NCBI GenBank assembly: GCA_964589975.1
Contig: CAZPVH010000003.1
Span: 5,608 to 69,607, forward strand
Source of the DNA: an uncultured Candidatus Saccharibacteria bacterium
GTDB taxonomy: Bacteria; Patescibacteriota; Minisyncoccia; Phycocordibacterales; CSBR16-119
Length of the DNA stretch: 64,000 bases
Direction: 5' to 3'
Shown here: one piece after another, positions 1-64,000 of the stretch
Layout: each line of letters begins with the position of its first letter
Position numbering within the stretch: the stretch's first letter is position 1
Translations under genes and position numbers: made by a program
The notes under the pieces: generated by a model
Database searches by the model: none
Seen by the model: only the letters and a program-made list of their open reading frames with translations
Told to the model about the DNA's origin: nothing

Positions 1-57
1 CTACATGTACCTGCGCGCCGCCGATCTCTGATTTGGTTATGGAATAAAGAATTCTCA

Positions 58-840
58 TTATTTTAGAAATTTACGGATACTATATGGCAGTATCATACTG
101 GCAAGTGGGCGCGATAAATATATTATAGAAAACCAGGAGTAATCGCCTCTTTTGATAGCTTCCCATCTGGCCCTTAGGGCGAACTTCGCTTGTTCAGTAT
201 TTTTCTTTCTCGTAATCGAATTCTCGCTAACCCGGCTTTTTAATAAATTTTCTGGCAAATTAGATAATTTTGAAATTCTATTTAATCTGAAAAACAGTTC
301 ATAGTCTTGAGCATATTTCCAATCTTCGTTATAAAACCCTGCCGTATCTAGGGAGGACTTTCTCATCATAATAGAAGAATGAAAGAACGGATTAAATCTT
401 ATCAATGACTTACTAAGGTTTTCATACTTAGTCGGGTATCTTTGCTCGCCTATTGTTTCTGATTTTTCATTAATCAATTCTGCCCACGAACCCACAAGTC
501 CGTAATCTTTATTTTCATCTAAAAATTTAACTTGTTTTTCAAATCTCTCCGGAAAAGCAATATCGTCCGCGTCCATGCGGGCAATATATTCTCCCCGTGC
601 TTTTTTAAGAGCGATGTTAAGCGACTTCGTGAGCCCCAAGTTTTCTTTATTCCCCACAAGCCTCACTCGGTCATCAGCCAGAGTATATTCGTCAATGAGT
701 ACCGCGCTCGCGTCGGTCGAAGCGTCGTCGACAATTATGAATTCAAAGTCGCCAAATGTTTGCCCAAGGATGCTGTCTATACAGGCCTTCAGATAGGCTT
801 CGCCATTCCGGACCGACATGATGACAGAAACTTTTGGCAT
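58..840 (-). CDS. glycosyltransferase family 2
   Basis: N-terminal VSVIMSVRNGEAYL...DDASTDAS and a DAD motif, typical of the GT2 (GT-A) fold. Confidence 0.85.
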   Translation of the reverse strand: MPKVSVIMSVRNGEAYLKACIDSILGQTFGDFEFIIVDDASTDASAVLIDEYTLADDRVRLVGNKENLGLTKSLNIALKKARGEYIARMDADDIAFPERFEKQVKFLDENKDYGLVGSWAELINEKSETIGEQRYPTKYENLSKSLIRFNPFFHSSIMMRKSSLDTAGFYNEDWKYAQDYELFFRLNRISKLSNLPENLLKSRVSENSITRKKNTEQAKFALRARWEAIKRGDYSWFSIIYLSRPLASMILPYSIRKFLK

Positions 841-843
841 AAT

Positions 844-1797
844 TTATACGAGTTCGAAAAACGTTTCCCAGTACCCGACTTCGAGCTTTGGATGAGAGAG
901 CATGGCGCCCATGCTCGTGGCGCAGATATCAGAGCGGCCGCGCCAGAAGCTTTTTCGGATCTCATAACCGTGCGAGCGAAGGAACTCAACGATTTCTCTG
1001 GCCGAAGAGTCTTTTTTATGAAGAAGCTCTGAATGAATTTCAATAAAGAAATACTTCGGCCTGTTACCCTCTGCTAAGGCCTTCTCCGAACCTTTCAATA
1101 TCTCTTTTTCATACCCCTCAACATCCATCCGGATGAAATCAACTTTCTTAAACTTGAGGAAATCATCGAGCGTCATGATTTCGACTTCGACTTCTTCGTA
1201 TTTCATACCCATATCTTCGCGCTTAATGAAGCTTGACAGGTTACCACGATCATAAACATAGAATTTTGCCTTGCCTCTGTTATCACCGAAAGCGGCCTGA
1301 TGGAGATCTGCGTTTCGAATATTATTTAGCTCCAAATTTTTCTTGAGTGAAGCAAAATTGTGCGGAGCTGGTTCGATGGCGTAGAGATGTCCGGTCGGAC
1401 CGGCGAGTTTCGTTTCGATAAGCGCGTAGTAGCCAATGTTCGCGCCAACTTCAAGAATCTTCATACCAGGAGTAATGATGCTTTTTACTTCTTCTGTTGA
1501 ATTTTTCTCATGAACACCATAGAGCGCCAATTCACGAGATATGCCGAGATCATTTAGATCAAGGATCATCATATTTCCTTGAACTTTTTTCATAATTTTC
1601 CCGTTCTTGAAAACGATGTAGAGAAATTTAAGAGGAATGTACTCGCGGAAAAATCGCTTCACTATAGTGAAAGCGACCGAGGCAGTCTTGCCAACAAAAA
1701 CAACCGGGCCCTTTTCCCTCAGAACCTTTATCCCCTTTTTAAAAAGGTTGTCGTTTGTTTTTAGGAGCGTATTTTTTAAATTTGATAGTCTTTTCAT
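844..1797 (-). CDS. FkbM-family SAM-dependent methyltransferase
   Basis: ILEVGANIGYYAL Rossmann/SAM motif with FkbM-like architecture. Confidence 0.75.
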   Translation of the reverse strand: MKRLSNLKNTLLKTNDNLFKKGIKVLREKGPVVFVGKTASVAFTIVKRFFREYIPLKFLYIVFKNGKIMKKVQGNMMILDLNDLGISRELALYGVHEKNSTEEVKSIITPGMKILEVGANIGYYALIETKLAGPTGHLYAIEPAPHNFASLKKNLELNNIRNADLHQAAFGDNRGKAKFYVYDRGNLSSFIKREDMGMKYEEVEVEIMTLDDFLKFKKVDFIRMDVEGYEKEILKGSEKALAEGNRPKYFFIEIHSELLHKKDSSAREIVEFLRSHGYEIRKSFWRGRSDICATSMGAMLSHPKLEVGYWETFFELV

Positions 1798-1799
1798 AA

Positions 1800-2972
1800 T
1801 TAACTGTTCTGTTTTGAAATAATATTCTGCACCGCTTCTCGGAATGTCTTTGTGAAATTTTCTTTGGTATACTTTTCTGACTCTACATATGTGATTTCAC
1901 ATCTTCTTAGAAACTCGCTTCGTGACTCTTCGGATATTGCTTTAAATTTTGAGAGAAGATAATTCATCTCGATGGATTCAAGCATATACCCAAAATCTCC
2001 TACATCCACCCCGGCCTCCAAGGTGACAATAGGAATAAGTCCACGTCGCATACACGTCGTAACTGACGTAGCGCACCCCTCCGAAGACGAAGGAAGTATA
2101 ACATATCCGCATTCGCTGGAAATCTTCCTATATTCAGCACCTTTGACATCCATAAAGCCAATAAAATGGATGTTTGGAGAAGCTGCGAGCAACGGCGCCA
2201 TAATCTTATTAAAGTCCTCTTCACTTGTCGGCGCACCTATATATAGAGTTAGTTCAGGGAGATTATGAAAGGCTTCAATCGCGAGCGGTAGGCCTTTCAT
2301 GATATTTCCATTTCCGCCAAAGTAGAGAAACTTCTTTTGATCTTTTTCAGCAATCTCTTCCTTAGAAGTCCGTAGTCCATCGTAACTTGAAAGCCAAACT
2401 CGATGAACTGGCTTACCAAACTTCCGGTAACCTTCTATCCCCCAATCATTACAGCACGTAATGATTGCTTCCGTGTGCTTTATTGATTCGATTATATCTA
2501 CATTGTGGATTAGGCGACGATATACAATTTCATTTCCCGGGAATCTTTCTAGGAATTCATCGTGGCGCTTTTTTGTAATTTGATTGCTGAGATCAGGTTC
2601 CGGACCCATAGCGTATAAAATGCGAATTGCGCTCGGCAGTCCTTTGGCGATATCGATAAAATGCTTCCCCGAATCCCCTGCGCCCAGTCCGATGAATAAA
2701 TCATATTCGTCTTTGATCTTAGACACGTGAATCATCTCTGCCGTCCTGTCGATGATGTCAACGACATAGCCAAGCTCGTTCAAAATACAGGCCATTTGGT
2801 AGCTCTCCCAATTATTTGGATGAGACAGGTCAGTAAAAGCGCCGCGCAAAAAAAACTCTTCAGTCTTGTAGTACATTAACGCTCGGCCGCGCTTTTCCTT
2901 GAGGAATCGATCAAAGCCTCTTACGAATTTCCGCCGAGCTAATTTATTAATTATTTTTTGGAATATCTTCAT
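1800..2972 (-). CDS. GT-B fold glycosyltransferase (GT1/GT4-like)
   Basis: C-terminal region ...ILPSSSEGCATSV...RRGLIPIV resembles the GT4 E-x7-E region. Confidence 0.6.
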   Translation of the reverse strand: MKIFQKIINKLARRKFVRGFDRFLKEKRGRALMYYKTEEFFLRGAFTDLSHPNNWESYQMACILNELGYVVDIIDRTAEMIHVSKIKDEYDLFIGLGAGDSGKHFIDIAKGLPSAIRILYAMGPEPDLSNQITKKRHDEFLERFPGNEIVYRRLIHNVDIIESIKHTEAIITCCNDWGIEGYRKFGKPVHRVWLSSYDGLRTSKEEIAEKDQKKFLYFGGNGNIMKGLPLAIEAFHNLPELTLYIGAPTSEEDFNKIMAPLLAASPNIHFIGFMDVKGAEYRKISSECGYVILPSSSEGCATSVTTCMRRGLIPIVTLEAGVDVGDFGYMLESIEMNYLLSKFKAISEESRSEFLRRCEITYVESEKYTKENFTKTFREAVQNIISKQNS

Positions 2973-2975
2973 CGA

Positions 2976-3890
2976 TTATTTTCCGTAAATCAGCGCGCGA
3001 AGTTCTTCTCCCGTATAGCTTTCAGCATTCTGTGTCGAGAGGGCCTCCGATGGATTCGCGTTCGTCTTTCCAGGACGAACAACATAGAAATCACCTTCAT
3101 CAAATGTGAAGTACCGCTCGCTCTCGCCGACCAGATCTTCGTGGATCTTTTCTCCTGGCGATATGCCAATGATTTCAAAGGAATCTTTTTTGAAAATAGT
3201 TTTTAGAATATCTAGAATACTCGCTTGTTTCATCTTTGGGATATAAATTTCTCCGCCGTCAGCTTTTTCTATGGCAGCGATAACAGTATTTACCGCATCA
3301 GTAAGCCTGAAGAAAAATCTCCTCATGTCTGCATGATGTAATTTTACTTCGAGCTCTGGATGCTCTTTCCAAAAAGTAATAACGCTTCCGTGCGAGTCGA
3401 TAATGTTGCCAAAGCGAGTGCAGGCAAAAGTAGTATCGGAATTCTTGTCCGCTTCTATAAACAGGCGCTCCATGATGTATTTCGTCATTCCGTAGGCATT
3501 GGACGGAGCCGCTGCTTTGTCTGTCGAAATACCGATTGCCTTTTTTATGCTTGGAGTATCTATCACTGCCTGGATGAAAGACTGCGAGCCGATAATATTA
3601 TTCAGGTAGCCCTGAGTCGGCTGCTCTTCCACCATAATTAGATCTTTCATGGCGGCTGCATGAATGGCCAGATGACATCCCCGGAGAGCATATTTTAAGG
3701 TTTCGGTATCTCTAACATCGCCAATTCGAAAAGTTAAATTAGGATTATTGAACTCCTTCATCATCTCGTACTGACGCTCCTCGTTTCGGCTATAAATGAC
3801 TATTTGATTATCTTTTCCAAGCTCTCGTGCGAGCGCTTTGCCAAGAGATCCTGTGCCGCCAGTTATGAGAATTTTCTTATCTTTGATCAT
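2976..3890 (-). CDS. NAD-dependent sugar-nucleotide 4,6-dehydratase/epimerase, PseB/CapD-like
   Basis: KKILITGGTGSLGKAL N-terminal Rossmann motif typical of the PseB/FlaA1/CapD polysaccharide-biosynthesis dehydratases. Confidence 0.75.
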   Translation of the reverse strand: MIKDKKILITGGTGSLGKALARELGKDNQIVIYSRNEERQYEMMKEFNNPNLTFRIGDVRDTETLKYALRGCHLAIHAAAMKDLIMVEEQPTQGYLNNIIGSQSFIQAVIDTPSIKKAIGISTDKAAAPSNAYGMTKYIMERLFIEADKNSDTTFACTRFGNIIDSHGSVITFWKEHPELEVKLHHADMRRFFFRLTDAVNTVIAAIEKADGGEIYIPKMKQASILDILKTIFKKDSFEIIGISPGEKIHEDLVGESERYFTFDEGDFYVVRPGKTNANPSEALSTQNAESYTGEELRALIYGK

Positions 3891-3899
3891 AAAGTTTGC

Positions 3900-4931
3900 C
3901 TATTGGTAAAGCTCTTCTATACCGCTAATAATACCTGTTCCCTGATTATTGGCAACAAATTGCTTCAACATCGGGAGACCTTCTTCCTTAGGCATTAGCC
4001 CGCCAATTCCGTCACAAATGCCAAAGACCCTTTTAGGATTCTCTACATCATCAACCAGAATATCTCCCCTGGCCCCCAAGGTTCCAGGGGTTATCAGGGA
4101 GGCGCCGTTCAAATATCGACTTCTCGGTTTTTCTAAGAGACGCCTTTGATATAGCCAATTTTCAATCATGCCGATGTAGCCGCCCAGACTTGACAGCGAA
4201 AGCACTTCAACACTTCGGGCGCGCGCCGCAGCTATGGCTTCTGGAAAAATATTTCTGTTTCCGGCATCGATTATTTTCCCCCCTGCTTTCATGGCGTCAA
4301 CAATGGAAGAGTCAATTACAGAAATGCCGGGCGTGCAGCCAATAATAAGATCTGTATCTTTTGCGCCATCTGCAAGAGTTTTGACCAGAGCAATTGAACT
4401 TCCGCTCCGCTTTATAAGATTAAGACCTTCAATAATTTTTTGGGATTTTTCGATGTCCTTATCGAAAAGGAAGACTCCTGCTCCACGTTCGCATAATTTC
4501 AAAGATATTTTTGAGCCGAGGTTCCCGGCTCCAATAATGAAAATCTTTTTACCATCAACGGACCCGAACATAGTCACGATAAAAATATCCAGAGAATCTA
4601 CTGTAAAATCATTAGGTTTCACGATAAGACACTTGCTTTTCTTTATTCTTGTCAAAAATTCTTGAGCCAAGCTTCCTGCTTCGTTCTTTACTTCACAATC
4701 AATCAAAAAATAACCGACAACTCCGTCAAAAATACTAACGATTTCATCTATACTGGATTTTTCGCGCAATATGATAGTAACGGCAATTGTTGTTTTGGTT
4801 TCTCTTGTTGACCCAAAAATTATTTCAGGATTGGTAATGTCTGCCGTCGTCGATACCAGAATCAGTTTTTCCTTCGTTGAGCCAAGTAGAACAGATTTAA
4901 GGCTTTCAAATTTTTCTCTTACATTTTCCAT
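3900..4931 (-). CDS. NAD(P)-binding Rossmann-fold protein of unknown specificity
   Basis: KIFIIGAGNLGSKISLKL dinucleotide-binding motif; family not recognised. Confidence 0.5.
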   Translation of the reverse strand: MENVREKFESLKSVLLGSTKEKLILVSTTADITNPEIIFGSTRETKTTIAVTIILREKSSIDEIVSIFDGVVGYFLIDCEVKNEAGSLAQEFLTRIKKSKCLIVKPNDFTVDSLDIFIVTMFGSVDGKKIFIIGAGNLGSKISLKLCERGAGVFLFDKDIEKSQKIIEGLNLIKRSGSSIALVKTLADGAKDTDLIIGCTPGISVIDSSIVDAMKAGGKIIDAGNRNIFPEAIAAARARSVEVLSLSSLGGYIGMIENWLYQRRLLEKPRSRYLNGASLITPGTLGARGDILVDDVENPKRVFGICDGIGGLMPKEEGLPMLKQFVANNQGTGIISGIEELYQ

Positions 4932-4932
4932 A

Positions 4933-5643
4933 CTATAAAAGTTTATCAGGATTTCCTTTTAAAATATGCTTGAGGCTCTCCGGCCCATGATTTAGATAAA
5001 GATCAAGAATTGATAGGTATGCGGCAAATTCTTTGCCCTTGAATTGCGGATACTCCGGATGCGTAAATTTCTGAAAGATGACTTTGATCCCCGCCTTGTC
5101 ATACTCTTCTGTTTTTAGATATGCTTTCGCCCCGCTTCCGGATAGATACGTATCGGCGCCGCAGACCTTGCATATTTCGAGTGTCACGTCGGTACCACCT
5201 TTTGCCTTTCCCGACAGCGACAACTCAGAGGCTCTCTTTATCTCTGTTTTTATTCCGAGCTTTTCTTTCAAGGCCAAAATCAAATCTAAGTTAAAATCAG
5301 CCAACTTCTCGTGTTTTTTAGCGTAATGGTTTTCCAAAAATTCTAGCGTTTTTGGCGCGTGTGGATGTTTCGCATAATTCTGTCTAAGTGTTGTGAGGTG
5401 CTTTTTGATTATCGGACTCTGCCAATTTATCCTTATATCGCTAATCCTTGCATCCGATGAGTGCTTAAGAAGTGGAATGGTGAGCCAAGTTGGTTTTCCG
5501 GAGGCCAAAATCTTATTCCTATTTTGAACGTTATTTTTTTCAAATTGAACGGTGTCTAAAATAACAAAAACGTCAGCCAAATGCATCTTGTGAAAAAATC
5601 CTAGCCAAGGAAAGGCCTCTGGCTGATGGATGGCAACTATCAT
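4933..5643 (-). CDS. WbqC-family protein (polysaccharide biosynthesis)
   Basis: N-terminus MIVAIHQPEAFPWLGFFHKM matches the WbqC-like family signature. Confidence 0.75.
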   Translation of the reverse strand: MIVAIHQPEAFPWLGFFHKMHLADVFVILDTVQFEKNNVQNRNKILASGKPTWLTIPLLKHSSDARISDIRINWQSPIIKKHLTTLRQNYAKHPHAPKTLEFLENHYAKKHEKLADFNLDLILALKEKLGIKTEIKRASELSLSGKAKGGTDVTLEICKVCGADTYLSGSGAKAYLKTEEYDKAGIKVIFQKFTHPEYPQFKGKEFAAYLSILDLYLNHGPESLKHILKGNPDKLL

Positions 5644-5645
5644 AT

Positions 5646-6314
5646 TTAGAGTTTCAAGCTAACGCGGACCGCCTCAAAAGCTTCGGCATATTTGCATCCG
5701 TTCTCAAAGCCGCGGATCTTGGCTCGGCCTTCGATTGCCTCAATCCAGCGCTCGCCATATTTGGCATGCTGGCTGCGGTGCTCTTTTAGTGACTCAAGCT
5801 TTTGATCAATAGTGTCGGAGATATCAAAATAAACCTGTGCCCGGAATGGGTGGTAAGAACGTCCGGATGGTGGAATAGGTTCGTACATGAAAATGTTGTA
5901 CATGTATCGCGCAGCGGAAATCGTAGCCTGAGCAGTATTTTTATGATCCTGATGAGTATCGAACACCCAGTGAGTAAAGATATACTCCGGCTTGAACTCA
6001 GACATGATCTGATCAAGCGCCTCTACCGTCGATCCGTTATACGGCACGTTCTTGTTCGGGAAATTAAGTACAACGAGGTCGGTCACCCCGAGCTTCGCTG
6101 CGGCTGCTCTGCCTTCGGTCATGGCCTCGTCGACGGTCCGAAGAACTGTCCCATCGAAATTCTGGTATGAGGAATCGGTCATAACGACCATCTTAACCTT
6201 ATGGCCCTCTTTCACAGCCTTGGCTAAAATACCCCCGCAGGCGAGTTCAATATCATCCAAATGCGCCCCTATGGCCAATATATTCATATTGTCTAATCTA
6301 CCCTTTTGGACCAA
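5646..6314 (-). CDS. PIG-L/LmbE-family N-acetylglucosaminyl deacetylase
   Basis: ILAIGAHLDDIELACGG...MVVMTD motif of the PIG-L family. Confidence 0.8.
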   Translation of the reverse strand: MVQKGRLDNMNILAIGAHLDDIELACGGILAKAVKEGHKVKMVVMTDSSYQNFDGTVLRTVDEAMTEGRAAAAKLGVTDLVVLNFPNKNVPYNGSTVEALDQIMSEFKPEYIFTHWVFDTHQDHKNTAQATISAARYMYNIFMYEPIPPSGRSYHPFRAQVYFDISDTIDQKLESLKEHRSQHAKYGERWIEAIEGRAKIRGFENGCKYAEAFEAVRVSLKL

Positions 6315-6378
6315 AAAATCAAGCCTATTTCTTAAAAACGTAAAGCAAGTATGGGAAGTATAATTTCGCGGTAGACAA

Positions 6379-7053
6379 TCACCTGGAAAGAAACCTCTCT
6401 AGCTTGTTCCGCGAATCAGCAAGAAACCCCAAGTATTTAGCACCTGTAATTTTCTCCGTATCGCTAATAATAAAGCCGGGGTTACCTTTAAAAATATTCC
6501 CGCCCCCAACAACCGATTCTTTCGCAAATCTATAATCCCCCGTAAATGATTTCCAAGTTCTATCTTTCATCCTAATCTTCGGTGAGAAAAAATAACCAAG
6601 CTTGTTGTGTGATGAGAACGCTAAAAGCCCGCCCGGCTTTAATTTTTTTGTCGCTTCCTGAAGAGCTTTGTCACGCATTTCTTTCAAATCGATATAGTCT
6701 ATTGAATTCATAGGAAACAGAACGACATCAAAACCCTGGTCCGGTAGAAATGAGAGGTCTGATGCATCACCTTCGCAGAATTCTAGGTCTCTGAATTTTT
6801 CCTGAGGAAAATTATTTTTTGCAATCTCGGTCAACTTTTTTGAGCGATCAATGCTTAAAACTTTATTCCCGTAAAGCAATAAATTTACAGGTACGCGGCC
6901 GGCCCCACCACCCAATACCAAGACGCTCTTCCCTTTTAAGTCATATCTATCGATCAGATATTTTTCCGGATTGTTCAGACTCTTTACTCGTGTCGTGTTC
7001 GCCGCGTATTTCGCGACAACTTGGTCAGACTCGTAAAGCTCTTCATTATTCAT
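6379..7053 (-). CDS. class I SAM-dependent methyltransferase
   Basis: VLVLGGGAGRV glycine-rich SAM-binding motif. Confidence 0.7.
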   Translation of the reverse strand: MNNEELYESDQVVAKYAANTTRVKSLNNPEKYLIDRYDLKGKSVLVLGGGAGRVPVNLLLYGNKVLSIDRSKKLTEIAKNNFPQEKFRDLEFCEGDASDLSFLPDQGFDVVLFPMNSIDYIDLKEMRDKALQEATKKLKPGGLLAFSSHNKLGYFFSPKIRMKDRTWKSFTGDYRFAKESVVGGGNIFKGNPGFIISDTEKITGAKYLGFLADSRNKLERFLSR

Positions 7054-8047
7054 ATAGAGAACTGATATTTTTGATAAGATCGTTAAAATTTTGGTCGATA
7101 GAATAATTCATTTCAATATTTTTCTTTAAATTACGACTGTATTCATTTCGAAGTTCTGGATTTTTAATTAAAGATTCAATTGCGTGCTTCCAGCCCTCTT
7201 TTGTTCCTACCAATAGCCCCGATTTTTTATCCTGGATAATCTGACAGGCCGAAGGTGTAAAATCTGCAACAACTGGGATTCCGAGTTGTGAGAAAACATA
7301 AATCCTTCCCGAATTATTCGACATCTTGAAACGCAGAACATAGTCATTCTTCACATAACTCTCAGGGTTACTGAAGAAAGCCCTAAATGGCCGAGCGAAA
7401 AGTTTGGGTGCCGGAAGCGCCGATGGCGCAATACCAATATCGCACTCTTTTAGATCTTCCAAAAATTTTCCTTCTTCCCACTGTATGTGCTTAACTTTAC
7501 AGATTTTTGGACAATTTTGCGTCCACCTACCCAGCTTGTCTACGTTATAAATAGCGCGCAGTTCTATATCATAAGTCTTGGCAAGTTCATCAAGCGCCCA
7601 CGATGCATCTACCATGGCATCAAGGTGCTGCTTATTCCCGTGATAGCCGATGACTATCTTTTTCTTCTCAACATGAATCTTTTCCGAAACTGGGATATCC
7701 GGGAACATATAATAAATGAAAACATTTTTGTTATATTTGAGAAAAAAATCTCTCTGCTCAATCGAAGAAACAATCAGAAAATCCGCCGCTCGGGCTTCCT
7801 CGCGCTGGCGCGAAAGCGTGACCTTTGGATCGAAAATTCCCGCCAATATTTTAGGATTCATTTGTTTGGCTTTCCTGATTTCTGAGTCTGGTGCCATAAA
7901 TAAAGCGACATCGTAGGCGCGGTAGTTATCCCAAACATTCCTTGTGGCTTCAGACAACCTTTTTACTAGCCCATCCAGAACGATGGTGCCAGCAGCTTTG
8001 TAGTTTGTATTTATGACGAATTTCATGCTGGCCTTATAACTGCCCAA
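7046..8047 (-). CDS. putative glycosyltransferase (GT-B-like), hypothetical
   Basis: C-terminal GIPVVADF...GLLVG region resembles GT1 donor-binding domain; weak. Confidence 0.45.
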   Translation of the reverse strand: MGSYKASMKFVINTNYKAAGTIVLDGLVKRLSEATRNVWDNYRAYDVALFMAPDSEIRKAKQMNPKILAGIFDPKVTLSRQREEARAADFLIVSSIEQRDFFLKYNKNVFIYYMFPDIPVSEKIHVEKKKIVIGYHGNKQHLDAMVDASWALDELAKTYDIELRAIYNVDKLGRWTQNCPKICKVKHIQWEEGKFLEDLKECDIGIAPSALPAPKLFARPFRAFFSNPESYVKNDYVLRFKMSNNSGRIYVFSQLGIPVVADFTPSACQIIQDKKSGLLVGTKEGWKHAIESLIKNPELRNEYSRNLKKNIEMNYSIDQNFNDLIKNISSLYE

Positions 8048-8658
8048 ATCTCTCCGAATTGAACAGTATGGCTATCAATCCTATAACCCGCCTGAGCAAA
8101 TTCCTTTTGGAATTGTGAAAACGTAAATTCAGTAAAGTGCGTCGTATCGAGGCGGTAATCAAGCCCGAGTTCTTTTTTATAAAGGGTCACCCACTCCCTG
8201 TCTATCATGGGCACACGGAATAGGAACTTGTCTGCGAGCGGTCGAATACTCTTTAGGAAATTTACTCTGTCGTCGATATGCTCCAACACATTCGACATGA
8301 TGATGACGTCGAATTTCTCATTTGACAAATCTTTAGTGGCATCAGCTACCCGGTATTCTATATTGACTGCTGAGTGTGCACGTCTCGCCTTTTCCACCAA
8401 ACTTTTCTCTATTTCAACTCCGGTTACTTTTTTTACTTTTTTTGCTACATCGTAAACCAGAGCACCATTGCCACAACCGATATCCAGGACTGTGTCTTCG
8501 GGACCAACATTATTTGCAAAAAATTCATGAAAGCCTATGAGGCGATGCTTGGGGTGGAGCCCTCCCTCATATTTGATTGCCAAATAGGAAATCAGTTTAT
8601 AAGAAAAGCTGTGAAGCTTAAGAGCTAATTTTAGTAAAATTTTATACAAAGCTTTCAT
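8023..8658 (-). CDS. class I SAM-dependent methyltransferase
   Basis: VLDIGCGNGALV motif, LEHI motif. Confidence 0.75.
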   Translation of the reverse strand: MKALYKILLKLALKLHSFSYKLISYLAIKYEGGLHPKHRLIGFHEFFANNVGPEDTVLDIGCGNGALVYDVAKKVKKVTGVEIEKSLVEKARRAHSAVNIEYRVADATKDLSNEKFDVIIMSNVLEHIDDRVNFLKSIRPLADKFLFRVPMIDREWVTLYKKELGLDYRLDTTHFTEFTFSQFQKEFAQAGYRIDSHTVQFGEIWAVIRPA

Positions 8659-9739
8659 AAATTAATTTCTCCTTATTTATTATTGTTTCTAGGCTATAAT
8701 CACGAACAATCATTTCTCTCGCATTAGCTCCCAGTCTATCACGCAGCTCTTTATTTTCAAGAAGTGTCTTTATCTTTTCGTGAAGGCTCTCTGCCGATAA
8801 GTCCGCCAAAAGACCCGTCTCGCCTTCGGCAATCACTTCCCTGATGCCTTTTACGTTAGTTCCAACACAGGCAAGTCCGCAAGACATGGCTTCAAGGAGA
8901 GCCTTTGGATTGCCCTCAGACTTGGAAGGCAAAATAAAAATCGCGCTTTTTGAAAGTTCTATGGGTAATTTTTCCTGAGCCACTTGGCCCAAGAAATTTA
9001 CACGCACACCTTTTTCCTTGGCCAGGTTTTGAATTTTTTCTTTTTGCGATCCGCTTCCGATAAGAAAAAGCTCGCATGGAAGACCTTTGAGTGAATCGAC
9101 CAAAAGCGGCAAATTCTTGTCTTCTTCGAGCCGGCCGACGAAAATGATCCTATTCTCTATTTGTAAAGAAAGGTTCGGCACAAAATGATCCGTATCAATA
9201 TAGTTTCTAACGACTTCGATTCGATTTTTCGGAATATTAAATTCCCGAACAATAAAATCCTGATCCTCGTTCGAAGTAATGATTATTCTGTCAGCATTTT
9301 TATACGACCAATTTTCTACAACCCTGGCAATATTTTTTTTCCACCAGGAAGCTCTGGTGGTTTTTAAATAATTCAACCACTCATACCCGGAGCGCACCAT
9401 TAATTTCTTCTTGAAGATCTTTTTGCCAATAACTCCCGCCCAAGATCCATCCATCTGATTTGTCTTGATGATATCAAGCTTGCGAAAGTGCTTAGCTCTA
9501 ATAATAGGCATCAAAAACATATACAATGCGCCTGGAATAAATTTAGGTTTTGAGATAATGCGGATGTTTTTCGGAAAAAGAAACCCATACCTTTCTTCTT
9601 TGACTCCGTACGTGAAAAAATAAATTTCTTCTATTTCTCTCGAGAGTTCGATGTATGGCCTAACCTCGCGCACCAGATTCCCCACCCTATCCCATGTAGC
9701 AAGAGAAATATTTCTCGTAAAGACAAGGCCGAGTTTCAT
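8642..9739 (-). CDS. glycosyltransferase family 4 (GT1 clan)
   Basis: IIFVGRLEEDKN...ILPSKSEGNPKALLEAMSCGLACVGT, a canonical GT4 C-terminal domain. Confidence 0.85.
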   Translation of the reverse strand: MKLGLVFTRNISLATWDRVGNLVREVRPYIELSREIEEIYFFTYGVKEERYGFLFPKNIRIISKPKFIPGALYMFLMPIIRAKHFRKLDIIKTNQMDGSWAGVIGKKIFKKKLMVRSGYEWLNYLKTTRASWWKKNIARVVENWSYKNADRIIITSNEDQDFIVREFNIPKNRIEVVRNYIDTDHFVPNLSLQIENRIIFVGRLEEDKNLPLLVDSLKGLPCELFLIGSGSQKEKIQNLAKEKGVRVNFLGQVAQEKLPIELSKSAIFILPSKSEGNPKALLEAMSCGLACVGTNVKGIREVIAEGETGLLADLSAESLHEKIKTLLENKELRDRLGANAREMIVRDYSLETIINKEKLIYESFV

Positions 9740-11727
9740 TAGAGATTATCAAGTGATAAGAATGTAATTTTCGGGAATCTGGTTTTCTGGAGCACGACGT
9801 GCGCTTTAACGTCTTGCACGAATTCAATTTCCGGATTCAGGGCTTCGGCTTCGGCGATCTTTGCCTCAGCGGTTTTAAAATCTCCGCCATACATGTAAGC
9901 CAGTGCCTCCATTGCCGGAGTTAGGGGATTTTCTGGAGAGAATTCGGCGCTGCCCGCCAACAGTGCTTTGGCTTTATCGAGCCGCTCATTACCAAGGATT
10001 GTCTCGAACATATAGAGATACGCAAGATTAACACGGGCTCGATAATAATTTGGGCGCAGCTCAATATACTCCTCATATGCTTTCGCATACATTTCCATCT
10101 CCTTCAACGCCTGCGACCTACTTTCAGGGGTAAGCGGCTGATCGCTTCCAAGGCGTGCCATCACCCCCTTGATGAGAGAACCTGAACCAATCCGGAGGCT
10201 TACGAGGCTATGGCCACCTCTTATAGCGTTCTCTATCTTTGCTTCCCTTTCAGCGTTATCACGAGTTTTCATAATCTCTACAAGGTCTTGCTGGCGGCCT
10301 TTTAATGTGAATATTATTTGGGGCACAAATGCTATAAGGAATATAAGAGCGGCCGGAACTATGACCATCTTTTCGTAATTTTTGTTTGTTTCTTCTGTTA
10401 CAACCATCTCTCTCTCGATATATAGTCCGTATCCCAAAAGAACGAATATATAAAAATATGTAACTACGGTCTGGAAAGACGTTTGCATTTGGAGTATCTG
10501 AGCGCAAATCAGGACTACTAGCATTTGAGCTTGCATATCGCTTATCAGTCCCCTTTTTGATGCCCGCACAAAAGTCCGAGCAAGTAAGAAGAGCATCACG
10601 AGCCAAGCAAGGAGGCCCAAGAACCCGACTTCCACCAGAGTATCAATAAAATAATTGTGTGCACGATCGAACCAGATCTCGCCGAGATTCTCTTCAAGGA
10701 ACAGTCGATTATCAAAATTAGATTGGTATGCCAATTCAAAATTCTCCGGACCATATCCGAGTACCGGCCTGTCTTTCACGCTCTCAAAAGCACTTTCCCA
10801 AAGAATTATCCTGGCATCGCTCGAGTTAGCCGAATATTTTTCTTGAACAAAGGACCCCGGGACAAACAAGAGTCCAAGTACCACAACAATGATTCCGCCG
10901 AAAATGCCAGAAAATATTTTCATGGCATCCTTTGACTTTGAGAAACGCAGAATTACATAACGTAATAATACAAATATAACTACGATAAACGCTGTGGCGG
11001 AGCTCGCTTGAGCGTCCCCGAGCAGAAGCGCAGGTTCCGCAAAAACTTTCGCCACACCAACATCGCCGAAAAGTATCCCGGAATTTAAAATTGCAGGATG
11101 AAGAAACTGCAATGCCAAAAGCGGGTATAGCCATTTATTTTTCCCGTTTTTCTCCTGATAAGAATCCAGGATCGCAATCAATGTAACAATGATACCGATG
11201 AGAACGAATGTTCCGGCAAAGGTTGAGTTTCCAAACAAAAACCCTGGCGCAGAGAGGCCTGTTTCGCCGCCGGGTGAAAAAAATATATCGACAAACGAAA
11301 GAAAAGAATAGAAAGCTGATGAAATAACCAGAGAAAAGCCGACGAGGCGCCAGTCTTTATTTTTTAGAAGACCGGACAAAAGATATGCCATGATGACAAG
11401 CGAAATAACCAGGATAGTCCCAGTGCCACGGATTATGTCGCCGAAGAACGAGTTCTCGGCGTTTATACCCAAAAAGGCTGCCAAAATAGAGGTCCCAAGG
11501 ACAGCACATGAAGAACAAAAAAGGATATTGTCTCGGGAAGGCAAGAATGACTTTATATGGCCTTTATACATTTCATAAGCGTAGAAAACGGCAAAAATCA
11601 CGGCAGCCCCAAGAGTATAGAAGGCCTTCGCATTCATAGGGGCATAAAACATCTTGTGAGAGTTCACAAACGGAAACACAAAAATGAATATAGCGGCCAA
11701 TATTCCGACAAACTGGACTCTTTTCAT
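9739..11727 (-). CDS. polytopic membrane protein, O-antigen ligase (Wzy_C)-like domain with C-terminal TPR repeats
   Basis: Many TM segments; central region resembles the O-antigen ligase/PglL family; C-terminal repeats (AKAYEEYIELRPNYYRARVNLAYLYM...) are TPR-like. Confidence 0.65.
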   Translation of the reverse strand: MKRVQFVGILAAIFIFVFPFVNSHKMFYAPMNAKAFYTLGAAVIFAVFYAYEMYKGHIKSFLPSRDNILFCSSCAVLGTSILAAFLGINAENSFFGDIIRGTGTILVISLVIMAYLLSGLLKNKDWRLVGFSLVISSAFYSFLSFVDIFFSPGGETGLSAPGFLFGNSTFAGTFVLIGIIVTLIAILDSYQEKNGKNKWLYPLLALQFLHPAILNSGILFGDVGVAKVFAEPALLLGDAQASSATAFIVVIFVLLRYVILRFSKSKDAMKIFSGIFGGIIVVVLGLLFVPGSFVQEKYSANSSDARIILWESAFESVKDRPVLGYGPENFELAYQSNFDNRLFLEENLGEIWFDRAHNYFIDTLVEVGFLGLLAWLVMLFLLARTFVRASKRGLISDMQAQMLVVLICAQILQMQTSFQTVVTYFYIFVLLGYGLYIEREMVVTEETNKNYEKMVIVPAALIFLIAFVPQIIFTLKGRQQDLVEIMKTRDNAEREAKIENAIRGGHSLVSLRIGSGSLIKGVMARLGSDQPLTPESRSQALKEMEMYAKAYEEYIELRPNYYRARVNLAYLYMFETILGNERLDKAKALLAGSAEFSPENPLTPAMEALAYMYGGDFKTAEAKIAEAEALNPEIEFVQDVKAHVVLQKTRFPKITFLSLDNL

Positions 11728-11809
11728 GGAAGCATTCTAGCATACAAAAAACCACCCGGTAAGGGGTGGTTTTTTGTTGACTATTCGTCAGATTCCTTAC
11801 TAACTTGCG

Positions 11810-13759
11810 TTAGTTAAGAGCCTGAGTATCGGTCTCGAACTCGCCGAGATCGAAGTCATAAACATTCTGAGTAGCTGTATCGGAGGTTGCCCAGGATACA
11901 CCCATCAGGTTAACTTTCCAGCTTCCAGCTCCACCAAGTGATGAAGTGTTTGTTCGAGTAACCTCGAGGCTGAAGTGGCCAGTCTTGTCTTCCTTGACGA
12001 GGACACCATTTGTAACACCGTTGTCGGTGACATCAGTATTCTCTTCGAAGTCAACAATTCCTGATAGACCAGATGCTGTAGCTGTTCCACCAACTGCGGC
12101 CGTGTAAAGGACCTGGTCAGATGGGACAGTTGAGAATGAAGTAGCTGTCGTAGGGGTGTCAGTGTCAGAGACATAGACATCGCCACCGAATGCTTCAACA
12201 TCGTACTCAATTACGAATACACCAGCGTCATCGTTTGCAGAGTTTCCTGAAGAAGCTGATGTGTCAGTGCTTACAAGAGTGACTCGGATACCGATTGATC
12301 GGAGCTCAGAAGCGTCAGCAGAGACGGATCCAGTGATTTCAGAATCACCAAGCTCATCACCTGCTTCGTCTTCTGCCTCAACCAATGTTCCCTGATCAGT
12401 TTCAGTTTCACCGATAGCAAATGCTACAGTGTCACCTTCTGCAAGACCAGAGTCCGCGATTGAGAAGAAGTCAGCTTCGATAGAAGCGTCAACTGTGTCT
12501 CCAGCTGGGATAGTGAAGTCAACATCATCAAAGATGTAGTCCTCATCTGTACCTGCTGAAACGCAATCAGCGTCATCGAAACAATCGAAATCTCCTACCT
12601 CTTCACCATCAATGATGAGGGCAAGGCTAGAGATAACTCCGTCAGTGTTAGTAGCTGCGCCACCAACATCAACGTTTACGCCGAACTTCTTGATCTCGAT
12701 GTCAGAGTCGCCTTCTGCTTCAAGAGTGAAGGAGAGGACTTCTACGCCATCAGTATCTTCAGTAGCGTCAACTTCGATGATTCGAGCGTCATTGATGTCT
12801 TCATTGTCAGAAGAGATCTTGAGCTCAACATCAGCTGAAGCTGAGAATGATTCGAATGAGAATGTTCGTACTGCAGTTCCAGGATCTTCTGAGATAACTG
12901 CACCGTCCGCATCCTCGAATCGAACTGATCGGAAGTCTACTGTCCAAGTGTCGCCCTCATCGTTTGTATCAAGATTTGATACACCAGAGATTGCAACTAC
13001 CAACTCTTCTGTGTCGCCCTCGCGAACGATTGCGCCAGAGTCAAGGCTGATTGTCCTTGTCCAGTCATTGTCATCATTGAACTCATCTGCATCCATGCGA
13101 GCAACTTCCTCGCCTGCGAACCAGATAGAGACCTCAGATGCATAATCTTCGAAATCAGATGTAGCTGTACCCTCATCGAATACGAGCTTAACAGCTGCGA
13201 TTTCGAGATCAGAGCCTTCATCAGCAGTGATTTCAAGACCAGCAACTTCTACATCCTCTTCATCCTCTCCAACTTCTTCGTTCTGGAGATTAGAGATGAG
13301 CATGTATTCCTCAACTGCGCCTGCTCCACCTGTTAGAGGACCAGATGTATTACCACCTGTATTTCCACCACCTGTAGTTGTGCAGCCTGTCATAGAAGCT
13401 GAATGTATAGCAGCGCCAGTCATAGGACCAACGACACCATCAGCAGTCAAGCCTTTTGAGGCCTGGAAAGCCTGGACTTTCGCCTTGGTCATAGGACCAA
13501 AGTTTCCGTCAGCAGTAGCACCAACAACTGCCTGCATAGCCATAACCTGTGAACCCTGTGAACCAACCATCAATGTGACAGTGTGGTTGTAAGTTCCACA
13601 AGAAGATGAATTTCCAGAGAGGGCTGCGAGCTGAGCCGTAAGGTCAGCAATCAAAGCCTGGAGCTCTGCGATTGTAGCAGCCTTAGCTGTACCAGCACCA
13701 ACCAAAAGGAGGGCGGCAACAGCAAAACCTGCCAACGTATTTTTTAATGTTTTACTCAT
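11810..13759 (-). CDS. secreted highly acidic surface protein with N-proximal peptidoglycan-binding (PG_binding_1-like) domain
   Basis: Signal peptide MSKTLKNTLAGFAVAALLLVGAGTAKA; segment GNFGPMTKAKVQAFQASKGLTADGVVGPMTGAAIH resembles PG_binding_1; remainder is D/E/T/S/G/V-rich repeats. Confidence 0.7.
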   Translation of the reverse strand: MSKTLKNTLAGFAVAALLLVGAGTAKAATIAELQALIADLTAQLAALSGNSSSCGTYNHTVTLMVGSQGSQVMAMQAVVGATADGNFGPMTKAKVQAFQASKGLTADGVVGPMTGAAIHSASMTGCTTTGGGNTGGNTSGPLTGGAGAVEEYMLISNLQNEEVGEDEEDVEVAGLEITADEGSDLEIAAVKLVFDEGTATSDFEDYASEVSIWFAGEEVARMDADEFNDDNDWTRTISLDSGAIVREGDTEELVVAISGVSNLDTNDEGDTWTVDFRSVRFEDADGAVISEDPGTAVRTFSFESFSASADVELKISSDNEDINDARIIEVDATEDTDGVEVLSFTLEAEGDSDIEIKKFGVNVDVGGAATNTDGVISSLALIIDGEEVGDFDCFDDADCVSAGTDEDYIFDDVDFTIPAGDTVDASIEADFFSIADSGLAEGDTVAFAIGETETDQGTLVEAEDEAGDELGDSEITGSVSADASELRSIGIRVTLVSTDTSASSGNSANDDAGVFVIEYDVEAFGGDVYVSDTDTPTTATSFSTVPSDQVLYTAAVGGTATASGLSGIVDFEENTDVTDNGVTNGVLVKEDKTGHFSLEVTRTNTSSLGGAGSWKVNLMGVSWATSDTATQNVYDFDLGEFETDTQALN

Positions 13760-14321
13760 TTATTAAATGATTATCGTTATTAATTTTCGGGAAGCCTTCG
13801 CCTTTTATTGACGAAGAAGTCCCGTTGCACGCCAACCGATAAATCAGCCGGCGCGGCTTGTCCAGAGCTTGCGCTCCGGATTTCGTTTTGAAGATTTTAA
13901 ACTCTTCAAAACAGACAGACTTTCTTTGACTTCCACTCTCTGCCTTGTGGACGAGAGCGGAAAACGAAAGCTTAAGATCTGCCTTGTCGACATGGCGGAC
14001 CTAAACCCTCGACAAAATAAAATTACCGAGTTTTTAAAACTCGAAAAATTTTTTTATTGTCAATGATCAAGTATCCTTGGGATTTCTCCCCGGCCAAGCA
14101 GTCTCCCGCAAGGCCCAACAATTTTACAACCACCTGACCCAGAGGCCAAATGGTTTGTGGATAACCCTTTTACAGATTACCCCCAAATCATCGCATATTC
14201 TGGTAAAAAACTCAATACTGGGTTTTTTAGGAACACTGATGACTCGACACTTATGACGGCGCAAGAAAAGCCATATTACATAAGGACTATTTGACAATAA
14301 TAAAATTTAATTGCCTAAATG

Positions 14322-15149
14322 TTATACGGCGGAATAACGCGTCCAGCGCCTATCCCCGGTCTTTTTGATTTTGCCACCCTCTTTCAGGGCATTTAAATCA
14401 CGTAGAATTGTTTTAGAGCTATATTCATTGAAATAAAGCAATATATCTCGTATGGAAATATCCTTCTTTTCTTTTACCAAAGCCTCAATTTTATTCTTTC
14501 TTTCCAGCATTCGCCCGGCATCAGAAGCCTCTTCCTGGGTCGAACTTGGTTTAAAAGACATGGATGGTTTTATAAAAGACATACTTCCAGTATTATGTCT
14601 TTTATTAATGTCTTTTACAGAATCGCCCTTGAGCTCCGGCAAGGCCAGATCCTTTTCATTCACTTTGAAAAAATCACTGTTAAGAACTATATTTGAGGCC
14701 TCACCTTCCCCTATCTTCATTTCTTCCATTCGTTTAAATCCTTCTAGTCGCTGCTTATTTCGGAGATCAGATATAAAATCCACCAACGCGGTTTTAAGGA
14801 TTCCGTGATTCATATCAGAAATAAAACCAACCACGACACAAACTTCGGTTAAAGACACCAGCTCCCAGCTTTTTGAAATAATTTTACCTACGTGAAAATA
14901 CAAATCTCCGGTCAATGAATAGGTCAGAGTCCTGGTGTCTGAAAGAATAGAAAGCGACACCCTTCTAATCTGCTGTCTCATTGGATCCTCTTCGGGAATC
15001 AGGTCAGTGAGCATGTAGAGGGCAGTCGTTATCTTCTCGGCTTTTTTTGTAACAGACATGAAAACTCCCTCATTTGGAATCCTTTTTATTTTATTGGACG
15101 AGCTCACGAGTACGTCTCGTCCGTAGTCTTCTCTTTCTTTATTATTCAT
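14322..15149 (-). CDS. hypothetical protein with C-terminal winged-helix DNA-binding domain (putative regulator)
   Basis: C-terminal ISIRDILLYFNEYSSKTILRDLNALKEGGKIKKTG looks like a DeoR/MarR-type wHTH; N-terminal part unrecognised. Confidence 0.5.
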   Translation of the reverse strand: MNNKEREDYGRDVLVSSSNKIKRIPNEGVFMSVTKKAEKITTALYMLTDLIPEEDPMRQQIRRVSLSILSDTRTLTYSLTGDLYFHVGKIISKSWELVSLTEVCVVVGFISDMNHGILKTALVDFISDLRNKQRLEGFKRMEEMKIGEGEASNIVLNSDFFKVNEKDLALPELKGDSVKDINKRHNTGSMSFIKPSMSFKPSSTQEEASDAGRMLERKNKIEALVKEKKDISIRDILLYFNEYSSKTILRDLNALKEGGKIKKTGDRRWTRYSAV

Positions 15150-15343
15150 GTCTTATAGATGGTTTACAGGTTAATTATACACGCAGGCTAAGTCAAAGAC
15201 AAATATTTGCAAAAGAGGCTATTGTCTATTTAAAACATTTTACGGCCGCCACGTTCATAATTAAAAAATCATTGCCACATAAGGAGATTTTCACACTTTT
15301 TGCTGATAATTAAGGCTTTTCTTGTGATACAATACGCTGGTAT

Positions 15344-17776
15344 ATGGCAAAGAAAAAATTGGATAATAAAAAGAAACCGGCAAAAGATACGCTGGGTAAA
15401 TCAGAAGTTCAAGAATTCAAAAAAATCTTGGGCGTCCACATAAGCGAAGAGACGCGAAATAGCATCGTCGCGATATCCTTTTTCGTGCTAGCCATACTCT
15501 TTATTCTCTCTGGATTCAACCTGGGCGGCGTCGCCGGCAGATTCATATATAAGAACTTGGTACATATATTAGGCGTTGGCTACATTCTCTTGCCGCTAGT
15601 CCTAATTCTTCTGGGCGCATCTTCTTACAAATCTCTCCGACCATCACTCGCCATAACCCATCTAATAAGCGGACTTCTATTCTTTCTCTCGGGTCTCGGA
15701 CTCATACATATAATAAAGGCCGACGCGGCCGGTGTTGTCGGCAAATTCACTTCTTGGCCGTTTGTAAAGCTTTTCGATGTGTACCTGGCTTTTATTTTGC
15801 TTCTGGCGGTCTTCGGTATTTCAATTATCATCATGTTCGACGCTCGCCCGAGTCTTTCTCGCTTCAAGCAAAGACTTAAAGCGCTCTTTGGTTCAAAGGA
15901 AGACGAATACTATGAGGAAGCCGATGAGGCCGACGAGCCAGAAGAGGGGCCGGCACCAGAGCCTCTACCTCTTCCTGAGGAATCAGAGCCGGAAGTTCAA
16001 CGAGAAGAGCCCCCAAAGGACGCGATGGCTTTTACCGCGGCCTGGAAGTCTACTGGCAAATATGTTCCCCCTCCCCTCTCGCTCCTTCGAAAGAATGATC
16101 AGAAAGCCGTAACAGGAGACATCAAAGCTAATTCGAACATCATCAAACGAACACTCGAGAATTTTGACATCGCTGTCGAGATGGACGAAGTCACAGTTGG
16201 ACCTACCGTGACTCGTTTTGCCCTGAAACCGGCTCAGGGTGTCAGACTTTCGCGAATTACCGCCCTTTCTAACGAGCTTCGCCTCGCGCTTGCCGCTCCG
16301 TCTATCCGTATCCAGGCCCCTATCCCAGGACAGAGTCTTGTTGGCATAGAAGTGCCGAATGTAAACAAAGCGCTCGTTGACCTCCGCAGCCTCCTCTCCA
16401 CCAAAGATTTCAAAGAAAGCTCGAAGCCTCTCCTTGTGGCGCTTGGCCGTAGCGTTTCCGGCAAAGCTGAGTATGGAAATATAGGCAAAATGCCGCACCT
16501 CTTGGTAGCCGGCGCGACTGGATCCGGTAAGTCGGTGACCGTTCACACCCTCATTACAAGTCTTATATACAGGAACGGCCCGGAGGATCTTCGTTTCATT
16601 ATGATCGACCCGAAGCGCGTCGAACTCACTCTATATAACGGCATCCCTCACCTCCTTACTCCGGTTATTACGAACCCAAAGAAGGCTATCCTCTCTCTCA
16701 AGTGGGCGGTCTCTGAAATGGAACGACGCTATGACATACTCGAGAACCATGCTGTCCGTGACATTGACTCATATCACAAGAAATTTAACGAGCAGAAAAA
16801 TCCCGATGATGCTAACGCGATGGAGCGTATGCCGTTTATATTGATCTTCATCGACGAACTTGCCGATATCATGCAGAGCTATCCACGGGAACTCGAGTCC
16901 GGTATCGTCCGCCTAGCGCAGATGTCCCGAGCCGTAGGTATTCACCTTACTCTCTCGACCCAGCGCCCATCAGTCAACGTCATCACCGGCCTCATCAAGG
17001 CAAACGTTCCGACGCGTCTCGCGCTCCAGGTCGCCAGCCAGATCGACTCCAGAACCATCCTCGACGCCGCTGGCGCAGAGAAACTCCTCGGAGCCGGAGA
17101 TATGCTCTTCGCTTCCGGCGAAATGGCCCAGCCGCAGCGTATCCAGGGAGCTTTTATTTCCGAAGACGAGGTCAAGGAAGTCGCCGGATACCTCAAGAAT
17201 CGCTACAAGAATGAGCTGGCTGATGACATCAACCTTTCCGAAGGCTCAATCAGCTCAGATAAAAGTATTTTTGACAGCCAAATAGACGACGGAGACAAAG
17301 ACGAGCTTTTTGCCGAGGCCAAAGCATTGGTAATCAAAGAAAAGAAAGCTTCAACCTCATATATCCAGCGCCGCCTAAAGATCGGTTATTCTCGCGCCGC
17401 CAGAATCCTCGACGAGCTTGAACAAGCGGGTGTTGTAGGTCCAGCCAATGGCGCCAAGCCACGCGATATCCTATCTGACGGAAACGAGGTCGCGGCCCCA
17501 AGACCGGCCGCTACGGCTGTCTTTGCGTCTGTTGCTCCAGAGCCTGCCCGTATTCACACAGTCACTAGAACGCTAGACACAGAAGACGAGGAAGACCTGA
17601 CGGACGATGTAATGGAAGATGCCGACGAAACCCCTTACGAAGAAATTCCGGTCGAAGATGAAGTTGGTGGTAACGAAATTGATGAAAGTTCAGAAATACT
17701 TCCAGAAGACAAGCCGCTTGGTCGGGAAGATGACGAGAATAGCGATAATTCGTATGACGAGAACGATAAATATTAA
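15344..17776 (+). CDS. ftsK: DNA translocase FtsK/SpoIIIE
   Basis: N-terminal TM segments, acidic linker, Walker A LLVAGATGSGKSV, FtsK motor and C-terminal gamma wHTH domain. Confidence 0.9.
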   Translation: MAKKKLDNKKKPAKDTLGKSEVQEFKKILGVHISEETRNSIVAISFFVLAILFILSGFNLGGVAGRFIYKNLVHILGVGYILLPLVLILLGASSYKSLRPSLAITHLISGLLFFLSGLGLIHIIKADAAGVVGKFTSWPFVKLFDVYLAFILLLAVFGISIIIMFDARPSLSRFKQRLKALFGSKEDEYYEEADEADEPEEGPAPEPLPLPEESEPEVQREEPPKDAMAFTAAWKSTGKYVPPPLSLLRKNDQKAVTGDIKANSNIIKRTLENFDIAVEMDEVTVGPTVTRFALKPAQGVRLSRITALSNELRLALAAPSIRIQAPIPGQSLVGIEVPNVNKALVDLRSLLSTKDFKESSKPLLVALGRSVSGKAEYGNIGKMPHLLVAGATGSGKSVTVHTLITSLIYRNGPEDLRFIMIDPKRVELTLYNGIPHLLTPVITNPKKAILSLKWAVSEMERRYDILENHAVRDIDSYHKKFNEQKNPDDANAMERMPFILIFIDELADIMQSYPRELESGIVRLAQMSRAVGIHLTLSTQRPSVNVITGLIKANVPTRLALQVASQIDSRTILDAAGAEKLLGAGDMLFASGEMAQPQRIQGAFISEDEVKEVAGYLKNRYKNELADDINLSEGSISSDKSIFDSQIDDGDKDELFAEAKALVIKEKKASTSYIQRRLKIGYSRAARILDELEQAGVVGPANGAKPRDILSDGNEVAAPRPAATAVFASVAPEPARIHTVTRTLDTEDEEDLTDDVMEDADETPYEEIPVEDEVGGNEIDESSEILPEDKPLGREDDENSDNSYDENDKY

Positions 17777-18158
17777 AAAACTCCTAAGCACCAGCCTCTT
17801 TGTGGGACTTTTCGTCTTCATCATCGGCTATTCCCTATTTCAAACCAAGGCAATAGCTAGAGGCGTTGATCTGTCAATCGATAATATCTACGATGGCCAA
17901 GTTTTTAGAGGTGAAATGCTTGCGCTTTCTGGCACAGCTGTACATGCAACTCATCTATCGGTCAATGACAAAGAAATTGTGGTAGATGAAAATAACGCCT
18001 TTTCAGAAGAATTGGTCCTCTCCGCTGGTTATAATATAATTACAGTAGAAGCGAGCGATAAATTCAATAAGCAAACCGTTAAAACTTATCGAGTTCTATA
18101 CGAAGTACCTCACGAAAACACCGGCGAAGATGTAGCAACATTACCAGATAAAGAATAA
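17754..18158 (+). CDS. small membrane-anchored hypothetical protein
   Basis: ORF track extends to 17619, overlapping ftsK; the internal Met at 17754 ([11 protein letters not shown]..., then a TM helix) is the more plausible start. The start is uncertain. Confidence 0.4.
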
Positions 18159-18162
18159 AAAT

Positions 18163-19239
18163 ATGCCACTCAAAAAGAAAAAGGCGGAAAAAGCAGAAAA
18201 GATTGTCGAGGAAAAAGACGAAGTTGTAAGCAAAGAAAGCACTGCTTCCGGAATTGAGAGCACAATCAAAGCCATCCAGACAAAATTCGGTGAAGGCTCT
18301 ATCATGAAGCTTGGCGACAGTCCGAAAGTTGGCGTAGGCGCTATTTCTACCGGATCGCTTGGTCTCGACGCCGCTCTCGGTATCGGCGGACTTCCAAAGG
18401 GTCGCATCATCGAAATATTCGGTCCGGAAAGTTCAGGTAAAACAACACTCGCCCTTCATGTCATATCCGAATCTCAAAAACGCGGCGGCATTTGTGCCTT
18501 TATCGACGCCGAGCACGCCATGGATCCTGATTACTCAAAGAAGCTCGGTGTGAAGACCGAGGAGCTCCTAATTTCCCAGCCGGATAACGGCGAGCAGGCA
18601 CTTGAAATCGCTGAGTCGCTTGTCCGATCAGGTAAGATCGACGTTATTGTCGTCGACTCCGTCGCCGCGCTCACCCCAAAGGACGAAATTGAGGGCGACA
18701 TGGGTTCGCACCAAGTTGGCAAACAAGCTCGCCTCATGTCCCAAGCCATGCGAAAACTCACTGCCCTTGTTTCCCGCACCAAGACAATCATCATTTTCAT
18801 CAACCAGATCCGCATGCAAATCGGCGTCATGTTCGGCAACCCGGAGACGACAACCGGCGGTAAAGCTCTCAAGTTCTACTCTTCCGTCCGGCTTGATATT
18901 CGCCGCATCGCTCAGATAAAGAAAGGCGAAGAGGTTGTGGGATCAAGAACAAGGGTCAAGGTGGTAAAGAATAAAGTCGCGGCTCCGTTTAAGCAAACTG
19001 AATTCGATATAATCTACGGCGAGGGTATCTCGATCGAGGGCGAACTCCTGGCGCTCGGCGAACGCATGGGGCTCATCAAGAAGTCCGGGGCGGCATACAG
19101 CTATACGCCGAAAGACGGCGACGAGGTGAAACTCGGCCGCGGCTACGACGCTACTCGCCAATTCCTCCGAGACAAAGAAAACAAAAAAGTTCGAGACACG
19201 ATACTTAAGGAAGTAACGAACGGATTAAAGGCAATCTAA
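18163..19239 (+). CDS. recA: recombinase RecA
   Basis: [13 protein letters not shown] Walker A; full-length RecA-like sequence. Confidence 0.95.
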
Positions 19240-19279
19240 ATACCAAATAAAAGAACCCCGCACTTAATTCGGGGTCCTT

Positions 19280-19822
19280 TTATTTTATGAGTTCCAGGAG
19301 TTTATAGACTAGCTGTTCTGGGTCTTCTTCGAAGACTATCGGCACATGACTCTTTTTGCCTTCGAGAGATAGGAGCCTGACCGCCTGATCCACTTCCCAA
19401 TCGCCAGTAAGGACTCCGACTGGCTTCCCCGCACGAAGCGCAATATCAAACTCGTGAAGACCCTCCATCTTCCCACAGCCGAGGATGACTGCGTCGGCGG
19501 ACTTTGACATAAACATATTCGCGCCGGCAGGTCCAAAGCCGGTATAGATGATCACATCGCCATGGTCGGTATCAAGCCTATAGCCATCGACATGCTCTTC
19601 TCTGCTCCCAGCCGGAGAAAAATAAATAACGTCGCCTCCTGCCGCTCGCGCGCCCATGGAAGCGAACATCGGAAAGCCGTGATGCGCGCCGGTCAGGACA
19701 AAGTGACCAGTCTTGGCGATCTTTCGGCCAATACGCTTAGCCTTGTCGAGAGTGTCGAGTGGAACGTTAGCTGGCTCAATCGCGCCAGCGATACAAATTT
19801 TGTACTTCTGCTTTTTTATCAC
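19280..19822 (-). CDS. TIGR00725/LOG(SLOG)-family Rossmann-fold nucleotide-binding protein
   Basis: KICIAGA...FVLTGAHHGFPMFASMGARAAGG...ILGCG resembles the LOG/DprA-like SLOG superfamily. Confidence 0.6.
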   Translation of the reverse strand: MIKKQKYKICIAGAIEPANVPLDTLDKAKRIGRKIAKTGHFVLTGAHHGFPMFASMGARAAGGDVIYFSPAGSREEHVDGYRLDTDHGDVIIYTGFGPAGANMFMSKSADAVILGCGKMEGLHEFDIALRAGKPVGVLTGDWEVDQAVRLLSLEGKKSHVPIVFEEDPEQLVYKLLELIK

Positions 19823-19874
19823 AATTTGATTATATCAAAGCTTTTGACGGTTAGCTGTTAGCTTCTAGTGGGAA

Positions 19875-19900
19875 AACGCCGCGCCGTAAGGCGCGGCGTT
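19875..19900 (-). terminator. intrinsic terminator following element A
   Basis: aacgccgcgccgtaaggcgcggcgtt perfect hairpin followed by a UUUUCCC tract on the minus strand. Confidence 0.65.
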
Positions 19901-19910
19901 TCATTCCCCT

Positions 19911-20001
19911 CTCCGCGAAGCAGAATATTTCTTTTTTGAGTCCGAGGACCTAGTGCGAAGACACGATCCCGCAGGACGAGAAAAAGAAATGTTCTGCGGA
20001 G
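19911..20001. repeat. conserved-core stem-loop element, copy A (core 19942-19975)
   Basis: Core CCGAGGACCTAGtgcgaagacaCGATCCCGCAGG inside an imperfect ~20-bp inverted repeat; it abuts the stop of the minus-strand RNase gene and precedes the hairpin terminator at 19875-19900. Confidence 0.7.
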
Positions 20002-21396
20002 CTAAAACTCCAGTTCTACTACCTGATTCTGCTCCGGCACGATAGCCGTAACGCCCAAATTATCGTGAAGTTTCTGCGCCAAGAACATTGAAACGCGTGG
20101 TTCACCCATGACCACAAATGCTTTTTTGAGCGTGTCTTTAGTGCTTTCGATGAATTTAACCAAGTGAAACGAATCTTTGTGTCCGGAGAATCCTTGGATC
20201 ATCACGACTTTCGCTCGAACATGCACGCGCTCGAACATAATCATAACCTGGTCTCGGCCTTCTTGGAGCATGCGTCCTAGAGTTCCCGGCACCTGATAGC
20301 CAGTGAGGAGGAGCGTCGCATTCGGATCCCCCAAATAATTCTTTTCATGATGAAGAATCCTTCCGCCAGAAGACATCCCAGAGCCAGCCATGATGATCTT
20401 TGGACCCGGAACTTTTAAAATATTTATTGACTCTTGAGTAATTTCCGTCTCCTTGAGCCCCGGGAAGCTAAAAATGTTGTCTCCCTGACTGATCTGCATC
20501 CGGACTGTTTCTTTAAGGAGATTTAGATGCCTTCTAAATACATCTGTTATACGAATTGCGAGCGGAGAATCAAGGAATATCTTTATTTGTGGAATCTGCT
20601 TCGATTCGACGAAATTATTGAGTTCGTAGAGAAATTCTTGGGTGCGTTCAAGTGAAAAGATCGGCACCATCAAAACGCCCTTCTTGTTATATGTTTCGAG
20701 TATGACTTTTTTCAAATTCTCTTCCCTCTCTGCGCGCTGCTCGTGATTTCTGTCGCCATAAACCGACTCCATGACAATATATTTGGCGTCGGTAATTTCT
20801 TCCGTATCAGCCAAAAGTGGCGACGGCGAGTTTCCAAGGTCCCCTGTAAAGACAATCTTCGAGCCATTGTATGTTATTTCAGCCATGACAGACCCGAGGA
20901 TATGTCCGGCGTCTTTGAAAAATACCGACAATGGCCCGAGGTGAAAATCCTCGTGATACTCATGCGTTTCCCACATATGATCAATCTTGGAGAGCACAGA
21001 TGTTCCGTACATTTCGCCGAGATGATACTTCGGCGCGGATTTCGAGTTTGCCAAAATATGCGCGGTGTCTGCAAGCATGACAGCCGTCAGATCGCGTGTA
21101 GCCGCGGTTCCGATAATTCTGCCCTTGAAGCCCTCATAAACAAGCTTAGGAATGCGGCCGATGTGATCTTCGTGAGCGTGCGTGACGATCAGTGCATCGA
21201 TATCTGCCGGATTATATGGGAATGGCTCCCAGTTATCGAATTCGGCCAGATGCTCACCCTGAATAAGGCCACAGTCCACAAGAAGACGAAACGGCTTCTC
21301 CCCCGATTCCGGCATCGTTTCGAGCAAAAAATTTGCGCCGGTCACCCAGCCCGCGCCGCCCGCAAAAGTAAGTTTTAATTTCTTAACGATGGTCAT
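20002..21396 (-). CDS. MBL-fold metallo-hydrolase, beta-CASP family ribonuclease (RNase J/CPSF-like)
   Basis: HxHxDH motif (VTHAHEDHIG), followed by beta-CASP-like and RNA-specificity regions. Confidence 0.8.
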   Translation of the reverse strand: MTIVKKLKLTFAGGAGWVTGANFLLETMPESGEKPFRLLVDCGLIQGEHLAEFDNWEPFPYNPADIDALIVTHAHEDHIGRIPKLVYEGFKGRIIGTAATRDLTAVMLADTAHILANSKSAPKYHLGEMYGTSVLSKIDHMWETHEYHEDFHLGPLSVFFKDAGHILGSVMAEITYNGSKIVFTGDLGNSPSPLLADTEEITDAKYIVMESVYGDRNHEQRAEREENLKKVILETYNKKGVLMVPIFSLERTQEFLYELNNFVESKQIPQIKIFLDSPLAIRITDVFRRHLNLLKETVRMQISQGDNIFSFPGLKETEITQESINILKVPGPKIIMAGSGMSSGGRILHHEKNYLGDPNATLLLTGYQVPGTLGRMLQEGRDQVMIMFERVHVRAKVVMIQGFSGHKDSFHLVKFIESTKDTLKKAFVVMGEPRVSMFLAQKLHDNLGVTAIVPEQNQVVELEF

Positions 21397-21802
21397 AATT
21401 ATTTGATTTCAGATAATAATAGAACATGGCGAGCATGCTACCTAGCCAACCGAATAATATGTCGCTCAGTGAATCCTTAGGTGTAGCCAGAGCTCCTTCG
21501 ATATTGAAAAGGTGCTGGACAGAGAATTCCAATATTTCCCAAAGCACAGCAATTAAAACGAATATGAAACTATTCATGAGGAGCGCCTTCCAGAAATGAT
21601 TGTCTTCGCGCCAGATACCATAAGTTTTGTAGAAGACGAAGACCAAAAAGAATGTGACGACGATGCCGCCTAGAAAGTGCATGACCATATCGAACCAAAA
21701 GAAGCTCTGATACCAAAAGAAAAAGCTTGCCAGGGCGTTCAAAACGAATACGGCAAAAATCGAAAGGCCGAACTTCCGGAAAAAAGATTTGCGGATAGAC
21801 AT
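21383..21802 (-). CDS. hypothetical multi-pass membrane protein
   Basis: Four predicted TM helices; no recognised family. Confidence 0.5.
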   Translation of the reverse strand: MSIRKSFFRKFGLSIFAVFVLNALASFFFWYQSFFWFDMVMHFLGGIVVTFFLVFVFYKTYGIWREDNHFWKALLMNSFIFVLIAVLWEILEFSVQHLFNIEGALATPKDSLSDILFGWLGSMLAMFYYYLKSNNYDHR

Positions 21803-22183
21803 GGCTTAATTCTACTAGGCTTCGAACAAAAAGAAAAACCCTTCTGATGAAGAGTATCTCTTTACGGCTATCCATGATTATCCTAGCTTTTTTAAAAAAG
21901 TGGGTGCGATGCGGTGTGGACCACGGTCCGCCCCGACGGCTCGCTCCCCTAGGATTAATGTTCTAGATAATTCGGGATAACCGTAACCACATTTTACCAG
22001 ATTTATAGAAATGCAAATACTAGACAAAAATTGATTAGAGAGTATAGTTTGGGAAAATAAAAAGCATGCTAGAGCAAGCATTCATTTACATAGGCATAGG
22101 TCTGCTCGTCTCACTACTAATAGTGAGGTTCGCATATCTATCGGTGATGGACATACCAAAACCCAAGAAGTTCTTCTGAAGCA

Positions 22184-22206
22184 AAACCCCCGTTGAACGG
22201 GGGCCT
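22184..22206 (-). terminator. intrinsic terminator downstream of ndk (bidirectional hairpin)
   Basis: aaacccccgttgaacgggggcc hairpin; U-tract on the minus strand after the stem. Confidence 0.6.
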
Positions 22207-22224
22207 TCGCTTTTATACTTTTAT

Positions 22225-22707
22225 TTACTGAGGAAAGTGATCGGCGTAAACGAAGGCCTGATCAATCTTTTCATACGAGAATAATTCGTCCTCACCGAAG
22301 AATCGGTTTACCTCATCAATCCCATTTTGAACAGAGTCTGATGCGTGAACAACATTGGACTGAATAGACATGGCCAAATCTCCACGAATGGTGCCTCCTG
22401 GAGCCTCAAATGACTTAGTAGGACCAACTATGATTCGCACAGCATCAACAGCACCAATACCAGAAAGTGCCATAACAACAACCGGAGCAGACTTCATGAA
22501 AGTCTTTATGCCGGCAAAGAAAGGTTTGTCTTTTATGTGCTTATAGTGATCCTCGAGAAGCACGTCTTCGAGCGTCAGCATCTTCATGCCGTTGATCTTG
22601 AGACCCTTTCGCTCGAATCGGCCAATGATCTCGCCTACCAGGTTACGCTGGATGGCGTCAGGCTTCATGATGATAAGGACTTTCTCGTTTTTCGGATGAG
22701 TATTCAT
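22225..22707 (-). CDS. ndk: nucleoside-diphosphate kinase
   Basis: NDK fold with active-site region NVVHASDS. Confidence 0.9.
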   Translation of the reverse strand: MNTHPKNEKVLIIMKPDAIQRNLVGEIIGRFERKGLKINGMKMLTLEDVLLEDHYKHIKDKPFFAGIKTFMKSAPVVVMALSGIGAVDAVRIIVGPTKSFEAPGGTIRGDLAMSIQSNVVHASDSVQNGIDEVNRFFGEDELFSYEKIDQAFVYADHFPQ

Positions 22708-22817
22708 AATTATTGATTGAATTTTAATAGCTGTATATTAGCATTTGATACGTGATTATATTTATTGACAAAATGAAAATAATTGGTAATATCAGATAAA
22801 CACAAACCCATAGCACC

Positions 22818-23318
22818 ATGAAGAAAATTTTTGCTCTCACGTCACTGTGTGTCCTTTTGGCCCACAGCGGCTTCTGTCAAAGCGGCATCAAGTATCCCGA
22901 CTGCAAGACTGGCGGGGCGGGCGGCTCGCTTATGGTATACGACGACAAGCTCGACGGGACGCTGGGCCATCATCCTTGGATGACCCTCCAAGAAGGCAGT
23001 TCCTGCGGCGAGGTCCTCATGGTCGTTGAGGGTGAGGTTGATTCCTGCGCGGTCTATACCTTGAACGATGTTGCCGGACGAACAGCAACGAACGGACGAA
23101 CCCTCCTCTGGGAAGGCAACGCTTACGACAAGGGCACGTTCATGACGCTCTTCCGAGGCATTGTGCCAAAGGACTATGTCCGCATCGAACAAGAAGTGAT
23201 GACGGACGGAATCTTCGGCGGGAAAAATCCGCCGAAAGCCATCCACCTCATCATCGGCACGGCCAAAGGAGAGTCGGTGATGGTCGTTTCCGCCTGCAAG
23301 TGCATGAGCGAAAACTAA
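22818..23318 (+). CDS. hypothetical secreted Cys-containing protein (GC-rich gene)
   Basis: Signal peptide MKKIFALTSLCVLLAHSGFCQSG; local GC content clearly above neighbours. Confidence 0.55.
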   Translation: MKKIFALTSLCVLLAHSGFCQSGIKYPDCKTGGAGGSLMVYDDKLDGTLGHHPWMTLQEGSSCGEVLMVVEGEVDSCAVYTLNDVAGRTATNGRTLLWEGNAYDKGTFMTLFRGIVPKDYVRIEQEVMTDGIFGGKNPPKAIHLIIGTAKGESVMVVSACKCMSEN

Positions 23319-23347
23319 GACAAGAGCGCTGTTCGAAAGAACGGCGC

Positions 23348-23399
23348 TCTTTTATATTTTTATAAACTTATCCATCACTTCCTTCTCTACTTCATCTCT
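23348..23399. repeat. direct repeat, copy 1: duplicated 3' end and terminator tail of the 909-aa ATPase gene
   Basis: 23362-23399 matches 24620-24657 at 37 of 38 positions, and the preceding T-tracts also match. On the minus strand it would encode ...RDEVEKEVMDKFIKI* versus the ATPase C-terminus ...RDEVEKEVMDKFMKI*. Confidence 0.7.
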
Positions 23400-23489
23400 T
23401 TGCCAGCCTCATTAATGAAGGTAGATTTAGTAATCATTGACAAATTACCAACATTGTGCTACCATATACGCAGACCAAAAACGAAACAC

Positions 23490-23975
23490 ATGAAAACCTT
23501 CACAACCATACTGTTGACAGTCTTCTGTCTCTTCACAAGTCGCGCCACGGCCCAAACGGGCTCGATCAGATCCCTCTTGGAAAAGAACGGTTTTGAGTGG
23601 CAATCAAGCCTTGCCCAACCAAGCGATTTCGACAACGAGAGCGACCTGGGCGCACAAACCGAGGTTACGAAACTGAAACGAGAAGAAGATGAGAAAGTGA
23701 CGACAACCGGCGTCCTGAGTTTAATCGATACGCTCAATTTCACACCGCTCAGCCTGAAAGAGTCACTTCAATACCGTGAGGACACCTACATACCCGACAT
23801 CATTGATGTTTATCACGAAAGAACGGTTGTGTTTTTCGGTTCAAGTGTTCAGGTTAGAGGGAAAACCTACTACCCAATACTACGTTGGCAGGAAGGAAGC
23901 AAGAAAGGAATAGTCACGATGACAGACAATCCTTTCTGCTGCAAAGAAGAGGTGGACATTGTAGTGAAACACTGA
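23490..23975 (+). CDS. hypothetical secreted protein
   Basis: Start chosen at the internal Met giving signal peptide MKTFTTILLTVFCLFTSRATAQ; the ORF track extends upstream to 23400. Confidence 0.5.
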   Translation: MKTFTTILLTVFCLFTSRATAQTGSIRSLLEKNGFEWQSSLAQPSDFDNESDLGAQTEVTKLKREEDEKVTTTGVLSLIDTLNFTPLSLKESLQYREDTYIPDIIDVYHERTVVFFGSSVQVRGKTYYPILRWQEGSKKGIVTMTDNPFCCKEEVDIVVKH

Positions 23976-24103
23976 AGAATGCGCGCCAGCCACGACAACG
24001 TGGCTGGCGTTTACTTTTTATCTATTGTTTTACACTTGCGTAAGCGGCCGGACTACACTACCATTGTAGTTATTAATAAGAGAAAGACGCTTTTTAAAAA
24101 TAT

Positions 24104-24559
24104 ATGAATACTAAAATCGTAGGGGGTCTATTGGCTCTAGTGCTAATTGTTCAAGTGGTGCTGGTCGGAGCAGGAACAAAGATGTCGGAAAAGATTAGCA
24201 GTATAAATGTTCAACAAGCTTCTATAATTTCTAAGGTTGATCAGGTGGCAGCGCTTGGCGCAAGCGGGGTCCTCAATCCTGGACCAACACCTGGAGGAAT
24301 TACAATCATAACCTATTATCTTTACAATAGGTGCACAGTTACAACCTATTCAGATGCTGGCACCCCTAGCACGTCTCAGGGCTATACGGTTAGTACTCCA
24401 AGCGGTCAGGGCTGTGACACATCTGGACCTCAATCTGCAACGGCAGGCACAGGCACAGGTATAACAAATAATATTGTTCCCCTTAGAGACGGCGGGGTAA
24501 GCATAAGAAATTCATCTGACATAGTAAGTACTGAAATAAAGTTTATTAAGTCACGTTAA
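24104..24559 (+). CDS. hypothetical membrane-anchored Thr/Ser/Gly-rich protein
   Basis: N-terminal TM/signal anchor MNTKIVGGLLALVLIVQVVLVGAG. Confidence 0.5.
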   Translation: MNTKIVGGLLALVLIVQVVLVGAGTKMSEKISSINVQQASIISKVDQVAALGASGVLNPGPTPGGITIITYYLYNRCTVTTYSDAGTPSTSQGYTVSTPSGQGCDTSGPQSATAGTGTGITNNIVPLRDGGVSIRNSSDIVSTEIKFIKSR

Positions 24560-24565
24560 AAGAAA

Positions 24566-24608
24566 TACATATAAAAGACCTCTTTATCATAAAAGAGGTC
24601 TTTTATTT
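24566..24608. terminator. bidirectional hairpin terminator between gene 24104-24559 and the ATPase gene
   Basis: aaaagacctctttatcataaaagaggtctttt perfect hairpin with T/A tracts on both sides. Confidence 0.6.
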
Positions 24609-24657
24609 TTTATATCTTCATAAACTTATCCATCACTTCCTTCTCTACCTCATCTCT
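24599..24657. repeat. direct repeat, copy 2: authentic 3' end of the ATPase gene
   Basis: Partner of 23348-23399; the two copies bracket a ~1.2-kb cassette containing the two small secreted-protein genes at 23490-24559. Confidence 0.7.
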
Positions 24658-27339
24658 CGGTCGTCCATACTTGAGGAATGAAAGTTCTTTGAGAGAGTCG
24701 ACAATATCTGGATTTCCTGCTGGTAAGTCTTGTGTACGAATATTGAATGGCTTAACTGGCGTACCGTCGACGAGCATGGACACATACGCATTACGGTTAT
24801 CTAGCTTCATGATGTCTTGAACGGTAAAGACTGGGTCCAAACGCTTCTGCAAAATCTCCGCATCTTCGGAACTAATACGGAATATTGCCATCGAACCAAC
24901 GTTACCGAGTACGGCATTTCGAATATCGTCCGAGAGTTGTGACAAATACTGGTGGGCAACATTAAGACCGAGCTTGTATTTTCGTGCTTCAGAGAGAATC
25001 GAAGAAATAGATGGGGTGGTGAAATTCTGAAACTCGTCTATGTAGAGATAAAACGGTGGAAAATTTGCGCCGTGCGAGTCGGCACGAGAAAGTGCTGCCA
25101 TTTGGATCTTTCCTACCAGAATGAGACCTAAGAGGTTTGCATTGATATCTCCAAGTCTTCCCTTCGAAAGGTTTACCAGTAAGATTTTCTTGTTATCAAT
25201 AATCTCGCGGAAATTAAAGCTTGATTTCTCCTGAGCGATAATTGGACGCATAATTTCGTTAGAAATAAATGTGTCGAATTTGGACGTAATATACGGAACG
25301 AAGTTCTCTAGTCCTTGCTCACCTGTAGTCGCTTCAGCGGTTTTCCAGAATTGCTTGATGATTGGGTTCGTACAACGTTCTAGCTTCATATCACGGAATT
25401 TCTTGTCAGAGAGAACACGACCAATTTCAAGAATAGTATTACCTGTGGACGGATCAGACATCACAAGTCCGGCAGAATTCTTGAAATACTGCTCGAAAAG
25501 TGGTCCACCGGCGGTCTTCATATCAAAGAGCTGACTAAAAATACCGAGGAGTTCGTTAATCACAAGCGTCTTCTGTTCCGGACGCTCTGGATCAAACTCG
25601 AGCATATTGAGGCCCATTGGCCGCGCAGTTGAGGCTGGATCGAAATAAATGACGTCATCAATGCGATGTTTTGGGATATAAGAAAGGATTTTCTGGATGT
25701 CGGATCCGTGTGGATCTATGTAGCAAACACCGTCACCCCGCTCGATATCCTGACGAATCATGTTCATCATAATACCGGTCTTACCAGTTCCAGTCTGGCC
25801 GATAACATAAAAATGCCTCATGCGATCGAGCTCCTGGAGGTAAATATCGGTATCAACTCCGCGATGCGTGTTGATACCGATTTGAACGCCGCCACCAACC
25901 ATATTGAGCGGCGCAGACGCGGAACCTGCTTTTGACTCTTTGAGCTCTGGTGAAGACGCAAGACCTACCGGGAAATGCACGAGCGTCGAGAGTTCTTTGA
26001 AATTGAGCGGCAAGGCCGAAGCTTCGGTCGGCAGGCGGAATGAAAATGAATGGAGAAACTGATCCAAATGCTTGTCGTCGACCTTTTTAAACTTGAGACT
26101 GTTTGAGCTTGGCTTCTCGAACTGAGAGAACGCCGATTCAATGTTTGCAATTATCTCGCCTGTTCGAATGGCGCTATCTGACGAAGCCACGACACGGATA
26201 TTCGCCAGCATGATGGTCGACTTGATCTTCTCGGTAATATTTTCGACAGCTTTGTCGTCGATATCCTTTTCTTCCTTCTCTTCTGTCTTCTTGGGTCCTT
26301 TCCAAAGCATTGTTCCAAAGCTCTTTAGCTCTTTCTTTACGTCGCCAAACTCATCCAATATATGCTTAAGTTTTTCGCCTTTTTTCACCTTATCAAGATA
26401 TCCGGAGAATTTCTTAATGTATCTGTCCCCCGCCGGCATGATGACGAACTGGAGCGCCGCGCCTTCTTTCGTTTTATCAAGCTTCGAGAAGGCGTTCAGG
26501 ATCGTATTCATCGGATCATGATCAAACTCATCGTGAGTTTTGAGTGGAAACACCTCATGATCGCCAAACTCTGCCGATGCCGCCATAATCGAGCCGCCTG
26601 AGTTAAAGACATTGTAATCATTCGTAACTTCGGTGATCTTTGCATTCTTGTAAAATGACAGTATCTGTTTTTCAAGCAGAGTTTTTCGATCTTTTGGAAT
26701 GGAGACATAAAAAACGATTTCCGGTGAATCATGTGATACGGCAATCTCAATTGTGAAATATTGCTTATATTTATTATTCTCCCCATTCGATATGGTCTGC
26801 ATACCGGCATAAAACTGTTCCATAGCGGAAAGAAATTCTTTGAAAGTTTTTTCTTTCTCTTCTGAAGCTGGCAGAGTTACTTCAAAAAGCGCGAGGTTGA
26901 GAGATTTCCATTCTGGCGAACTCTCGGAGAGCCCGGGGACTTGATGAGAAGTGTGGAGGAACTGAATCAAGAATCTGTGAAAGTCGTCCTCAAGATGCGG
27001 ATTATGCATACGGGAAACGATATCCATGGTGTTTTTTATACCGTGCTCTAGGAGTAGGCCATAAAGCTCTTCGATTTGACTATCATGTTCTTCTGGCTTG
27101 AGGGCCAGGACCATGCTTTCGGCCTCTTTCTCTGGCACACGGTAGCTTTCATGAAGCACTTCGGCTGAGTCGGCTTTTTTGTACGCGGAAAGCGTCTCAT
27201 GAGTCACTTCTTCGCGAGATTTTTCAAGCTTAGCACCAGCGTTCACTCTCTCTTGTTCGGCAACTTTCTCGCGCAAATAAGCGAGCTCCTCTTCAGGAGT
27301 CTTGAACGCGCCTTTTTCCATGATCTGAGCCCCTTCCAT
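24610..27339 (-). CDS. large P-loop ATPase of the FtsK/HerA/TraG(VirD4) superfamily with ~430-aa N-terminal domain of unknown function
   Basis: Walker A GQTGTGKTG followed by DPHGS; Walker B LYIDEFQNF; downstream AHQYLSQL motif as in type-IV coupling/HerA-like ATPases; no TM segments. Confidence 0.7.
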   Translation of the reverse strand: MEGAQIMEKGAFKTPEEELAYLREKVAEQERVNAGAKLEKSREEVTHETLSAYKKADSAEVLHESYRVPEKEAESMVLALKPEEHDSQIEELYGLLLEHGIKNTMDIVSRMHNPHLEDDFHRFLIQFLHTSHQVPGLSESSPEWKSLNLALFEVTLPASEEKEKTFKEFLSAMEQFYAGMQTISNGENNKYKQYFTIEIAVSHDSPEIVFYVSIPKDRKTLLEKQILSFYKNAKITEVTNDYNVFNSGGSIMAASAEFGDHEVFPLKTHDEFDHDPMNTILNAFSKLDKTKEGAALQFVIMPAGDRYIKKFSGYLDKVKKGEKLKHILDEFGDVKKELKSFGTMLWKGPKKTEEKEEKDIDDKAVENITEKIKSTIMLANIRVVASSDSAIRTGEIIANIESAFSQFEKPSSNSLKFKKVDDKHLDQFLHSFSFRLPTEASALPLNFKELSTLVHFPVGLASSPELKESKAGSASAPLNMVGGGVQIGINTHRGVDTDIYLQELDRMRHFYVIGQTGTGKTGIMMNMIRQDIERGDGVCYIDPHGSDIQKILSYIPKHRIDDVIYFDPASTARPMGLNMLEFDPERPEQKTLVINELLGIFSQLFDMKTAGGPLFEQYFKNSAGLVMSDPSTGNTILEIGRVLSDKKFRDMKLERCTNPIIKQFWKTAEATTGEQGLENFVPYITSKFDTFISNEIMRPIIAQEKSSFNFREIIDNKKILLVNLSKGRLGDINANLLGLILVGKIQMAALSRADSHGANFPPFYLYIDEFQNFTTPSISSILSEARKYKLGLNVAHQYLSQLSDDIRNAVLGNVGSMAIFRISSEDAEILQKRLDPVFTVQDIMKLDNRNAYVSMLVDGTPVKPFNIRTQDLPAGNPDIVDSLKELSFLKYGRPRDEVEKEVMDKFMKI

Positions 27340-27340
27340 C

Positions 27341-27452
27341 CCGTTAGTGACAGGTCGCGGTCGTCATTCCGCCACCAGCAATTAAATTTATAATCTTGGT
27401 CATAGTTTCTTACATATGCATTTTACCCGCACGCGACCGCGGTCACTAACGG
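27341..27452. promoter_or_regulatory. long imperfect inverted repeat flanking a 68-nt AT-rich spacer, immediately upstream of the 909-aa ATPase start codon
   Basis: Arm 1 at 27341-27363 (ccgttagtgacaggtcgcggtcg) and arm 2 at 27432-27452 (cgcgaccgcggtcactaacgg), which contains the 10-bp palindrome GACCGCGGTC. Arm 1 begins 2 nt after the start codon on the minus strand. Confidence 0.6.
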
Positions 27453-27558
27453 GATCCATATGGATAATATTGTAACATGAAAGAAAAAGACCCTTGTTGC
27501 CAAGCAAAGCGAAAGAGCCGGCAGAACCGGCTCTTAAGTAAACTTCTTACACAGGCCT

Positions 27559-27795
27559 TTACGATTTCGACAAGCTTTCAGGGGAATACCATTCGGGAAC
27601 AGTACTCCAATTGTCGTCCATAAGCACAGGAACGTAGCGCTTATCCATCGGCGTTTTTGTCTCAACCAGCGAGACAGCCACGACCCGACCTTTGCGATGG
27701 CCCACTTTCACAAGTTCGCCAGCTGTGAATTCTCCGAACTTGAAAGCCATTTCTTGAACCTTAACGCCAGTAGCATTTTCCGTGGCTGTTGCCAT
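27559..27795 (-). CDS. hypothetical small protein
   Basis: 78-aa ORF followed by a hairpin terminator; no recognised family and not IF-1-like. Confidence 0.4.
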   Translation of the reverse strand: MATATENATGVKVQEMAFKFGEFTAGELVKVGHRKGRVVAVSLVETKTPMDKRYVPVLMDDNWSTVPEWYSPESLSKS

Positions 27796-27829
27796 GAGTT
27801 CTTGTTTTTCGAGATTATAGAGAAAGACC

Positions 27830-28594
27830 CTACTTTGTCAATACGATAGGACCCTTCTCGGTTATGGCGACAGTATGTTCAAAGTGGGCTGAGAGTGATG
27901 CGTCGTCGGTGATATATGTGTATTCGTCATCTGTCACACAGACTTCCCCGCTTCCGATGTTAAGCATCGGCTCAATCGCTATAACCATGCCAACGACAAG
28001 CTTCTCACCACTGCCAGCCTTACCATAGTTCGGCACACAAGGATCTTCGTGCACGCTGTAACCAACACCGTGACCAGAAAGAATTTTTACAATTCCATAA
28101 CCTAGAGGCTTCACAAAAGATTCAACAGCGTGGCCGATGTCGCCCGTGGTGTTCCCCACTTTCGCTGCTTTGACCGCGCGCTCCAGAGCTTCGCGCGTCG
28201 CTTTCATGAGCGCCGTTGCTTCTTTTGAAACTTTTCCAACCGGAACAGTGATGGCGCCGTCGGTAATGAGACCTTTATGAACAAGCCCGAGGTCGAGTGA
28301 AACAATATCTCCTTCTTCGAGTAAAACGTCTTTATTCGGAATCCCGTGCACCACTTCGTCATTTATGGAAACGCAGAGTGCCGCCGGATACGGATATGAG
28401 ACCCCTTCGGGTGTGTAATTGAGAAATGCCGGCTTATCTCCTCCTTCTTTGATGAGTTTTCTAGCCAAGATGTCTAGCGCTTTTGTCGAGACGCCGGGTA
28501 AGGCCGCTTTTGCGACTTCACGAAGAATAGCGGCATGGCGTCGGCCGCCTTCTTTCATCGTCTCTATTTCTTTTTCTGACTTCAGCCTGATCAT
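27830..28594 (-). CDS. map: type I methionyl aminopeptidase
   Basis: MetAP pita-bread fold motifs (DIVSLDLG...HG.GY). Confidence 0.9.
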   Translation of the reverse strand: MIRLKSEKEIETMKEGGRRHAAILREVAKAALPGVSTKALDILARKLIKEGGDKPAFLNYTPEGVSYPYPAALCVSINDEVVHGIPNKDVLLEEGDIVSLDLGLVHKGLITDGAITVPVGKVSKEATALMKATREALERAVKAAKVGNTTGDIGHAVESFVKPLGYGIVKILSGHGVGYSVHEDPCVPNYGKAGSGEKLVVGMVIAIEPMLNIGSGEVCVTDDEYTYITDDASLSAHFEHTVAITEKGPIVLTK

Positions 28595-28598
28595 CGGA

Positions 28599-29189
28599 CT
28601 ATTTTATAGCTTCAACTTTTGCAATGATTTCTTTATGTACGTCTTCTATAGATTGCTCGCCGTTTATCTCGTAGAAATCATAATCCTTGTTGTCATAGAA
28701 GTACGCCATGGCTGGCACAACATTCCAGTCGAACCATGAAAGACGAGACTTGATGTACTCATCGGAGTCATCACTTCGTCCGCGCGACTTCAATCGGTCA
28801 AACGACCATTGGTCCGATGTCTTAATAAAGAAAACAATCGGTTTGCTGAGTTTGAAGAATTTTACGGCGGAGTCGAGGACCGGGGCCTCATCAGGGCGGC
28901 GACAAAGACCGTCGAGGATAAGATCGCGCTTGCCGTCGAATTTGTTTACCAAGTCCCCTGTCCAAAGCCAGATCGGGAGGAAAACCGGCATAAGTCCGCC
29001 ATGAGAGAGAACCTCTTTTGTCATCTGGGCGGAGTAATTTGACTGATCGATAAAGTTCCTGAATTTCTGTCCGGTTTCTATATAAATAGGCTCAACCCCC
29101 TTTTTATCAAGGATATATTTTTTCAGCATTTCAGCCTGAGTGCCCTTGCCGGAGCCGGAACGGCCGAAGAAGATGAATGTTTGTTGCAT
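28599..29189 (-). CDS. adk: adenylate kinase-family nucleoside monophosphate kinase
   Basis: P-loop GRSGSGKGTQAE typical of adenylate kinases; adk-map gene order. Confidence 0.75.
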   Translation of the reverse strand: MQQTFIFFGRSGSGKGTQAEMLKKYILDKKGVEPIYIETGQKFRNFIDQSNYSAQMTKEVLSHGGLMPVFLPIWLWTGDLVNKFDGKRDLILDGLCRRPDEAPVLDSAVKFFKLSKPIVFFIKTSDQWSFDRLKSRGRSDDSDEYIKSRLSWFDWNVVPAMAYFYDNKDYDFYEINGEQSIEDVHKEIIAKVEAIK

Positions 29190-29244
29190 ACGGCTGATTA
29201 TAGCGGAAAAGGGCTAAAAACAAAGTGGCTTAAATATCAAGGAA

Positions 29245-29274
29245 AATGCCCCTCCGCAAGGAGGGGCATTTTCT
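29245..29274 (-). terminator. intrinsic terminator following element B (downstream of rpsR)
   Basis: aaaatgcccctccgcaaggaggggcatttt perfect hairpin with flanking U-tract. Confidence 0.65.
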
Positions 29275-29290
29275 TAAATCATCTTTTGGT

Positions 29291-29370
29291 GGAGCAACAT
29301 GCCCATTTTAGAATCCGAGGACCTAGCGTAGCGATCCCGCAGGATTATAAAATGGGCAAATTGCGGAGCG
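29291..29370. repeat. conserved-core stem-loop element, copy B (core 29315-29343)
   Basis: Core CCGAGGACCTAGcgtagCGATCCCGCAGG inside an inverted repeat; it lies between the rpsR stop (29375) and the hairpin terminator at 29245-29274. Confidence 0.7.
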
Positions 29371-29374
29371 TTCG

Positions 29375-29575
29375 CTATTCAGCGACGAATGGAAGGAGTC
29401 CCATGATCCTGGCGCGTTTGACGGCGAGAGAGACTTTCTTCTGATTCTTTGAAGAGAGCTTGGTCTTTCGCTTACCCATGAGGCGTGCAGAAGCATCCAA
29501 GAACTGCTTCAGAATCGCAGTGTCCTTGTAGTCGATATGCTTTATATTGTTCGATGAGAAATAATCTTGCTGCAT
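29375..29575 (-). CDS. rpsR: 30S ribosomal protein S18
   Basis: S18 signature; rpsF-ssb-rpsR context. Confidence 0.85.
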   Translation of the reverse strand: MQQDYFSSNNIKHIDYKDTAILKQFLDASARLMGKRKTKLSSKNQKKVSLAVKRARIMGLLPFVAE

Positions 29576-29585
29576 AAATTAATAT

Positions 29586-29657
29586 TAGTGAATAGTGGTT
29601 AGTGAATAGTGTCTAGGAACTATCTTCTAATCACTAGAAGCTAGTCACTAGTCACTC
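29586..29657. repeat. compound direct/inverted repeat in ssb-rpsR intergenic region
   Basis: Tandem TAGTGAATAGTG-like units on the left and CACTAG units on the right form an imperfect palindrome between the ssb stop and rpsR start. Confidence 0.55.
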
Positions 29658-29658
29658 G

Positions 29659-30135
29659 TTAAAACGGGATGTCTTCTGGATTTATATCATCATCCGGATA
29701 CTCAATAGTCTCAAGCTCTGGAGCGCGCATTGGAGCATCCTGCTCTGGAGAATTGGCTGGCGCGGAGTTATTTCCTCCGCCATAGTTCCCTGCCCCTCCT
29801 CCCATCCCCCCAGCTCTCGGGCCAAACTGAATGGTGTCGGCGATGATTTCAGTTCTATACTTCTTGGCTCCATCGGCGTCCCAGCTTCTAGTCTGCATGC
29901 GGCCTTCCACGAGTATAGAAGAACCCTTCTTCATGTACTGAGCAACTATCTCTGCCTGGCGGCCGAAAGTCACAACATTGTGAAAATCAGTTGATTCTTG
30001 CTTGGCGCCGTTCTTGTCCTTCCAAGTTCGGTTTGTAGCGACGCTGAAATTTGTGACTTTGATACCCGACGGAAGGGCTTTCATCTCGGGATCGCGGGTC
30101 AGATTCCCAATGACCATGGCTTTGTTGAGATACAT
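29659..30135 (-). CDS. ssb: single-stranded DNA-binding protein
   Basis: OB-fold SSB N-terminus, Gly-rich linker and acidic tail DDDINPEDIPF. Confidence 0.9.
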   Translation of the reverse strand: MYLNKAMVIGNLTRDPEMKALPSGIKVTNFSVATNRTWKDKNGAKQESTDFHNVVTFGRQAEIVAQYMKKGSSILVEGRMQTRSWDADGAKKYRTEIIADTIQFGPRAGGMGGGAGNYGGGNNSAPANSPEQDAPMRAPELETIEYPDDDINPEDIPF

Positions 30136-30301
30136 CCCGTTTGAGATAGCAAATTATTAATTTGCGTATCCTTGCTTAAATTTTGATAATTTTTGCGACC
30201 GTTGGTTCATTATACTTTTTGTCATAATTTCTAACCATGGGATCTCTAACGGGATACATAAGTTAGAAGTTATTTGATAACGGTAACTCCATTGTAGGAG
30301 A

Positions 30302-30781
30302 CTATTTAACTTCTGGCAACGACTCCTCCTCAACCATTTCCTCAATCTTCTTGTCAACAGCTGCTTCATCCATCGGAGCCGCGCCGCCTGCGGCTTCCGC
30401 GGCTGTTCTCTTGACTGGTCGCTGGTAAGCAAGTTTTGGGGTTGCCAATGTGCTCTCTCGGACAGTCTTCACGATTATGAATCGGAGAATATCGAGGTTC
30501 TTATCCATCAGCGCCTTGAATCCTTCGATCTCTGATGCTTCGATTTCAAACTTTATCCAACCAAAGTATGCTGTTCTAAATCGGCGAACTTTGTTTTCAA
30601 TCTCCTTTCCAAGCTCGTAAGCAAGCTCTCGCATCTGAGGAAACTGTTCAGCAATGACTGATGCTTCCATCTTCGCCAAGGTATCCTTTATACCAGTGAC
30701 AACTTTAGTAACTTCGTCTTCTGACAAGTTCGGGAGAACATGGTATCCGAGCTCGTAGATTTTCTTGTTTGTTTCTTCCAT
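30302..30781 (-). CDS. rpsF: 30S ribosomal protein S6 (with C-terminal extension)
   Basis: S6-like N-terminal domain; position upstream of ssb-rpsR. Confidence 0.8.
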   Translation of the reverse strand: MEETNKKIYELGYHVLPNLSEDEVTKVVTGIKDTLAKMEASVIAEQFPQMRELAYELGKEIENKVRRFRTAYFGWIKFEIEASEIEGFKALMDKNLDILRFIIVKTVRESTLATPKLAYQRPVKRTAAEAAGGAAPMDEAAVDKKIEEMVEEESLPEVK

Positions 30782-30911
30782 AATTTTTACTTTATTTATA
30801 ATGTTTTATCCAATAAAAAAACGCATCGTATCGGACCAAGCGACGGCCTGTAATTTCAAGGCAGTCGAACGAGACGTTGTAGGGATATTAGTATAAATCT
30901 TCTTTTTTGGC

Positions 30912-31103
30912 AAGAGAAAAGCCTTGTCATCGACAAGGCTTTTCGGGCTGAATCGTGCATGGGGCGATGAACCCCTACCGATACCTACCGTATGTTGATC
31001 CCCCTAGGGAGACTGCGGCTGAAGAACTTTAGGCCATAGCGGGAGCGGCATTTTGCCGCCCCGCCACAGCCTTTCGGAATTTGGTGTTTTGGACTTTTTG
31101 TTC
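30912..31103 (-). ncRNA. candidate ~190-nt structured noncoding RNA of unknown class
   Basis: Bounded by the promoter above and a hairpin plus U-tract terminator (30920-30940). No ORF with an RBS; contains an extended GC-rich helix (GGCUGUGGCGGGGCGGC-AAAAU-GCCGCUCCCGCUAUGGCC) and further hairpins. Confidence 0.3.
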
Positions 31104-31109
31104 TCTCAG

Positions 31110-31137
31110 ACTATAGCATATACGAAATATTTGTCAA
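31110..31137 (-). promoter_or_regulatory. sigma70-like promoter (TTGACA-16-TGcTATAGT) driving a noncoding transcript toward rpsF
   Basis: On the minus strand: tgcTTGACAaatatttcgtatatgcTATAGT, with a TGn extended -10. Confidence 0.5.
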
Positions 31138-31150
31138 GCAATTTTCATTA

Positions 31151-31187
31151 TCCTTAAAAAGGAAAAGCCCCGCGTAAGGCGAGGCTT
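31151..31187 (-). terminator. intrinsic terminator of the tatD transcript
   Basis: aagccccgcgtaaggcgaggctt hairpin followed by UUUUCCUUUUU on the minus strand. Confidence 0.55.
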
Positions 31188-31376
31188 CTTGGATCTGTCA
31201 CAAGGGGCGACAGACTTCCATCAAGATCTTCATCTTCAAAAGTACCGACATCCCTCGACGGGAGGAGGACATGGACATCCTCCTTGTTCCCGCCGGGAAT
31301 GCATCTACAGAACATCAGCTGAAGTCTTTCGACCCACTATCGTGTTTGCAGCACTGCCAATGTCCGTACTTTTATA

Positions 31377-32189
31377 TCACAATGGCCATACTGGGTCAAC
31401 GCAGAACAAATTTTTGACGTTTTGGAGAATTTGAAGGCGGACGGATTCTGGGTCGAGCCCTTTGATTTCCGCAATTTTCTTTACGATTTCTTCTACCATC
31501 CACGGCTCGCATTCCTTCCCTCTATAAGGATTTGGCGCAACAAATGGTGCGTCTGTTTCGGTAAGGATCCGATCGATCGGTGTCATTCGAATGACTTCGT
31601 CATAATCTCTTGCGAATGTGATTACACCGGTGAATGATAAGTAAAACCCGAGTTTCAGGAAACGCTCTGCGACATCAGGACTACCAACAAAGAAGTGGAC
31701 GTCGCCGCGGATATTTTGATCTTGGCGAGCTTCAAGAATTTCTAGGACATCTTCATATGCATCCATTGTTCCCTTTTGAGGACGAACATGCAGAATTAAG
31801 GGAAGATTTTTTTCGATCGCAAGATCAATTTGTTTAATGAAAATTTCTTTCTGAAGATTTTTTGTTTCTATATCGCTCGCTTCAATACGGAAATAATCGA
31901 GCCCACATTCACCAATCGCAACAACCTTATCCTTGCTTGCCAACTCTTTGAACTTATCAAGATCAAACTCTTTCTTAACAGCGTCACTAGGATGAAAACC
32001 GACTGAGGCGAATAAGTTCGCAGATTTTTGCGCAATTTCCACCGCGAGCAAAGAAGTATCGTAGTCGGTGCCGACAGTAATCGTGCCAACTTCTTTTTCT
32101 TCGAGAACTTTTATTATCTCACCTTGACGCTCCGACAGAGGAGACAAATTCAAATGAGAATGAATATCGAAATATTTCATACTAGGCAA
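31377..32189 (-). CDS. tatD: TatD-family metal-dependent hydrolase (DNase)
   Basis: MKYFDIHSHLNL start and TatD fold; conserved metG-tatD pairing. Confidence 0.85.
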   Translation of the reverse strand: MPSMKYFDIHSHLNLSPLSERQGEIIKVLEEKEVGTITVGTDYDTSLLAVEIAQKSANLFASVGFHPSDAVKKEFDLDKFKELASKDKVVAIGECGLDYFRIEASDIETKNLQKEIFIKQIDLAIEKNLPLILHVRPQKGTMDAYEDVLEILEARQDQNIRGDVHFFVGSPDVAERFLKLGFYLSFTGVITFARDYDEVIRMTPIDRILTETDAPFVAPNPYRGKECEPWMVEEIVKKIAEIKGLDPESVRLQILQNVKNLFCVDPVWPL

Positions 32190-33663
32190 GTCGATTGAAT
32201 AGTGGGGTTTCTGGCATCTTGTTTTCTTGAACCAAGAATAATATTTTCTCAGCTGTCTTTGGTAAAAATGGTTTCAACCAGATAGAAAGTTGATTTATAT
32301 GTGAAAGAAGTATCCCAACAACCTCCTTCGCTTCATCAGGATTCGTCTTTATCAGACTAAAGGGCTTTTTTTCGGCAATAACACCATCCACGGAGGTGGC
32401 GAACAGCATTATTTTCTCCATTGCCTTGCTCAAATCGTAATCACTAATATGTCCCCTGATCTCACTATCCAATGTAAGATAATACTGATTTGGCTCTGGG
32501 AAAACATGTGGTTCTTTAACGCCATATGTCGTTGCCATTTTCATCACTCTCGAAACGAGATTGCCGATACCATTCGCTAGCCCTGCCTGATAAGCTTCCC
32601 TAATAGATTCCAGAGTCATATCAGAATCTTCAAATGGATTAACGTGCCTGAGCAAATAGTAACGCAAAACGTCCGAAGAAAGGTCGCCTGCAACGGATTC
32701 ATATTCTTTTACGAGATCATAGGGGTTTATTACGTTTCCAAGAGATTTGGACATCTTCTGTCCACCTGAATTTATAAAACCATTAATGATGATATTATCC
32801 GTATTAGGTAAATCTGCTGCGAGAAGTATTGCCTGCCACATCATGGACTGCTGGCGAACGTTGTCTTTGCCGCAATACTGAATCTTTAGGCCGTCCTGCC
32901 AGAATTTCTTAAAGTTTCCGCTACTGTCTTCTGGCCAACCGAGCGTCGAAACATAGTTCGTTAGCGCGTCAAACCACACATACATTACATGAGACTCGTC
33001 TCCGGGCACCGGCACGCCCCAAGACATCTTTTCAGTTGGTCTCGAGATAGAAAAATCCTGAAGTCCCCTTTCGATAAAGGCTTTCATCTCATTGAAACGG
33101 AAATCTGGAATAACAAGTTCTGATTTGTCTGCGTAGAGTTTTTTTAGCTTATCTTCAAGTTTCGAAAGCGCGAAGAAATAATTCTCTTCGTCTCGAAGCT
33201 CGATCTCCTTGTTCGGATGGATCGGACATTTGCCATTCTCGAGCTCCGAGTCGGTTTTCTCAAGCTCGCAGCCGACGCAATATTTCGTCTGATAGTTCTT
33301 CTTGTAGATATAGCCGTTCTTATTAACTCGGCGCCACATTTCCTGCGCCGCTGAGACATGGTGCTCATCGGTAGTGCGAATGAAATGCACGTCGTCTGAA
33401 ATTCCAAGCAGATCTTTCAGTCCTCGAAATTTCTCAGCATAAAAATCAACGTATTCCTTTACGTCCTGTCCCGCTTTCGTGGCGTCAGAGAGAAGTTTCT
33501 GACCATGTTCGTCTGTTCCGGTATTAAAAAAAACAGAATGTCCAAGAGATTTATAAAACCTTGCCAGCGCGTCAGCGCGGATTATTTCCATAGCAAAACC
33601 GACGTGCGGGTCAGAATTAACATATGGGAGCGTCGTAGTGATATAAATATTTTTTTTACTCAT
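32182..33663 (-). CDS. metG: methionine--tRNA ligase
   Basis: YITTTLPYVNSDPHVGFA HIGH region and KMSKS region. Confidence 0.9.
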   Translation of the reverse strand: MSKKNIYITTTLPYVNSDPHVGFAMEIIRADALARFYKSLGHSVFFNTGTDEHGQKLLSDATKAGQDVKEYVDFYAEKFRGLKDLLGISDDVHFIRTTDEHHVSAAQEMWRRVNKNGYIYKKNYQTKYCVGCELEKTDSELENGKCPIHPNKEIELRDEENYFFALSKLEDKLKKLYADKSELVIPDFRFNEMKAFIERGLQDFSISRPTEKMSWGVPVPGDESHVMYVWFDALTNYVSTLGWPEDSSGNFKKFWQDGLKIQYCGKDNVRQQSMMWQAILLAADLPNTDNIIINGFINSGGQKMSKSLGNVINPYDLVKEYESVAGDLSSDVLRYYLLRHVNPFEDSDMTLESIREAYQAGLANGIGNLVSRVMKMATTYGVKEPHVFPEPNQYYLTLDSEIRGHISDYDLSKAMEKIMLFATSVDGVIAEKKPFSLIKTNPDEAKEVVGILLSHINQLSIWLKPFLPKTAEKILFLVQENKMPETPLFNRLA

Positions 33664-34705
33664 TTTCTTGCTTCATAAGACGCTCTTTCTCGAGGTCATT
33701 TATATATTCTAACATTGTCACAGCAACTGGAACTCCCAGGATAAGTCCCCAGAAACCAGCCAAGGAAACCCCGACAAGCACCGCCAAAATAACAACCAAT
33801 GGTGAAACTCCCGTCATCTTGTTCACCACGAGTGGAGCAATCAAATACCCTTCAAGTTGTTGAACAACGGTGTAGAGAGCTACAACCATTAGGGCTAGCG
33901 AGATTCCCCCGGCGCCAAATGCCAGCGAAACTGCCGGGATAGCCGCCAAAAATATTCCGAAAGGAATAAGCTCAAATATAGCCGCCACAACGGCCAGAAG
34001 AATAGCCTGTGGCACGTCGAGAAGCGTTAGACCGATGAAGGTCAGAACTCCGACAACAAGGCCGAGGATCATCTGACCCTGCATCCACCGAGCGATCTTT
34101 CTCTGGGAGCGCTGCCAGAGATCAATTACATACGCCTCTTTTCGGACAGGCGTCAGGATGCGGAGGAAGGATTCGATTCCATCCGCCGAAACAGACAGAT
34201 AAAAAGAGATTATGATAACCAAGACGACATTCAAGAGTCCGCCGAAGAAAGCTGACAAAGTGTTCCCGAATCCGGAAAGAATAATTCCCAAGAAGACTTC
34301 AAAGTTTGAAATTAGATTTCCGGACTCTGACAAACTTTCTGCGGAAGGCAAACTTTCAGGATTTATGCCACCGAGAAATGACGCGCCTTGGGGAATATAC
34401 TCGGATATGACCGGCAAGATATGCGTGATCTCGACTACCAAGACCGGCAGGAAGAAGTAGAAGACTCCGGCAAAGAAACAGAAGGTTATGAGATACATGA
34501 GGACAATCGAGAGTATACGACTCATGCCGAAGCGAATTCGGGCGGCTTCTGCCGAGGTGCGAATGAAGGAGGCTAAAACCACAGACGTCAAAACCACCAA
34601 AACCAAGCTCTTCAGGAAGAAAAGCGAGAAGACGAAAGCCGATAGGACCAAGATATTGAAGAGGGTCCGTCGGCTGATATTTACGGTATATACCTTGTTT
34701 TCCAT
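33656..34705 (-). CDS. AI-2E (PerM/UPF0118) family transporter
   Basis: Eight-TM architecture and family-typical central loop. Confidence 0.75.
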   Translation of the reverse strand: MENKVYTVNISRRTLFNILVLSAFVFSLFFLKSLVLVVLTSVVLASFIRTSAEAARIRFGMSRILSIVLMYLITFCFFAGVFYFFLPVLVVEITHILPVISEYIPQGASFLGGINPESLPSAESLSESGNLISNFEVFLGIILSGFGNTLSAFFGGLLNVVLVIIISFYLSVSADGIESFLRILTPVRKEAYVIDLWQRSQRKIARWMQGQMILGLVVGVLTFIGLTLLDVPQAILLAVVAAIFELIPFGIFLAAIPAVSLAFGAGGISLALMVVALYTVVQQLEGYLIAPLVVNKMTGVSPLVVILAVLVGVSLAGFWGLILGVPVAVTMLEYINDLEKERLMKQENE

Positions 34706-34738
34706 TAGGGCAACTATACCAATATGAGAGGCTTTTGG

Positions 34739-36079
34739 CTATTTAAAGGTATCTTTGAAATAGGCGGATAAATCTGCGATCTTTAGACGCTCCTGGGATC
34801 CATCATTCCTATGGCGGATGGTGACAGAATCGTCTTCGAGAGAGTCAAAGTCTACAACAACGCAGAAAGGCGTGCCGATCTCGTCCTGGCGGCGATATCG
34901 CTTGCCGATATTTCCATTGTCGTCCCAAACGACATCTCCGAATAAAGCTTTCAAATGAGCAAAAACTTCTTCAGCTTTCTTTACAAGCTCTTCTTTATTC
35001 TTGAGAAGCGGCGAGACACAGATCTTGTACGGCGCGATCTTTGGATCAAGTGCAAGATAAACCCGCATGTCCTCTCCTTCGCCGTCTTCGCGGTAAGCTG
35101 AAGTGAGCAGGGCAAGAATTGTTCGATCAAGGCCAAATGACGGCTCTATGACGTGCGGAGTGAAAACCTGGACGCCATTTTCATTCTGGAAACGATATTC
35201 GAGTTTCTCGCCGGACGCCTCGGTATGTTTTGAGAGATCGTAATCGCCGCGATACGCGAGACCGTAAAGCTCTTTCTGGCCAAATGGGTATTCGAATTCG
35301 AAATCAATCGTGCGGGACGAATAGTGCGCGCGGTCGCCGTCAGGAATCTCGACGTCATGAACCTTGTTCATGTCGAGTCCAATCTCCCCCATCCATTCAA
35401 GTATCTCGTCTTTCCAATATTCAAAATGCTTCTGCCACTCGTCCGGGTGGACAAAGTATTCTATTTCCATCTGCTCAAGCTCCCGGAGGCGGAAGATAAA
35501 ATCGCGCGGCGTGATCTCGTTTCGAAAAGCCTTGCCAATCTGCGCGATGCCGAATGGAACCTTCGGTTGCATGGAATCAACGACGTTTTTGAAGTTCACG
35601 AAAATTCCTTGCGCCGTCTCTGGGCGTAGATAAGAGGTCGCTGAGGAGTCCTCGGCCGCGCCAACTTTAGTACTAAGCATCATATTGAATTGGCGAACTT
35701 CGCCAAATTCTCCTTTACACTCCGGGCACTTTCCTTCGGGCGGCGGGACGGGTAACTGGTCAGCGCGAAAACGCTTTTTGCATTTCTTGCACTCGACTAA
35801 CGGATCAGAAAAATGGTCAACGTGGCCGGTTGTCTGCCACACCTTTTGGTTCATAAGAATCGCCGCGTTCAAGCGGTACATATCACGTCTGCTTCTTATG
35901 AATCTATTCTTCCAAGATGTTACGACATTGTCGCGCATCATCTCACCTAGTGGACCGTAGTCATAGGTTCCCGCCAGCCCTCCATAAATCTCAGAGCCCT
36001 GGAAGACAAAACCACGGCGCTTGGCGAGGGAGACGATTTTCTGCATCAGGTCAGCCTGATTGTTATTCAACGGCGTCAT
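34739..36079 (-). CDS. glyQS: glycine--tRNA ligase (dimeric class II type)
   Basis: Class II motifs; N-terminus IVSLAKRRGFVFQGSEIYGGLAGTYDYGPLG. Confidence 0.9.
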   Translation of the reverse strand: MTPLNNNQADLMQKIVSLAKRRGFVFQGSEIYGGLAGTYDYGPLGEMMRDNVVTSWKNRFIRSRRDMYRLNAAILMNQKVWQTTGHVDHFSDPLVECKKCKKRFRADQLPVPPPEGKCPECKGEFGEVRQFNMMLSTKVGAAEDSSATSYLRPETAQGIFVNFKNVVDSMQPKVPFGIAQIGKAFRNEITPRDFIFRLRELEQMEIEYFVHPDEWQKHFEYWKDEILEWMGEIGLDMNKVHDVEIPDGDRAHYSSRTIDFEFEYPFGQKELYGLAYRGDYDLSKHTEASGEKLEYRFQNENGVQVFTPHVIEPSFGLDRTILALLTSAYREDGEGEDMRVYLALDPKIAPYKICVSPLLKNKEELVKKAEEVFAHLKALFGDVVWDDNGNIGKRYRRQDEIGTPFCVVVDFDSLEDDSVTIRHRNDGSQERLKIADLSAYFKDTFK

Positions 36080-37964
36080 TATCTGAATTATAGTTACTAT
36101 CGAGATTTAGTCTAGTATTGATTGGACCCATACCTCGGGACAAATCCTGGCCCGTATAGGCATCTTTCCCTGTCAGAACGGTATCAAGAGTAAGTCTTGG
36201 AACAGAGCCAGACTGCGAACCTGAGGGGTTTAGCTTTACCTGAAAATACAACTGCTTTGGAGCTGAAGAAAGCCCCACATACGGCTCGAGTGTGCCAATA
36301 TCCCATATTATCTCGCGGTTACTTGGATTATAGGACACACTTTGATTTGTTGGACTTACTTCGTCTACCCAGTCAACAAAAGAAGGGAGCGAGGAGCGAG
36401 CCTTAGCGTTCGTAACTCGACTCGAGGTATTTACAACATTCCAAACTATAGTGTATGTCGTGCTAGTTCCCGGAGATGGTGGAATGGGCCCCGTATTTGT
36501 AAATGGGCCAGAATTATACAAAGCGTTACCGGTAATCTGAAGAGAAGAACCGTATTTAATTTTTTTCTTTATGAAATTCTCTATCTCAGTGAATTGATTC
36601 CCCTGCGATGGCTGGCGGCCCTTTACCGAAAGCGAAATATTTATTTCCGGATTCTGGAGCGTGGAATTAGAAAAAGCGATAGGTTTGAATCGGAACATTA
36701 ATTCATTTTCATCACCCGGGTCAATGCTTCGGAGCGCACTAAGTGTCTCACCATTCCAGGTTATCTCATTTCTAATTGGGTCATAAAATCCCCCTTCAGC
36801 CTCTATAGTGCCAGGATCAAAGGCGCTACCCGAAAAAGCCGCCGTAATTTCCACATCGGTAATCTTTGTATCGAAATTATTTTTAATACTAATTTCTCCG
36901 TCAGCCACCTGGCCCGGACGACCAACTACCTCTTGCGCCTCGCTATTGTTTACACTAAAGGCCAAGTCGAGAAATGGTTTTTCAATTGAAATGATGTAGT
37001 TTTCGGAATTAAATTGGGTGCCAATACGCTGTTCATCTTCTGGGTCTTTGGTACCGGTAAAAATGTTAAAAGCCCGCTCTTCTCCGGCATCTGCCGCCAA
37101 AACACCGTTTATAGAAACCGTTTTTTCTGCGCCCTTGGATAGATCTCCGAGGTCCCAGATATTATTTGAAAAAGTCGGCTCAGGCGTTGCAGACTTAAAA
37201 TCGAATCCCGGCGGATAATCGACAACCAGCATCATACCGACTACAGCTGTATCAGTATTAAGGCTCGTTGTGACGCTCCAGCTAAGATCCTGATTGGTGT
37301 TTGTGACTTCTGGACCATCGATCACAATATTTACAGGGGTTGAGGATATGTTAACAACATATAACTTCTCTTTGACAAAGATTGCGCTCGAACCCTTGAC
37401 CCTGTATTCCAGAGTAATATTTACATCGCGCGTAGTCCCCTGTTGGCCAAAAAGCGTCAGCGTTATGAGCTTCTCAATCTTTCCTCCTGCTGGAATACTA
37501 CCCACAGTTATACGATCACTTCGAAGCTCTTCGGTCGAGCCTGAGCCTTCCTGATACTGGAGAATCAAATCGCTATAATCGAGCGACACATTATTTCTAT
37601 TGATGAGCTCTATCTTGAGCGGTAATTCTTCCCCTCCAGAGACAAAGGCATTACCCAGGATATTTATATCAATATTGTCAGCCGAGACAGTATTCCTGCC
37701 GCCAAAGAACATCATGAGGCCAAAACCGATCGAGAGGATGAAAAAAATTATCGTTCCCAAAAAGAATTTTCGGAACATCGTGTTTTGAAGCAAACTCTTT
37801 TTCCTGGCGCGGGGTGGCGGAGGCGCGTCTTTGGGCCATGAATCTTTTACTTCATGTTCTGTCTCCATAATGGGGCCACGAGGTTTCAAATTCAGATTTG
37901 GAGTTTTCGGACTATAGATTTTTTCTTTGAGCCGTTCAATATGGCTTTTTCTCTTTGGAGGCAT
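36063..37964 (-). CDS. large membrane-anchored extracellular protein, hypothetical (beta-rich repeat domains)
   Basis: N-terminal basic region, one TM helix, then ~550 aa of beta-rich sequence. Confidence 0.55.
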   Translation of the reverse strand: MPPKRKSHIERLKEKIYSPKTPNLNLKPRGPIMETEHEVKDSWPKDAPPPPRARKKSLLQNTMFRKFFLGTIIFFILSIGFGLMMFFGGRNTVSADNIDINILGNAFVSGGEELPLKIELINRNNVSLDYSDLILQYQEGSGSTEELRSDRITVGSIPAGGKIEKLITLTLFGQQGTTRDVNITLEYRVKGSSAIFVKEKLYVVNISSTPVNIVIDGPEVTNTNQDLSWSVTTSLNTDTAVVGMMLVVDYPPGFDFKSATPEPTFSNNIWDLGDLSKGAEKTVSINGVLAADAGEERAFNIFTGTKDPEDEQRIGTQFNSENYIISIEKPFLDLAFSVNNSEAQEVVGRPGQVADGEISIKNNFDTKITDVEITAAFSGSAFDPGTIEAEGGFYDPIRNEITWNGETLSALRSIDPGDENELMFRFKPIAFSNSTLQNPEINISLSVKGRQPSQGNQFTEIENFIKKKIKYGSSLQITGNALYNSGPFTNTGPIPPSPGTSTTYTIVWNVVNTSSRVTNAKARSSLPSFVDWVDEVSPTNQSVSYNPSNREIIWDIGTLEPYVGLSSAPKQLYFQVKLNPSGSQSGSVPRLTLDTVLTGKDAYTGQDLSRGMGPINTRLNLDSNYNSDNDAVE

Positions 37965-37984
37965 AGATACATTCTAGCACACGA

Positions 37985-38569
37985 CTACATGAGCTGTGTT
38001 GCGGCAAGTGATTTATTGAGCTCTTTGATAATAGATTTTTTCGTCGAAGTTAGCCGAGCGAGCGTCTCAGTGGTGAACGGACTCTTCGCAAGTCCGCCGA
38101 GCGCGTCGGCGTCGCCCCAATACCCGAGCCCTGAAAGAATTTTTAGAACAAGGAGAGCCTCAATACTCTCCATTTCATCCTGCTTCGGATGAGTATTCGA
38201 GGTGAATTCAAAAGCTGCTACCAACTCGTCGAAAAGGTGCTCGTGCGGTTCTTCTTCCGGCGCAAGCTTGGCGATTAGCTGGAGTCCGCGGATACGCGAA
38301 CTTGTCGAGAGGCTCTTTTTAGAATTCAAATCATGAATCGGCCTGGCGGAAACAAGCCGCCAGAAAGTCTTGCCTTTCACAAGGCTCGCATCGATGTATT
38401 TGAAATCCTGAACGAAGTAACGGAGGCGGGATTCCATTTTCCGGATTCCCATGGCTTTCGCGCGAATAACGCCAAAGTCTTTTGTAAACAGATGAAATGT
38501 CTTATCCGCCTCCCCGGTGTTTCGAGTCGACATCACAAACGCTTCAGTGTGATAAATAGTGTGAGACAT
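37985..38569 (-). CDS. recO: DNA repair protein RecO
   Basis: N-terminal OB-fold region resembles RecO (TEAFVMSTRNTGEADKTFHLFTKDFGVIRAKAMG). Confidence 0.65.
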   Translation of the reverse strand: MSHTIYHTEAFVMSTRNTGEADKTFHLFTKDFGVIRAKAMGIRKMESRLRYFVQDFKYIDASLVKGKTFWRLVSARPIHDLNSKKSLSTSSRIRGLQLIAKLAPEEEPHEHLFDELVAAFEFTSNTHPKQDEMESIEALLVLKILSGLGYWGDADALGGLAKSPFTTETLARLTSTKKSIIKELNKSLAATQLM

Positions 38570-41500
38570 TATTTCTCGATTTTTGTTTCCTCACCTCCCC
38601 ATTTAATTTCTTTGATTCCGGCGGTTTTCTTTAGCTCGTCTTCAAAGCCGCTAATTATATCCTTCTGGCTTTCTGGAATGGTTAGATTTACGAGATCGCT
38701 TGGTGACAAATTCTGATCCTTTCGCATACCTTGTACGCCTCGCAAGAACTTTCGGAAATCACCCTCACGCCTCAACTCTGGTGTAATCTCATGATTAAGC
38801 AATGTGGTTGTAGTCAAATTTCCATCGAAAATAACTTTTCTAACATTTAATTCCTCACTTACAACTACTGCCGTACCCCCGGAGAGAGAAATTACAGAAC
38901 TTATGCTTTCAAGCGGTTGACTAACTTCAATTCCTGCTTTTTTGCGCTCTTGTAAACCATTTGTGACTACTACTCTGGCGTCCCTCATCTCATCGATAAC
39001 TCTTTGATCAACTTTTTTACTTTCGGGCCATTTCGCAAGATGTACACTTTCGACATCATTCGACAATTTGAGCTTCTGCCAAATGTCCTCTGCTGCAAAA
39101 GGCGCGAATGGAGCCATAAGTTTGGCGACATCAACAAGTACCGCGTAAAGCGTGCGCTTTGCATCAGCATCTCCATCCTTGAGCCTGTCTCGAGAACGTC
39201 GTAGATACCAAGTTGATAGATCGTCGATAAAATCTCGAAGTGCTCTGACAGGTTCAAGAAGCTTGTAGTTATCGAGATTTTCCGTCATCGAGTTCGTAAG
39301 CTCTTTCAGCCGCTCCATAATCCAGATATCGAGCACATTGGAACTCTTCGGAACTTCGGAAGTCTCCAGGCTCTTGTCGCGGTAAAGCTCATAAAAGGCC
39401 AAAACGTTATAGAAAAGATTAAAAACTTTATTTCGAAGCTCAGCCACGGTCTTCTCGTCAAAGTTCTTCGAATCTCCCGGCTGGTTCACCGAATACATCC
39501 AGAGGCGAAGCGTATCAACGCCATATTTGTCCATCATTTCCCAAGGATTGACGATGTTTCCGATAGACTTCGACATCTTCTTTCCTTTCGAGTCCAGGAT
39601 GTGCCCCAAGCAGATACAGTTTTTGTAAGCCTGGCCTTTGCCCATGAGGACGCCAACGGCGTGGAGCGTATAGAACCATCCACGAGTTTGGTCGACGGCT
39701 TCAGAAATGAAATCTGCTGGATAACCCGCACCATCAACATATTCTTTATTCTCAAACGGATAGTGGTGTTGAGCAAAAGGCATGGCGCCGGAATCGAACC
39801 AGACATCCATAACTTCTTTTACTCGACGAAATTCCTTTCCATTTTTAACGAGCACGACGTCGTCGATAAATGGACGATGAAGATCAAATTCCTTTTTCGT
39901 GCGAGTGTCTACATATACTGGAAACACTTCCCCGTTTTCGATTTCATGGAAAAGATGCTCCGCGGCATAGTCGTTGCCGAAGCCGCGCAACAGTTTGATT
40001 CCCATTTCATCTGTACCCTGATGAGCAAAACAAACAATAGTCTTGCCAGCATGTTTTTCAATTATATCCTCGAGGAAATCCTTGACCCTGACCTGCAGGT
40101 CTGCCCAGCTCTCGCCTGTGCCTCCACGCTTGAAAACAAATCTCTCATCGGGAGTCATTGCCTTATAGGCGTCGCGCTCAGCTTTGATGCTTGGGTCATG
40201 CTGAGTCTTTTCTTCCCAATTACCACTGCTGATTTCGGCAAGGCGCTCATCCGTGATCATTTCCTTACCGGACAATTTCAAATACGGCTCAGCAGTTTGT
40301 CTGGCACGGAGAATTGGCGAACAATAGACAACGTCAATATCATGGTCGGTAAGCTTCTTGGCCGTTTCTTTTGCCTGCTTTTGTCCGAGTTCAGTCAATG
40401 GATGAGCTTCGCGAGCACTCGAAGAAACCAGGCCAACATTGGCATCTGACTGTCCGTGGCGAACAAAAATTATTTTAGTTATGGATTGCTTGGTATGTTT
40501 CTTGAGTTCCTCGACGCTTCCGACAACCCACTTCTCACCATCTTCGGCTACCCAAACCGGAAGAGGCGTGCCCCAATAACGCTCACGAGAAATAGCCCAG
40601 TCTTTGATTTCGCGTAGCCATTCGCCAAAACGACCTTCTTTGATATGAGACGGTTCCCAGTTAATTTTTTCGTTTTCTTTCACCAGCTCGTCACGAAGCT
40701 CGGACATACGGATGTACCAAGAATCTCGCGCATAATATATGAGCGGAGTTTTACATCGCCAGCAGTGCGGATATGTGTGTTCGTAGTTTTTCTTTCCAAA
40801 AAATAGTCCACGTGCGGTAAGGTCGTTTATAACATCGACGGCAAGTGTTGGTTTGCCGTTTTCGTCTTTCTCCATTGCAAATCGTCCAGAGAAAAAGGAA
40901 GTTTCAGGAAGAAACTTTCCATCAACGCCGACAACGTGTTCTTTCGGAAGACCAACTTTCGTCCCAAGCTCGAAGTCATCCTGTCCGTACATGGGCGCAA
41001 TGTGCACAATTCCTGTTCCGTCTTCGGTGGTGACGAAGTCGGCTGAGTAAACTTTATGAGATTTATCGTTTGGTTTGATGAAGTCGTAAAGGGGCTCATA
41101 TGAAAGACCGACAAGATCTGAACCTTTCACTTCCCCAATAACTTCATAACCATCTTTTAGAGCCTCAATTCGACTCTTGGCAATGATTAGAATCTCTTCT
41201 CCAACCTTGGCCTTTACATAATCAATCTTTCCGCCAACTGCCAACGCGACATTTCCAGGCAGCGTCCAAGGTGTAGTAGTCCAAGCAAGAACATAAGTGT
41301 TCTCTTCCCCTAGAACTTTAAACTTCACGAATATCGAAAGATCTTTTACATCTTCATACCCCTGCGCAAGCTCATGCGACGCAAGTGGTGTTCCGCAACG
41401 TGAGCACCATGGCACGATTCTATAATCTTTATAAAGTAGTCCACGTTCATTTACTTTTGCCAAAACATTCCAAAGAGACTCGATGTATGAATTGTCGAAT

Positions 41501-41952
41501 GTGAAATATGCATTCTTCTTGTCTACCCAGTAGCCGATACGGTCAGTAAAGTCTTCCCAGTCCTTGATGTATTGAAAAACGGATTCCTTGCACTCCTTAT
41601 TAAACTTCTCAATTCCGTATTCTTCGATAGCTTTTTTCGAGTTAAGTCCTAGTTTCTTTTCAATCTGAAGTTCCACCGGGAGTCCGTGAGTATCCCAACC
41701 GCCCTGACGACGCACATGAAAGCCTTGCATAGTTTTATAGCGTGGGATCACGTCCTTGAAAGCCCGAGCTTCCAAGTGATGTAGTGCTGGTTTCGCGTTC
41801 GCTGTCGGAGGTCCTTCGAAAAAGACGAATTCACCAGAAGGGCTTTCCTTTTGGAGGGTTTTATCAAAAATCTTATTGTCCTGCCAAAATTTTAGGACTT
41901 CTTCTTCCTTCCGAGCCGTGTCGGATTTTAGTTCCGGTTCCTTTTCCATCAT
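38569..41952 (-). CDS. ileS: isoleucine--tRNA ligase carrying an inserted histidine-phosphatase (PGM-like) domain
   Basis: IleRS hallmarks (GWDTHGLPVE, WTTTPWTLPGN, ISRERYWGTP, VWFDSG, KMSKS) plus ~200-aa insert with RHG and HQG motifs. Confidence 0.9.
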   Translation of the reverse strand: MMEKEPELKSDTARKEEEVLKFWQDNKIFDKTLQKESPSGEFVFFEGPPTANAKPALHHLEARAFKDVIPRYKTMQGFHVRRQGGWDTHGLPVELQIEKKLGLNSKKAIEEYGIEKFNKECKESVFQYIKDWEDFTDRIGYWVDKKNAYFTFDNSYIESLWNVLAKVNERGLLYKDYRIVPWCSRCGTPLASHELAQGYEDVKDLSIFVKFKVLGEENTYVLAWTTTPWTLPGNVALAVGGKIDYVKAKVGEEILIIAKSRIEALKDGYEVIGEVKGSDLVGLSYEPLYDFIKPNDKSHKVYSADFVTTEDGTGIVHIAPMYGQDDFELGTKVGLPKEHVVGVDGKFLPETSFFSGRFAMEKDENGKPTLAVDVINDLTARGLFFGKKNYEHTYPHCWRCKTPLIYYARDSWYIRMSELRDELVKENEKINWEPSHIKEGRFGEWLREIKDWAISRERYWGTPLPVWVAEDGEKWVVGSVEELKKHTKQSITKIIFVRHGQSDANVGLVSSSAREAHPLTELGQKQAKETAKKLTDHDIDVVYCSPILRARQTAEPYLKLSGKEMITDERLAEISSGNWEEKTQHDPSIKAERDAYKAMTPDERFVFKRGGTGESWADLQVRVKDFLEDIIEKHAGKTIVCFAHQGTDEMGIKLLRGFGNDYAAEHLFHEIENGEVFPVYVDTRTKKEFDLHRPFIDDVVLVKNGKEFRRVKEVMDVWFDSGAMPFAQHHYPFENKEYVDGAGYPADFISEAVDQTRGWFYTLHAVGVLMGKGQAYKNCICLGHILDSKGKKMSKSIGNIVNPWEMMDKYGVDTLRLWMYSVNQPGDSKNFDEKTVAELRNKVFNLFYNVLAFYELYRDKSLETSEVPKSSNVLDIWIMERLKELTNSMTENLDNYKLLEPVRALRDFIDDLSTWYLRRSRDRLKDGDADAKRTLYAVLVDVAKLMAPFAPFAAEDIWQKLKLSNDVESVHLAKWPESKKVDQRVIDEMRDARVVVTNGLQERKKAGIEVSQPLESISSVISLSGGTAVVVSEELNVRKVIFDGNLTTTTLLNHEITPELRREGDFRKFLRGVQGMRKDQNLSPSDLVNLTIPESQKDIISGFEDELKKTAGIKEIKWGGEETKIEK

Positions 41953-42066
41953 TTGAATTTAACATAAAAGCAAACTTTTCAGAAGCCAAAAGATTCTGGT
42001 TTAACAGTATTTCTAGTATATTGACTTTTATACAATAGTATGATATAAAACACCAAAACCTACACT

Positions 42067-42411
42067 ATGCCCATTGAAGGAAACCTCACACGCGTAAAGA
42101 CCGAAAATGACAATTATCTGGTCTTTCTGACAAACGAAAGCGGAGAGCCATTCGGAAAAGCCTGCTACGCAACTCCGGAAGGCGTGCTCATAGAGCGAAC
42201 CAAGCGCGGCGCCCTGTCCGAAACCAACCGAGCAAAGAAGACCTGGGGCGAGGCCTACCAGGAAGAGCGCGTGCCCGAAGATGAGCATCAGCGCTTCGCT
42301 ACCCTCTTCTCCGAAGAGCCCCAGTTGCATTCATTTGGCCCAAACGTGAAGGAAGGCCCATTCGCCAAACTTGGCGCCATGCTCCAAGACGAGCAAGACA
42401 GCATCCACTGA
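42067..42411 (+). CDS. hypothetical protein (GC-rich gene)
   Basis: Preceded by TTGACT-17-TATAAA promoter-like sequence and followed by hairpin plus T-tract terminator at 42419-42451. Confidence 0.55.
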   Translation: MPIEGNLTRVKTENDNYLVFLTNESGEPFGKACYATPEGVLIERTKRGALSETNRAKKTWGEAYQEERVPEDEHQRFATLFSEEPQLHSFGPNVKEGPFAKLGAMLQDEQDSIH

Positions 42412-42418
42412 CAAACGA

Positions 42419-42451
42419 CAGCCCCGCAATTCGCGGGGCTGGCTTGTTTTT
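42419..42451 (+). terminator. intrinsic terminator after hypothetical gene 42067-42411
   Basis: cagccccgcaattcgcggggctg hairpin followed by gcttgttttt. Confidence 0.65.
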
Positions 42452-42471
42452 AGATGAGAGGCAGGTTATAA

Positions 42472-42744
42472 ATGAAAAAACGACAGCACATGGTTTCCAG
42501 GAACAAAGCATGGCAATGCGTCTTGCGCTTCCTGAGGCAGCGCCGACGCCGGGAGTGCTTACGGAAAGCAGTAAGAAGCATCTTCTACAACAGGCCGAGC
42601 CGGGGCTTCGACTTCGTCAGGTATTTCATGCATGAGGGAAACTTCACAACCCTCAAACACGCCTTCGACAATTTCTATGGGAGAGCTATGCGAACTTCCG
42701 CTTTCCGCAAGCTCTTCAATAAGAATATCCGCAACATAGCGTAA
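42472..42744 (+). CDS. hypothetical basic small protein
   Basis: ORF followed immediately by hairpin plus T-tract at 42744-42776; could be spurious. Confidence 0.35.
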   Translation: MKKRQHMVSRNKAWQCVLRFLRQRRRRECLRKAVRSIFYNRPSRGFDFVRYFMHEGNFTTLKHAFDNFYGRAMRTSAFRKLFNKNIRNIA

Positions 42745-42751
42745 AGCCGGG

Positions 42752-43303
42752 TCATGGACCCGGCTTTCTGCTTTTCCAAAATTGTTGCACGTATCGCTTC
42801 GGTCGCCCCACTTCGAACCGGAGGAATTCCTTGAAGTAACAGAAGCGAGAAAACCTGCCCGGTCTAATACCCTCGGCAGGATAACATGAAAGCTCGTGAA
42901 GCTTCAGTCCATCGACAGAATAGAGACTATGGCGAGTGTACCTCTTCCAGATCTCCTCATTGTCTTCAGGATCAAGATCTTCGATCAAAATCGAAGGATC
43001 TCTCATCCCGAGCACGTAACCACTGAACTCTGCCAGACTGATAAGAGCCAAGAGATACTGTTCTCTTGCCGCCATCATCTTTTTGAATTCCGGACGTTTG
43101 CGAAAAAGTCCTGTTTGACTGCTGAAAGGATCGTCCGCTCTTTCACGCTGCATGTCAGTCGTGAATTCGATACTTCGGTCAAATGTGTAGACCTCCTTCG
43201 CTTTCACCAAGTTTTCGTAGAGGCCAGCGCGAACCCTGTCCAAGAAAGACAGGTATCTGTACCATATGATCATGCAAAGAATCAAGGGGCCAAAGTAAAT
43301 CAT
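42752..43303 (-). CDS. hypothetical protein with N-terminal hydrophobic segment
   Basis: 183-aa ORF with no recognised family; its 3' end overlaps the 42744-42776 hairpin. Confidence 0.5.
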   Translation of the reverse strand: MIYFGPLILCMIIWYRYLSFLDRVRAGLYENLVKAKEVYTFDRSIEFTTDMQRERADDPFSSQTGLFRKRPEFKKMMAAREQYLLALISLAEFSGYVLGMRDPSILIEDLDPEDNEEIWKRYTRHSLYSVDGLKLHELSCYPAEGIRPGRFSRFCYFKEFLRFEVGRPKRYVQQFWKSRKPGP

Positions 43304-43348
43304 CTCTTTGGTTTTTTACCATCTTAAGTTTTTTATCATCAATGTCAA

Positions 43349-45016
43349 TTACATCCTCTCTGGAGCTTTCATCCCTAGGAGATTAAGGCCGTTTTGGATA
43401 GTTTGGCCGACAGATTTGGCAATAGATAGGTTATAACCAGCGTTTGGATTTTCTGAGTCAATAATTTTCGTATTGGCGTACCAACTGTTAAAAGCACGGC
43501 AGAGGTCGAGGAGATACACCGCCACATGATGCGGCGCAAAGTCCGATATCGAAGTCTCGACAATTTCTGGGAAACGGTAAATAAGTTTTTCGACTTCAGT
43601 AACTTCCCTATCAGCTTTCGGAGTACCAACTTTGATTCCTATCTCCCCTGCTTTTACAAGAATAGAATTTATTCGTGCATTGGTGTACTGGAGATATGGT
43701 CCAGAGTCACCTTCAAATGACAGTGACGTTTCTGGATCGAAATTTATATTCTGTCCGGGCTTTGATTTAAGAATTGAAAACTTTATAGCGCCAATAGCAA
43801 TCATGTCTAAAGTTTCCGGAGAAAGTTCTCTATCACCTGATTTTTCTTTTACTTCTTCTAGAATTGTACTCAGTATTTCTGTCGCAAGAGGGACTCCGCC
43901 AAGTCTGGAAGACATCTTCTGACCCTTGAAACTCATACGTCCGTGTGGAACATGGTGACTATTCTCTGCCCACAACGCATTAATTTTCTTCGCCGAGTCG
44001 AGAACAATATCGAAATGCGGAACCTGCTGATAGTCAGTTACGAAAACTGAAACATCAGGACTATATTTATCAAATTTAATTTTTAGAAGGCCCAGATCTT
44101 TCGCTTCATATGTTGGGTTACCTTGGCTGTTCACGAATACAGCAGTATTTAGATGCTTATCTGCTTCATTTGGTATGTAAACAATAGCCCCTTCGCTTTC
44201 GGTAAAAATAGCTGGAGTGTTTTGTCTAACCAATTCTCCGCCAACGACACCGGCCTCACTCTCAAATATATAGTCGTTGAAATGTGATCCGAGTCTTTTT
44301 GTCACTTCTTCGAAATATCTAATATTGAAATCTTTACACGCTTCAAAAAGAGAAAATTCTGGCGAAGATTTACTTGAGTACAAATTATCCGCAATCTCTT
44401 TAACCTTGACTTGAATACTCTCGTCTACTTCGTAGCGCTTCGTACCTTCTACATATGCGTCGCCAAGCATTTCAATAGTAAAATCGGATGCATTTTTTTC
44501 AAGAAGTATGAAAATTGCCTTAGCGATACCAAGTGAAATATCGGACGGGAATGTAAGGGACGTAACATCCGCACCACTTGCCTTCATGAGTCGGTATAGC
44601 GATTCACCAATGGCATTGTTCATCATGTGACCAATGTGAAATGGCTTGAAAAGGTTAGGACTCGAATGTTCAACCAGAATTTTCTTTCCCTTATGAATTT
44701 CAATATTCCCAAAATCTGAACCTATATTAGAAACAGCATCCGCAAAAAACTTCGGCGTGAGATAAAAATTTATGAATCCCGGACCAGCGACTTCTACGTT
44801 CTCTACTGTTTCGTCAGTGGTGATACTCTCAGCAATCTTTTGAGCAACCTCTTTCGGACTCATGCCGAGTTTTTTCCCAAGTATCATGGCGACGTTCACC
44901 GCGTATTCCCCGTGGGCAAAATCTACTGGATGCTCAATAGCAAAGTTGGGCGCTTCCCATCCAAGAGACTCGAGTGCTTTCAATACCAAATTCCTGATGT
45001 GATTTCTAGCTTCCAT
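43349..45016 (-). CDS. argS: arginine--tRNA ligase
   Basis: HSSPNLFKPFHIGHMMN HIGH region; class I ArgRS architecture. Confidence 0.9.
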   Translation of the reverse strand: MEARNHIRNLVLKALESLGWEAPNFAIEHPVDFAHGEYAVNVAMILGKKLGMSPKEVAQKIAESITTDETVENVEVAGPGFINFYLTPKFFADAVSNIGSDFGNIEIHKGKKILVEHSSPNLFKPFHIGHMMNNAIGESLYRLMKASGADVTSLTFPSDISLGIAKAIFILLEKNASDFTIEMLGDAYVEGTKRYEVDESIQVKVKEIADNLYSSKSSPEFSLFEACKDFNIRYFEEVTKRLGSHFNDYIFESEAGVVGGELVRQNTPAIFTESEGAIVYIPNEADKHLNTAVFVNSQGNPTYEAKDLGLLKIKFDKYSPDVSVFVTDYQQVPHFDIVLDSAKKINALWAENSHHVPHGRMSFKGQKMSSRLGGVPLATEILSTILEEVKEKSGDRELSPETLDMIAIGAIKFSILKSKPGQNINFDPETSLSFEGDSGPYLQYTNARINSILVKAGEIGIKVGTPKADREVTEVEKLIYRFPEIVETSISDFAPHHVAVYLLDLCRAFNSWYANTKIIDSENPNAGYNLSIAKSVGQTIQNGLNLLGMKAPERM

Positions 45017-45019
45017 ATA

Positions 45020-46249
45020 TTAGATATCTTTCATGATAATAGAATTTTGCCCAGCTAGTATCCAGTGTTTTTTGTCCTTTGTTACTTTTAGATTATTGAG
45101 CCATGCGTCTTCGATATAAATTACCTTTTCGACGCCGTCATTGAAATCGAGATGTATAACCTCAGTTTTCTGATTCTCGAAAGATCCTTTCCTTAAATAC
45201 ATTATTTTCGTTGGACTTATTACTTGAACATATTCTCGTGAAAAATTGTCATCGAACGCGCGACGCTGCAGAGTCTTGCCATTCTGGTCAACAATCTTTG
45301 CCACACTGAGTGGTTCCATCTCTCCCGGACCGTCTATCTCCTCCCCCACCATTGCGATTAGTTTAAGCTCCTGATCAAGCTCTACTCCGCCCATAAGCAT
45401 GCCCGAGGTCTCGCCGATATCCGCCACGAATTTGTTTGGCACATCAACTATGTAATCAAATGACCCATCGTCAAATCCGGCATTTACCCTAGCAATCTTT
45501 TCTGGCTCTATCCATTCAGCAAACCGCAGAGTCGACGACGGCATATCTATTCCAAGATTTGTATCGGCAGTTTTTGTTTGAGTGTCCCAAATGGCCAAGA
45601 TTCGTCCACGACCTGCTTCATATAGATTATCGATGGAGTTTTCTTGGTAGCCGAGTATACGTTTTGAGTCGCTGTACCATGCGTAGGCACCGTCGTACTG
45701 TTTGTCTGAGATTGTAGAAATTGTTTTAGCTCCTAGGTCGATTACACGAATACCCTTGTTCGTGTTATAAGCAAACTTCTTCTCGTCTGGTGAAAAGAAT
45801 CCTGTAAACGTCATATTCGCATCTGCATAGCTGTCTACTTTGCCGTCCGAAAGACGTGTGATGAAAATCTTGTCATTCTCTACGGACGCAAGCATGTTGC
45901 TGGAGCTCCATAATCCGAGCGGAGACCCGGGGATTTCCCACACTCTTCCGTCAGAGAGATCTGCAATGAAAATCATATTGTCGAATCGTGTCCCCTCTTC
46001 AAAGACTCCCCCAAACATAAGATAACTTTCATCTGGCGATAACTCCAAGTATCCGCCAAGCTTGTTTATCCCGAGGCCTAGCTCCGTAACCGGACGATTC
46101 CAAATATTTGCTTTTGCATTAAAGCCTTCATTTTTGGCAGGTTTTTCTTCGGTAGGAACAGGTGTCTCCACTTCAGTATTTTTAAAATACCTGAAGCCGA
46201 AAAAAGCGACAACTGCAATGACGACAATTGTTAGGATTGATTTAATCAT
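45020..46249 (-). CDS. membrane-anchored beta-propeller (TolB/PD40-like) protein, hypothetical
   Basis: N-terminal TM helix and repeated beta-strand-rich blades. Confidence 0.5.
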   Translation of the reverse strand: MIKSILTIVVIAVVAFFGFRYFKNTEVETPVPTEEKPAKNEGFNAKANIWNRPVTELGLGINKLGGYLELSPDESYLMFGGVFEEGTRFDNMIFIADLSDGRVWEIPGSPLGLWSSSNMLASVENDKIFITRLSDGKVDSYADANMTFTGFFSPDEKKFAYNTNKGIRVIDLGAKTISTISDKQYDGAYAWYSDSKRILGYQENSIDNLYEAGRGRILAIWDTQTKTADTNLGIDMPSSTLRFAEWIEPEKIARVNAGFDDGSFDYIVDVPNKFVADIGETSGMLMGGVELDQELKLIAMVGEEIDGPGEMEPLSVAKIVDQNGKTLQRRAFDDNFSREYVQVISPTKIMYLRKGSFENQKTEVIHLDFNDGVEKVIYIEDAWLNNLKVTKDKKHWILAGQNSIIMKDI

Positions 46250-46779
46250 TTATCTTTCAGTAAATCTTTGTGCTCCTTCGTGAGTTTCTGAAGCTTTGGT
46301 GTGATGACTATCTGGCAATACATCTTGTCTTTGTTCTTTGCAAAATAATCTCGGTGGTAATCTTCGGCTGGATAAAAATCATCGGCTAGTGCAACTTCTG
46401 TCACAATGGATTTTCCATCTGAAAGTTTCGCACCATGCTCCTTGATTTTTTCTTCTATTACTTCTTTCTGGGTATGGTCGGTGTAAAATATTGCGGAACG
46501 GTATTGGCTGCCAACGTCGGCGCCTTGGCGGTCGAGCGTTGTAGGATCATGACTATCAAAGAAAACATCGAGGATGGCTTCGGTTGAAACATGCTGACTG
46601 TCATATTCCACTTTTACGACTTCGGCATGACCGGTATTTCCGGAACAGACTTGTTCATAGGTCGGATTTGCAACATGTCCGCCCAGATATCCTGGGGTCA
46701 CGGAGAGTACGCCATGGAGAGCACGAAATACCGCCTCAGTACACCAGAAACATCCACCGGCTAGATAAATGGTCTCCAT
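46246..46779 (-). CDS. msrA: peptide-methionine (S)-S-oxide reductase
   Basis: Active-site motif GGCFWC. Confidence 0.9.
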   Translation of the reverse strand: METIYLAGGCFWCTEAVFRALHGVLSVTPGYLGGHVANPTYEQVCSGNTGHAEVVKVEYDSQHVSTEAILDVFFDSHDPTTLDRQGADVGSQYRSAIFYTDHTQKEVIEEKIKEHGAKLSDGKSIVTEVALADDFYPAEDYHRDYFAKNKDKMYCQIVITPKLQKLTKEHKDLLKDK

Positions 46780-46805
46780 GTGCTCAGTTTATCATAAATC
46801 AAGAC

Positions 46806-47309
46806 TCAAATCTTCCTGCTATCATACGCCCAATGGAGGATGGCCTGACGCTGGCGGGGACGGCATGTCATATCCCCGACTCTGCAATTATTGGATACCT
46901 GCGCCATATGCCGGCGGATGGCTTTCCAGCGTTTTATCTGCCTCGCATCTTCAGCCGGAATCCTGCGACCCATATAGTAACGACAATACCACTGAAACCA
47001 CCCACGCGGATCTTCGGGGTAAATCCAGCCTTTCTTTTGCCAAACCGAGAGTGGCTGGCTGGCGTTCATCTTGAAAAGATTAATTTCCTTATCACGTGGG
47101 CCTGTGGCAAACTTGGCCCGAGCAAACCACGACTCTGGGAACTCTTTCGTACAGTCGCGCATATACACCCCGCCGAATACACCCAGAGCGAGCATCTCCG
47201 CAGGAGTGAGGTCGGGCTTGAAGTCGGGCGCGAAGTTCCGTCCCGCGGGCTCAGTAAGATTGTACTTATAGCCCTTTTGCATCTTGTCATTTACAACTAC
47301 TTTTTTCAT
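46806..47309 (-). CDS. hypothetical Trp/Arg-rich protein (GC-rich gene)
   Basis: 167-aa ORF, GWFQWYCRYYMGRR-type composition; family not recognised. Confidence 0.5.
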   Translation of the reverse strand: MKKVVVNDKMQKGYKYNLTEPAGRNFAPDFKPDLTPAEMLALGVFGGVYMRDCTKEFPESWFARAKFATGPRDKEINLFKMNASQPLSVWQKKGWIYPEDPRGWFQWYCRYYMGRRIPAEDARQIKRWKAIRRHMAQVSNNCRVGDMTCRPRQRQAILHWAYDSRKI

Positions 47310-47385
47310 GCAGATATTCTATCAAATCGGCCAATTCACCGGTATGATAGAATTGATCCGTTATCAGGTTTAACAAATTTAAATT

Positions 47386-48081
47386 ATGAAAAGTTTTGCA
47401 ACAATATTAGTCCTATTAGTGGTTGTCGTCGGCGGGTACTTCCTATTAAAGGCCGATCCTGACATGCCAACTCCAAACGAAAATACAACTGGCGACGCGC
47501 CGATGAGCGGCGAAAATACTGAAGTTAATGAATCAATAGACGGGACCAAGGAATTTGACACTTCAGCAAGTTCGGCAAAATGGACCGGGTCAAAGACTCT
47601 CATCAAGGATTATTACGATGTCGGCAGCATAAACATCAAAAGCGGTAATGCGGTCTTCACGAACGGAATTCTGACCGGTGGCCAGGTCGTATTCGACATG
47701 AATTCAATAGCTACGACTTCGACAGGCAAAGGAAACGACGCCGACACAACCTCAAAAATGGCCGGACACCTGAAGTCTGATGCATTCTTTGATGTTGCGA
47801 AATATCCGGAAGCAAAGTTTGTCATCACAAGCGCCGCTAAAGAATCAGGCACCACGTACCTAGTTACTGGCGATCTGACAATTAAAGGAAAAACTGCTCC
47901 GGCAAGCTTCCCTGTCCAAGTAACGCAGTCGGCTGATGAAAAGGCTGTAATCTCTGGAACTGCAACCATCGACCGGACTGTTTACGATGTCCGGTTTGGC
48001 TCGACGAAATTCTTCCAGGACCTCGGGGACAACGTAATCAACGACGAATTCACACTCGAGTTCAGGGCAGTGACGAAATAA
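47386..48081 (+). CDS. YceI-family periplasmic protein
   Basis: Signal/anchor plus YceI-like domain (KSDAFFDVAKYPEAKF...TIKGKTAP). Confidence 0.8.
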   Translation: MKSFATILVLLVVVVGGYFLLKADPDMPTPNENTTGDAPMSGENTEVNESIDGTKEFDTSASSAKWTGSKTLIKDYYDVGSINIKSGNAVFTNGILTGGQVVFDMNSIATTSTGKGNDADTTSKMAGHLKSDAFFDVAKYPEAKFVITSAAKESGTTYLVTGDLTIKGKTAPASFPVQVTQSADEKAVISGTATIDRTVYDVRFGSTKFFQDLGDNVINDEFTLEFRAVTK

Positions 48082-48126
48082 GTATCTATAGATAAAAAAG
48101 TTCCCCGCACATCGTGCGGGGTTCTT

Positions 48127-48615
48127 TTATACTGCGTGGTTTTCTACAACCTCAATGCCCATCTCATGCAAACTCCTACGGACAGCTCGTCCATGCGCAT
48201 TGAATTGATTCAGGGCGCTCTTCTCAGAGATCGTTTCGCTGATGAACCTGTTTTCGCGCTCGGTCAACTCGTATAAGTAGCCCCCTCCCTCCCAATCTTC
48301 ATTGAAGATAAAGATGAAGGATTTTTCTGCTCCCCTGTTGAGACCCTTGCAGCGGATCCAGCGTTCCTTCAGGGCGTCTCGGAAGAAGCCTTTGGCCTTC
48401 ATAGAAGTGAGGATCGGCGACAAGCTTGTCAGCTTCAGGATGTCCAGAAAGAGAAGTCTCATCTCTCCCATGTCTTCGTTCGTAACCGAGACTTCTTTGA
48501 AGGGCACATACTCAGGAAACAGATCGATGCTCCGGAGCGTGAGACTCTTCTTACCCTCAGGTGTAATCACTGACACCAGATGAAGCCTTGGGATGCCCCA
48601 CTTATTGTTTTCCAT
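48127..48615 (-). CDS. hypothetical protein
   Basis: 162-aa ORF, no recognised family. Confidence 0.45.
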   Translation of the reverse strand: MENNKWGIPRLHLVSVITPEGKKSLTLRSIDLFPEYVPFKEVSVTNEDMGEMRLLFLDILKLTSLSPILTSMKAKGFFRDALKERWIRCKGLNRGAEKSFIFIFNEDWEGGGYLYELTERENRFISETISEKSALNQFNAHGRAVRRSLHEMGIEVVENHAV

Positions 48616-48669
48616 TTGTGCTGGTTTTTAGCGATACTACCTTTCACGAACCAGGTTGTCAATAAATAT

Positions 48670-49050
48670 CTAGAGAGGCACCGAGACAAGCGCGAGAATG
48701 ATGAGAAGCGATCCCGCTAACGCAAGATTTTTTGAGAAATTTATCTCATCGCTCATGCGTTCAGCCGCAGAAGAATGCGGGATCTTCCAGAATGCGTGCA
48801 TAGAGAATGCCGTAGCAATAAGAAAGGCAACAAGAAGCCAGAGTCCAACGACAACAGCTACGCCAGTTAGGATAGAAGCTCCGCCCGCGATGAGAAGTAC
48901 GCCGGTAAGCATAACCCCCTCTTTCGCCATTGGTATCTTCTTTGACTGTGCGTACGAAGTCATGCCATGTAGATTTTTGAAATGGTTTATACCGCTCCAA
49001 ATAAAGTATCCGCCCACGAGAATTCTGCCGATGATAAATATGCTGTCCAT
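48670..49050 (-). CDS. DoxX-family membrane protein
   Basis: IIGRILVGGYFIWSGINHF motif and 4-TM DoxX topology. Confidence 0.75.
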   Translation of the reverse strand: MDSIFIIGRILVGGYFIWSGINHFKNLHGMTSYAQSKKIPMAKEGVMLTGVLLIAGGASILTGVAVVVGLWLLVAFLIATAFSMHAFWKIPHSSAAERMSDEINFSKNLALAGSLLIILALVSVPL

Positions 49051-49131
49051 ATTGTTTTGCTTGTTAATTTATAACCTTGGATACATTTTAACATATCCCA
49101 AAGATGAAAGGCCCCACACGGTGGGGCCTCT

Positions 49132-49551
49132 TCATTCCTTCAAGGCTATCAAGAGAGCCTTCAAGCGAGCTTCGATATTCTTACCAGCCTGACTCTCTCT
49201 GACCTTCTCATATTCACTATCCATGCCTCCATCAGCCGTCTCAATGAAGTGACCGACAGTGCCTCGGTTTCTTCCATAGATCCCCGCGGCCGTTTCTTTA
49301 ACACTCGCCACATTCCCCAGAGCTTCCAGTATGTCGAGAGTCGAAACCATGAGGAACCCTCGGAACGTCGCCAATTCCTTCGTCTTACTCGGACTGAAAA
49401 CATCTTCTGGCCTAATGCCGAGCGACTCGCCTTCTTTGATGCAAGCAATAGCCGTATCAGCAAACAAAGCCTCTGGACTTCCCGGCGGATAGTAGTGGCC
49501 AAGAGTCTTTTGGGTATAATCCCAGATCTTTACGCCTTTGAAATTGAGCAT
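49132..49551 (-). CDS. hypothetical protein
   Basis: 139-aa ORF, no recognised family. Confidence 0.45.
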   Translation of the reverse strand: MLNFKGVKIWDYTQKTLGHYYPPGSPEALFADTAIACIKEGESLGIRPEDVFSPSKTKELATFRGFLMVSTLDILEALGNVASVKETAAGIYGRNRGTVGHFIETADGGMDSEYEKVRESQAGKNIEARLKALLIALKE

Positions 49552-49744
49552 TTTTTGTTGGTTTTTGATAAGTCTACTCAGATCGTAGCTTTTGTCAAAA
49601 GGAATTCCGGAGGATTAAAATCGTAATTTAGGGCTTGAAACTCCTAGTAAACCTATATAAATAAGGCTCTTTGGCCTTGACATTTTGGTCATTTAGTGCT
49701 ACTATATATAGGAAAACTGAACATAACACAACTGCATACAAAAC

Positions 49745-51355
49745 ATGGAAACTACCACCACCACCGAAGGCGCTGAGGCGCCCAAGAAGCCTCGCGGAGA
49801 AAAGATGAGAAGGTTTGGGCAGAACTTGGCCGAATTTGCCAAGCAAAGTCCAGGCTGGATCGCCTCGTTCTTCTCGGTTTTCTTGAACTTCATGATGACG
49901 CTGTTCACTTGGGTAGCCGGCTGTGACCTGGCTGTGATCGGCACGATGCCGACTGGCGAGATCAACAAGAAGGCTGCTATCGGCCTCACCATGCTGTTCA
50001 CGATCGCTGTGGCAGCGTTCGCTGCCGGAAATGCCGGGGCGATATTCCTCTCTCCAGGCCTCGTGATACCCTTCGCCATATTGTGGGCCGGCGTGATCTT
50101 CTCTATCGATCGCGCCATCATCGTCTTCATGGACACCAAACAGGCTCATGCGGCTGCGAATGGCAATGGCACAAGCAATTGGAGCAAGTGGAGCGCCATC
50201 GGTGGTCGCTTTGTAATCATCTTCTGCATGAGCTATCTAACCTCGACAGCTGTCGAGATGCTCATCTTCGAGAAAGAGATCGAAGGCGTCATTTCTGAGA
50301 AGCGAGACAAGCAATCGGAAAAAGTCCGCAATGAATCGGACTCTCTCCGAAACGTTCTCTCTGCAGAAAAAGCAACGATAAACGAAACGCTGAGTGGCAA
50401 ACGTGGCGAACTCGCAAGCTATGCATCGACCCTCGACGCTGAGATCAACGCTCTGCGCCAGAATATCCAGGCCGAACAGGACACCCTCAGACTTGAGATC
50501 CAAGGCCGAGTAGGTTCAGGAAAACAAGGTGCGGGACCTGCCGCGGAAGCAATCAGGGCAAACATCTCGGCAGACGAAGCTGAGTTGGCTGAGCTCATCG
50601 CAAAACGCGGTGCTCTGATCGCAGGATCAGTTGCTCAAAGCGAAGTGAAAGCGAACGAAGAGTTCGCCGATAACCGCTTCAAGGAACTCGACGAACGGCG
50701 CAAAATAATCGATGAAGACGAGACGAGGAAACTCGCCGAGGTTACAACGGTGGTTGGTGATGGCTTCAAAGATCGCTACCTGGCCCTGCAAAGGCTTTGG
50801 AGCGATACACCATTCCTGATGTTTATGGTGTTTCTGCTTCTCATGATCATCGAATCGATGCCAATCCTCTTGAAGCTATTCTCCGGAATCGGCCGATATG
50901 AGGAAGGTCTGGCGCAACAATACGCCCAGCACAAAGCCGACAAGATGAACGCCGTGGCCATGAAGTTAACTGAGAACCAGCTAACTCACGAAAACGGAAT
51001 GCTTGCCATAACCAAGAAACTAAATGAAGTAAGGCAGCAGAACACGGAGCTCATGACCGAACATGCCCGCATCGCGACACAGCGCGAAACTGAGCTCGCT
51101 GAAGCTGAAAAGGCCCGGAGAGCAAACGCCTCGACCGCAAGCCTAGACGAGTTCGATTCTGAGCTCGAGCTGATGGATAAGAAATTGAGCAAAGCCGCTG
51201 CCTTCGTTAAGAAAGCAGATATAACCTTGGTAATTGATGAAACCTCTAATTCTCCGGAATCAAGATGGACCATCAAGGCTATCAAGGAAAGGTTCTTCGA
51301 TGCCATCAAACTGAAGGCTACAAAAGCCACAGAGGTGGCTGAGGAAGAAGCCTAA
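49745..51355 (+). CDS. DUF4407-like membrane protein with long coiled-coil region (GC-rich gene)
   Basis: N-terminal cluster of TM helices, ~250-aa coiled-coil, second hydrophobic segment; TTGACA-17-TACTAT promoter-like sequence just upstream. Confidence 0.6.
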   Translation: METTTTTEGAEAPKKPRGEKMRRFGQNLAEFAKQSPGWIASFFSVFLNFMMTLFTWVAGCDLAVIGTMPTGEINKKAAIGLTMLFTIAVAAFAAGNAGAIFLSPGLVIPFAILWAGVIFSIDRAIIVFMDTKQAHAAANGNGTSNWSKWSAIGGRFVIIFCMSYLTSTAVEMLIFEKEIEGVISEKRDKQSEKVRNESDSLRNVLSAEKATINETLSGKRGELASYASTLDAEINALRQNIQAEQDTLRLEIQGRVGSGKQGAGPAAEAIRANISADEAELAELIAKRGALIAGSVAQSEVKANEEFADNRFKELDERRKIIDEDETRKLAEVTTVVGDGFKDRYLALQRLWSDTPFLMFMVFLLLMIIESMPILLKLFSGIGRYEEGLAQQYAQHKADKMNAVAMKLTENQLTHENGMLAITKKLNEVRQQNTELMTEHARIATQRETELAEAEKARRANASTASLDEFDSELELMDKKLSKAAAFVKKADITLVIDETSNSPESRWTIKAIKERFFDAIKLKATKATEVAEEEA

Positions 51356-51410
51356 CCATGTACAGTATGCAAAAAGGGCCCCCGTTAGCGGGGGCCCTTT
51401 TTCGTTCATG

Positions 51411-52676
51411 TTAGACAAATTTTTCCGGCACTTTGAATCTCTTGGCGAGCTTCACTATCTCAGCTTTTGCCATAGCCAAAGTTTTCTTGTCATCCTTATT
51501 TCTGAGAACCTCGATCATGATCTCCGCCACGCGCGCGCAGTCTTTTTCTTTGAAGCCACGAGTCGTGATGGCCGGCGTGCCGAAGCGAATACCGGATGGA
51601 TCCATGGGCTTTCTGACATCGTCGGCTATGGCGTTCATATTGAGGGTGATCCCGACAGTGTCGAGAGTCGTCTGCGCTTCCTTCCCTGTTACGCCAAGCG
51701 AGCCGAAAACGTCCGCGAGTATCAAATGGTTATCGGTCCCTCCGGCAATCATGCGGATCTCCTCGCGCTTAAAAACTTTCTCCATGGCCTTGGCGTTTTT
51801 GAGAACTTGTTTGGCGTATTTTTTAAAAGATGGCTTGAGAGCTTCGCCGAAAGCAACTGCTTTGGCCGCAATGACGTTCATGTGCGGTCCGCCTTGGAGA
51901 CCAGGGAAAATAGCTTTATTTATTTTCTGAATAATTTCCTCGTTCTCTCGGACCAGGATCATACCGCCACGTGGACCACGGAGAGTCTTGTGAGTTGTTG
52001 TTGTAATAACATCAAACCCGGCGTCAAAAGGATTAGGTAGCGCGCCGCCGGCAATAAGGCCAGCGATGTGAGCCATATCAGCCACGGTGATAGCTCCAAC
52101 TTCGCGGGCAATAGAGACAAATTTCTTGTAATCAAGATTACGAGGGTACGCAGAAAATCCAGCCAAGATTATCTTCGGCCTCTCCTTTAGAGCAACTTTC
52201 CGGAGCTCAGCGTAATCAATCTCGCCCGTCTCAATATTTTTCATCTTGTATCTAACAAATCGAAAAACCTTGGCCGGGAATGTTACAGGATGCCCGTGCG
52301 TGAGATGTCCGCCGTGAGATAGATCCATGCCGAGCACAGTGTCTCCTGGCTCAAGGAGGGCCGCGTAGACAGCCATATTCGCCGGCGCGCCGGAGAGCGG
52401 CTGGACGTTTGCATATTTGCACTTGAACAATTTACAGGCGCGGGCAATGGCCAGATTCTCTATTTGGTCCGTAAATTCCTGGCCGCCATAATATCGCCGG
52501 CCGGGGTAGCCTTCGGAATACTTATTCGTAAAGACGGAGCCGTTTGCTTCTCTGACCGCGAGCGACACATAATTCTCGGATGGAATAAGCTCCAGGCCTT
52601 CGGCCTCTCGCTTCTCCTCGCCCGCTATAGCGCGAGCTACATCTTTATCTTGTTTTTTTATGAAATATTTTTTCAT
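51411..52676 (-). CDS. glyA: serine hydroxymethyltransferase
   Basis: SHMT motifs (LELIPSENY, HGGHLTHG, TTTTHKTLRGPRGG). Confidence 0.95.
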   Translation of the reverse strand: MKKYFIKKQDKDVARAIAGEEKREAEGLELIPSENYVSLAVREANGSVFTNKYSEGYPGRRYYGGQEFTDQIENLAIARACKLFKCKYANVQPLSGAPANMAVYAALLEPGDTVLGMDLSHGGHLTHGHPVTFPAKVFRFVRYKMKNIETGEIDYAELRKVALKERPKIILAGFSAYPRNLDYKKFVSIAREVGAITVADMAHIAGLIAGGALPNPFDAGFDVITTTTHKTLRGPRGGMILVRENEEIIQKINKAIFPGLQGGPHMNVIAAKAVAFGEALKPSFKKYAKQVLKNAKAMEKVFKREEIRMIAGGTDNHLILADVFGSLGVTGKEAQTTLDTVGITLNMNAIADDVRKPMDPSGIRFGTPAITTRGFKEKDCARVAEIMIEVLRNKDDKKTLAMAKAEIVKLAKRFKVPEKFV

Positions 52677-52678
52677 GT

Positions 52679-53104
52679 CTATTTATCTCCTGTCGAACCG
52701 AAGCCACCGATGCCCCTGACAGTATCGGTTATTTCCTGAGTCTCGATCAAATTGCAATCTTCGAACTTCTGAACAAGCATCTGAGAAACCTTTGTGCCGG
52801 CTTCGACGATCTGCTCCTTATCCGAAGTATTATACAGGGACAGCATTACTTCGCCACGGTAGCCGGAATCAATAACCCCGCCCATGACTTTCAGGCCCTT
52901 TTGGAAAGAAATACTCGACTTGTCCCAAAAAAGCCCGACATATCCGTCCGGAATCTCGACAGCGATGCCGGTTCGAATGCTTCTTTGGCTTTGCGGCAAG
53001 AGTCGCACGGTTTCGAGAGCGAAGAAATCTATTCCCGCGTCACCCGGATTTCCCTTTTTGGGAGGCTTCGCGCCAGATTCTAAAATTTTAAATCGTAGTT
53101 CCAT
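52679..53104 (-). CDS. dut: dUTP diphosphatase
   Basis: dUTPase motifs (GDAGIDF, GVIDSGYRGE). Confidence 0.9.
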   Translation of the reverse strand: MELRFKILESGAKPPKKGNPGDAGIDFFALETVRLLPQSQRSIRTGIAVEIPDGYVGLFWDKSSISFQKGLKVMGGVIDSGYRGEVMLSLYNTSDKEQIVEAGTKVSQMLVQKFEDCNLIETQEITDTVRGIGGFGSTGDK

Positions 53105-53107
53105 AAA

Positions 53108-53803
53108 TTATTTTGTCTTTAGTTTCTTCATCACATATTCGAACACATCTTCATGAATAGATTCGATTGACCTCATGCGCCGGCCATCCGTACAACCGAT
53201 CCGATGAAAGGTCTTATCGATCTTTGAGAGCCAAAGCGCCGTAGCTCGAGTGCGAGTCAGGTGGGCAGTATCGGCCTCAGCCACATCCTGCTTGCCCTTG
53301 GCGTACTTCTTCTTGGCTTTAGCCCACTTGTCGGCTAGAAGCTTTTGGCTTACTGGAACTGGCACATCCAGAAAGACAATTATGTCCGGACGCGGGATGC
53401 CGAAGACCTGATGCTCCATTGTATCGAGCCAAGAAAGCAGCGCTTGGCGCTTCGCATGGCTCTTGATCTTCGAGCCTTGATGGATCTTGCTAGAGCTCGC
53501 GTAGCGATCACACACGACCGTATATTCCTTCTTAAGCCAATCCTCTAAAACCTTTTTCGACTCAAACCTATCCGCGGCATATATGACCGAAGCGATCTTC
53601 GGATGGATATTCATAAAGTCGTAGTAACGCTCCGTGAGGCAGTGTCCGATAAACTTGCCAAAGAAATTATCTTCATAGCGTGGGAAGTCGATTGAAACAG
53701 CCTTCTTCCCCTCTTTTCGGAGACGTTCAATGAGGATTTTAGCCTGGGTAGCTTTGCCGGAACCGTCAGTACCGTCAATGACGATGAGTTTGCCTCTTTT
53801 CAT
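53108..53803 (-). CDS. tmk: thymidylate kinase
   Basis: P-loop IVIDGTDGSGKATQ and DRY motif CDRYASSS..HQG. Confidence 0.8.
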   Translation of the reverse strand: MKRGKLIVIDGTDGSGKATQAKILIERLRKEGKKAVSIDFPRYEDNFFGKFIGHCLTERYYDFMNIHPKIASVIYAADRFESKKVLEDWLKKEYTVVCDRYASSSKIHQGSKIKSHAKRQALLSWLDTMEHQVFGIPRPDIIVFLDVPVPVSQKLLADKWAKAKKKYAKGKQDVAEADTAHLTRTRATALWLSKIDKTFHRIGCTDGRRMRSIESIHEDVFEYVMKKLKTK

Positions 53804-53895
53804 GCATGGATTGTAACACAGCCCGAGGATTGACGAATTTACTTAAAAAATGCCAAACCCGGGCCTGATTCCAAGGTGGCCTGAAGTCCGATATA

Positions 53896-54753
53896 ATGAG
53901 CGGTATGAAAAACTACCAGGACCTCATGAAGAAAATCATGGACCAGGGTGTCGATCGTGAAGGACGAAACGGCAAGACTCGCGGACTTTTTACCGAGCAG
54001 CTTCGTTTCGATCTTACTGAAGGCTTCCCGGCCATGACGACCAAAAAATTAGCTTTCCGATCAGCTGCGGCGGAACTTTTCTGGTTTATGTCCGGATATT
54101 CGGATAACAATGAGCTCACACGACTCGGCTGCAATATCTGGACAGAGAATGCCGAAGCTCCCTACTGGAAGCCAAAGGCGAAATTCGATGGCGACCTGGG
54201 CCGGATCTACGGCGTGCAGTGGCGCGACTGGATAAATTCCGAGGGCAAGCACTTCGATCAGCTCCAAAGCATTATCGACCGCCTTCGGACAGACCCGAGC
54301 GACCGCCGCCTAATCGTGACCGCCTGGAATCCGGGCGAGCTCGACCAGATGGCCCTGCCGCCATGCCACATGATGTTCCAGTTCTTTGTGGCAAACGGCA
54401 AGCTCTCGCTCCACATGTTCCAAAGAAGTTGCGACATGTTCCTAGGAGTACCGTTTAACATCGCTTCCTACGCCCTCATGCTTTCCCTGGTGGCCCAGAT
54501 GACGAATCTGGTTCACGGAGAACTCATCCTAACTCTCGGCGACGCGCATATTTACCACGATCATTTTGACGCCGTTAAAGAGCAGCTTGAGAGGACGCCT
54601 TATGCCTTGCCGAAGCTTTGGATCAATCCGAGCATCAAGACGCTGGAGGATCTTGATACGAAAAAGATAAAGGATCCGGACGGAGTATATGAATTAGTGA
54701 AGCTTGTCGATTATCAGTCTCATCCCGCTATAAAGGCGAAGATGGCAGTTTAA
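53896..54753 (+). CDS. thyA: thymidylate synthase (ThyA type)
   Basis: ThyA catalytic region ALPPCHMMFQF and full-length similarity. Confidence 0.95.
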   Translation: MSGMKNYQDLMKKIMDQGVDREGRNGKTRGLFTEQLRFDLTEGFPAMTTKKLAFRSAAAELFWFMSGYSDNNELTRLGCNIWTENAEAPYWKPKAKFDGDLGRIYGVQWRDWINSEGKHFDQLQSIIDRLRTDPSDRRLIVTAWNPGELDQMALPPCHMMFQFFVANGKLSLHMFQRSCDMFLGVPFNIASYALMLSLVAQMTNLVHGELILTLGDAHIYHDHFDAVKEQLERTPYALPKLWINPSIKTLEDLDTKKIKDPDGVYELVKLVDYQSHPAIKAKMAV

Positions 54754-54760
54754 GAAAATT

Positions 54761-55444
54761 ATGGCGCTATCAGACAAAAGGATATTGGAAGAAATGAAGA
54801 AGGGCGATATCATCATCGACCCGTTTATCAGAAAGAATCTCGCGACTTCGAGCTATGACCTCACGCTCGGCGAATTCTATTTCCGCGAGCAGCCACCAAA
54901 GTACAACCACAATCTCTTTAACATCTGGAACCAAGAGCACGTTGAACATGTCTGGGGCAAGAAGGCCTTTAAGGCCGAAAAAGCGAGCGAGGTATTCAAG
55001 AAATATAACTTCAATTACGTCGGCATAGACCGGAACGACAGAGTGATCCTGATCCGACCTGGAGAAACGATTTTGGCCCACACAAACGAGTTTATCGGTG
55101 GCAAGAATCATATCACAACCATGATGAAAGCCCGCTCATCCATGGGCCGAAGCTTCATAGAGGTTTGTAAGTGCGCAGGCTGGGGCGATGTAGGCTATGT
55201 GAACCGATGGACAATGGAAATTACGAACAATTCAAAAAATTACGCCATCCCCCTCGTTGTCGGCCGCCGCATTGCCCAACTCGTTTTCTTCGAGACCGGA
55301 CCGATCCTTGATCGCGACTATACCAAGGCCGGAAAATACTCGACTTCAACTGATCTAAAGGTCTTGAAGAAAAAATGGAAACCAAGCGATATGATCCCAC
55401 GGCTTTACAAAGACGCGAATGGAGAGAAGAAGAAAAAGAAATGA
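54761..55444 (+). CDS. dcd: dCTP deaminase family protein
   Basis: Dcd/dUTPase-like jelly-roll motifs (RSSMGRSFIEV...GW.G....E). Confidence 0.75.
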   Translation: MALSDKRILEEMKKGDIIIDPFIRKNLATSSYDLTLGEFYFREQPPKYNHNLFNIWNQEHVEHVWGKKAFKAEKASEVFKKYNFNYVGIDRNDRVILIRPGETILAHTNEFIGGKNHITTMMKARSSMGRSFIEVCKCAGWGDVGYVNRWTMEITNNSKNYAIPLVVGRRIAQLVFFETGPILDRDYTKAGKYSTSTDLKVLKKKWKPSDMIPRLYKDANGEKKKKK

Positions 55445-55932
55445 TTTCCATTATTTCTTCCATTCAGATGAGCGACCGAGGCCTCGGCTACGAGAACGAC
55501 CTCCTTTTCAAGATCCCGGAAGACCTCAAGCGCTTCCGCGATCTGACCATAGGACATCCGGTCATCATGGGTCGACGAACCTGGGAATCCCTACCACTAA
55601 AATTCCGCCCGCTCCCCGGAAGAACGAATATAGTCATTACATCAAAAGACTTAAGTGCTAGCCCGGAAGTCATCGTCTGCAAAAACGTTGAAGACGCCGT
55701 GAGTGAAGCTAAAAAGCTCGATAAAGATTTCGCCATCATCGGCGGCGCCATGGTTTTCAATAAGACGCTTCCCTATACCAACAGGCTCCTTCTAACTGAA
55801 ATAGAGGGTAACAAGACATCCGACACCTTTTTCCCGGAATTCAAAAATGATTTCGTGCTAGAAAATTCCGCCGGACCATTTGAGACAGCTGAAGGAATAA
55901 AATACTGGTTCAACGACTACAAAAGAAAATAA
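55441..55932 (+). CDS. folA: dihydrofolate reductase
   Basis: Start moved to Met at 55441 (ATGA overlap with dcd); DHFR motifs IMGRRTWESLP, IIGG. Confidence 0.85.
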   Translation: MISIISSIQMSDRGLGYENDLLFKIPEDLKRFRDLTIGHPVIMGRRTWESLPLKFRPLPGRTNIVITSKDLSASPEVIVCKNVEDAVSEAKKLDKDFAIIGGAMVFNKTLPYTNRLLLTEIEGNKTSDTFFPEFKNDFVLENSAGPFETAEGIKYWFNDYKRK

Positions 55933-55956
55933 TTCCCTTTCTCTCCCTCTCCTCAG

Positions 55957-56043
55957 CAAAAGAAAAAACACATTTCCGAATCCCGAGGACCTAGTGACGT
56001 TGTCACGATCCCGCAGGGTGAGGAAATGTGTTTTTTCTTTTGC
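55957..56043. repeat. conserved-core stem-loop element, copy C (core 55983-56017)
   Basis: Core CCGAGGACCTAGtgacgttgtcaCGATCCCGCAGG inside a perfect 21-bp inverted repeat (gcaaaagaaaaaacacatttc / gaaatgtgttttttcttttgc); between convergent dfrA and rplK stops. Confidence 0.75.
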
Positions 56044-56046
56044 TTC

Positions 56047-56478
56047 CTACTTCACCTCTATGCCCATCGATCGGCATTGCCCTTCAACAATCTTCATGGC
56101 GGCTTCGATAGTGTTTGCTGAGAGATCCTTCATCTTTAGAGTCGCGATTTCTTCAACCTTGGCCCTACTAATCGTTCCAGCCTTCTTTGTGGCGTTTTTT
56201 GATGATCCCTTGTCGATCCCAGCGGCCTTGAGGATTAAGGGGCCAGTAAGTGGGGTTTTGGTATCGAATTCGTAGGTCCTATCCTCGAATACACGAAGTT
56301 TGACTGAAACCTTGCCCTGACCGATCATATCCTTTGTTCGATCGTTGAATTCTGTAACGAAAACACCAATAGGAATACCAGCCTGACCGATGGTAGGACC
56401 AATAGGCGGAGCTGGCGTTGCGCGCCCGGCTTCGATCTGCATTTTAACGTTTTTTACTACTTTCTTTTTGCTGGCCAT
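56047..56478 (-). CDS. rplK: 50S ribosomal protein L11
   Basis: L11 N-terminal PPIGPTIGQ motif. Confidence 0.95.
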   Translation of the reverse strand: MASKKKVVKNVKMQIEAGRATPAPPIGPTIGQAGIPIGVFVTEFNDRTKDMIGQGKVSVKLRVFEDRTYEFDTKTPLTGPLILKAAGIDKGSSKNATKKAGTISRAKVEEIATLKMKDLSANTIEAAMKIVEGQCRSMGIEVK

Positions 56479-56496
56479 AATGGGTCTTAGATTAGC

Positions 56497-57045
56497 TTAA
56501 ATCTTCCTAACTTGCAAGAAGTCCAATTCTACCGGAGTTTCGCGCCCGAACATGGACACCAGGACATTCACTTTGCCCCTTTCAGTATCGACTGAGTTCA
56601 CCTTACCCTCTAAGTCCTTAAACGGGCCATCGACGATAGAAACTGTCTCACCTGGAATCATGTCTATCTCATGTTTCGCTCCATCATCCTTCTTCATGCG
56701 GCCGAGGAGCATGTTGATTTCAGCCGGAGAGACCGGGACGGGGTTAACGCCGGCGCCAACGAAGCCAGTCACGCGCGGAGTGTTTCGAACCACGTACCAA
56801 GAGTCGTCGTTAACAATCATGTCAACAAGCACGTAGCCAGGGTAGATCTTCTCTTCGACTTCGACGCGCTTTCCTCCTTTGATCTTGATATTCTTTTCTG
56901 TCGGAACTATAACGTCAAAAATCTTATCCTGCATACCAAGGCTGTCGATACGCTGCTTCAAATTTCTCTGAACAGCATTCTCATAGCCGGCATAGGTGTG
57001 GATAGCGTACCAGTTTCTTTCTTGTGGAAGTTCTTGCTTGGCCAT
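56497..57045 (-). CDS. nusG: transcription termination/antitermination factor NusG
   Basis: NGN domain WYAIHTYAGYEN and C-terminal KOW domain. Confidence 0.9.
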   Translation of the reverse strand: MAKQELPQERNWYAIHTYAGYENAVQRNLKQRIDSLGMQDKIFDVIVPTEKNIKIKGGKRVEVEEKIYPGYVLVDMIVNDDSWYVVRNTPRVTGFVGAGVNPVPVSPAEINMLLGRMKKDDGAKHEIDMIPGETVSIVDGPFKDLEGKVNSVDTERGKVNVLVSMFGRETPVELDFLQVRKI

Positions 57046-57048
57046 ATG

Positions 57049-57231
57049 TTAGTTAATTAGGCTTTGTAATCCTTTAGCAAAGAGGACATCCAGGAGGCCG
57101 AGGTAGTAGGCTACAATGAGGGAAATGGCGAAAACAGCAATCGTGTAGCGGATTGTTTCTGCGCGAGTCGGCCACTTGATGTGCCTAGTCTCGCCGAGCG
57201 ACTCCTTTATGTATGTGAAAAATTTAGTCAT
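57049..57231 (-). CDS. secE: preprotein translocase subunit SecE
   Basis: 60-aa single-TM protein in secE-nusG-rplK order. Confidence 0.85.
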   Translation of the reverse strand: MTKFFTYIKESLGETRHIKWPTRAETIRYTIAVFAISLIVAYYLGLLDVLFAKGLQSLIN

Positions 57232-57404
57232 ATATTTTGATTACTCCCCCCTTTAAAAAAACGCCCCGGAAGGCATGAATGAACAATACTCCTTCCAGGG
57301 ATAAAAGTCAAATGGCAGAATTTTTCCAAAATATGTGCAAAACTTTTATTGTTTCATGAAAGTTATGTGTACAATTATGTCATCGATAATCTATTTTTTA
57401 TTTT

Positions 57405-57680
57405 ATGGCAGAACAAGAAGAAACTAAAACAAAAAAAGTCGTGAAAAAGAAACCAGCAAAAAAAGCGTCTGCCCCAAAAGAGGACGCGAGTAAAAATATC
57501 CTTCACATTAAAAAGCATGATGGCAATTTCGGCTCGATCGGGAAAAGCGTCGGCACGGCCGCAGTCATCATGACCGCGCTCGTCATCACCATCGCCCCGG
57601 CTTCCGTCTGGATCCTAGGTCCAGTCATCGGTGCCATGGCCATATTCGGGATCGCTATGGGATACTTCGCATCGAAATAG
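57405..57680 (+). CDS. hypothetical small membrane protein (Lys-rich N-terminus, two TM helices)
   Basis: ORF followed by a perfect GC-rich hairpin at 57710-57737. Confidence 0.5.
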   Translation: MAEQEETKTKKVVKKKPAKKASAPKEDASKNILHIKKHDGNFGSIGKSVGTAAVIMTALVITIAPASVWILGPVIGAMAIFGIAMGYFASK

Positions 57681-57709
57681 CTGATAGCGTATAGCTTATA
57701 GAAAACGAA

Positions 57710-57737
57710 AAGCCCTGCGTGCGTGCACGCAGGGCTT
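57710..57737. terminator. bidirectional GC-rich hairpin terminator
   Basis: aagccctgcgtgcgtgcacgcagggctt perfect palindromic stem between convergent genes 57405-57680 and 57742-58281. Confidence 0.6.
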
Positions 57738-57741
57738 TCGA

Positions 57742-58281
57742 TTACTTGTTCACTTTCTCATCCTCAGCCAACATTTCCATCTGATAGCCGGGACGAATGA
57801 TGACGCCCTGATCAAGTAGTGTCTTGGTGTCTATCCAGATCACTTTGTTCAGGAATTTGAACGGTAAGTTCACTCTATCCAATAGCTCGAGACTAAGCTC
57901 GCGCAGGATCTCTTTCGCATAGGCTTCATTGAGTCCGGATTCATCAGCAGTGGTATCCTCCTCATGTCTACCTTTGAATTGGAAGATTGACTCAAGAAGA
58001 TCGAGACCGGTCTTACCTTCAACAACCTTATCTGTACCTTTGTAATGCTCATTGCCTGGCACGTCTTCCTTGCGCAAACTATTAGGAACTGTCAGGGTGA
58101 AAAAAGCGCATTTGCCACTCGATTTCTCACGAATGCAGCATACGCCCTTCCAATAACTCAAGAGTGTGTGATAGCATGTACGCCCCCAATCATCTTGATA
58201 TTGTGACCCGTGATTCCACGAGTTATCCAAGAGTCCGACTTGAAATTCAAGGTTCAGAGTTATCCCTTCAAGGATCATCAT
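57742..58281 (-). CDS. hypothetical protein
   Basis: 179-aa ORF, no recognised family. Confidence 0.45.
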   Translation of the reverse strand: MMILEGITLNLEFQVGLLDNSWNHGSQYQDDWGRTCYHTLLSYWKGVCCIREKSSGKCAFFTLTVPNSLRKEDVPGNEHYKGTDKVVEGKTGLDLLESIFQFKGRHEEDTTADESGLNEAYAKEILRELSLELLDRVNLPFKFLNKVIWIDTKTLLDQGVIIRPGYQMEMLAEDEKVNK

Positions 58282-58340
58282 GAGCGTAGGTGTTGTTTGT
58301 CTTTAATCTACTCCTCCCCCGCTGCTTTTGCAAGCATGAG

Positions 58341-58364
58341 AAAATCCGCTTCACAGCGGATTTT
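58341..58364 (-). terminator. intrinsic terminator following element D (downstream of fusA)
   Basis: aaaatccgcttcacagcggatttt hairpin followed by a UUUUCUC tract on the minus strand. Confidence 0.65.
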
Positions 58365-58377
58365 CCTCTTTCTCTAA

Positions 58378-58462
58378 GCGGAGCAAAATCTGAATTTTCT
58401 GAACCCGAGGACCTAGCAAAGCGATCCCGCAGCGGTGAAGAAAATTCAGATTTTGCGGAGCG
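58378..58462. repeat. conserved-core stem-loop element, copy D (core 58405-58432)
   Basis: Core CCGAGGACCTAGcaaagCGATCCCGCAG inside a 17-bp inverted repeat; it lies between the fusA stop (58467) and the hairpin terminator at 58341-58364. Confidence 0.7.
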
Positions 58463-58466
58463 ACTT

Positions 58467-60629
58467 TTATTTCGCTGGCGTGCCTGCGCGCTTCTTGATG
58501 ATCTCTTCGGCAACGTTCTTTGGCACAACATCGTAGCGGAGGAATTCCATTGTGAAGTTTCCGCGGCCGGCCGTCATCGAACGGAGATTATTGATGTAGC
58601 CGAACATTTCAGAGAGTGGTACGACAGCTTTAATAGCCTGGACCATTCCTCGGTCTTCGGTACCCTCAACGAGTCCTCGCTTTGAAGCAATGTCGCCTGT
58701 GATGTCTCCCATGTTTGCATGAGGGGCCACAACTTCAACTTTCATCATAGGCTCAAGGATAACTGGATTCGCTTTTCGCGCAGCTTCCTGGAAGGCCATG
58801 GAGCCGGCGATCTTGAAGGCGATTTCTGAGGAGTCGACATCGTGGTATGAACCGTCGTAAAGCTCGACGCGAACATCAGTAATTGGATAACCAGCCACCA
58901 CACCGCGCTGCATAGATTCGATAATACCCTTTTCGACAGCCGGGATAAATTCGTTCGGGATGACGCCTCCTTTGATGGCGTTAACGAACTCGAGCCCGTC
59001 TTCACGAGTCGTGTTCTTTGGCAAGTCTTCAACAGGAATACTGTAGTCGATTGGAGAAAGGCGAATTCTGACATGGCCGTACTGACCGCGTCCGCCGGAC
59101 TGCTTAACGTATTTGTGATCGACTTCGGCATTGCCTTTGATGGTTTCGCGGAAAGCGACCTGCGGCGCGGAAGTGTTCGCCTCAACGGAGAATTCCCTCT
59201 TCATGCGGTCAACGAGGATTTCCAAGTGTAGTTCTCCCATACCAGCGATGATGGTTTCGCCAGTTTCAGGATCAGATGATACGCGGAATGTTGGATCTTC
59301 GGCGGAGAGACGCGACAGGGCAAGGCCCATTTTCTCCTGATCAGCCTTAGTTTTCGGCTCGATTCGCATGGAAATAACCGGCTCAGGGGCGATGATTCGT
59401 TCAAGGATGATCGGCTTGTCTTCATCGCAAAGAGTGTCAGATGTCGTTGTGTCTTTGAGGCCGACGGCCGCGGCAATTTCACCGGCGTAAACAACCTTTA
59501 CCTCTTCTCGTTCGTTGGCGTGCATACGGAGGATTCGGCCAATACGCTCTTTAGTATTTTTTGTCGCATTGTAAACATATGATCCGGCTTCTAGAGAACC
59601 CGAGTAAACGCGGATGAAAGTGAGCTGGCCGACGTATGGATCAGACTGAAGCTTGAACGCGAGCGCGGAAAGAGGCGCTGTGTCAGAAGGCTCCCTGGTG
59701 ATAGTCTCTCCGGTATTCGGATCAATTCCGTGAGTCATCGGGATATCGAGAGGCGATGGCAAATAGTCGACAACGCCGTCAAGGACGAGCTGAACGCCTT
59801 TGTTCTTCAAAGCTGATCCCGCAAAAACTGGGAAGATAGCATTATTGATGACAGCCTTTCGTAGGACCTTCTTTAGATCTTCGATTGGAAAATCTGTCTT
59901 GCCATCAAGATACTCTGACATCATCTTCTCGTCATTTTCGACGATTTTTTCTAGGAGTTCCATATGGAATTTCTCCGCCTCGGTCTTGTAAGCTTCAGGG
60001 ATTTCCATTTCAATAACATCTTTGCCCTTGTCGCCTTCGAACCTGTAGGCCTTCATCTTTAGGAGGTCGATGACAGCTTCGAACTGGTCTTCTAGACCGA
60101 TCGGGATCTGAATTCGAACGGCTTTCTTCGTGAGGCGGGCTAGGATAGACTCGTATGATTTCTCAAAAGAGGCTCCGGTTCGGTCGAGCTTGTTGATGAA
60201 GCAGAGGCGCGGAACATTTCCTTCGTCGGCATAGCGCCAGTTCGTTTCTGACTGAGGCTCAACGCCGGCCACGCCGTCAAAGACGACGACTGCGCCGTCG
60301 AGAACGCGGAGGGATCGCTTAACTTCGATCGTGAAGTCGATGTGTCCCGGGGTGTCGATCAGGTTAAAGCGAGTCTTCTTCGTCGTGTCGCCTTTCGGCA
60401 TGTAAGTCGGGCTCCAGAAACAAGTTGTGGCGGCGGAGGTAATGGTGATTCCCCTCTCTCGCTCCTGCTCCATCCAGTCCATGACCGTGTCGCCCTCGTG
60501 AACTTCGCCGATCTTGTGGGACATTCCGGTATAAAAAAGCACGCGCTCAGATGTCGTGGTCTTACCAGCATCGATGTGCGCGATGATTCCAAAATTTCTA
60601 ACTTTCTCCAGAGGATAATCCCTTCCCAT
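58467..60629 (-). CDS. fusA: elongation factor G
   Basis: G domain [14 protein letters not shown]; full EF-G length. Confidence 0.95.
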
Positions 60630-60678
60630 ATAAAAAATTGTTAATATTAATTATTCAAATTTAATCTCGCCCGCGAAA

Positions 60679-61149
60679 TTACCAAGCAAAGTGAGCAAAG
60701 GCCTTGTTGGCCTCGGCCATCTTGTGAGTATCGTCTCGCTTTTTGATAGCGAAGCCTTCGCTGTTGTAAGCCTGGAGAAGCTCTTCAGAAAGAGCCTTGT
60801 CCATCTTGATGCCACTCTTTGAGCGTGCGGCTTCTATGATCCATCGCATAGCGAGCTGGAGTCGGCGCTCGGCCCGAACTTCACGAGGAACCTGATAGTT
60901 GGCTCCGCCGACACGGCGTGAGCGGACTTCCATGGAAGGAGAAGCATTTTTAAGAGCCATGTCGAAAACTTCTAGCGGATTTGGATTTCCCGTTTTCTCC
61001 TTTATGTTCTCGAGGGTCTGATAGACAACCTTTTCAGCCGTGATGCGCTTGCCGTCCTGCATGATGTAGTTAATGAAACGAGAAAGCTTCTCAGAGTTGT
61101 AGACTCGATCAGCTTTGACAATATTTCGATTTTTGACTTTCCTTCGCAT
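60679..61149 (-). CDS. rpsG: 30S ribosomal protein S7
   Basis: S7 family sequence; str operon order. Confidence 0.95.
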   Translation of the reverse strand: MRRKVKNRNIVKADRVYNSEKLSRFINYIMQDGKRITAEKVVYQTLENIKEKTGNPNPLEVFDMALKNASPSMEVRSRRVGGANYQVPREVRAERRLQLAMRWIIEAARSKSGIKMDKALSEELLQAYNSEGFAIKKRDDTHKMAEANKAFAHFAW

Positions 61150-61162
61150 GAATTATTTAAAA

Positions 61163-61579
61163 TTATTTACCTTTTGGTTTCTTATTGCCGTATTTACTTC
61201 GAGCGTTTCGGCGCTTCTCAACTCCCTGCGCATCTAGAACTCCTCTCACGACGGTGTATCGTACTCCGATGAGGTCTTTCACGCGACCCGACCGAAGCAT
61301 AACAACGGAGTGCTCCTGGAGGCTGTGGCCTTCTCCTGGGATATAAGCTGTGACTTCCATACCGTTAGTCAAGCGGACTCGGGCAATCTTTCGGAGAGCT
61401 GAGTTTGGCTTCTTAGGGGTTGTAGTTGTAACCTTAGTACAAACACCTCGCTTGAATGGAGAAAAGTATGAGGTTGGGCGATTTGTAATAGTGTTGAAGC
61501 CACGAGTAAGAGCCAGGGTCTTGGATTTCCTGACTGTCTTCTTTCGCGGCTTTTTGATTAGTTGATTTATTGTCGCCAT
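61163..61579 (-). CDS. rpsL: 30S ribosomal protein S12
   Basis: Start set at [10 protein letters not shown] (61579); the longer ORF-track start adds an implausible 35-aa extension. Confidence 0.9.
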
Positions 61580-61708
61580 TTCTTTCGTAAAGAAAAAGTA
61601 GTCCAAAAAGACTAGTGGGGACACTTTACTATGTGGCGTTAAAGAATGCAAGCCCTTTTGACCATAAAAGCAGAAAGCCCCCAACCGGATGGTCGGGGGC
61701 GCTTCGCA

Positions 61709-63442
61709 TTACGGGTTCACCATGATCCGGCGGGTGCCGGCTTCACCACCCACAAAGAACATACCTGTCACCTTCGGGACGAAGAAGTCGCCGCCGTTGG
61801 CAAGGATCTGCCCTCCTGAGTCGACCAAGAAACATCCCTGTGGGATTAGGATCGGTTGATCGACCCTAATCACCTGTGAACCAGAGACCGTCGTAGTGAC
61901 GGCAACAACATGTCCGACGATCTTCGTCGTACCATCTGTATCCGTCTGACGGAGCCTGTAGTAGCTCGTGCCGAGAAGCGGATCAGAGTCAATGGCATCA
62001 TAGATCGTCTGTTGTTGGCTATTCCCAAGACTATGGACACGGAGCACCTCTGTGAAGCCAAGCCCGTCAACCGACCTTTCGATCGAGTAGTAGTCGTTGT
62101 TCCGCTCCGACGCCGTCGCCCAGTCAAGCCGCACCACTCCGTCATCGGCAAATGCCCTGAAGTAAAGAAGCGTGACGGGAAGGGTTGTAATCGAGCATGG
62201 CACTGACAGCGGACTATATTCCGTCATGTCGCTGCCTGCATATTCGGAGAACACTGCGTTCGTCCAAGCATACAAGCTCGAATTGGTCAGAACAGTGAAG
62301 TTCGAGTAGGAGGATGGCACGATACTCATCGAACCGAGCAGCTCGCACGCATCCCCAGAGATTACACCAGTGACCACATCGATACGCGTCATCATTATGC
62401 CTGGTGTTATGCCAGCGGTCGTAGGAACGATGAGATCAGATCCTTCGATGGCCATATCAGCGCAAACGGCGCCGAAGGTATTCACGTCGCGTGACCAGAC
62501 TACCGATCCCGAAGGATCGATTTTCCAGACCGTCGAAACGTAAGGGGAAGTCCTGCTTCCACCAATGAAGACACTGCCATCATCTGCCGCCAGAATCTTA
62601 CTAGCAATCAGGTATTGACCCGATATACAGAAGACTGACGGTGTAGATGCAAGAGAGAATGCATTATCGAGCCGAATAAGCCCCATGCGATCCCCCATCG
62701 GACCAGCTCTCGTCACAATCGTTATTCCTGCAGACGTCACTGACGCCGCGTAAAATATGTCGTGATAGAGCGTGGAACCGTAACTGCGGTGTAGCGTGAC
62801 TGTTCCATCTTGATCGAATACTGAGAGGAACACGTTTGAGTTACCACCGACAGGCTCTGTCCCAAGGACCACTGTATTCGATCCCTGACAGATAACCGCT
62901 GACGCATCAGAAGTACTGATACCAACGAGTATCTTTGACCAAAGCAGGTCTCCCGCGGCACTTAGACGCAAGAGCGCCATATCGAAGCCTGAGCCCAGGA
63001 GAACCGAGATACTTCCATCCGAAGCTTCAGCCACATCATAGGCGATGTCGCTAGCAAGAAAGAAGTTTCGCGTCCACAAGGTATCAAGATTCGCGTCATA
63101 TCGGCAAACATAAGCACGCGTCTCGCCGGTAAGTTGAGTATTCCCGGCGGCAATGTAACCACCTGAAGCCGCTTTTACGAGAGCCGAGTAAGTACCCGTA
63201 GCTAATTGCTTAGAAGCCGGGTCGACATATCCGTAACCGAATCGAGTTATGGAAGCTCTTTCTACAAACCCAGGAGACAGGCTGACATAGCCAGCCGCAA
63301 CATAGGTATCGTAGCCATCATAGACCATGGCATTGGTGAGGAGAGCACTGCCGGCTCCCCCCATCGGCAATAGCCGGAAAGCCTGCTGGGCGAATGTATG
63401 TGCGCCAGCAAGACTGAGGAGGAGGGCCAGGAAGTGTCTCAT
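61709..63442 (-). CDS. secreted beta-propeller-like protein with C-terminal beta-sandwich domain (GC-rich gene)
   Basis: Signal peptide MRHFLALLLSLAGAHTFAQQ; repeated blade-like segments; C-terminal domain with LDWAT...YYSIERS...YYRLRQTDTDG pattern; a hairpin terminator follows immediately. Confidence 0.6.
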   Translation of the reverse strand: MRHFLALLLSLAGAHTFAQQAFRLLPMGGAGSALLTNAMVYDGYDTYVAAGYVSLSPGFVERASITRFGYGYVDPASKQLATGTYSALVKAASGGYIAAGNTQLTGETRAYVCRYDANLDTLWTRNFFLASDIAYDVAEASDGSISVLLGSGFDMALLRLSAAGDLLWSKILVGISTSDASAVICQGSNTVVLGTEPVGGNSNVFLSVFDQDGTVTLHRSYGSTLYHDIFYAASVTSAGITIVTRAGPMGDRMGLIRLDNAFSLASTPSVFCISGQYLIASKILAADDGSVFIGGSRTSPYVSTVWKIDPSGSVVWSRDVNTFGAVCADMAIEGSDLIVPTTAGITPGIMMTRIDVVTGVISGDACELLGSMSIVPSSYSNFTVLTNSSLYAWTNAVFSEYAGSDMTEYSPLSVPCSITTLPVTLLYFRAFADDGVVRLDWATASERNNDYYSIERSVDGLGFTEVLRVHSLGNSQQQTIYDAIDSDPLLGTSYYRLRQTDTDGTTKIVGHVVAVTTTVSGSQVIRVDQPILIPQGCFLVDSGGQILANGGDFFVPKVTGMFFVGGEAGTRRIMVNP

Positions 63443-63510
63443 GTGTTTGGTTTTTTGTTTATTTTGTGAACCCTTTACAAAGGGCAGATTTCCCTTTATT
63501 TATAACATTT

Positions 63511-63547
63511 TTAAAGAAAAAAGTCAAGGGTTATCCACAACCCTTGA
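63511..63547 (-). terminator. intrinsic terminator downstream of gene 63593-63997
   Basis: gtcaagggttatccacaacccttgac hairpin with a U6 tract on the minus strand. Confidence 0.55.
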
Positions 63548-63592
63548 CTTTTCGCCCTTTTGCCTTAAAACCCTTATTTTATGGGGTTTTCG

Positions 63593-63997
63593 CTAGACCT
63601 CAAAATTCTGGCCGATAAATCCCTTTTTAACTCGAAAAGTTTCGGAAGTATAGATTTCTTTGTATTCATCTTCCCCGATCTTCTTTTCAATCTTTACGTA
63701 GTATTCGCCATTTGGCACCAAGACATAGTACTTCCCGGTTTTACCAATGATGGCGTGGGCAATTTCTTTCTTTAGAGCCTTTGAATAAACTTTCACGAGT
63801 CCGAATGATAACGGGAATCCGCTCCCCGCTTCGGAAACGTATCCCGGCTTCTTTGGCTTCACTCCAAAAAGTCGAAGAATGAATACGGCAGCATAAACAC
63901 CCAGCAAAATATAGTTTAGTGTTGAAGGTCCCGTCACGAGAAGCACCAAAGAAGACACGAGCCCGCCCCAGAACGCAACACCGGCGATGTGCGCCAA
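63593..63997 (-). CDS. hypothetical membrane protein (may extend beyond window edge)
   Basis: 134-aa ORF with two TM helices; the start lies within 3 nt of the window end. Confidence 0.4.
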   Translation of the reverse strand: MAHIAGVAFWGGLVSSLVLLVTGPSTLNYILLGVYAAVFILRLFGVKPKKPGYVSEAGSGFPLSFGLVKVYSKALKKEIAHAIIGKTGKYYVLVPNGEYYVKIEKKIGEDEYKEIYTSETFRVKKGFIGQNFEV

Positions 63998-64000
63998 GAA

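Follow-up and report, generated by a model that had tools for sequence, protein, structure and literature searches.

Stop-codon-proximal hairpin elements with a shared core and exchangeable tips in Saccharibacteria

Why are long hairpins built around one shared core found at the ends of housekeeping genes in a Saccharibacteria genome? The question arises from a 64-kb stretch of DNA (called here the window, which means the whole stretch analyzed), whose host is a rare Saccharibacteria lineage. An earlier note, made from the letters alone, described four stem-loops of ~85 nt, here copies A to D, with a shared core in one orientation. It took a conserved loop with co-varying stems as a sign of a functional structured RNA or a protein-binding hairpin and called the family the opposite of a MITE. 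Streamlined, tiny Saccharibacteria genomes keep and exchange such long hairpins at the ends of essential genes (rplK, fusA, and rpsR). If the hairpins are selfish, miniature foldback elements thrive in CPR genomes, with stop-codon-targeted insertion and a modular, nestable cargo. If they are functional, they represent a new 3'-end signal in a phylum with almost no characterized RNA biology.

The core and the hairpins around it

The pattern search for CCGAGGACCTAG-N(5-11)-CGATCCCGCAG returned exactly four matches in the 64-kb window, all on the plus strand, in agreement with the four-copy family described earlier. The same four sites were returned when the centre was allowed to vary as N(3-15). 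The pattern was observed in none of 100 dinucleotide shuffles of the window (0/100), and the chance expectation is no match. Relaxed searches with half-cores revealed no credible extra copy in the window. A covariance model built from 16 copies, the kind of search that the earlier note had proposed, matched the same four sites of the window and no degenerate extras. Copies A to D are also the longest and strongest four inverted repeats in the window; their arms measure 23-34 nt and are 83-91% complementary. They fold far more stably than shuffled sequences on either strand (z -2.9 to -8.8). The coordinates of the elements, their cores, and the neighboring features are listed in Table 1.

Table 1. 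Hairpin elements, adjoining genes (Pfam assignments), and downstream features in the window.
Feature	Coordinates	Strand	Remarks
Copy A, whole element	19915..20002	-	core 19942-19974; distal GCTTCGC 19915-19921
Copy B, whole element	29289..29369	-	after rpsR TAG (29375-29377); core 29315-29342
Copy C, whole element	55955..56044	-	after rplK TAG (56047-56049); core 55983-56016
Copy D, whole element	58378..58461	-	after fusA TAA (58467-58469); core 58405-58432
GC-rich terminator-like hairpin after A	19874..19901	-	12-bp perfect arms, short T run
Terminator-like hairpin after B	29242..29273	-	14 pairs, then T-rich tail
GC hairpin after D	58340..58365		A and T runs flanking; looks bidirectional
Purine-only tract directly after C	55935..55954	-	GAGGAGAGGGAGAGAAAGGG (sense strand)
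Purine-rich tract after A	19895-19914		similar to the tract after C
Purine-rich tract after D	58358-58377		similar to the tract after C
beta-CASP RNase	20002-21396	-
S18	29375-29575	-
L11	56047-56478	-
EF-G	58467-60629	-
DHFR	55375-55932	+

In the gene sense, the order is a TAA or TAG stop codon, a gap of 0-5 nt, the heptamer GCUYCGC, and a 17-23 bp A/U-rich stem that starts from GCA(A)AA. The first stem arm is followed by a junction, CC-UGC-GGGAUCG, a tip, C-UA-GGUCCU-C-GG, another junction, the returning stem, and a second GCUYCGC. The tip is either a mini-hairpin of 4-5 bp or a triloop with a closing C-G or U-A pair. The core of the earlier note, ..CC-UGC-GGGAUCG-(triloop or mini-hairpin)-C-UA-GGUCCU-C-GG.., is named type 1a here. 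A small central hairpin had been proposed for C and A. Folding supports it in copy C (UGAC/GUCA) and only in part in copy A.

The two heptamers resemble direct repeats, and their outer GCs pair with each other across a 3x3 loop (UCC/UCC when read in the gene sense, GGA/GGA when read antisense). The last GC of the proximal heptamer pairs with the first GC of the distal one. Seventeen elements bounded by GCTYCGC were located with one rule. Most copies carry GCTYCGC on both sides, with stems starting as AAAA/TTTT. Copies A, B, and D have GCTCCGC on the gene-proximal side, GCTYCRC on the distal side, and stems of the form GCA(A) ... (T)TGC. Copy D has GCTCCGC at both sides and an 18-bp perfect stem. 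Copy C has a 23-bp perfect stem and degenerate heptamers, and L002 also lacks the heptamers. The short termini GC-NNN-GC-AAAA / TTTT-GC-NNN-GC are conserved and the remaining part of the arms varies. The flanking repeats had been said to differ completely in sequence and to stay complementary. Pairing is indeed kept as the sequence changes, but the difference is not complete, as the heptamers and the GCA(A)/(T)TGC ends are common to the copies.

Comparison with Rfam 15 at the gathering threshold gave no match in the window or in 15 related loci, consistent with the earlier remark that the core belongs to no recognized class. At E<=10, copy A matched only through its terminator hairpin, plus noise. 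In the full-text literature, no description was found of the core or of such hairpin, palindrome, or ncRNA motifs in Saccharibacteria or Patescibacteria. A tRNA or tmRNA relic was suspected from a CGATCCC motif and an SmpB-like ORF near L010, and was rejected with ARAGORN, which detected neither type of gene in the window or in eight related loci. Phage or plasmid origin was also rejected, as blastn searches of 50,697 phage records and 72,556 plasmid records yielded only 25-nt low-complexity matches or none. The IMG/VR match, L012, is a single chance match. It is a separate observation that the window has no Rfam match at the gathering threshold despite its rpsL-rpsG-fusA, nusG-rplK, and rpsF-ssb-rpsR clusters; neither ribosomal-protein leaders nor tRNA genes were recognized in it.

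Placement at the ends of genes

Genes in the window are mostly on the minus strand, and the elements read in that sense. The distance from the stop codon to the element is 5 nt in B and D, 1-2 nt in C, and 0 nt in A, where the G of TAG is the first base of the element: the sense-strand GCTCCGC (19996-20002) shares 1 nt with the TAG stop of the beta-CASP RNase gene. The spacing in most related elements is 1 nt. In this group of Saccharibacteria, all eight copies have a co-oriented stop codon 0-5 nt before the element, so the earlier claim that the elements directly follow stop codons in the orientation of the gene is borne out. Three of the four copies in a second clade, described below, share the orientation of the upstream gene, and the gene orientation is common to all unambiguous copies. 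According to GC skew, the gene-sense strand is suggested to be the leading strand. At nine independent loci, the stop codons beside the elements are all TAA or TAG, and TGA accounts for 23% of stops in these genomes (p about 0.1). This avoidance of TGA next to the elements is weak evidence for constraint.

The GC hairpins downstream of A, B, and D are separate from the elements themselves. The terminator scan flagged the hairpin after B on the minus strand and the hairpin after D only on the plus strand, and the one after A was recorded only as an inverted repeat. The earlier note's distinction between the elements and separate downstream hairpins is supported. The elements resemble intrinsic terminators in being hairpins downstream of genes, but their stems are long and A/U-rich, their loops span 38-44 nt, and the flank on the 3' side is rich in purines and is not a U tract. 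The terminator scan flagged only the separate hairpins. Copy C, which has the convergent DHFR stop 22 nt away, had been considered a possible bidirectional terminator. That proposal is not supported: the stem of copy C is followed by no T run on either strand, and the scan cannot score its 44-nt loop.

The purine-rich tracts listed in Table 1 have counterparts after most related elements. The mean purine fraction in the 20 nt past the element is 0.75, versus 0.50 in other post-stop regions, and the tract is often Shine-Dalgarno-like (GGAG, GAGG). The first base past the distal heptamer is usually T (about 13/16 elements listed). The 3 nt past the element are exactly the stop codon in L001, L028, and L023, agree with it at 2/3 positions in about seven more, and are unlike it in A, B, and the fusA elements of L024 and L030. 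A target-site duplication may be present, but the sequences are no more than suggestive of it. The heptamers themselves were rejected as a simple target-site duplication, because the same sequence is found at unrelated sites and the empty fusA sites have no heptamer.

Distribution, exchange, and constraint among relatives

About 25 related loci were compared. Among 185,579 species genomes, the exact core was found at only four loci (L001-L004), which belong to three MAGs of "uncultured Candidatus Saccharibacteria". Each of these three MAGs has one or two exact-core copies, and L024 has two copies with diverged cores. The EF-G of the window was found elsewhere on one Logan contig only. The metagenome scan added four further true hairpins (L006, L007, L009, and L010). 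They are assigned to another Saccharibacteria clade, clade 2, because a flanking protein is <50% identical to Saccharibacteria homologues. In clade 2, the same core lies within a different hairpin family with the arms GTTGTCAA...TTGACNAAC. The clade-2 hairpin is very long, and both its distinct arms, GUUGUCAA.../...UUGACNAACA, and its 3' junction, CAAUCACAG, are conserved. The core is an independent module, seen in two hairpin families. A core of 26 nt or more is identical across deeply separated Saccharibacteria lineages, an invariance that is, outside the window, partly forced by exact-pattern searching. Four other core matches, all without a hairpin, were set aside as probable chance matches: L008, L012, and the GC-rich contigs L005 and L011, which have a 25-nt core match (covariance score 19 bits, E about 0.1).

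Copy D is absent after fusA at seven related loci, which represent six relatives: L021 (EF-G 95% identical), L014 and L022 (93%), L015 (89%), L019 (87%), L028, and L031. At the empty fusA sites, the terminator directly follows the stop codon. The fusA site is occupied by a type-2 element in L030 and by a nested element with a diverged type-1 core in L024. The stem of copy D shares 72-78% identity with those of two other elements, L001 (downstream of an ABC ATPase gene) and L003 (downstream of uvrD).

The position of copy C is an ancestral "rplK slot". A hairpin is present there in 11/11 strains examined, and it is flanked by heptamers, intact or degenerate, in 10/11. The exception, L031, has a hairpin without heptamers that looks decayed. 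The 5' arms at the slot (GCAnnnACAUnnnnnAAAAAG) are recognizably homologous and diverge fast, with compensation. The tips are not uniform. L022 has an empty tip, the window has type 1a, and L023 and L030 have type 1b. Type 2 is observed in L014, L024, L029, L015, and L017, and L028 has type 3, a cargo about 110 nt long. In type 2, two hairpins meet in a three-way junction; their loops, UUGUAAAC and YUUCAYAA, are conserved, and their stems covary. L015 and L017 have identical EF-G but differ in these stems, which covary. A UGC/UC internal loop common to cargo types 1 and 2 was considered and rejected, as it is present in L014 but not in L024, L029, or L015. As a separate observation, the two type-2 hairpins (L014, L015, L017, L024, L029, and L030) contain the same loop word, in one hairpin as UUGUAAAC and in the other, on the opposite strand, as the complement of CUUCACAAG.

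Several comparisons document exchange. Between the window and L023 or L030 at rplK, both 22-nt arms are 100% identical and the core differs at about 14/45 positions; therefore, the core was swapped or converted independently of the stem, the reverse of an invariant core on a drifting stem. Between the near-identical strains L014 and L022, the whole sequence between the heptamers is replaced. The type-2 element at rplK of L024 hardly differs from the fusA element of L030 in its heptamers, stem, or cargo. Two-tier hairpins with diverged type-1 cores are found at the fusA site of L024 (8016-8161) and at its doxX site. At the latter, tandem heptamer-footed elements (17337-17468 and 17487-17647) lie between doxX(+) and yceI(-). 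The earlier label "opposite of a MITE" does not fit these data, in which short termini are conserved, elements are present or absent among close relatives, the same element occurs at different loci, and elements are nested. With respect to the second L024 tandem element (17487-17647), it was also noticed that its heptamers are inverted (GCTCCGC...GCGGAGC), that its cargo, a different one of 130 nt, reuses the core words CUGCGGGAG and GGUCCUUGCGAG, and that it overlaps the TAG stop of yceI just as copy A overlaps the RNase stop.

Copy B has an ortholog after rpsR in L004 (MAG contig CAZHCS010000002.1, EF-G 93% identical). The whole element aligns between the two, with the same core and a C-G to G-C exchange at one stem pair, while the downstream DNA cannot be aligned. 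The better conservation of the rpsR copy than of its flank across species suggests constraint. In the alignment of 16 copies, changes on both sides of a pair were observed in the helix below the loop (columns 22-60 and 23-59) and in the tip pair, and the covariation score exceeded those of all 500 shuffles and of slid controls. Compensatory changes in the outer stem, which the earlier note had proposed to look for, are present, as in the rpsR orthologs. In contrast, the 6-bp core helix GGGAUC/GGUCCU has no pair changed on both sides, and types 1b, 1c, and 1d lose pairs in it.

Long quasi-palindromes are kept perfect by intrastrand template switching. Because template switching can maintain DNA palindromes, the complementarity of the arms alone does not imply selection at the RNA level, and a conserved loop plus a covarying stem in a DNA palindrome is insufficient evidence for a structured RNA. 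The equation of the invariant core with a functional RNA is not supported, in view of the diverged core on identical arms in L023 and L030, other diverged cores, and the uncompensated inner helix.

The strands give no uniform signal. In the gene sense, GGGAUC/GGUCCU pairs at 6/6 positions with two G.U pairs; on the other strand, 4/6 are paired, with A.C mismatches. In the type 1a core, three G.U pairs of the gene sense correspond to A.C mismatches on the other strand. Whole 1a elements show no consistent energy difference between strands. In 9/9 non-1a elements, the antisense strand folds better, by 2-15 kcal/mol. The choice of strand from G.U versus A.C was abandoned as contradictory, since the 1a core points to the gene sense and the nine others to the antisense strand.

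Mobile foldback elements and the alternatives

Copy-number gain, presence and absence, identical elements at non-orthologous sites, nesting, and tip exchange were all observed. On balance we lean towards the reading that copies A to D are non-autonomous foldback elements of a family specific to Saccharibacteria, whose tip is modular and which are transcribed together with the gene as hairpins of the 3'-UTR. The type 1a core is one of several interchangeable cargos, and it is the module now proliferating in this lineage. Whole elements are copied into new sites close to stop codons, and insertion may target the TAR of the stop codon. Hairpins and their tips are exchanged between lineages, probably by gene conversion or re-insertion, and an element can lie within the tip of another. 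The complementarity of the arms may be kept either by a need for the folded form or by the correction of quasi-palindromes through template switching, and the core may be the site recognized, in the folded state, by a protein that mobilizes or maintains the elements. Because the elements are placed after the stop codon and before the terminator, in the orientation of the gene, they are expected to be co-transcribed and to add a very stable hairpin to the 3'-UTR. For the host, this hairpin is probably tolerated, or it may be a mildly useful barrier to 3' exonucleases.

Some observations weigh against mobility. The fixed orientation and the tight spacing from the stop codon are not predicted by random insertion, and they could reflect selection at the RNA level. 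A scan of 27 window proteins revealed no transposase or recombinase, the copy at rpsR is conserved, and the core is identical in deep lineages. Selfish repeats are, moreover, unexpected in genomes of about 1 Mb. To our knowledge, these elements have no autonomous relative.

The placement would be accounted for by a cis-acting 3'-UTR RNA that sets the stability or processing of the mRNA 3' end, its core being bound or cleaved by a protein such as RNase III, a different RNase, or an RNA chaperone. In such an RNA the stem need only pair, and hence would drift with compensation, and the core would offer an internal loop, the 6-bp helix with two G.U pairs, and a UA bulge. The co-oriented stop in all eight copies and in three of the four of clade 2, the better pairing of the core helix in the gene sense, the compensated changes below the loop and at the tip, the retention of the element beside a lost flank at rpsR, and the Shine-Dalgarno-like tract are consistent with it. 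Still, the inner helix is never compensated and is broken in types 1b, 1c, and 1d, at the rplK slot the core is missing in one strain and has an unrelated cargo in its place in others, and copy D is dispensable in close relatives. The better antisense folding of every non-1a element, together with the inconsistent strand preference of 1a, also disagrees with a transcript-level role. We regard this explanation as possible, if unlikely. A reading that is less likely again assumes that the elements are functional and not junk, as parts of an undescribed CPR system recognizing folded nucleic acid. The apical motif CC-UGC-GGGAUCG...C-UA-GGUCCU-C-GG and the GC-NNN-GC feet would direct one of two outcomes: hairpin cassettes would be installed and exchanged precisely, and in one orientation, at the stops of housekeeping genes, or a protein specific to Saccharibacteria would bind a new kind of RNA signal at the 3' end.

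The antisense folding of the non-1a elements would fit an attC-like single-stranded DNA recombination site, in which the folded "bottom" strand would be the substrate of a recombinase, GC-NNN-GC the crossover, and the apical part the variable terminal structure. Such a site would explain the cassette-like exchange at fixed slots after ORFs, including the replacement between the heptamers of L014 and L022, and the location immediately 3' of stops. The elements are also imperfect palindromes of 65-163 nt with variable sequence, conserved structure, very different terminal structures, and an unpaired 3x3 bubble near the base. However, they have no RYYYAAC/GTTRRRY boxes, their heptamers are direct and not inverted repeats, their neighbors are core housekeeping genes in conserved synteny and not cassettes, no integrase was seen in the scan of 27 window proteins, and no heptamer is present at the empty fusA sites. 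An attC-like function would be very improbable. Most improbable is an insulator against antisense transcription, in which a C/U-rich, G-poor antisense tract (a Rho site) and a pause hairpin would stop read-in. The sense purine tract is an antisense pyrimidine tract adjoining the hairpin, cargo types 2 and 3 fold better antisense, and the elements mark the ends of genes, frequently with convergent neighbors (copy C, L002, and L009). The idea is purely inferential; it explains neither the conserved core nor the mobility, and A, B, and D precede same-strand genes that have their own terminators.

In behavior, the closest counterparts of the elements are other small palindromic repeats. REPIN/REP sequences, mobilized by RAYT transposases, are likewise short, dispersed, intergenic, and transcribed hairpin repeats in which arm mutations are compensated, and movement as a folded single strand is thought to occur. 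REPs have a GTAG or CGTC tag and conserved arms, whereas the elements here have a GCTYCGC foot, variable arms, and a conserved centre. Their position is also locked to stop codons, and no RAYT gene was seen in the window. Correia elements (NEMIS) of Neisseria and ERIC of enterobacteria, 100-150 bp long, are likewise palindromic, co-transcribed, and present or absent between strains. Once transcribed, they form long hairpins that influence how the mRNA is processed and how stable it is, and they have a central protein-binding module (IHF in Correia). Correia elements have conserved 26-bp terminal inverted repeats, a clear TA duplication, and both insertion orientations. The elements described here differ from them in short termini, hypervariable stems, fixed orientation, stop-abutting position, and interchangeable apical cargos.

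Integron attC sites share the imperfect palindrome after an ORF stop, a conserved structure with varying sequence and length, the variable terminal structure, and the preferential folding of one strand. They are defined by R''(RYYYAAC) and R'(GTTRRRY) boxes, unlike the GCTYCGCAAAA...TTTTGCTYCGC ends here, which have no AAC/GTT boxes, and the elements are accompanied by housekeeping genes, without an integrase or a cassette array. Mitochondrial hairpin elements and GC clusters are likewise small selfish hairpins in compact genomes, intergenic or 3' of genes, with no known autonomous partner. Their hosts and sequences are different, and they have neither a conserved apical module nor a stop-codon rule. 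The distinctive features of the Saccharibacteria elements are the locking to stop codons, the fixed orientation, the GC-NNN-GC feet, the hypervariable stems, the modular and nestable tip, and the purine-rich 3' tract. In practice, the elements can be used as strain-level markers, and they are a likely cause of assembly breaks in MAGs.

Other repeats and genes were observed in the window and its relatives. A second hairpin family, (G)CCCCCACACCYACTTTTTGATGG-GCTYCGCCAWGCGCCTTYGGCG-CGATCAAAAAGTAGGTGTGRGGG, is found in L014 (8869-8938, 14180-14247, and 15597-15656) and L022 (about 6575-6639). Its copies closely precede rpsL, secE, and another ORF, the loop again contains GCTYCGC, and the family may be promoter-associated. 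A conserved inverted repeat of 14-16 nt, ATCCCGTTAGTGAC...GTCACTAACGGGAT, surrounds about 85-95 nt of variable DNA in the window (27338-27455), in L014 (1227-1348), and in L004 (2847-2957). It could be a regulatory site or a further element. In the window, this repeat is at the 5' end of a TraG/VirD4-like gene for a 909-aa protein (24610-27339, minus strand), which shows weak matches to TrwB_AAD_bind and TraG-D_C, domains of type IV secretion coupling proteins. The gene adjoins three small plus-strand ORFs without a Pfam match (22818-24559). An isoleucyl-tRNA synthetase-like protein of 1127 aa (38569-41952, minus strand) contains a complete His_Phos_1 (histidine phosphatase) domain inserted at residues 494-657.

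Follow-up and report, generated by a model that had tools for sequence, protein, structure and literature searches.

In the interval between the genes of a VirD4-like ATPase and the nucleoside diphosphate kinase NDK, the Candidatus Saccharibacteria DNA analysed here (a stretch of 64 kb, hereafter the window) contains a second copy of the ATPase 3' end, which is 50 nt long and lies 1.2 kb away from the genuine gene end. This duplication is confirmed as real. It is part of a gene-end stub that is also present at the same place in other lineages. On balance, homologous recombination with genuine ATPase ends has probably overwritten this ancestral stub repeatedly, and the last such event in the window probably added the gene sp1 together with its terminator.

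On one side the interval is bounded by the conserved core gene NDK (22225-22707, minus strand; Pfam NDK, E 1.6e-45). The adjoining sp1 region comprises a promoter-like site (TTGACA-16-TAATAT with TG, 22765-22792, plus strand), located within a block that is absent from all relatives, the sp1 gene for a signal-peptide protein of 166 aa (22818-23318, plus strand), and terminator A, a hairpin with a 13-bp stem and a T tract (23322-23351, plus strand), which abuts the stop codon of the stub. The stub itself can be divided into a fresh stop-proximal block (copy A, 23350-23399, minus strand) and a decayed, putatively ATPase-derived continuation (23400-23436, minus strand) extending to the -35 box of the sp2 promoter (TTGACA-17-TACCAT with TG, 23437-23465, plus strand), which is almost the same in the lineages L164 and L173. 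There follow sp2, encoding a secreted protein of 161 aa with a signal peptide (23490-23975, plus strand), a sequence resembling a terminator hairpin (23983-24010, plus strand), and tm3, encoding a protein of 151 aa whose N-terminus forms a hydrophobic helix and whose body is rich in Thr, Ser and Gly (24104-24559, plus strand). The bidirectional terminator B (24571-24606), a perfect 15-bp inverted repeat with T tracts on both strands, is common to tm3 and the ATPase gene, and its sequence is unrelated to that of terminator A. Adjacent to it is copy B, the genuine ATPase 3' end (24608-24657, minus strand), which ends in RDEVEKEVMDKFMKI and the stop codon; this peptide is also found in 8 of 8 near relatives. 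The signal peptide of sp2, the N-terminal helix and Thr/Ser-rich body of tm3 and the terminator at 24571-24606 had already been described in the first-pass annotation as the contents of the repeat-flanked interval, and all of them were recovered.

The ATPase gene (24610-27339, minus strand; 909 aa), a conserved core gene, forms the other boundary. Its product matched TrwB_AAD_bind with 25.5 bits (cut-off 20.5) and TraG-D_C with 23.2 bits (cut-off 22), so that it is predicted, with narrow margins, to belong to the coupling-protein ATPases of the VirD4/TraG type. Orthologs, which contain DUF8128, were present in all 160 loci returned by two scans, and the C-terminal 19 residues were invariant in the 9 sequences compared. 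VirD4-like T4CP homologues are known from Patescibacteria, where 148 of 5,713 detected are encoded near virB4 (PMC12102498). In the window the VirD4-like ATPase gene adjoins the genes of the clade-restricted secreted or membrane proteins sp1, sp2 and tm3.

The two copies form an ungapped direct repeat (23350-23399 and 24608-24657, offset 1258) with 47 of 50 nt identical, comprising the last 15 codons of the ATPase gene, the stop codon and 2 further nt. A core of 38 nt (23362-23399 and 24620-24657) matches at 37 positions and occurs twice in the 64 kb compared with 0 expected occurrences (100 dinucleotide shuffles); the 50-nt pair ranks best among the direct repeats of the window. At all three mismatches, located at 23358, 23361 and 23391, the upstream copy has T where the gene has C; two of them are synonymous and one corresponds to Met -> Ile. 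The minus-strand reading of the upstream copy ends in RDEVEKEVMDKFIKI and a stop codon. The duplicated gene terminus, the 37 matches in 38 nt and the tail and stop still encoded by the upstream copy, all reported in the first-pass annotation, were thus reproduced, and the search for further copies that it proposed, run on the window, returned exactly these two. Its outer limits (23348 and 24599) were set too wide, as the T-tract bases there align only with a 6-nt indel, although the repeat as such is real. Among about 150 other loci no duplicated ATPase end was detected, only chance matches of 9-19 nt.

Since the source contig was assembled from a metagenome, the repeat might be thought to result from a chimeric join or from repeat-induced mis-assembly. 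The probability of such an artefact is close to nil: an independently assembled Logan contig (SRR16481186) spans both copies and agrees with positions 16013-26810 (10.8 kb) at 100% identity, the longest exact run common to the copies is no more than 29 nt, and two further runs each contribute a contig in favour of the analogous arrangement in L164 (L166 with the stub, L165 with the cassette and the gene end). A simple tandem duplication would place a common neighbour beside both copies on one side; here the flanks differ on both sides, with terminator A facing terminator B and the sp2 promoter facing the remainder of the ATPase gene. Insertion of a transposon or IS element should leave a short identical target duplication of about 2-14 bp, along with terminal inverted repeats and a transposase gene. 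A target-site duplication of this kind was rejected: the repeat is imperfect and 50 nt long (87 nt ancestrally), terminal inverted repeats are missing at 23400 and 24607, and no transposase was matched among the roughly 60 ORFs scanned. In the window the reading frame of the stub is closed three codons upstream by two stop codons and lacks a start codon, indicating a non-coding relic. A micro-ORF for the ATPase C-terminal tail was likewise rejected, because this frame is closed by stops in the window and a TAA directly precedes the stub frame in L173.

In the relatives the gene order ADK-MAP-ATPase-NDK-membrane protein-MBL is kept, and in most of them NDK directly follows the ATPase gene. The gap between the two genes is highly variable: among the 128 relatives with both genes it was shorter than 150 bp in 73 and ranged from 0.15 to 5.2 kb in 55. 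The 83 ORFs found as cargo fell into 48 clusters, 42 of which were singletons. The interval between ATPase and NDK is a hot spot for the gain and swapping of small genes, and the idea of a recombination hot spot, raised in the first-pass annotation, was borne out by the variable gap and the mostly unique cargo. The empty sites it suggested looking for were found as well, e.g. in L084 with 79 bp between the ATPase stop and the NDK start. Empty-site alleles are expected under each of the rival explanations, too. Exact look-ups of the ATPase, NDK, sp1, sp2 and tm3 returned only contigs identical to the window. As conspecific strains carrying another allele did not turn up, the donor and the direction of the events discussed below were not observed.

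In L164, L167 and L171 homologs of sp2 and tm3 likewise sit together in the ATPase-NDK interval, and sp2 is found in the same setting on the partial contigs L172 and L173, so that at least six diverged lineages, the window included, share this slot. The sp2 family is small and conserved (54-74% identity between homologs), the tm3 homologs (60-74%) always lie downstream of sp2 and convergent with the ATPase gene, and both are confined to the ATPase-NDK interval. Across lineages the nucleotide identity of the cassette roughly tracks that of the ATPase, and tm3 has a GC3 of 33.6%. From this distribution we regard the sp2-tm3 pair as old and resident, not as a new arrival. The first-pass annotation had taken sp2-tm3 for the inserted piece; this view fails, because the pair is resident elsewhere and the foreign gene, sp1, is located outside the interval it had delimited. 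Our own first working model, a recent insertion of sp2-tm3 into the ATPase end, was dropped because of the residence of the pair in other lineages. The region of the sp2 promoter and UTR is 83% identical to that of L164 and 79% to that of L173, compared with 49-58% to the stub-less lineages. These values are discordant with those of the coding sequence (79% for the promoter and 65% for the CDS in L173, 49% and 77% in L171), which suggests that the upstream block and the sp2 CDS have different histories. No Pfam family was assigned to sp1, sp2 or tm3. An AF2 model of sp2 (pLDDT 76) gave no fold match in the PDB, and that of tm3 (pLDDT 37) was unusable.

Stubs of the ATPase end are present in three lineages, the window, L164 and L173, in each case just upstream of the same sp2 promoter. 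A profile search with nhmmer against ATPase ends yielded E values of 5e-12 (window), 5e-5 (L164) and 7e-18 (L173). The L164/L166 stub matches its own gene at 32 of 38 positions (score 26, null maximum 13.5 in 500 shuffles), and that of L173 comprises about 62 nt encoding YGRPRDEVEKEVMDKFMKI and the stop. In the cassette-bearing lineages L167, L171 and L172 the stub was not detectable. The stretch of high identity differs in length (50 nt in the window, 62 nt in L173, 38 nt in L164). Beyond it, the interval from the fresh block to the -35 box in the window is homologous to its counterpart in L173 (0 of 5000 shuffles reached the score), with a spacing of 37 and 39 nt, respectively. The distal interval of L173 resembles the ATPase gene (p 0.002-0.014), and that of L164 fits if a deletion of about 31 nt is assumed (local match p 0.02). 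For the window the profile of genuine ATPase ends aligns at 23353-23421, up to profile position 71. Taken alone, positions 23400-23436 are not significantly similar to ATPase ends (p 0.16-0.34; own gene p 0.16) or to L164 (p 0.19), and an ATPase origin of this block is suggested by transitivity through L173. The duplication had originally been taken to end at 23399/23400; instead, decayed ATPase-like sequence appears to run on to about 23436.

These similarities point to a single ancestral relic with a length of about 87 nt, extending to the -35 box of sp2, from which the three stubs are descended. Alternatively, each stub might have arisen de novo in its own lineage by one-sided, homology-facilitated illegitimate recombination (HFIR), with an illegitimate joint in the ATPase end and no shared relic. 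The unequal lengths of 38, 50 and 62 nt and the resemblance of each stub to the gene of its own lineage would agree with this. HFIR is known from bacteria capable of natural transformation, and comparable arrays of stubs have been attributed to it (PMC5361080). We nevertheless consider it improbable, since the homology between stub and -35 box in the window and L173, with its almost equal spacing and with L164 fitting after one deletion, speaks for a common relic, and three illegitimate joints just upstream of one promoter are not to be expected. Concerning the common relic, two histories fit, a stub ancestral to all cassette lineages or an upstream block that moved between lineages, as the backbone of the ATPase tree has weak bootstrap support (44-47%).

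The fresh block looks far younger than the rest of the relic. At four-fold sites the ATPase genes of the window and L164, which are sister lineages in the ATPase tree, are 42% identical (JC distance 1.10, near saturation), so that a relic evolving neutrally since this split should be about 58% identical to the gene. The observed value is 94%; the chance of at least 47 matches in 50 under the neutral model is about 1e-8 for the window, and that of 32 in 38 is 5e-4 for L164. The distal block, in contrast, is only about 50% identical (Fisher p 5e-6). Furthermore, at diagnostic sites at which the genes of the window and L164 differ, each stub has the state of its own lineage (window 4 of 4, L164 3 of 3). 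The discrepancy between expected and observed identity indicates that 23399/23400 probably represents the boundary of a recombination tract and not an insertion junction. In L173 the freshness of the stub would follow from its intact coding and its similarity to the genes of other lineages, as the 1.27-kb contig, which goes with assembly GCA_020049755.1, does not include the ATPase end of this lineage. The left flanks of the stubs differ, too: the window has terminator A and sp1 there, L164 the NDK-upstream motif and L173 the start of another minus-strand gene. Compared with about 170 loci, these flanks gave no match and no donor context.

The higher than expected conservation in three lineages could also be a sign that selection keeps the stub as a functional sequence, either regulatory or antisense to the 3' end of the ATPase mRNA, or as part of an NDK promoter. 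In L164 the stub is located 31 nt upstream of the NDK start, and read-through from sp1 would yield RNA antisense to the ATPase 3' end. This explanation appears very improbable to us. In the window sp1 separates the stub from NDK, which retains its own conserved upstream motif, three cassette lineages manage without a stub, and stub length and position vary; no Rfam family was matched. In addition, selection on one sequence would not follow the synonymous changes of each gene.

The sp1 gene is foreign in composition. With a GC content of 55.7% and a GC3 of 70% it ranks at the top of 56 genes (z 2.4 and 2.6). It is also nearly an ORFan: a search of 5.8 billion clusters returned the self match alone, among 1.84 billion representatives three remote relatives with 26-36% identity were found, the best of them in a different context adjoining a UvrD helicase, and tblastn against the loci with an ATPase ortholog gave nothing at E<=1e-5. 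Alignment with relatives places the beginning of the window-specific insertion just past the conserved NDK-upstream motif. Sp1 is the newest cargo of the locus. Terminator A abutting the stub stop is the geometry expected of a donor in which sp1 and the ATPase gene converge on a common terminator. A second model assumed that an illegitimate joint at 23399/23400 had brought sp1, terminator A and the 50-nt stub into a spacer that lacked a stub before; it was given up in view of the stubs in L164 and L173 and the homology of the sequence to the right of 23399 to the continuation of the L173 stub.

Based on these data we propose the following course of events. An ancestor of at least three lineages would have gained convergent sp2-tm3 with a terminator and a full ATPase end between ATPase and NDK, and the displaced old ATPase end would have been left on the NDK side, against the sp2 promoter. 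HFIR is a good candidate for this founding duplication and the most economical route, as a one-sided anchor in the core gene combined with an illegitimate joint could set an ATPase end beside the sp2 promoter. It has been described for natural transformation in Acinetobacter, S. pneumoniae and P. stutzeri (references 41, 42 and 47 of PMC5361080). Unlike in a typical HFIR event, the founding joint would by now have decayed, and the later refreshes need only ordinary homologous exchange ending at the edge of homology. Thereafter, the stub would have been overwritten repeatedly from its stop-codon side by homologous recombination, because the relic is collinear with the ATPase-downstream sequence of cassette-less relatives. 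The likeliest source would be DNA of related strains that entered the cell and was exchanged from the NDK side, as far as the homology to the relic extends. In the last event in the window, the stub would have been replaced up to 23399 and sp1 and terminator A imported from a strain with sp1 convergent with its ATPase gene. New cargo would thereby have been stacked beside the resident cassette instead of replacing it.

Such overwriting would explain the young proximal blocks, the own-lineage synonymous states and the differing stop-side flanks. RecA and RecO are encoded in the window, and natural competence with integration of DNA through homologous recombination has been described for Saccharibacteria (PMC10633639). 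It counts against our best explanation that model bacteria recombine inefficiently when the homology spans only about 40-60 nt. Moreover, since the window and L164 are sister lineages, assuming two independent refreshes costs more in parsimony than it would if the lineages were unrelated.

Alternatively it might be that the refreshed sequence came from within the genome by gene conversion alone, the ancestral stub being periodically converted to the sequence of the resident ATPase end at a distance of 1.2 kb, and sp1 and terminator A arriving in a separate insertion at the stub stop. We regard this as a possible but clearly less probable course. It would account equally well for the contrast between fresh and old sequence and for the own-lineage states in each stub, the copies are close and in direct orientation with RecA and RecO at hand, and no unseen donor strains are needed. 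Conversion, however, requires homology on two sides, which on the stop side ends 2 nt past the stop (the terminators being unrelated) and on the other side is limited to the distal block with its roughly half-identical sequence. The separate insertion would have to hit within 0-2 nt of the stub stop, and the differing left flanks in three lineages as well as the discordance between the upstream block and the CDS would be left unexplained. Overwriting by incoming DNA of related strains is thus the reading that we prefer.

Islands and prophages whose integration target is the 3' end of a gene for a tRNA or protein duplicate the terminus as attL and attR. The first-pass annotation had considered site-specific integration of this type, and in several respects the locus looks alike: the cassette lies between two directly repeated gene termini, as it also does in the two other stub-bearing lineages, the intact gene uses the cassette-proximal copy so that the insert would have supplied the replacement end, and empty sites occur. 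The sp2-tm3 pair might then be a mobilisable cassette with an attP mimicking the ATPase 3' end, 23350-23399 and 24608-24657 being att sites and the recombinase being encoded outside the 64 kb visible of this genome. We consider this quite improbable, even more so than a separate origin of each stub. In line with the first-pass annotation, no integrase was detected: a Pfam scan of about 60 ORFs of the window matched no integrase, transposase, resolvase or serine recombinase family, and for the relatives in synteny (L083, L164 and L167) the Pfam tables listed no integrase, transposase or recombinase family either. Instead of a constant att core we found unequal repeat lengths, decayed ATPase sequence past the core, three lineages holding the cassette in place without a stub, and no att-like structure at the locus. 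The 1.2-kb insert contains no mobility genes and was not seen at other sites, the repeat core and cassette matched neither viral contigs nor plasmids, Rfam and tRNA scans revealed no RNA gene as integration target, and the identity of the cassette broadly follows that of the host. An integron gene cassette, which would end in an imperfect attC palindrome and lie beside an IntI integrase with attI, was rejected as well, there being no integrase match, only palindromes that are ordinary terminators, and a cassette with its own promoter.

Patescibacteria have tiny genomes and are mostly uncultured, and their routes of gene gain are poorly documented. The locus records, down to single bases, how accessory genes were turned over in the space between two core genes, with no mobile-element machinery detected. 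It suggests homologous exchange into patches of homology of only about 40-60 nt, and a leftover gene end can allow the stacking of new cargo instead of swapping. Presence or absence of the stub, its length and the identity of its left flank could serve as markers in strain-resolved metagenomics. It is also conceivable, although unlikely in our opinion, that the stub is a maintained landing pad which makes sp2-tm3 a recombinase-free mobile cassette. If so, the two flanking arms, which match the invariant end of a universal core gene, would allow double homologous recombination into related genomes after DNA uptake, insertion would spare the resident cargo, loss by repeat-mediated deletion would be equally possible, and the refreshing of stubs would be the signature of cycles of insertion and loss in naturally competent Patescibacteria.

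The closest known counterparts are the Rhs, CDI and T6SS loci and the immunity-gene arrays of Vibrio cholerae, where, according to PMC5361080 and the Rhs and CDI papers cited there, C-terminal displacement leaves 3'-end stubs and orphan modules. There, too, the conserved gene stays, DNA is added at its 3' end and the old end is pushed downstream as a non-functional stub, whose homology can mediate later recombination, so that cargo stacks in successive events; HFIR and ordinary homologous recombination, and no integrase, are proposed (PMC5361080). In our locus, too, a non-functional copy of the ATPase 3' part, still homologous to the intact gene, lies on the far side of a newer insert. The displaced and the new end, however, encode the same invariant C-terminus and no toxin tip is swapped, the cargo consists of convergent genes for small secreted or membrane proteins without toxin or immunity domains, the stub measures only 50-90 nt, and the host gene is a VirD4-like ATPase of Patescibacteria. 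The locus therefore works like such arrays without being a polymorphic-toxin locus. Refreshing of stubs across species-level divergence is not mentioned in the sections of PMC5361080 used here.

In chromosomal hot spots of horizontal gene transfer, highly variable accessory genes gather in one core-gene interval across a clade. The occupied loci (55 of 128) and the singleton cargo clusters (42 of 48) correspond to this picture; what differs here is the refreshed gene-end stub as a molecular footprint of cargo that was added and not replaced. A footprint of this kind is already known, while its setting is new, and the ATPase-NDK interval thus provides a clean example of it and not a new principle.

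The end of the 909-aa ATPase gene (24610-27339, minus strand; TrwB_AAD_bind and TraG-D_C matches just over the thresholds) is present twice in the window. In a repeat search, copy A (23350-23399) and copy B (24608-24657) formed a single ungapped direct repeat with 47 of 50 identical positions and an offset of 1258, the strongest direct repeat of the 64 kb. Exactly two occurrences of its 38-nt core were counted in the window, with none expected from 100 shuffles. Copy B, on the minus strand, is the true gene end: the final 15 codons with the TAA stop, plus 2 nt beyond it. Copy A reads ...RDEVEKEVMDKFIKI*, differing from the gene by one Met>Ile and two synonymous changes; it lacks a start codon, and three codons further up its frame is interrupted by two stops. 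On the stop-codon side each copy abuts a hairpin terminator, terminator A (23322-23351) and terminator B (24571-24606), respectively, which are different hairpins. A Logan contig (SRR16481186) is 100% identical to window 16013-26810 and the longest exact run common to both copies is 29 nt, which makes a mis-assembly very unlikely. Together with the repeat itself, this independent contig confirms the duplicated gene end reported in the first-pass annotation.

The stub is not unique to the window. Smith-Waterman alignments checked against shuffled sequences, and an nhmmer search with a profile of seven genuine ATPase ends, placed an ATPase-end stub directly before the sp2 promoter in each of three lineages: the window (47/50 to its own gene, E 5e-12), the related contigs L164 and L166 (32/38 to the own gene, E 5e-5) and contig L173, where about 62 nt with intact coding (YGRPRDEVEKEVMDKFMKI*) are present (E 7e-18). 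No stub was detectable in the cassette-bearing relatives L167, L171 and L172, the promoter region of which has diverged in a different way, or in about 150 other loci.

The genes next to the repeat, encoding the predicted signal-peptide proteins sp1 (22818-23318) and sp2 (23490-23975) and the predicted TM-anchored protein tm3 (24104-24559), lie on the strand opposite to ATPase and NDK and belong to no Pfam family. None of them had a match in the loci carrying an ATPase ortholog (tblastn, E<=1e-5). Database searches yielded homologs of sp2 (54-74% identity by alignment) and tm3 (60-74%). In L164, L167 and L171 the pair is located between NDK and ATPase in the same orientation as in the window, and the partial contigs L165, L166, L168-L170, L172 and L173 are compatible with this arrangement. 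The sp2-tm3 cassette has therefore long occupied this slot in a small clade and is not the inserted piece it was taken for; the recent-looking gene is sp1. Among 5.8 billion clusters sp1 hit only itself, and an exhaustive HMMER search found three remote relatives (26-36% identity), the best of which (L174:507-965) adjoins a UvrD helicase gene in an unrelated context. With a GC content of 55.7% and a GC3 of 70%, highest among 56 window genes (mean GC3 50%), sp1 looks like a recent arrival, and the searches suggest a rare, wandering family of small secreted proteins.

Some further properties of these genes were recorded. Compositionally, sp1 is the strongest outlier in the window, and its three remote relatives are secreted proteins; contig L174 stems from sample ERZ4208449, which also yielded L167. 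The GC3 of tm3 is unusually low (33.6%, z -2.1) despite its long-term residence. The AF2 model of sp2 (pLDDT 76) had no PDB match. That of tm3 is of low confidence and unusable; its long N-terminal helix followed by beta strands appears loosely pilin-like, and no prepilin motif is present in tm3.

ATPase orthologs occur throughout the Paceibacteria/Nomurabacteria-type Patescibacteria, and the order ADK-MAP-ATPase-NDK-membrane protein-MBL is conserved and co-directional in the relatives. The distance from ATPase stop to NDK start, measured in 128 relatives carrying both genes, was below 150 bp in 73 loci, 150-500 bp in 8, 500-900 bp in 20 and at least 900 bp in 27 (maximum 5221). The cargo, 83 ORFs of at least 100 aa, fell into 48 clusters including 42 singletons. 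Hence, the interval is a genuine accessory-gene hot spot, one of the possibilities raised previously, and empty-site alleles exist, e.g. in L084. In a neighbour-joining tree of the ATPase, the backbone of which is weak, a seven-lineage group received 100% support; window and L164 are sisters therein (100% bootstrap; 90% aa identity). Among the other members, L084 is empty, L053 carries other cargo and L001 a 262-bp non-coding element.

Of the relatives in the genome collection, L053 (ATPase 78-86%, NDK 97% identity) is one of the two closest. Its cargo consists of three different genes (192, 693 and 182 aa; L053:12410-15756), which are co-directional with the ATPase and appear membrane-anchored or secreted; no ATPase-end stub was found there. 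The gap in L001 is filled by a copy (L001:12737-12995) of an intergenic element of about 110-130 nt, so this element occupies the hot spot, too. Four copies are present in the window (~19870-20010, ~29270-29400, ~55960-56060 and ~58330-58470), with the invariant cores CCGAGGACCTAG and CGATCCCGCAG, followed by TGCGGAGC, able to pair with CCCGCAG; a GC-rich hairpin precedes two of the four. The element has no Rfam match; it may represent a small RNA or an element of the REP/MITE type that is specific to the clade. Two more spots vary between window and L164. Three extra L164 genes (one Hypoth_Ymh) lie between the LDcluster4 and MBL/beta-CASP genes (L164:5461-7126, window ~19670-20002), and between ATPase and MAP L164 carries a 247-aa gene (14128-14871), at a place occupied in the window by no more than a 78-aa ORF (27559-27795).

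The repeat resembles the att duplications made by islands targeting gene 3' ends, and site-specific integration had been proposed. Unlike in such islands, neither a recombinase nor a constant core was found here. In agreement with the earlier note on a missing integrase, Pfam searches of the approximately 60 ORFs of the window matched no family of integrases, transposases or resolvases, and the Pfam tables for syntenic relatives listed none. Neither the repeat core nor sp2 occurs on viral contigs, plasmids do not carry the locus, and no tRNA or Rfam family lies near it. Furthermore, stub length varies between lineages, and three lineages carry the cassette without a stub. Site-specific integration is therefore unlikely, though a recombinase may be encoded elsewhere in the genome.

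Within window 1-64000, neither tRNA genes (ARAGORN) nor Rfam families at gathering score were found, despite its richness in translation genes. A 1127-aa class-I aminoacyl-tRNA synthetase (38569-41952, minus strand; tRNA-synt_1, Anticodon_1), probably IleRS, contains a full His_Phos_1 histidine-phosphatase domain (residues 494-657, E 2.7e-37) within its catalytic region; such a fusion or insertion is unusual. Genes for cell-surface glycans form a large cluster (58-11727), which comprises several GT1/GT2/GT4 glycosyltransferases, FkbM and other methyltransferases, WbqC, a PIG-L deacetylase, Polysacc_synt_2 and a Wzy_C O-antigen-ligase-like protein.

The stub itself is composite. The 37 nt from copy A to the -35 box of sp2 (23400-23436) are homologous to 39 nt at the same position in L173 (global score 11 vs a null of -7.2 +/- 3.5; 0/5000 shuffles as high), and the L173 interval is similar to the adjoining sequence of real ATPase genes (p 0.002-0.014). 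L164 is compatible with this layout if about 31 nt have been lost there (local match p 0.02). As the nhmmer alignment also reaches profile position 71 in the window stub and 76 in that of L173, the ancestral relic would therefore have comprised about 87 nt abutting the sp2 promoter; the ATPase origin of the window's distal block would follow by transitivity through L173. The sharp edge at 23399/23400, previously read as the duplication boundary, falls inside this relic. Compared with the window's own gene, the proximal block matches at 47/50 positions and the distal one at 22/42 columns (Fisher p = 5e-6). At four-fold degenerate sites, the ATPase genes of all lineages have diverged so far (26-42% identity; window vs L164 42%, JC distance 1.10) that saturation is nearly reached, and a neutral relic from the window-L164 ancestor should show about 58% identity to today's gene end. 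Under this expectation, the probability of at least 47/50 is about 1e-8 (window) and that of at least 32/38 about 5e-4 (L164). Where the window and L164 genes differ, each stub shows the state of its own lineage (4/4 and 3/3, respectively). Judged from these comparisons, the proximal blocks thus appear much younger than the relic and independently renewed, with differing tract ends (38, 50 and 62 nt).

Intragenomic gene conversion, the main rival explanation for this renewal, would account for the lineage-specific states, but it agrees poorly with the absence of homology past the stop codon and with the left flanks. In each of the three lineages the refreshed block begins at the stop-codon side, and its neighbour there differs: terminator A and sp1 in the window, the start of another minus-strand gene in L173, and in L164 the motif conserved upstream of NDK, whose start is 31 nt away, i.e. 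the natural ATPase-NDK adjacency. The histories of upstream block and sp2 CDS are discordant as well (identity to the window 79% vs 65% in L173, 49% vs 77% in L171). More probably, the NDK side recombined with DNA of cassette-less relatives. The relic and the DNA after it are collinear with their ATPase end and downstream DNA, so that homologous recombination could run into the relic and stop where homology fades. Such a tract would import an ATPase end that looks fresh because it is under selection in the donor, together with the donor's downstream cargo. In the window, this would explain why terminator A lies 0-2 nt from the stub stop, as in a convergent sp1/ATPase pair of the donor, and how foreign sp1 was added while sp2-tm3 was retained. 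Equally, the cassette may have been imported into an sp1-type strain; the data fit either parent as recipient. For the founding 87-nt duplication, the simplest candidate is a joint that was homologous on one side and illegitimate on the other, as occurs in homology-facilitated illegitimate recombination (HFIR). The window encodes RecA and RecO, and Saccharibacteria have been shown to take up DNA naturally and to incorporate it through homology (PMC10633639).

The duplicated gene end is a real relic, refreshed by recombination and situated at a hot spot between core genes; the first-pass interpretation is borne out in part. The relic is chiefly of value as evidence that recombination drives the turnover of accessory genes in Patescibacteria. 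Homologs of VirD4-like coupling proteins are numerous in this group, only 148 of 5,713 being located near virB4 (PMC12102498); a functional link between the ATPase and the neighbouring secreted proteins is speculation. The closest analogues are Rhs, CDI and T6SS effector loci with displaced 3'-end stubs and orphan modules (PMC5361080). There, incoming DNA joins the end of a conserved gene and pushes old ends downstream, the homology retained in the stubs permits later recombination, and HFIR together with homologous recombination is the mechanism proposed. Since the ATPase C-terminus is invariant and the cargo has no features of toxins or immunity proteins, our locus is not a member of these arrays, but it resembles them in its working: the footprint is of a known kind, and this locus is a new example of it.

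Follow-up and report, generated by a model that had tools for sequence, protein, structure and literature searches.

The 64,000-nucleotide stretch of DNA analysed here (hereafter, the window) encodes on its reverse strand a 909-aa ATPase of the DUF8128/type IV coupling protein (T4CP)-like kind, at positions 24610-27339. As originally predicted, the reading frame was found intact in the ORF list; an identical database protein (P0001) carries PF26449 and PF10412, and the start codon is consistent with those of orthologues, which start MEG. The predicted motifs were recovered and are all invariant in 40 homologues: Walker A GQTGTGKT (aa 514-521; 25777-25800), DPHG (aa 542-545), Walker B YLYIDE (aa 764-769; 25033-25050), including D768 and E769, and AHQY (aa 795-798). 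The GC content of the gene is in line with its surroundings in the window. A transmembrane (TM) anchor is absent, also as predicted: the maximum 19-residue Kyte-Doolittle mean is 1.52 and falls in the ATPase core, and the N-terminus, where a coupling protein should have a TM segment, has none.

The domain layout departs from the original description of some 430 N-terminal residues as rich in coiled coils and without a recognisable domain. Only aa 1-145 (26905-27339, reverse strand) are helical, with AlphaFold2 (AF2) helices at residues 15-131. This extension is missing in shorter family members of about 800 aa, and representatives of 689-823 aa align only from query residue ~84-164 onwards. 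It is followed by an alpha/beta domain, the DUF8128 (PF26449) core (aa 146-470; 25930-26904), whose fold in AF2 and Foldseek resembles the N-terminal domain of VirB4. A P-loop translocase domain of the VirD4/VirB4/HerA clade (aa 485-870; 24730-25887) was delimited by Pfam, NCBIfam, and Foldseek. Between its Walker A and Walker B strands, AF2 places a helical insertion of 7-8 helices (aa ~589-715), at the place where coupling proteins have their all-alpha domain; the correspondence is one of secondary structure and not of residue-level superposition on TrwB. The protein is hence a soluble DUF8128 member made of a helical extension, a domain with the VirB4 N-terminal fold, and a VirD4/TraG-type P-loop domain.

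The 5' end of the gene carries two features that bear on its expression. A terminator-like hairpin (GAGCCGG-TTCTG-CCGGCTC, then TTTCGCTTTG; 27511-27533, reverse strand) follows an upstream 78-aa ORF and is predicted to isolate the transcription unit of the ATPase. Beyond it, a -10 box, TACAAT (27469-27474, reverse strand), lies 9 nt upstream of the first ATG and has its counterpart in the leaderless promoters of orthologues, 35 of 41 of which have a -10-like hexamer (TAnnAT, usually after TG) that ends 4-12 nt (mostly 6-9) ahead of the ATG. The ATPase is thus normally read from a promoter of its own, and its mRNA is leaderless.

Here, a hairpin element of about 120 nt, resembling a MITE, sits on the start codon (27337-27459, reverse strand; termini ATCCCGTTAG...CTAACGGGAT) and spans the interval from an upstream ATG (27459-27457) to the ATG of the ATPase (27339-27337). 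It was delimited by stem pairing, covariance-model matches, and the empty sites that orthologues display at its position. The predicted long inverted repeat is real: its 14-nt arms (27338-27351 and 27442-27455) are 100% complementary and accompanied by a second helix of 8 bp, and the fold reaches -51.5 kcal/mol (z = -3.5). ATGNA, the start codon plus two bases, flanks the element on both sides. A covariance-model search found related copies on the start codons of ssb, ndk, rplC, secY, and others; they always lie in the orientation of the gene and recur at the same genes (this ATPase, ssb, secY, ndk, and rplC). Rfam scans (window at the gathering threshold, leader at E<=10) and scans for tRNA and tmRNA returned nothing, indicating that the inverted repeat does not belong to a known RNA family. 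The element was also not found in IMG/VR, and no autonomous, longer version was present among 208 loci. Apparently, these sequences form an undescribed family of elements of ~115-130 nt that insert precisely on start codons.

Such precise and recurrent insertion points to either a mobile element that targets start codons or a mechanism acting at the RNA level. The latter may involve RNase III processing that restores a leaderless mRNA, re-initiation coupled to the upstream ORF, or ribosome shunting. Three known element types were considered as models and set aside. The order of the GTT...AAC motifs appears opposite to that of attC sites; the apparent target duplication would be unlike IS200/IS605; and the bulge-helix-bulge that an intron of that type would probably display is not evident.

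The 3' end of the gene is marked by a second rearrangement. A direct repeat of 50 nt occurs in two copies that are 94% identical and 1258 nt apart. Copy B (24608-24657, reverse strand) is the genuine 3' end of the ATPase (...RDEVEKEVMDKFMKI, then the stop), and copy A (23350-23399, reverse strand) is an orphaned relic of it (...RDEVEKEVMDKFIKI, then the stop). The duplicated unit covers ~15 terminal codons of the gene, its stop, and another ~6 nt. The original prediction had the terminator tail duplicated as well; the repeat stands, but the hairpins adjoining the two copies differ in sequence. Next to copy B, a bidirectional terminator hairpin with a 15-bp stem, scored on both strands (24571-24606), separates the ATPase from a 151-aa ORF. 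The relic flanks a 1.26-kb insertion. The contig is derived from a metagenome-assembled genome (MAG), and the duplication may instead be an assembly chimera.

The segment bracketed by the repeats (23400-24607, forward strand) contains two ORFan genes, each with its own terminator: one with a signal peptide (23490-23975) and one with an N-terminal anchor (24104-24559, 151 aa). A third ORFan, a secreted protein of 166 aa (22818-23318, forward strand), lies between the relic and ndk. An N-terminal hydrophobic signal or anchor is present in all three, in agreement with what had been predicted. No homologues of the two genes in the bracketed segment occur in 208 loci. A single concatenated query of all three proteins against a database of 5.8 billion proteins gave no match; as even the queried proteins themselves did not come up, they may be missing from this database, and the search supports the ORFan status weakly.

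The suggested check of whether these small secreted proteins co-occur with the ATPase came out negative: none of the 84 related genome loci has them, and in the two closest relatives for which the downstream flank is available ndk comes directly after the ATPase. They are not partners or part of an ATPase system. Likewise, the inverted repeat and the 3' duplication had been taken as peculiarities of the ATPase locus itself; both are footprints of independent insertions and do not belong to the ATPase system. The hairpin at the 5' end, the repeat at the 3' end, and the secreted ORFans are later additions, unrelated and inserted at the two gene junctions.

The assignment of the ATPase to the VirD4/HerA/FtsK-type superfamily of P-loop translocases was borne out by Pfam, NCBIfam, and Foldseek. 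The Pfam families TrwB_AAD_bind (25.5 bits, cut-off 20.5) and TraG-D_C (23.2 bits, cut-off 22) were matched over only 40-60 residues each, DUF87 was matched below its cut-off, and weak nSTAND matches were present. NCBIfam gave partial matches to TraD, CedD, and CD1115, with the TraD models scoring 32-45 bits against cut-offs of 366-648 and helicase_HerA scoring 17.5 bits against 970. No FtsK match was obtained in the Pfam scan, and the protein does not display the alpha/beta/gamma make-up of FtsK. The VirB4 profiles CagE_TrbE_VirB, AAA_10, and virb4 gave no match at E<=0.1 in the Pfam or NCBIfam scans.

The predicted fold tells a different part of the story. In a Foldseek search of the PDB, the best match of the full-length AF2 model, whose core is weakly predicted at aa 770-866, was TrwK/VirB4 (~900 alignment columns, E 3e-10), followed by DotL (3e-6), HerA (1.6e-5), and TrwB (3.7e-5). 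The N-domain modelled alone (pLDDT 80, pTM 0.73) matched 11 TrwK/VirB4 chains with a probability of 1.0 over ~400 columns (E 6e-6 to 3e-4), and nothing besides TrwK/VirB4 was found in the PDB under E 1e-3, although TM-scores to the VirB4 N-terminal domain are only 0.30-0.35 and sequence identity is 7-9%. Sequence searches of the PDB, run from one sequence as well as from a profile of 40 sequences, returned DotL/TrwB at the level of the Walker A motif and no VirB4; hence, the link to VirB4 is one of fold. According to these models, the architecture is a VirB4-like N-domain fused to a coupling-protein-like motor.

Comparison with characterised ATPases sharpens this picture. With TrwB, VirD4, TraD, and DotL, the protein shares the Walker A/B core, a predicted helical insertion between the motifs, the TraG-D_C and TrwB_AAD_bind matches, and the DotL/TrwB fold matches; it differs from them in its soluble N-terminal region of ~470 aa and in lacking a TM domain and relaxase or type IV secretion system (T4SS) neighbours. 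With VirB4/TrwK of plasmid R388 it shares the layout of an N-domain followed by an ATPase domain, and this is the sole significant structural match of the N-domain; it differs in having no similarity at the sequence level, no accompanying VirB3, VirB6, or VirB8, and T4CP-like ATPase signatures. With HerA it shares a common clade of the ASCE superfamily, the DUF87 match, and a fold match, yet it has no HAS-barrel, the N-domain having a VirB4-like fold, and no adjoining NurA, nuclease, or defence partner.

One consequence to be weighed is that the ATPase might itself be the VirB4, that is, the assembly or energising ATPase of a T4SS, and not an analogue of coupling proteins. The whole architecture and the best structural matches agree with this, and a TM-less protein of ~900 aa is consistent with VirB4s of monoderms. 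Against it, the CagE_TrbE_VirB and AAA_10 models remain silent, and all family-level matches are to TraD, TraG, or TrwB. According to the published account (PMC12102498), the VirB4 proteins of Patescibacteria form a separate clade, and their genes adjoin TrsD, VirB3, and VirB6. No TrsD, VirB3, or VirB6 was detected within 6-10 kb of the gene across 84 loci, 80 of which were probed only with the neighbour proteins of this window, and the nine related loci with Pfam tables have no VirB3, VirB6, VirB8, or TrsD beside it. We regard the VirB4 identity as improbable.

The family, defined by DUF8128 (PF26449) plus a VirD4/TraG-like ATPase domain, is catalogued yet uncharacterised, and the ATPase is an ordinary member of it. 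More than 1000 full-length homologues of ~910 aa, at 57-83% identity, combine PF26449 with PF10412, PF12696, or PF02534; over 100 of these proteins are collinear along their full length at this identity (98-100% coverage). P0001 and all 120 homologues among the matches listed carry precomputed PF26449. The alignment of 40 sequences has a mean column identity of 67%. At least 583 species-representative genomes with Paceibacteria-type names encode a family member at 50-58% identity. The original prediction named, as the outcome that would count against it, a well-characterised family combined with unconserved neighbours; the small neighbours are indeed not conserved, but the family is catalogued without being well characterised.

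The genomic context is equally regular. Genes neighbouring the ATPase in related loci are adk, map, ndk, DUF2238, and betaCASP, arranged nearly always as adk-map-[ATPase]-ndk-betaCASP; of 84 loci, 57 have map on the upstream side, 62 have ndk on the downstream side, and 55 have betaCASP. Across these loci the ATPase is conserved at 50-58% identity, the level of map and above that of adk and ndk. It had been noted that genes for type IV secretion or conjugation are missing nearby, and none was found among the ten large ORFs scanned in the window. Relaxase and mating-pair-formation genes were likewise absent from these ORFs and from the nine related loci with Pfam tables, and no membrane partner adjoins the ATPase in the loci examined, which include the 80 probed only with neighbour proteins from this window. 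The ATPase is thus a vertically inherited core chromosomal gene of Paceibacteria, located between map and ndk and outside any conjugative element, and the locus is not the structurally special module it had seemed to be, since the gene is core and syntenic across Paceibacteria.

This synteny also decides the case for a canonical conjugative coupling protein left by an integrated mobile element, such as an ICE or plasmid remnant. The TrwB_AAD_bind and TraG-D_C matches would fit such an origin, and the repeats at the two ends of the gene resemble element boundaries. These repeats are, however, accounted for by the start-codon hairpin element and the 1.26-kb insertion; relaxase, integrase, and T4SS genes are absent nearby, as is a TM anchor, and the GC content is unremarkable. 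The same chromosomal position is kept across class-level divergence, which effectively refutes this origin and leaves it next to no probability.

Coupling protein homologues without a conjugative context have been described in Patescibacteria. VirD4-type T4CP homologues number 5,713 in 2,918 of 3,035 genomes, only 148 of them near virB4, relaxases are nearly absent, and VirB4 is present in 2,417 genomes (PMC12102498). Their function is unknown, and exaptation has been suggested (Quinonero-Coronel et al. 2025, PMC12102498). Like the DUF8128 ATPase, these orphan homologues (PMC12102498) have VirD4/TraG-type signatures, are chromosomal, lie far from virB4 without a relaxase, and are almost universal. 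PGAP names of homologues of our protein, 'type IV secretion system DNA-binding domain-containing protein' and 'TraM recognition domain-containing protein', agree with this class. Three homologue accessions were not found among the T4CP rows in the accessible part of the supplement of PMC12102498. Our verdict is that the DUF8128 ATPase belongs with the orphan 'T4CP homologue' class, to which it is likened by signatures and context and not by accession. The description in PMC12102498 mentions neither the N-domain of DUF8128 and its fold similar to VirB4 nor the map-ndk synteny and the leaderless promoter.

A further set of relatives is found in large Bacillus phages. SPO1 gp27.4 has been interpreted as a coupling ATPase that lacks a TM segment and belongs to a 'DNA translocation operon' (Pathria et al. 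2012, PMC3357382); together with orf201 of phage 0305phi8-36, it displays the same TM-less, two-part architecture with PF26449 as the Paceibacteria protein, and gp27.4 aligns with it at 23% identity across aa 143-902. In BFVD, the N-domain matched Bacillus phage proteins down to 1e-17, and a phage protein labelled 'component of type IV transporter system' was matched as well. In the phages, the gene belongs to a dispensable operon, next to genes for a MobC-like nickase and a partition/MreB-like protein; in Paceibacteria, it is a solitary gene amid housekeeping genes, and its product has an additional helical N-terminus of ~145 aa. By analogy, the nickase beside the phage branch would support a DNA link for the family.

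These relatives, together with defence-profile matches, raise the question of whether the gene encodes an ATPase for defence against phages, of the MADS mad8-like, HerA-associated, or STAND-like type, or was domesticated from a phage. A match to PADLOC mad8 (1.5e-13), matches to HerA models in the same scan, and the weak nSTAND matches in Pfam speak for defence, and a match to phrog_5156 (1.4e-88) and homologues in Herelleviridae phages speak for a phage origin. Yet the matches are limited to the generic ATPase core, and the gene has no partner genes for defence beside it. Defence genes have a patchy distribution and occupy variable islands; this gene, by contrast, occurs near-universally in a syntenic position and is conserved like map, and no relative of the protein was found in IMG/VR contigs. 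We consider defence or domestication very unlikely.

Our preferred reading is that the ATPase combines a core motor of the T4CP type with a domain of the VirB4 N-terminal fold, has a T4CP-like role, and is surrounded by unrelated insertions; taken as a whole, we hold this reading with a little less than even confidence. The protein would be a putative translocase of DNA or another substrate that works like a type IV coupling protein, as an ATP-driven ring motor. The ring would pass DNA, or a substrate made of nucleoprotein, on to a channel in the envelope, with docking through the VirB4-like N-domain replacing the transmembrane anchor. The T4SS-like machinery of Patescibacteria, which is chromosomal and has no relaxase, or some other channel for DNA transport would be the most plausible candidate. 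More genomes have T4CP homologues than have VirB4 (2,918 versus 2,417), which argues against an obligatory partnership with the T4SS, as does the report that the T4CP homologue of S. epibionticum is non-essential and other T4SS genes are essential (PMC12102498).

The same excess of ~500 genomes would also fit a T4SS-independent cytoplasmic motor acting on nucleic acids, similar to HerA or FtsK, in repair, replication restart, chromosome handling, or the processing of imported DNA for nucleotide salvage. Housekeeping-level conservation, the DUF87/HerA matches by sequence and fold, and the lack of a membrane anchor fit this possibility, as do neighbours such as TatD, ssb, adk, ndk, the betaCASP nuclease, LOG-like, recA, and ftsK. 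These neighbours, however, come from universal operons (S6-ssb-S18, secY-adk-map), so their proximity may be meaningless. The HAS-barrel and a NurA-like partner are missing, the HerA model in NCBIfam is matched far below its cut-off, and the window already encodes a genuine FtsK (15344-17776, by the ORF scan). The signatures lean towards TraD/TraG/VirD4, and the N-domain is similar to a T4SS-docking domain. A cytoplasmic motor is a possible but doubtful alternative to the coupling-protein-like role.

A large part of bacterial diversity belongs to the Patescibacteria, which rely on hosts to supply nucleotides and lipids. The DUF8128 motor ATPase, conserved like methionine aminopeptidase and near-universal in a whole class, is a good target for understanding how DNA or effectors move in these organisms, and the VirB4-like fold of DUF8128 offers a concrete docking hypothesis for a coupling protein without a TM anchor. 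DUF8128 also ties proteins of the CPR to large Bacillus phages and their 'DNA translocation operons', which are dispensable. The ATPase studied here is typical of its family and the oddities of its locus are insertion scars, with the start-codon hairpin element as the more unexpected by-product. We tentatively propose, as a linked pair that we think rather unlikely to hold in full, that DUF8128 proteins are a third, soluble branch of VirB4/VirD4 motors and that the hairpins are an undescribed start-codon family. Such a branch may have combined a VirB4-type docking domain with a coupling-protein-type motor and been fixed by Paceibacteria as a housekeeping gene, and it could serve DNA import or export, independent of conjugation, for nucleotide scavenging or host interaction.

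The window holds an ORF of 909 aa at 24610-27339 on the minus strand, precisely as described in the original prediction, which had placed its product in the FtsK/HerA/VirD4 superfamily of ATPases. Walker A (GQTGTGKT, aa 514-521), DPHG (aa 542-545), Walker B (YLYIDE, aa 764-769), and AHQY (aa 795-798) are all intact, and each is invariant in a 40-sequence alignment of the family. Hydropathy averaged over 19 residues peaks at 1.52, within the ATPase core; therefore, the protein is soluble and, as had been proposed, has no membrane anchor. The profile searches recommended to check the superfamily assignment, which proved right, gave short Pfam matches: TrwB_AAD_bind (aa 507-546, 25.5 bits, cut-off 20.5) and TraG-D_C (aa 762-824, 23.2 bits, cut-off 22) scored marginally over their thresholds, but DUF87/HerA remained under its own. 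Partial matches to the NCBIfam models of TraD, CedD, TrbC, and CD1115-type VirD4 were all far under their cut-offs.

Besides an identical protein, a large protein database contained over 1000 homologues, named in their sources 'type IV secretion system DNA-binding domain-containing protein' or 'TraM recognition domain-containing protein'. The best 120 of these are 899-950 aa long, 57-83% identical, and collinear end to end, and all carry PF26449 (DUF8128) on their N-terminal part. This is a newer Pfam family; the profile set used on the ATPase itself gave the short TrwB, TraG, and DUF87 matches. When the N-terminal 480 aa were used as query in an exhaustive HMMER search, 1065 clusters (50% identity) were recovered at E<=1e-3, among which complete proteins measured about 800-1100 aa, so this domain essentially always travels with the ATPase. 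Shorter DUF8128 members lack the first ~145 residues. The gene is thus an ordinary member of a catalogued, functionally orphan family.

A pattern scan of GTDB, with one genome per species, yielded at least 583 confirmed relatives. The 80 loci retained from it are all from MAGs; those with a taxon in their record belong to Paceibacteria-type taxa (Nomurabacteria, Paceibacterota, Taylorbacteria, Yonathbacteria, Campbellbacteria, and Parcubacteria) or bear the name 'uncultured Candidatus Saccharibacteria'. Together with a minimal set of housekeeping genes, relatives named Nomurabacteria, Paceibacterota, Taylorbacteria, and Yonathbacteria assign the window to a genome of Paceibacteria-type Patescibacteria. 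Neighbours were counted over 84 loci, many of them cut by contig ends: map lies upstream of the ATPase in 57 and adk in 49, ndk lies downstream in 62 (mostly immediately adjoining), and a betaCASP nuclease is near in 55. Across the compared genomes the ATPase is 50-58% identical, equal to map and above adk and ndk. Among 41 orthologues with a mapped start, 35 lacked a Shine-Dalgarno sequence and displayed upstream of the ATG a -10-like TAnnAT hexamer, usually preceded by TG and separated from that ATG by 4-12 nt (mostly 6-9). The hexamer of the window is at 27469-27474. Judged from sequence, this arrangement characterises leaderless genes that are transcribed independently, and leaderless transcription seems common in these Paceibacteria. 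The ssb gene of a related locus, L001, has the same arrangement. Synteny, map-level conservation, and an own leaderless promoter together indicate a vertically inherited core gene and not the cargo of a mobile element. We infer the conserved map-ATPase-ndk placement with leaderless expression here for the first time.

The absence of type IV secretion system (T4SS) genes nearby also held: no T4SS components were found among the other large ORFs scanned in the window, which encode FtsK, RecA, several tRNA synthetases, EF-G, an O-antigen-ligase-like protein, and other housekeeping or envelope functions. One of them, an IleRS-like class I tRNA synthetase of 1127 aa (tRNA-synt_1 and Anticodon_1; 38569-41952, minus strand), carries an unusual His_Phos_1 (histidine-phosphatase) domain inserted at aa 494-657. 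Two minus-strand ORFs, 61709-63442 (577 aa) and 45020-46249 (409 aa), had no Pfam match at E<=1e-5.

Three small plus-strand ORFs (22818-23318, 23490-23975, and 24104-24559) separate the ATPase from ndk. All possess the signal or anchor sequences originally noticed, but the neighbourhood comparison revealed no co-occurrence with the ATPase: none has a homologue in any of 208 other loci or elsewhere in the window. A database of 5.8 billion clusters gave no match either, which is weak evidence since the concatenated query did not return the ORFs' own sequences. In two of the closest relatives (ATPase 80-82% identical), ndk follows after 32-61 nt, and other relatives display different small genes at the map/ATPase or ATPase/ndk junction. 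Thus, each junction is a hot spot of lineage-specific insertion, and the three ORFs do not form a conserved module. At the map/ATPase junction the window encodes a 78-aa ORF without a Pfam family (27559-27795, minus strand), whose only counterpart, in L004, is 83 aa long, 41% identical, and in the same position (7553-7804); L003, L206, and L208 have different small genes there.

The end of the ATPase gene is repeated as a 50-nt direct repeat (copy A 23350-23399, copy B 24608-24657; 47/50 matches, 94%). The gene itself ends in copy B (...EVMDKFMKI*), and copy A is an orphaned relic (...EVMDKFIKI*) adjoining the terminator of the 166-aa ORF at 22818-23318. The terminator tail, thought to be duplicated as well, is not, as the hairpins next to the two copies are unrelated in sequence. 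The repeats flank a 1258-nt unit with the genes of the other two secreted ORFans (161 and 151 aa). The simplest reading is that this unit was inserted at the ATPase 3′ end with a duplication of about 50 nt, possibly through single-crossover (Campbell-type) integration of a circular DNA carrying a homologous gene end. Alternatively, the duplication could be an artefact of MAG assembly.

At the 5′ end, orthologues with an empty site read TACAAT-N7-9-ATGGAAGG, and the filled site of the window reads TACAAT-N9-ATGG[ATCCCGTTAGTGACCGCGGTCGC...GACCGCGACCTGTCACTAACGGGAT]GGAAGG, with the pentamer ATGGA on both sides. The inverted repeat (27337-27459, minus strand) is therefore an insertion of ~120 nt exactly on the ATPase start codon. 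It belongs to a family of elements of about 115-130 nt with termini ATCCCGTTAG...CTAACGGGAT; further members came from a metagenome scan for a 16-mer and then from a covariance model that the initial copies served to build. Complete copies occupy the ATPase start in five lineages, that of the window and L004, L019, L029, and L034, as well as the ssb start in L003 and the window; the rest sit on the start codons of ndk, rplC, a secY-like gene, and six further ORFs. Outside the window they lie at L004 7878-8011, L019 5871-6011 and 4012-4150, L029 5869-6011, L034 5599-5740, L003 4313-4444, L023 2394-2534, L071 7566-7708 (minus strand), and L082 8782-8929, with further copies in L115, L139, L151, L161, and L176.

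All 16 complete copies examined abut an ATG and point the same way as the gene downstream. The repeated pentamer (ATGNA) follows the gene's own second codon in 14 of them, as ATGGA, ATGAA, or ATGTA; L082 departs from this with GCGAA as its left copy, and L115 with a small deletion in the 5′ arm. Almost no variation occurs in the ten terminal stem pairs, and pairs 11-14 covary (TA/AT, GC/AT, AT/GC, CG/TA); the element of the L004 orthologue (64% identical) carries two compensatory stem changes. Empty sites are present in close relatives. The second copy of the window is diverged (30125-30267, minus strand; 22.7 bits with the covariance model) and sits at the ssb start (ATG 30135-30133). At this site L003 and L207 carry a different subfamily, the L207 copy being cut by the contig end, and L001 carries none, which suggests that the same start codons were hit repeatedly. 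The secY-like gene of L023 has a complete copy, whereas L035 retains at ~1854-1935 a decayed half-copy, the left arm GAATCCCGTTAGAAGCC only, ~70 nt upstream of the start (METAWNKIRAIF); hence, elements seem to erode in place.

The element is absent from Rfam, and we found no description of it in the literature searched; we propose a new family of start-codon hairpin elements. We regard it as MITE-like with a strong start-codon association, although it is possibly an RNA-level element. Translation of the gene downstream could depend on a leaderless mRNA released by RNase III, on re-initiation coupled to a uORF, on shunting, or on a promoter within the element. The element is unrelated to ATPase function. 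The locus had been called structurally unusual; its inverted repeat and 3′ duplication are real, but are accounted for by insertions that do not concern the ATPase.

The predicted structure provided insights into the N-terminal region, described before as rich in coiled coils without a recognisable domain. AlphaFold2 with family alignments (full length, pLDDT 72; aa 1-485, pLDDT 80, pTM 0.73) instead placed helices in aa 1-145 and an alpha/beta domain in aa 146-470. Foldseek against the PDB ranked TrwK/VirB4 of plasmid R388 first for the full-length model (~900 alignment columns, E 3e-10), followed by DotL (3e-6), HerA (1.6e-5), and TrwB (3.7e-5). The N-domain alone matched eleven TrwK/VirB4 chains (6e-6 to 3e-4, ~400 columns) and no others below 1e-3. 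In these models the match is consistent and exclusive, but TM-scores are modest (0.30-0.35) and sequence and profile searches with the ATPase did not detect VirB4, so the likeness is fold-level evidence only. Between the strands of Walker A and Walker B, the C-terminal domain is predicted to contain a series of helices (aa ~589-715), at the position of the all-alpha domain of coupling proteins. The ATPase thus resembles a motor of the coupling-protein type to which a VirB4-type N-domain has been joined, and the VirB4-like fold that we infer for DUF8128 is new.

Searches of phage genomes with tblastn revealed this architecture in Bacillus phages of the SPO1 type and in a few more phages. The alignment of SPO1 gp27.4 covers aa 143-902 (23% identity), and PF26449 is also found on these phage proteins. 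A match to phrog_5156 (1.4e-88) and BFVD fold matches to phages G, JL, and Slash agree with these homologues. The neighbours of gp27.4 are gp27.3 ('replication initiation by nicking') and a partition-like protein. Homologous genes, orf200/orf201, occur in phage 0305phi8-36, and both pairs were read by Pathria et al. 2012 (PMC3357382) as a MobC-like relaxase and a coupling ATPase without TM segment that make up a dispensable 'DNA translocation operon'. This linkage is the sole functional clue by association and points to a DNA substrate. Specific tests contradicted each of four other readings of the ATPase: origin from a conjugative element, origin from a prophage, identity as a true VirB4, and a role in defence.

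VirD4-type coupling protein (T4CP) homologues are widespread in Patescibacteria: among 3,035 genomes, 2,918 contain them, and just 148 of the 5,713 homologues lie near virB4; VirB4 occurs in 2,417 genomes, relaxases are almost nil, and a T4CP homologue of S. epibionticum is non-essential (Quinonero-Coronel et al. 2025, PMC12102498). By its signatures and PGAP names, the ATPase family appears to fit the 'orphan T4CP homologue' class of that study, which named exaptation as a possibility. The main rival to a membrane-docked role is that of a cytoplasmic DNA motor working without a T4SS, which is favoured by the presence of T4CP homologues in more genomes than VirB4 and by a neighbourhood rich in DNA and nucleotide genes; the VirB4-like fold speaks for docking. 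As a member of its superfamily, the ATPase would form a ring and perform NTP-driven translocation. Its substrate, given the phage relaxase linkage and T4CP signatures, would be DNA, and the VirB4-like N-domain may dock it to a membrane complex in place of a TM anchor.

Follow-up and report, generated by a model that had tools for sequence, protein, structure and literature searches.

The inverted repeat at the start codon of a Candidatus Saccharibacteria ATPase gene probably represents the ends of a MITE-like palindromic element

The inverted repeat that abuts the start codon of an ATPase gene in the window (the whole stretch of 64,000 nucleotides analysed here) probably consists of the terminal arms of a non-coding, MITE-like palindromic element of about 116 nt, a generic parasite or leader module and not a dedicated regulator of the ATPase gene. 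Judged by the corresponding sites in related genomes, the element is inserted exactly at the ATPase start codon, where it separates the A from the TG in the original ATG region. It possesses terminal inverted repeats and a target duplication verified against empty sites (the ATPase gene, ssb and three other genes), is small, contains no transposase gene, occurs in many copies and is patchily distributed among related genomes. The features of the locus are compiled in Table 1.

Table 1. Features of the ATPase locus and the second family member in the window, with positions, strand and the basis of each assignment.
Feature	Position	Strand	Basis or remark
Extended -10 promoter TGTTACAAT of the ATPase gene	27469..27477	-	sequence; same box in about 80 element-free orthologous loci
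Upstream ATGGA, original start codon plus 2 nt	27455..27459	-	single ATGGA(A/G)GG at empty orthologous sites
Hairpin element, 116 nt, TCCCGTTAGTGAC...GTCACTAACGGGA	27339..27454	-	matches family consensus
5' outer arm TCCCGTTAGTGAC, 13 nt (helix 1)	27442..27454	-	repeat search, covariation
5' inner arm CGCGGTCG (helix 2), within the conserved core CCGCGGTCGC	27434..27441	-	sequence, covariation
A+T-rich loop, 70 nt, varying between copies	27364..27433	-	contains the TATAAT/TATAAA-like hexamers of the earlier note
Candidate mini-ORF within the element, MTKIINLIAGGGMTTATCH and stop	27344..27403	-	reading-frame count
3' inner arm CGACCGCG	27356..27363	-	sequence, covariation
Conserved 4-nt bulge ACCT, part of ACCTG	27352..27355	-	nested copies of other members insert here
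3' outer arm GTCACTAACGGGA	27339..27351	-	last A doubles as start-codon base 1
Downstream TGGA copy, coding bases 2-5	27335..27338	-	sequence, filled/empty comparison
Host ATPase gene, 909 aa	24610..27339	-	VirD4/TraD-like; DUF8128, TrwB_AAD_bind, TraG-D_C
Terminator-like hairpin GAGCCGG ttctg CCGGCTC plus T-rich run	27511..27534	-	read from sequence
Second family member, 120 nt, on the ssb start codon	30135..30254	-	ATGTA/TCCCGTTAGAGAT...ATCTCAAACGGGA/TGTATC

The arms, the spacer and the palindrome from which the earlier note had started were all recovered at their positions, and the pairing turned out to be slightly longer than it had claimed. The proximal arm ccgttagtgacaggtcgcggtcg (27341-27363) and the distal arm cgcgaccgcggtcactaacgg (27432-27452) enclose an A+T-rich spacer of 68 nt, and the palindrome GACCGCGGTC lies at 27435-27444 inside the distal arm. 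Using a repeat search, we found a perfect 14-nt inverted repeat (27338-27351 with 27442-27455) that extends into the AT of the ATG. The outer stem of the ATPase-gene repeat is perfect over 13-14 bp, and past the 4-nt bulge ACCT (read on the gene strand) an inner stem of 8 bp is formed by 27356-27363 with 27434-27441. Folding of the 5' UTR, which the note had proposed as a check, yielded a stable structure, the gene-strand RNA reaching -49 to -51 kcal/mol (z = -3.5 against dinucleotide shuffles). An inverted repeat matching at 11 of 12 positions within 260 nt was obtained at 5 of 3000 random window positions. The search for the half-site, run within the window, gave two occurrences against 0.45 expected, a count reached by 5 of 100 shuffles and not significant by itself. 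On the strength of the sequence comparisons, the decisive argument against chance is the family, as the same arms recur in about 95 other copies with compensatory changes.

Filled and empty ATPase loci were compared. More than 1000 homologues of the ATPase occur in Patescibacteria, and the element was absent from 82 of 84 orthologous loci, namely 78 of the 80 genome loci and the four closest relatives (82-83% on the amino acid level). The empty loci carry TGnTAnAAT, followed after 6-9 nt by ATGGAAGG, with nothing between; among the closest relatives one empty site reads TGATACAATattaggatcATGGAGGG and another TGATATAATtctaggatATGGAAGG. The order in the window is TGTTACAAT-attatccat-ATGGA-(116 nt)-TGGAAGGGG, with 9 nt separating TGTTACAAT from the old ATPase start codon, and the upstream half of the 4-nt target duplication is the TGGA at 27455-27458. 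The 3'-terminal A of the element and the duplicated TG restore an ATG, so that the protein is unchanged, and the insertion moves the ATPase promoter 120 nt away from the start codon. Related elements occupy the identical nucleotide of the ATPase locus in the window and in two further loci (L002 and L058), each of which has empty close relatives.

The same kind of insertion was observed at other genes. When every start codon of the window was scanned for an abutting inverted repeat, exactly two copies were found, one at the ATPase gene and one at ssb, and the empty ssb site of a close relative (L053) reads ...cccatATGTATC. The 4-nt duplication was also seen in the comparisons of the window ssb with L053, of L197 with L116, of L112 with L130 and of L167 with L163. 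The filled site of the last pair, ATGGA/CCCCG..CGGGG/TGGAC, is matched by the empty site ATGGAT, from which it follows that the duplication is TGGA and that the last base of the element replaces the first base of the start codon; the terminal G of this copy creates a GTG start.

The position of the ATPase promoter upstream of the distal arm is supported by the orthologous loci, and with the promoter there both arms should be transcribed and can pair in the 5' leader, which could fold into an interrupted helix of about 21 bp. Further upstream, the terminator-like hairpin follows a 78-aa ORF and bounds the ATPase promoter region, and it was not called in a consensus terminator scan. The earlier note had proposed that a helix in the leader buries the ribosome-binding region. 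The leader helix is favoured by the promoter orthology, but the burial is not supported, given the lack of Shine-Dalgarno motifs in the window and orthologues of the leaderless type. A gene-specific riboregulator, in which this helix hides the ribosome-binding region of the ATPase gene and opens on temperature, ligand or protein, would agree with a promoter upstream of both arms, with the stable fold (z = -3.5) and with the pairing of the A of the AUG. Against it, the helix is missing at 82 of the 84 orthologous loci, nearest relatives included, copies of the element are found on 79 unrelated gene families, the helix has no Shine-Dalgarno sequence that it could hide, no Rfam match was obtained even at E<=1, and the variable loop is devoid of conservation resembling a ligand pocket. 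Comparative data of this kind appear already to have largely refuted the riboregulator, which we consider highly improbable. The conservation of the repeat in orthologous loci was checked and not found, and its absence from 82 of 84 of them, the nearest relatives among these, also speaks against the suggested tight control of the ATPase gene. Nor is the repeat specific for that gene, the same element being present on ssb, murG, topA and ribosomal protein genes, across 79 Pfam families.

Metagenome sequences were scanned for the cores CCGCGGTCGC and GACCGCRACCTG, common to the three ATPase copies, which yielded at least 120 stretches. About one third of the metagenome matches listed were G+C-rich chance matches, and since the pattern demanded the CCGCGGTCGC...GACCGCRACCTG core, the census is biased to one subfamily. 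A looser detector run over all collected loci gave 119 detections, corresponding to about 95 distinct copies among the matches listed, and among these the element measures 64-238 nt with a median of 118. The family consensus is T/C-CCCGTTAGAnn ... nnTCTAACGGG-A/G. On the 5' side the element begins with T/C-CCCGTTAGA, followed by 3-4 variable paired positions and an optional inner stem with the ACCTG bulge, and on the 3' side the A+T-rich variable loop leads to the complementary arm ending CGGG-A/G, with the foot TCTAACGGG-A/G. Short plain hairpins with the same feet also occur. Some copies have inserted into another one at its ACCTG bulge, duplicating CCTG, and others lie in tandem. A 4-nt duplication (TGNN) was counted in 55 of 95 copies, and duplications of 0, 2, 3 and 5 nt also occur; this variable length, together with flanks other than ATGNN, is unusual for a classical DDE transposon. 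About 4 elements were present in about 590 kb from 80 Paceibacteria genomes sampled via the ATPase gene, a patchy distribution, and viral contigs gave no match to the two-core pattern. No long autonomous element with the same ends was detected among 204 loci, distant arm pairs considered as such having proved to be separate neighbouring elements. Furthermore, Pfam analysis of about 60 ORFs identified no transposase, integrase, reverse transcriptase or invertase/recombinase in the window, all assignments being to housekeeping genes.

Covariation was tested on 44 diverse copies, in which the outer helix lay outside the search pattern save for its innermost, invariant C-G pair. Double changes were found in 8 of the 13 outer pairs, and none of 500 shuffles reached the observed values. 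For both helices 94.9% of cells were paired, compared with 35-43% when the partner columns were slid, and across 95 copies 97.7% of arm positions were paired. Arm positions 10-13 change complementarily (GTGA/TCAC, GAAG/CTTC, GAGG/CCTC, GAGA/TCTC), which is not predicted by the binding of a protein to separate half-sites. This bears on the suggestion that a dimeric repressor binds the arms as operator half-sites on either side of a promoter in the spacer. Such operators would suit the sequence conservation of the arm feet (CCCGTTAGA / TCTAACGGG), the palindrome GACCGCGGTC in the distal arm and the TATAAT-like hexamers of the A+T-rich spacer. However, the arms covary so as to keep their pairing, the spacer is not constant among copies, the common GAAG variant has lost the 10-bp palindrome, and the distance between the arms varies from about 20 nt to more than 150 nt. 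Moreover, the promoter of the orthologues is located upstream of the distal arm and outside the spacer, and the repeat is missing at 82 of 84 orthologous loci, so that an operator function is barely credible.

An inverton, in which an invertase flips the spacer between the repeats and switches the ATPase gene on and off, is another reading to which we give next to no weight. The inverted repeats do surround a short A+T-rich segment beside a gene start, and a perfect TATAAT lies in the spacer at 27390-27395 on the plus strand, directed away from the gene. The ACCTG bulge, however, is always on the gene-proximal arm, about 79 of 80 copies, taken from independent assemblies, share one orientation, the window encodes no recombinase, and the empty sites reveal that the insertion comprises the entire segment together with its arms.

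Among orthologous copies, identity was 96-100% in stems and cores and 52-87% in loops, against 36-77% at the largely randomised third codon positions of the host genes. This conservation points to purifying selection acting on the stems or, alternatively, to an exchange of elements in the recent past. The arm mismatches comprise 10 G.T and 7 A.C, which amounts to no bias and does not separate an RNA from a single-stranded DNA form.

The position of the element with respect to genes is highly constrained. A start codon [A/G]TG lies directly 3' and opens an ORF of at least 40 codons in 96 of the 119 detections, most of the remaining ones being inner members of nested pairs or contig ends, and of the about 95 distinct copies among the matches listed more than 90% adjoin the ATG or GTG of a real ORF. 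Covariation also links the first and last bases of the element, which are T/A in 85 copies and C/G in 8, the latter all giving GTG starts. The 5' flanks are heterogeneous: 58 copies have the duplicated ATGNN, in 11 operon-internal copies the stop codon of the upstream gene touches the element, 9 copies have (T)ACNTG and 15 have other flanks, a stop codon or (T)ACNTG thus replacing the duplicated ATGNN at the 5' side in about one third of the copies. Of about 80 asymmetric copies only one is reversed (L134), and this copy is also on an ATG. The 93 downstream proteins hit 79 Pfam families, and many of them are essential; the targets include NusB-domain proteins, SSB, MurG, elongation factors, TopA, the ribosomal proteins L31 and S4, FtsW and ATP synthase subunits. 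So near-exclusive a start-codon position cannot plausibly arise from selection on random insertions alone.

The window is an ordinary piece of chromosome with map, adk, ssb, rpsF, recA, ftsK, genes for several aminoacyl-tRNA synthetases and EF-G, nusG, the L11 gene and a glycan cluster, and it also encodes an RNase J/beta-CASP homologue at 20002-21396. No Shine-Dalgarno motif was found before its about 60 ORFs, and in many of its genes a TAnAAT (-10 box) lies 5-9 nt upstream of the ATG, which is a leaderless arrangement. About half of the Parcubacteria are reported to be without an anti-SD motif (PMC9297842). We infer that the ATPase gene is still transcribed from its old leaderless-type promoter, with the transcription start probably at or near the old A (27459). 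If this promoter is used, the mRNA would open with the old AUGGA and continue into the hairpin, at whose 3' foot the real AUG is found. The upstream AUG, which in the window opens the 19-codon ORF MDPVSDRGRVRVKCICKKL followed by a stop, would be a 5'-terminal decoy if transcription starts there. A conserved peptide read from the old ATG was rejected as a required coding feature, as only the arm-encoded M-x-PVRSRGR is common; these upstream peptides have a median length of 18 aa and occur in all three phases relative to the real ATG. A promoter in the 3' arm was likewise rejected, the -12 to -7 positions being GTCACT, GCTTCT or GCCTCT with no -10 box, as was an intrinsic terminator, the stem having no following U-run.

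Because essential genes carry the hairpin, strong general repression by it is excluded. The stem pairing may be kept because a compact hairpin leaves the host gene expressible without Shine-Dalgarno pairing, and three candidate routes could be envisaged. A cut at the 3' foot would make the mRNA leaderless again. Alternatively, with the hairpin looped out, the AUG might be reached across the hairpin base, either by a ribosome sitting at the 5' end or by one that terminates at the 5' foot. In a third route, the mini-ORF of the loop would be read to the arm-encoded UAA, 4 nt before the AUG, with subsequent reinitiation. In the window this UAA is at 27344-27346, and an ATG-initiated ORF of at least 12 aa ending at the arm-encoded TAA is present in 35 of 91 copies, compared with 9 and 11 in the other frames. 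The mini-ORF as a general mechanism was nevertheless rejected, since most copies have no such ORF despite the enrichment. The mini-ORF is conserved in one subfamily. Taken further, our tentative proposal, which we hold as a possibility and not as the expected outcome, is that of a start-codon-homing element of Shine-Dalgarno-less Patescibacteria, which would enter genes, many of them leaderless, at their first bases, whereupon the codon is rebuilt with the terminal base of the element and the effect of the insertion is neutralised at the RNA level by foot cleavage or by shunting/reinitiation.

The element could also be a host-owned cis-acting RNA signal, a hairpin punctuation placed before start codons whose spread by insertion is secondary, though this strikes us as rather unlikely. 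We consider it similarly doubtful that an endoribonuclease or the ribosome recognises the hairpin for the release or definition of leaderless-type mRNAs or for mRNA stability. The exact contact of the 3' foot with the start codon in all flank classes, including the 11 operon-internal copies, would fit a host signal, as would the strong orientation bias (one reversed among about 80 asymmetric copies), the 96-100% conservation of orthologous stems, with loops that often exceed third codon positions, the presence of copies on essential genes and the lack of Shine-Dalgarno motifs before the window ORFs. On the other hand, the distribution is patchy (about 4 elements in about 590 kb of 80 Paceibacteria genomes), the closest relatives do well without the element at the same genes, and target duplications with nested and tandem copies are hallmarks of insertion.

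Comparison with known systems places the element nearest to small bacterial palindromic repeats. The Correia elements of Neisseria, the ERIC/IRU of enterobacteria and the RUP/BOX of pneumococci are about 100-150 bp long, with terminal inverted repeats and a short target duplication, and are co-transcribed as mRNA hairpins that can alter stability or processing. The element described here resembles them in size, inverted ends, duplication, non-coding nature, multiple copies and patchy occurrence. However, those repeats use simple targets such as TA and are intergenic at varying distance from genes, whereas this family is on the start codon in more than 90% of copies, with the codon rebuilt by the last base, has a strong orientation bias and compensatory stem changes, and is found in Patescibacteria. 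To our knowledge, there is no known parent transposase for this family. REP/BIME with RAYT and the IS200/IS605-derived palindrome-associated elements enter 3' of a fixed tetra- or pentanucleotide and leave no target duplication. Their hairpin is recognised at the foot, and they resemble the present family in a conserved foot with a variable top, a strand or orientation bias and a substrate of the single-strand type, but differ in that here a 4-nt duplication was verified, the 5' flanks vary and an HUH transposase was not found. On the grounds of the duplication and the flanks, identity with the IS200/IS605 type was rejected. An integron attC site was dismissed because the order GTTAGA ... TCTAAC is the reverse of attC (R''-L''...L'-R' with RYYYAAC ... 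GTTRRRY), and an integron cassette because the empty sites show only the hairpin inserted and no gene cassette. A known structured RNA (riboswitch, ribozyme or leader) was likewise set aside for want of a match to Rfam 15 covariance models: at E<=1 the interval 26800-28000 gave only a chance-level sR17 (E=0.27), and at the gathering score the window and 8 element-rich loci gave only tRNAs and a group I intron elsewhere.

Other parallels concern the coexistence of mobile or structured sequences with coding regions. Rickettsia palindromic elements (RPE) are mobile and enter genes, including essential ones, without destroying them; they are translated in frame inside proteins, whereas the present element is outside the frame, directly 5' of the start codon. 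In the cauliflower mosaic virus ribosome shunt, the bypassing of phage T4 gene 60 and the byp elements of yeast mitochondria, the ribosome skips a stable hairpin or a repeat-flanked mobile insert and resumes at the 3' foot. Unlike in these viral, phage and mitochondrial systems, the matched repeat is missing in about one third of the copies here, and the likeness is only a lead. Leaderless mitochondrial mRNAs are released by processing at tRNAs (RNase P, RNase Z), by which the AUG can come to lie at the 5' end. The setting in Patescibacteria is similar, with compact genomes, leaderless translation and hairpins or structured RNAs against coding regions, but the mitochondrial punctuation is organellar and tRNA-shaped with demonstrated processing, whereas a plain interrupted hairpin, known from sequence, is concerned here. 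Repetitive hairpin-forming elements have been described in sponge mitochondria (PMC2800124), and bacterial MITEs and palindromic repeats are covered by a general review (PMC3184786). Literature searches on the motif string and on the concept found no description of such an element, and hairpin elements that insert on start codons and restore the codon appear to be undescribed so far.

Our analysis removes a false lead, as the ATPase gene hosts a copy of a repeat and lacks an operator or riboswitch of its own. In annotation, gene callers may choose the decoy upstream ATG or mis-call small ORFs inside the element. The insertion of such an element in bacteria that lean on leaderless initiation provides a natural experiment on how an AUG is found behind a structured leader of 120 nt, and it raises the question of how a mobile element could recognise start codons. 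If start-codon homing with neutralisation at the RNA level is true, the element would parallel, in bacteria, the tRNA punctuation of mitochondria or the ribosome shunt of viruses. Mobile DNA would then have a new way to inhabit essential genes, and the host may since have taken the element over as a general leader module.

Inspection of approximately 60 ORF starts across the whole window revealed no Shine-Dalgarno motif at any of them. Many of the window genes carry a TAnAAT box 5-9 nt upstream of the ATG, an arrangement of the leaderless type, and the operon-internal genes start in A+T-rich sequence near the stop codon of the preceding gene.

Besides the copy abutting the gene of the VirD4/TraD-like ATPase, the window holds a second member of the hairpin family, positioned on the start codon of ssb; the subfamily of this copy lacks the CCGCGG core. 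The ssb site is filled in the window, whereas it is empty in the close relative L053. Within the element at the ATPase gene we identified a small ORF, the UAA of which is encoded by the 3' arm of the stem, 4 nt upstream of the host AUG. Small ORFs ending at the 3'-arm UAA are also held by about 35 other elements, and the peptide ..KIKFNNIIKHSxGLLTATCF is common to one element subfamily.

Features of the window and their positions
Feature	Position	Strand	Remarks
Beta-CASP/RMMBL metallo-beta-lactamase-fold RNase	20002-21396	minus	close to the ATPase gene
Small ORF within the ATPase-gene element	27344-27403	minus	encodes MTKIINLIAGGGMTTATCH
Second hairpin-family member	30135-30254	minus	at the start codon of ssb; ATGTA-TCCCGTTAGAGAT...ATCTCAAACGGGA-TGTATC
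Isoleucyl-tRNA synthetase	38569-41952	minus	1127 aa
Perfect G+C hairpin	51370-51400		between two convergent genes; GGGCCCCCGTTAGCGGGGGCCC

Among the compared loci, short members of the family are nested within larger ones, inserted at the ACCTG bulge with duplication of CCTG (L106, L143, L163 and L181), and a tandem pair of full copies is found on a single start codon (L175, 35-272). Furthermore, in one class of copies (L111, L140, L151, L156 and L074) the duplicated ATGNN directly 5' of the element is replaced by (T)AC-NTG, where N is not A. Four copies of this class have a -10-like box approximately 6-8 nt 5' of those five bases, a spacing that leaves a 5-nt tail ahead of the hairpin, the same as in the ATGNN class. 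In L168 (~9197, minus strand), an upstream ftsW-like ORF runs into the element and ends at the TAG of the 5' arm (TCC CGT TAG), thus the arm is able to provide the stop codon of the preceding gene; L092 and L102 were grouped with this locus.

The G+C hairpin between the convergent genes is terminator-like. The hairpin core, CCCCGTTAGCGGGG, resembles a minimal element foot, which may be a coincidence. The catalytic domain of the isoleucyl-tRNA synthetase is interrupted by an inserted histidine-phosphatase domain (His_Phos_1; residues 494-657). In L190, one of the element-bearing contigs, positions 2512-2730 match the group I intron family of Rfam (RF00028) at 67.7 bits; this intron adjoins a tRNA gene.

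In L202 and L204 the genes run in the order ATPase, NDK, DUF2238, beta-CASP RNase; in the window, the NDK and RNase genes are both located to one side of the ATPase gene. If the leader is processed at all, the beta-CASP enzyme is a candidate for the 5'-end-dependent RNase involved.
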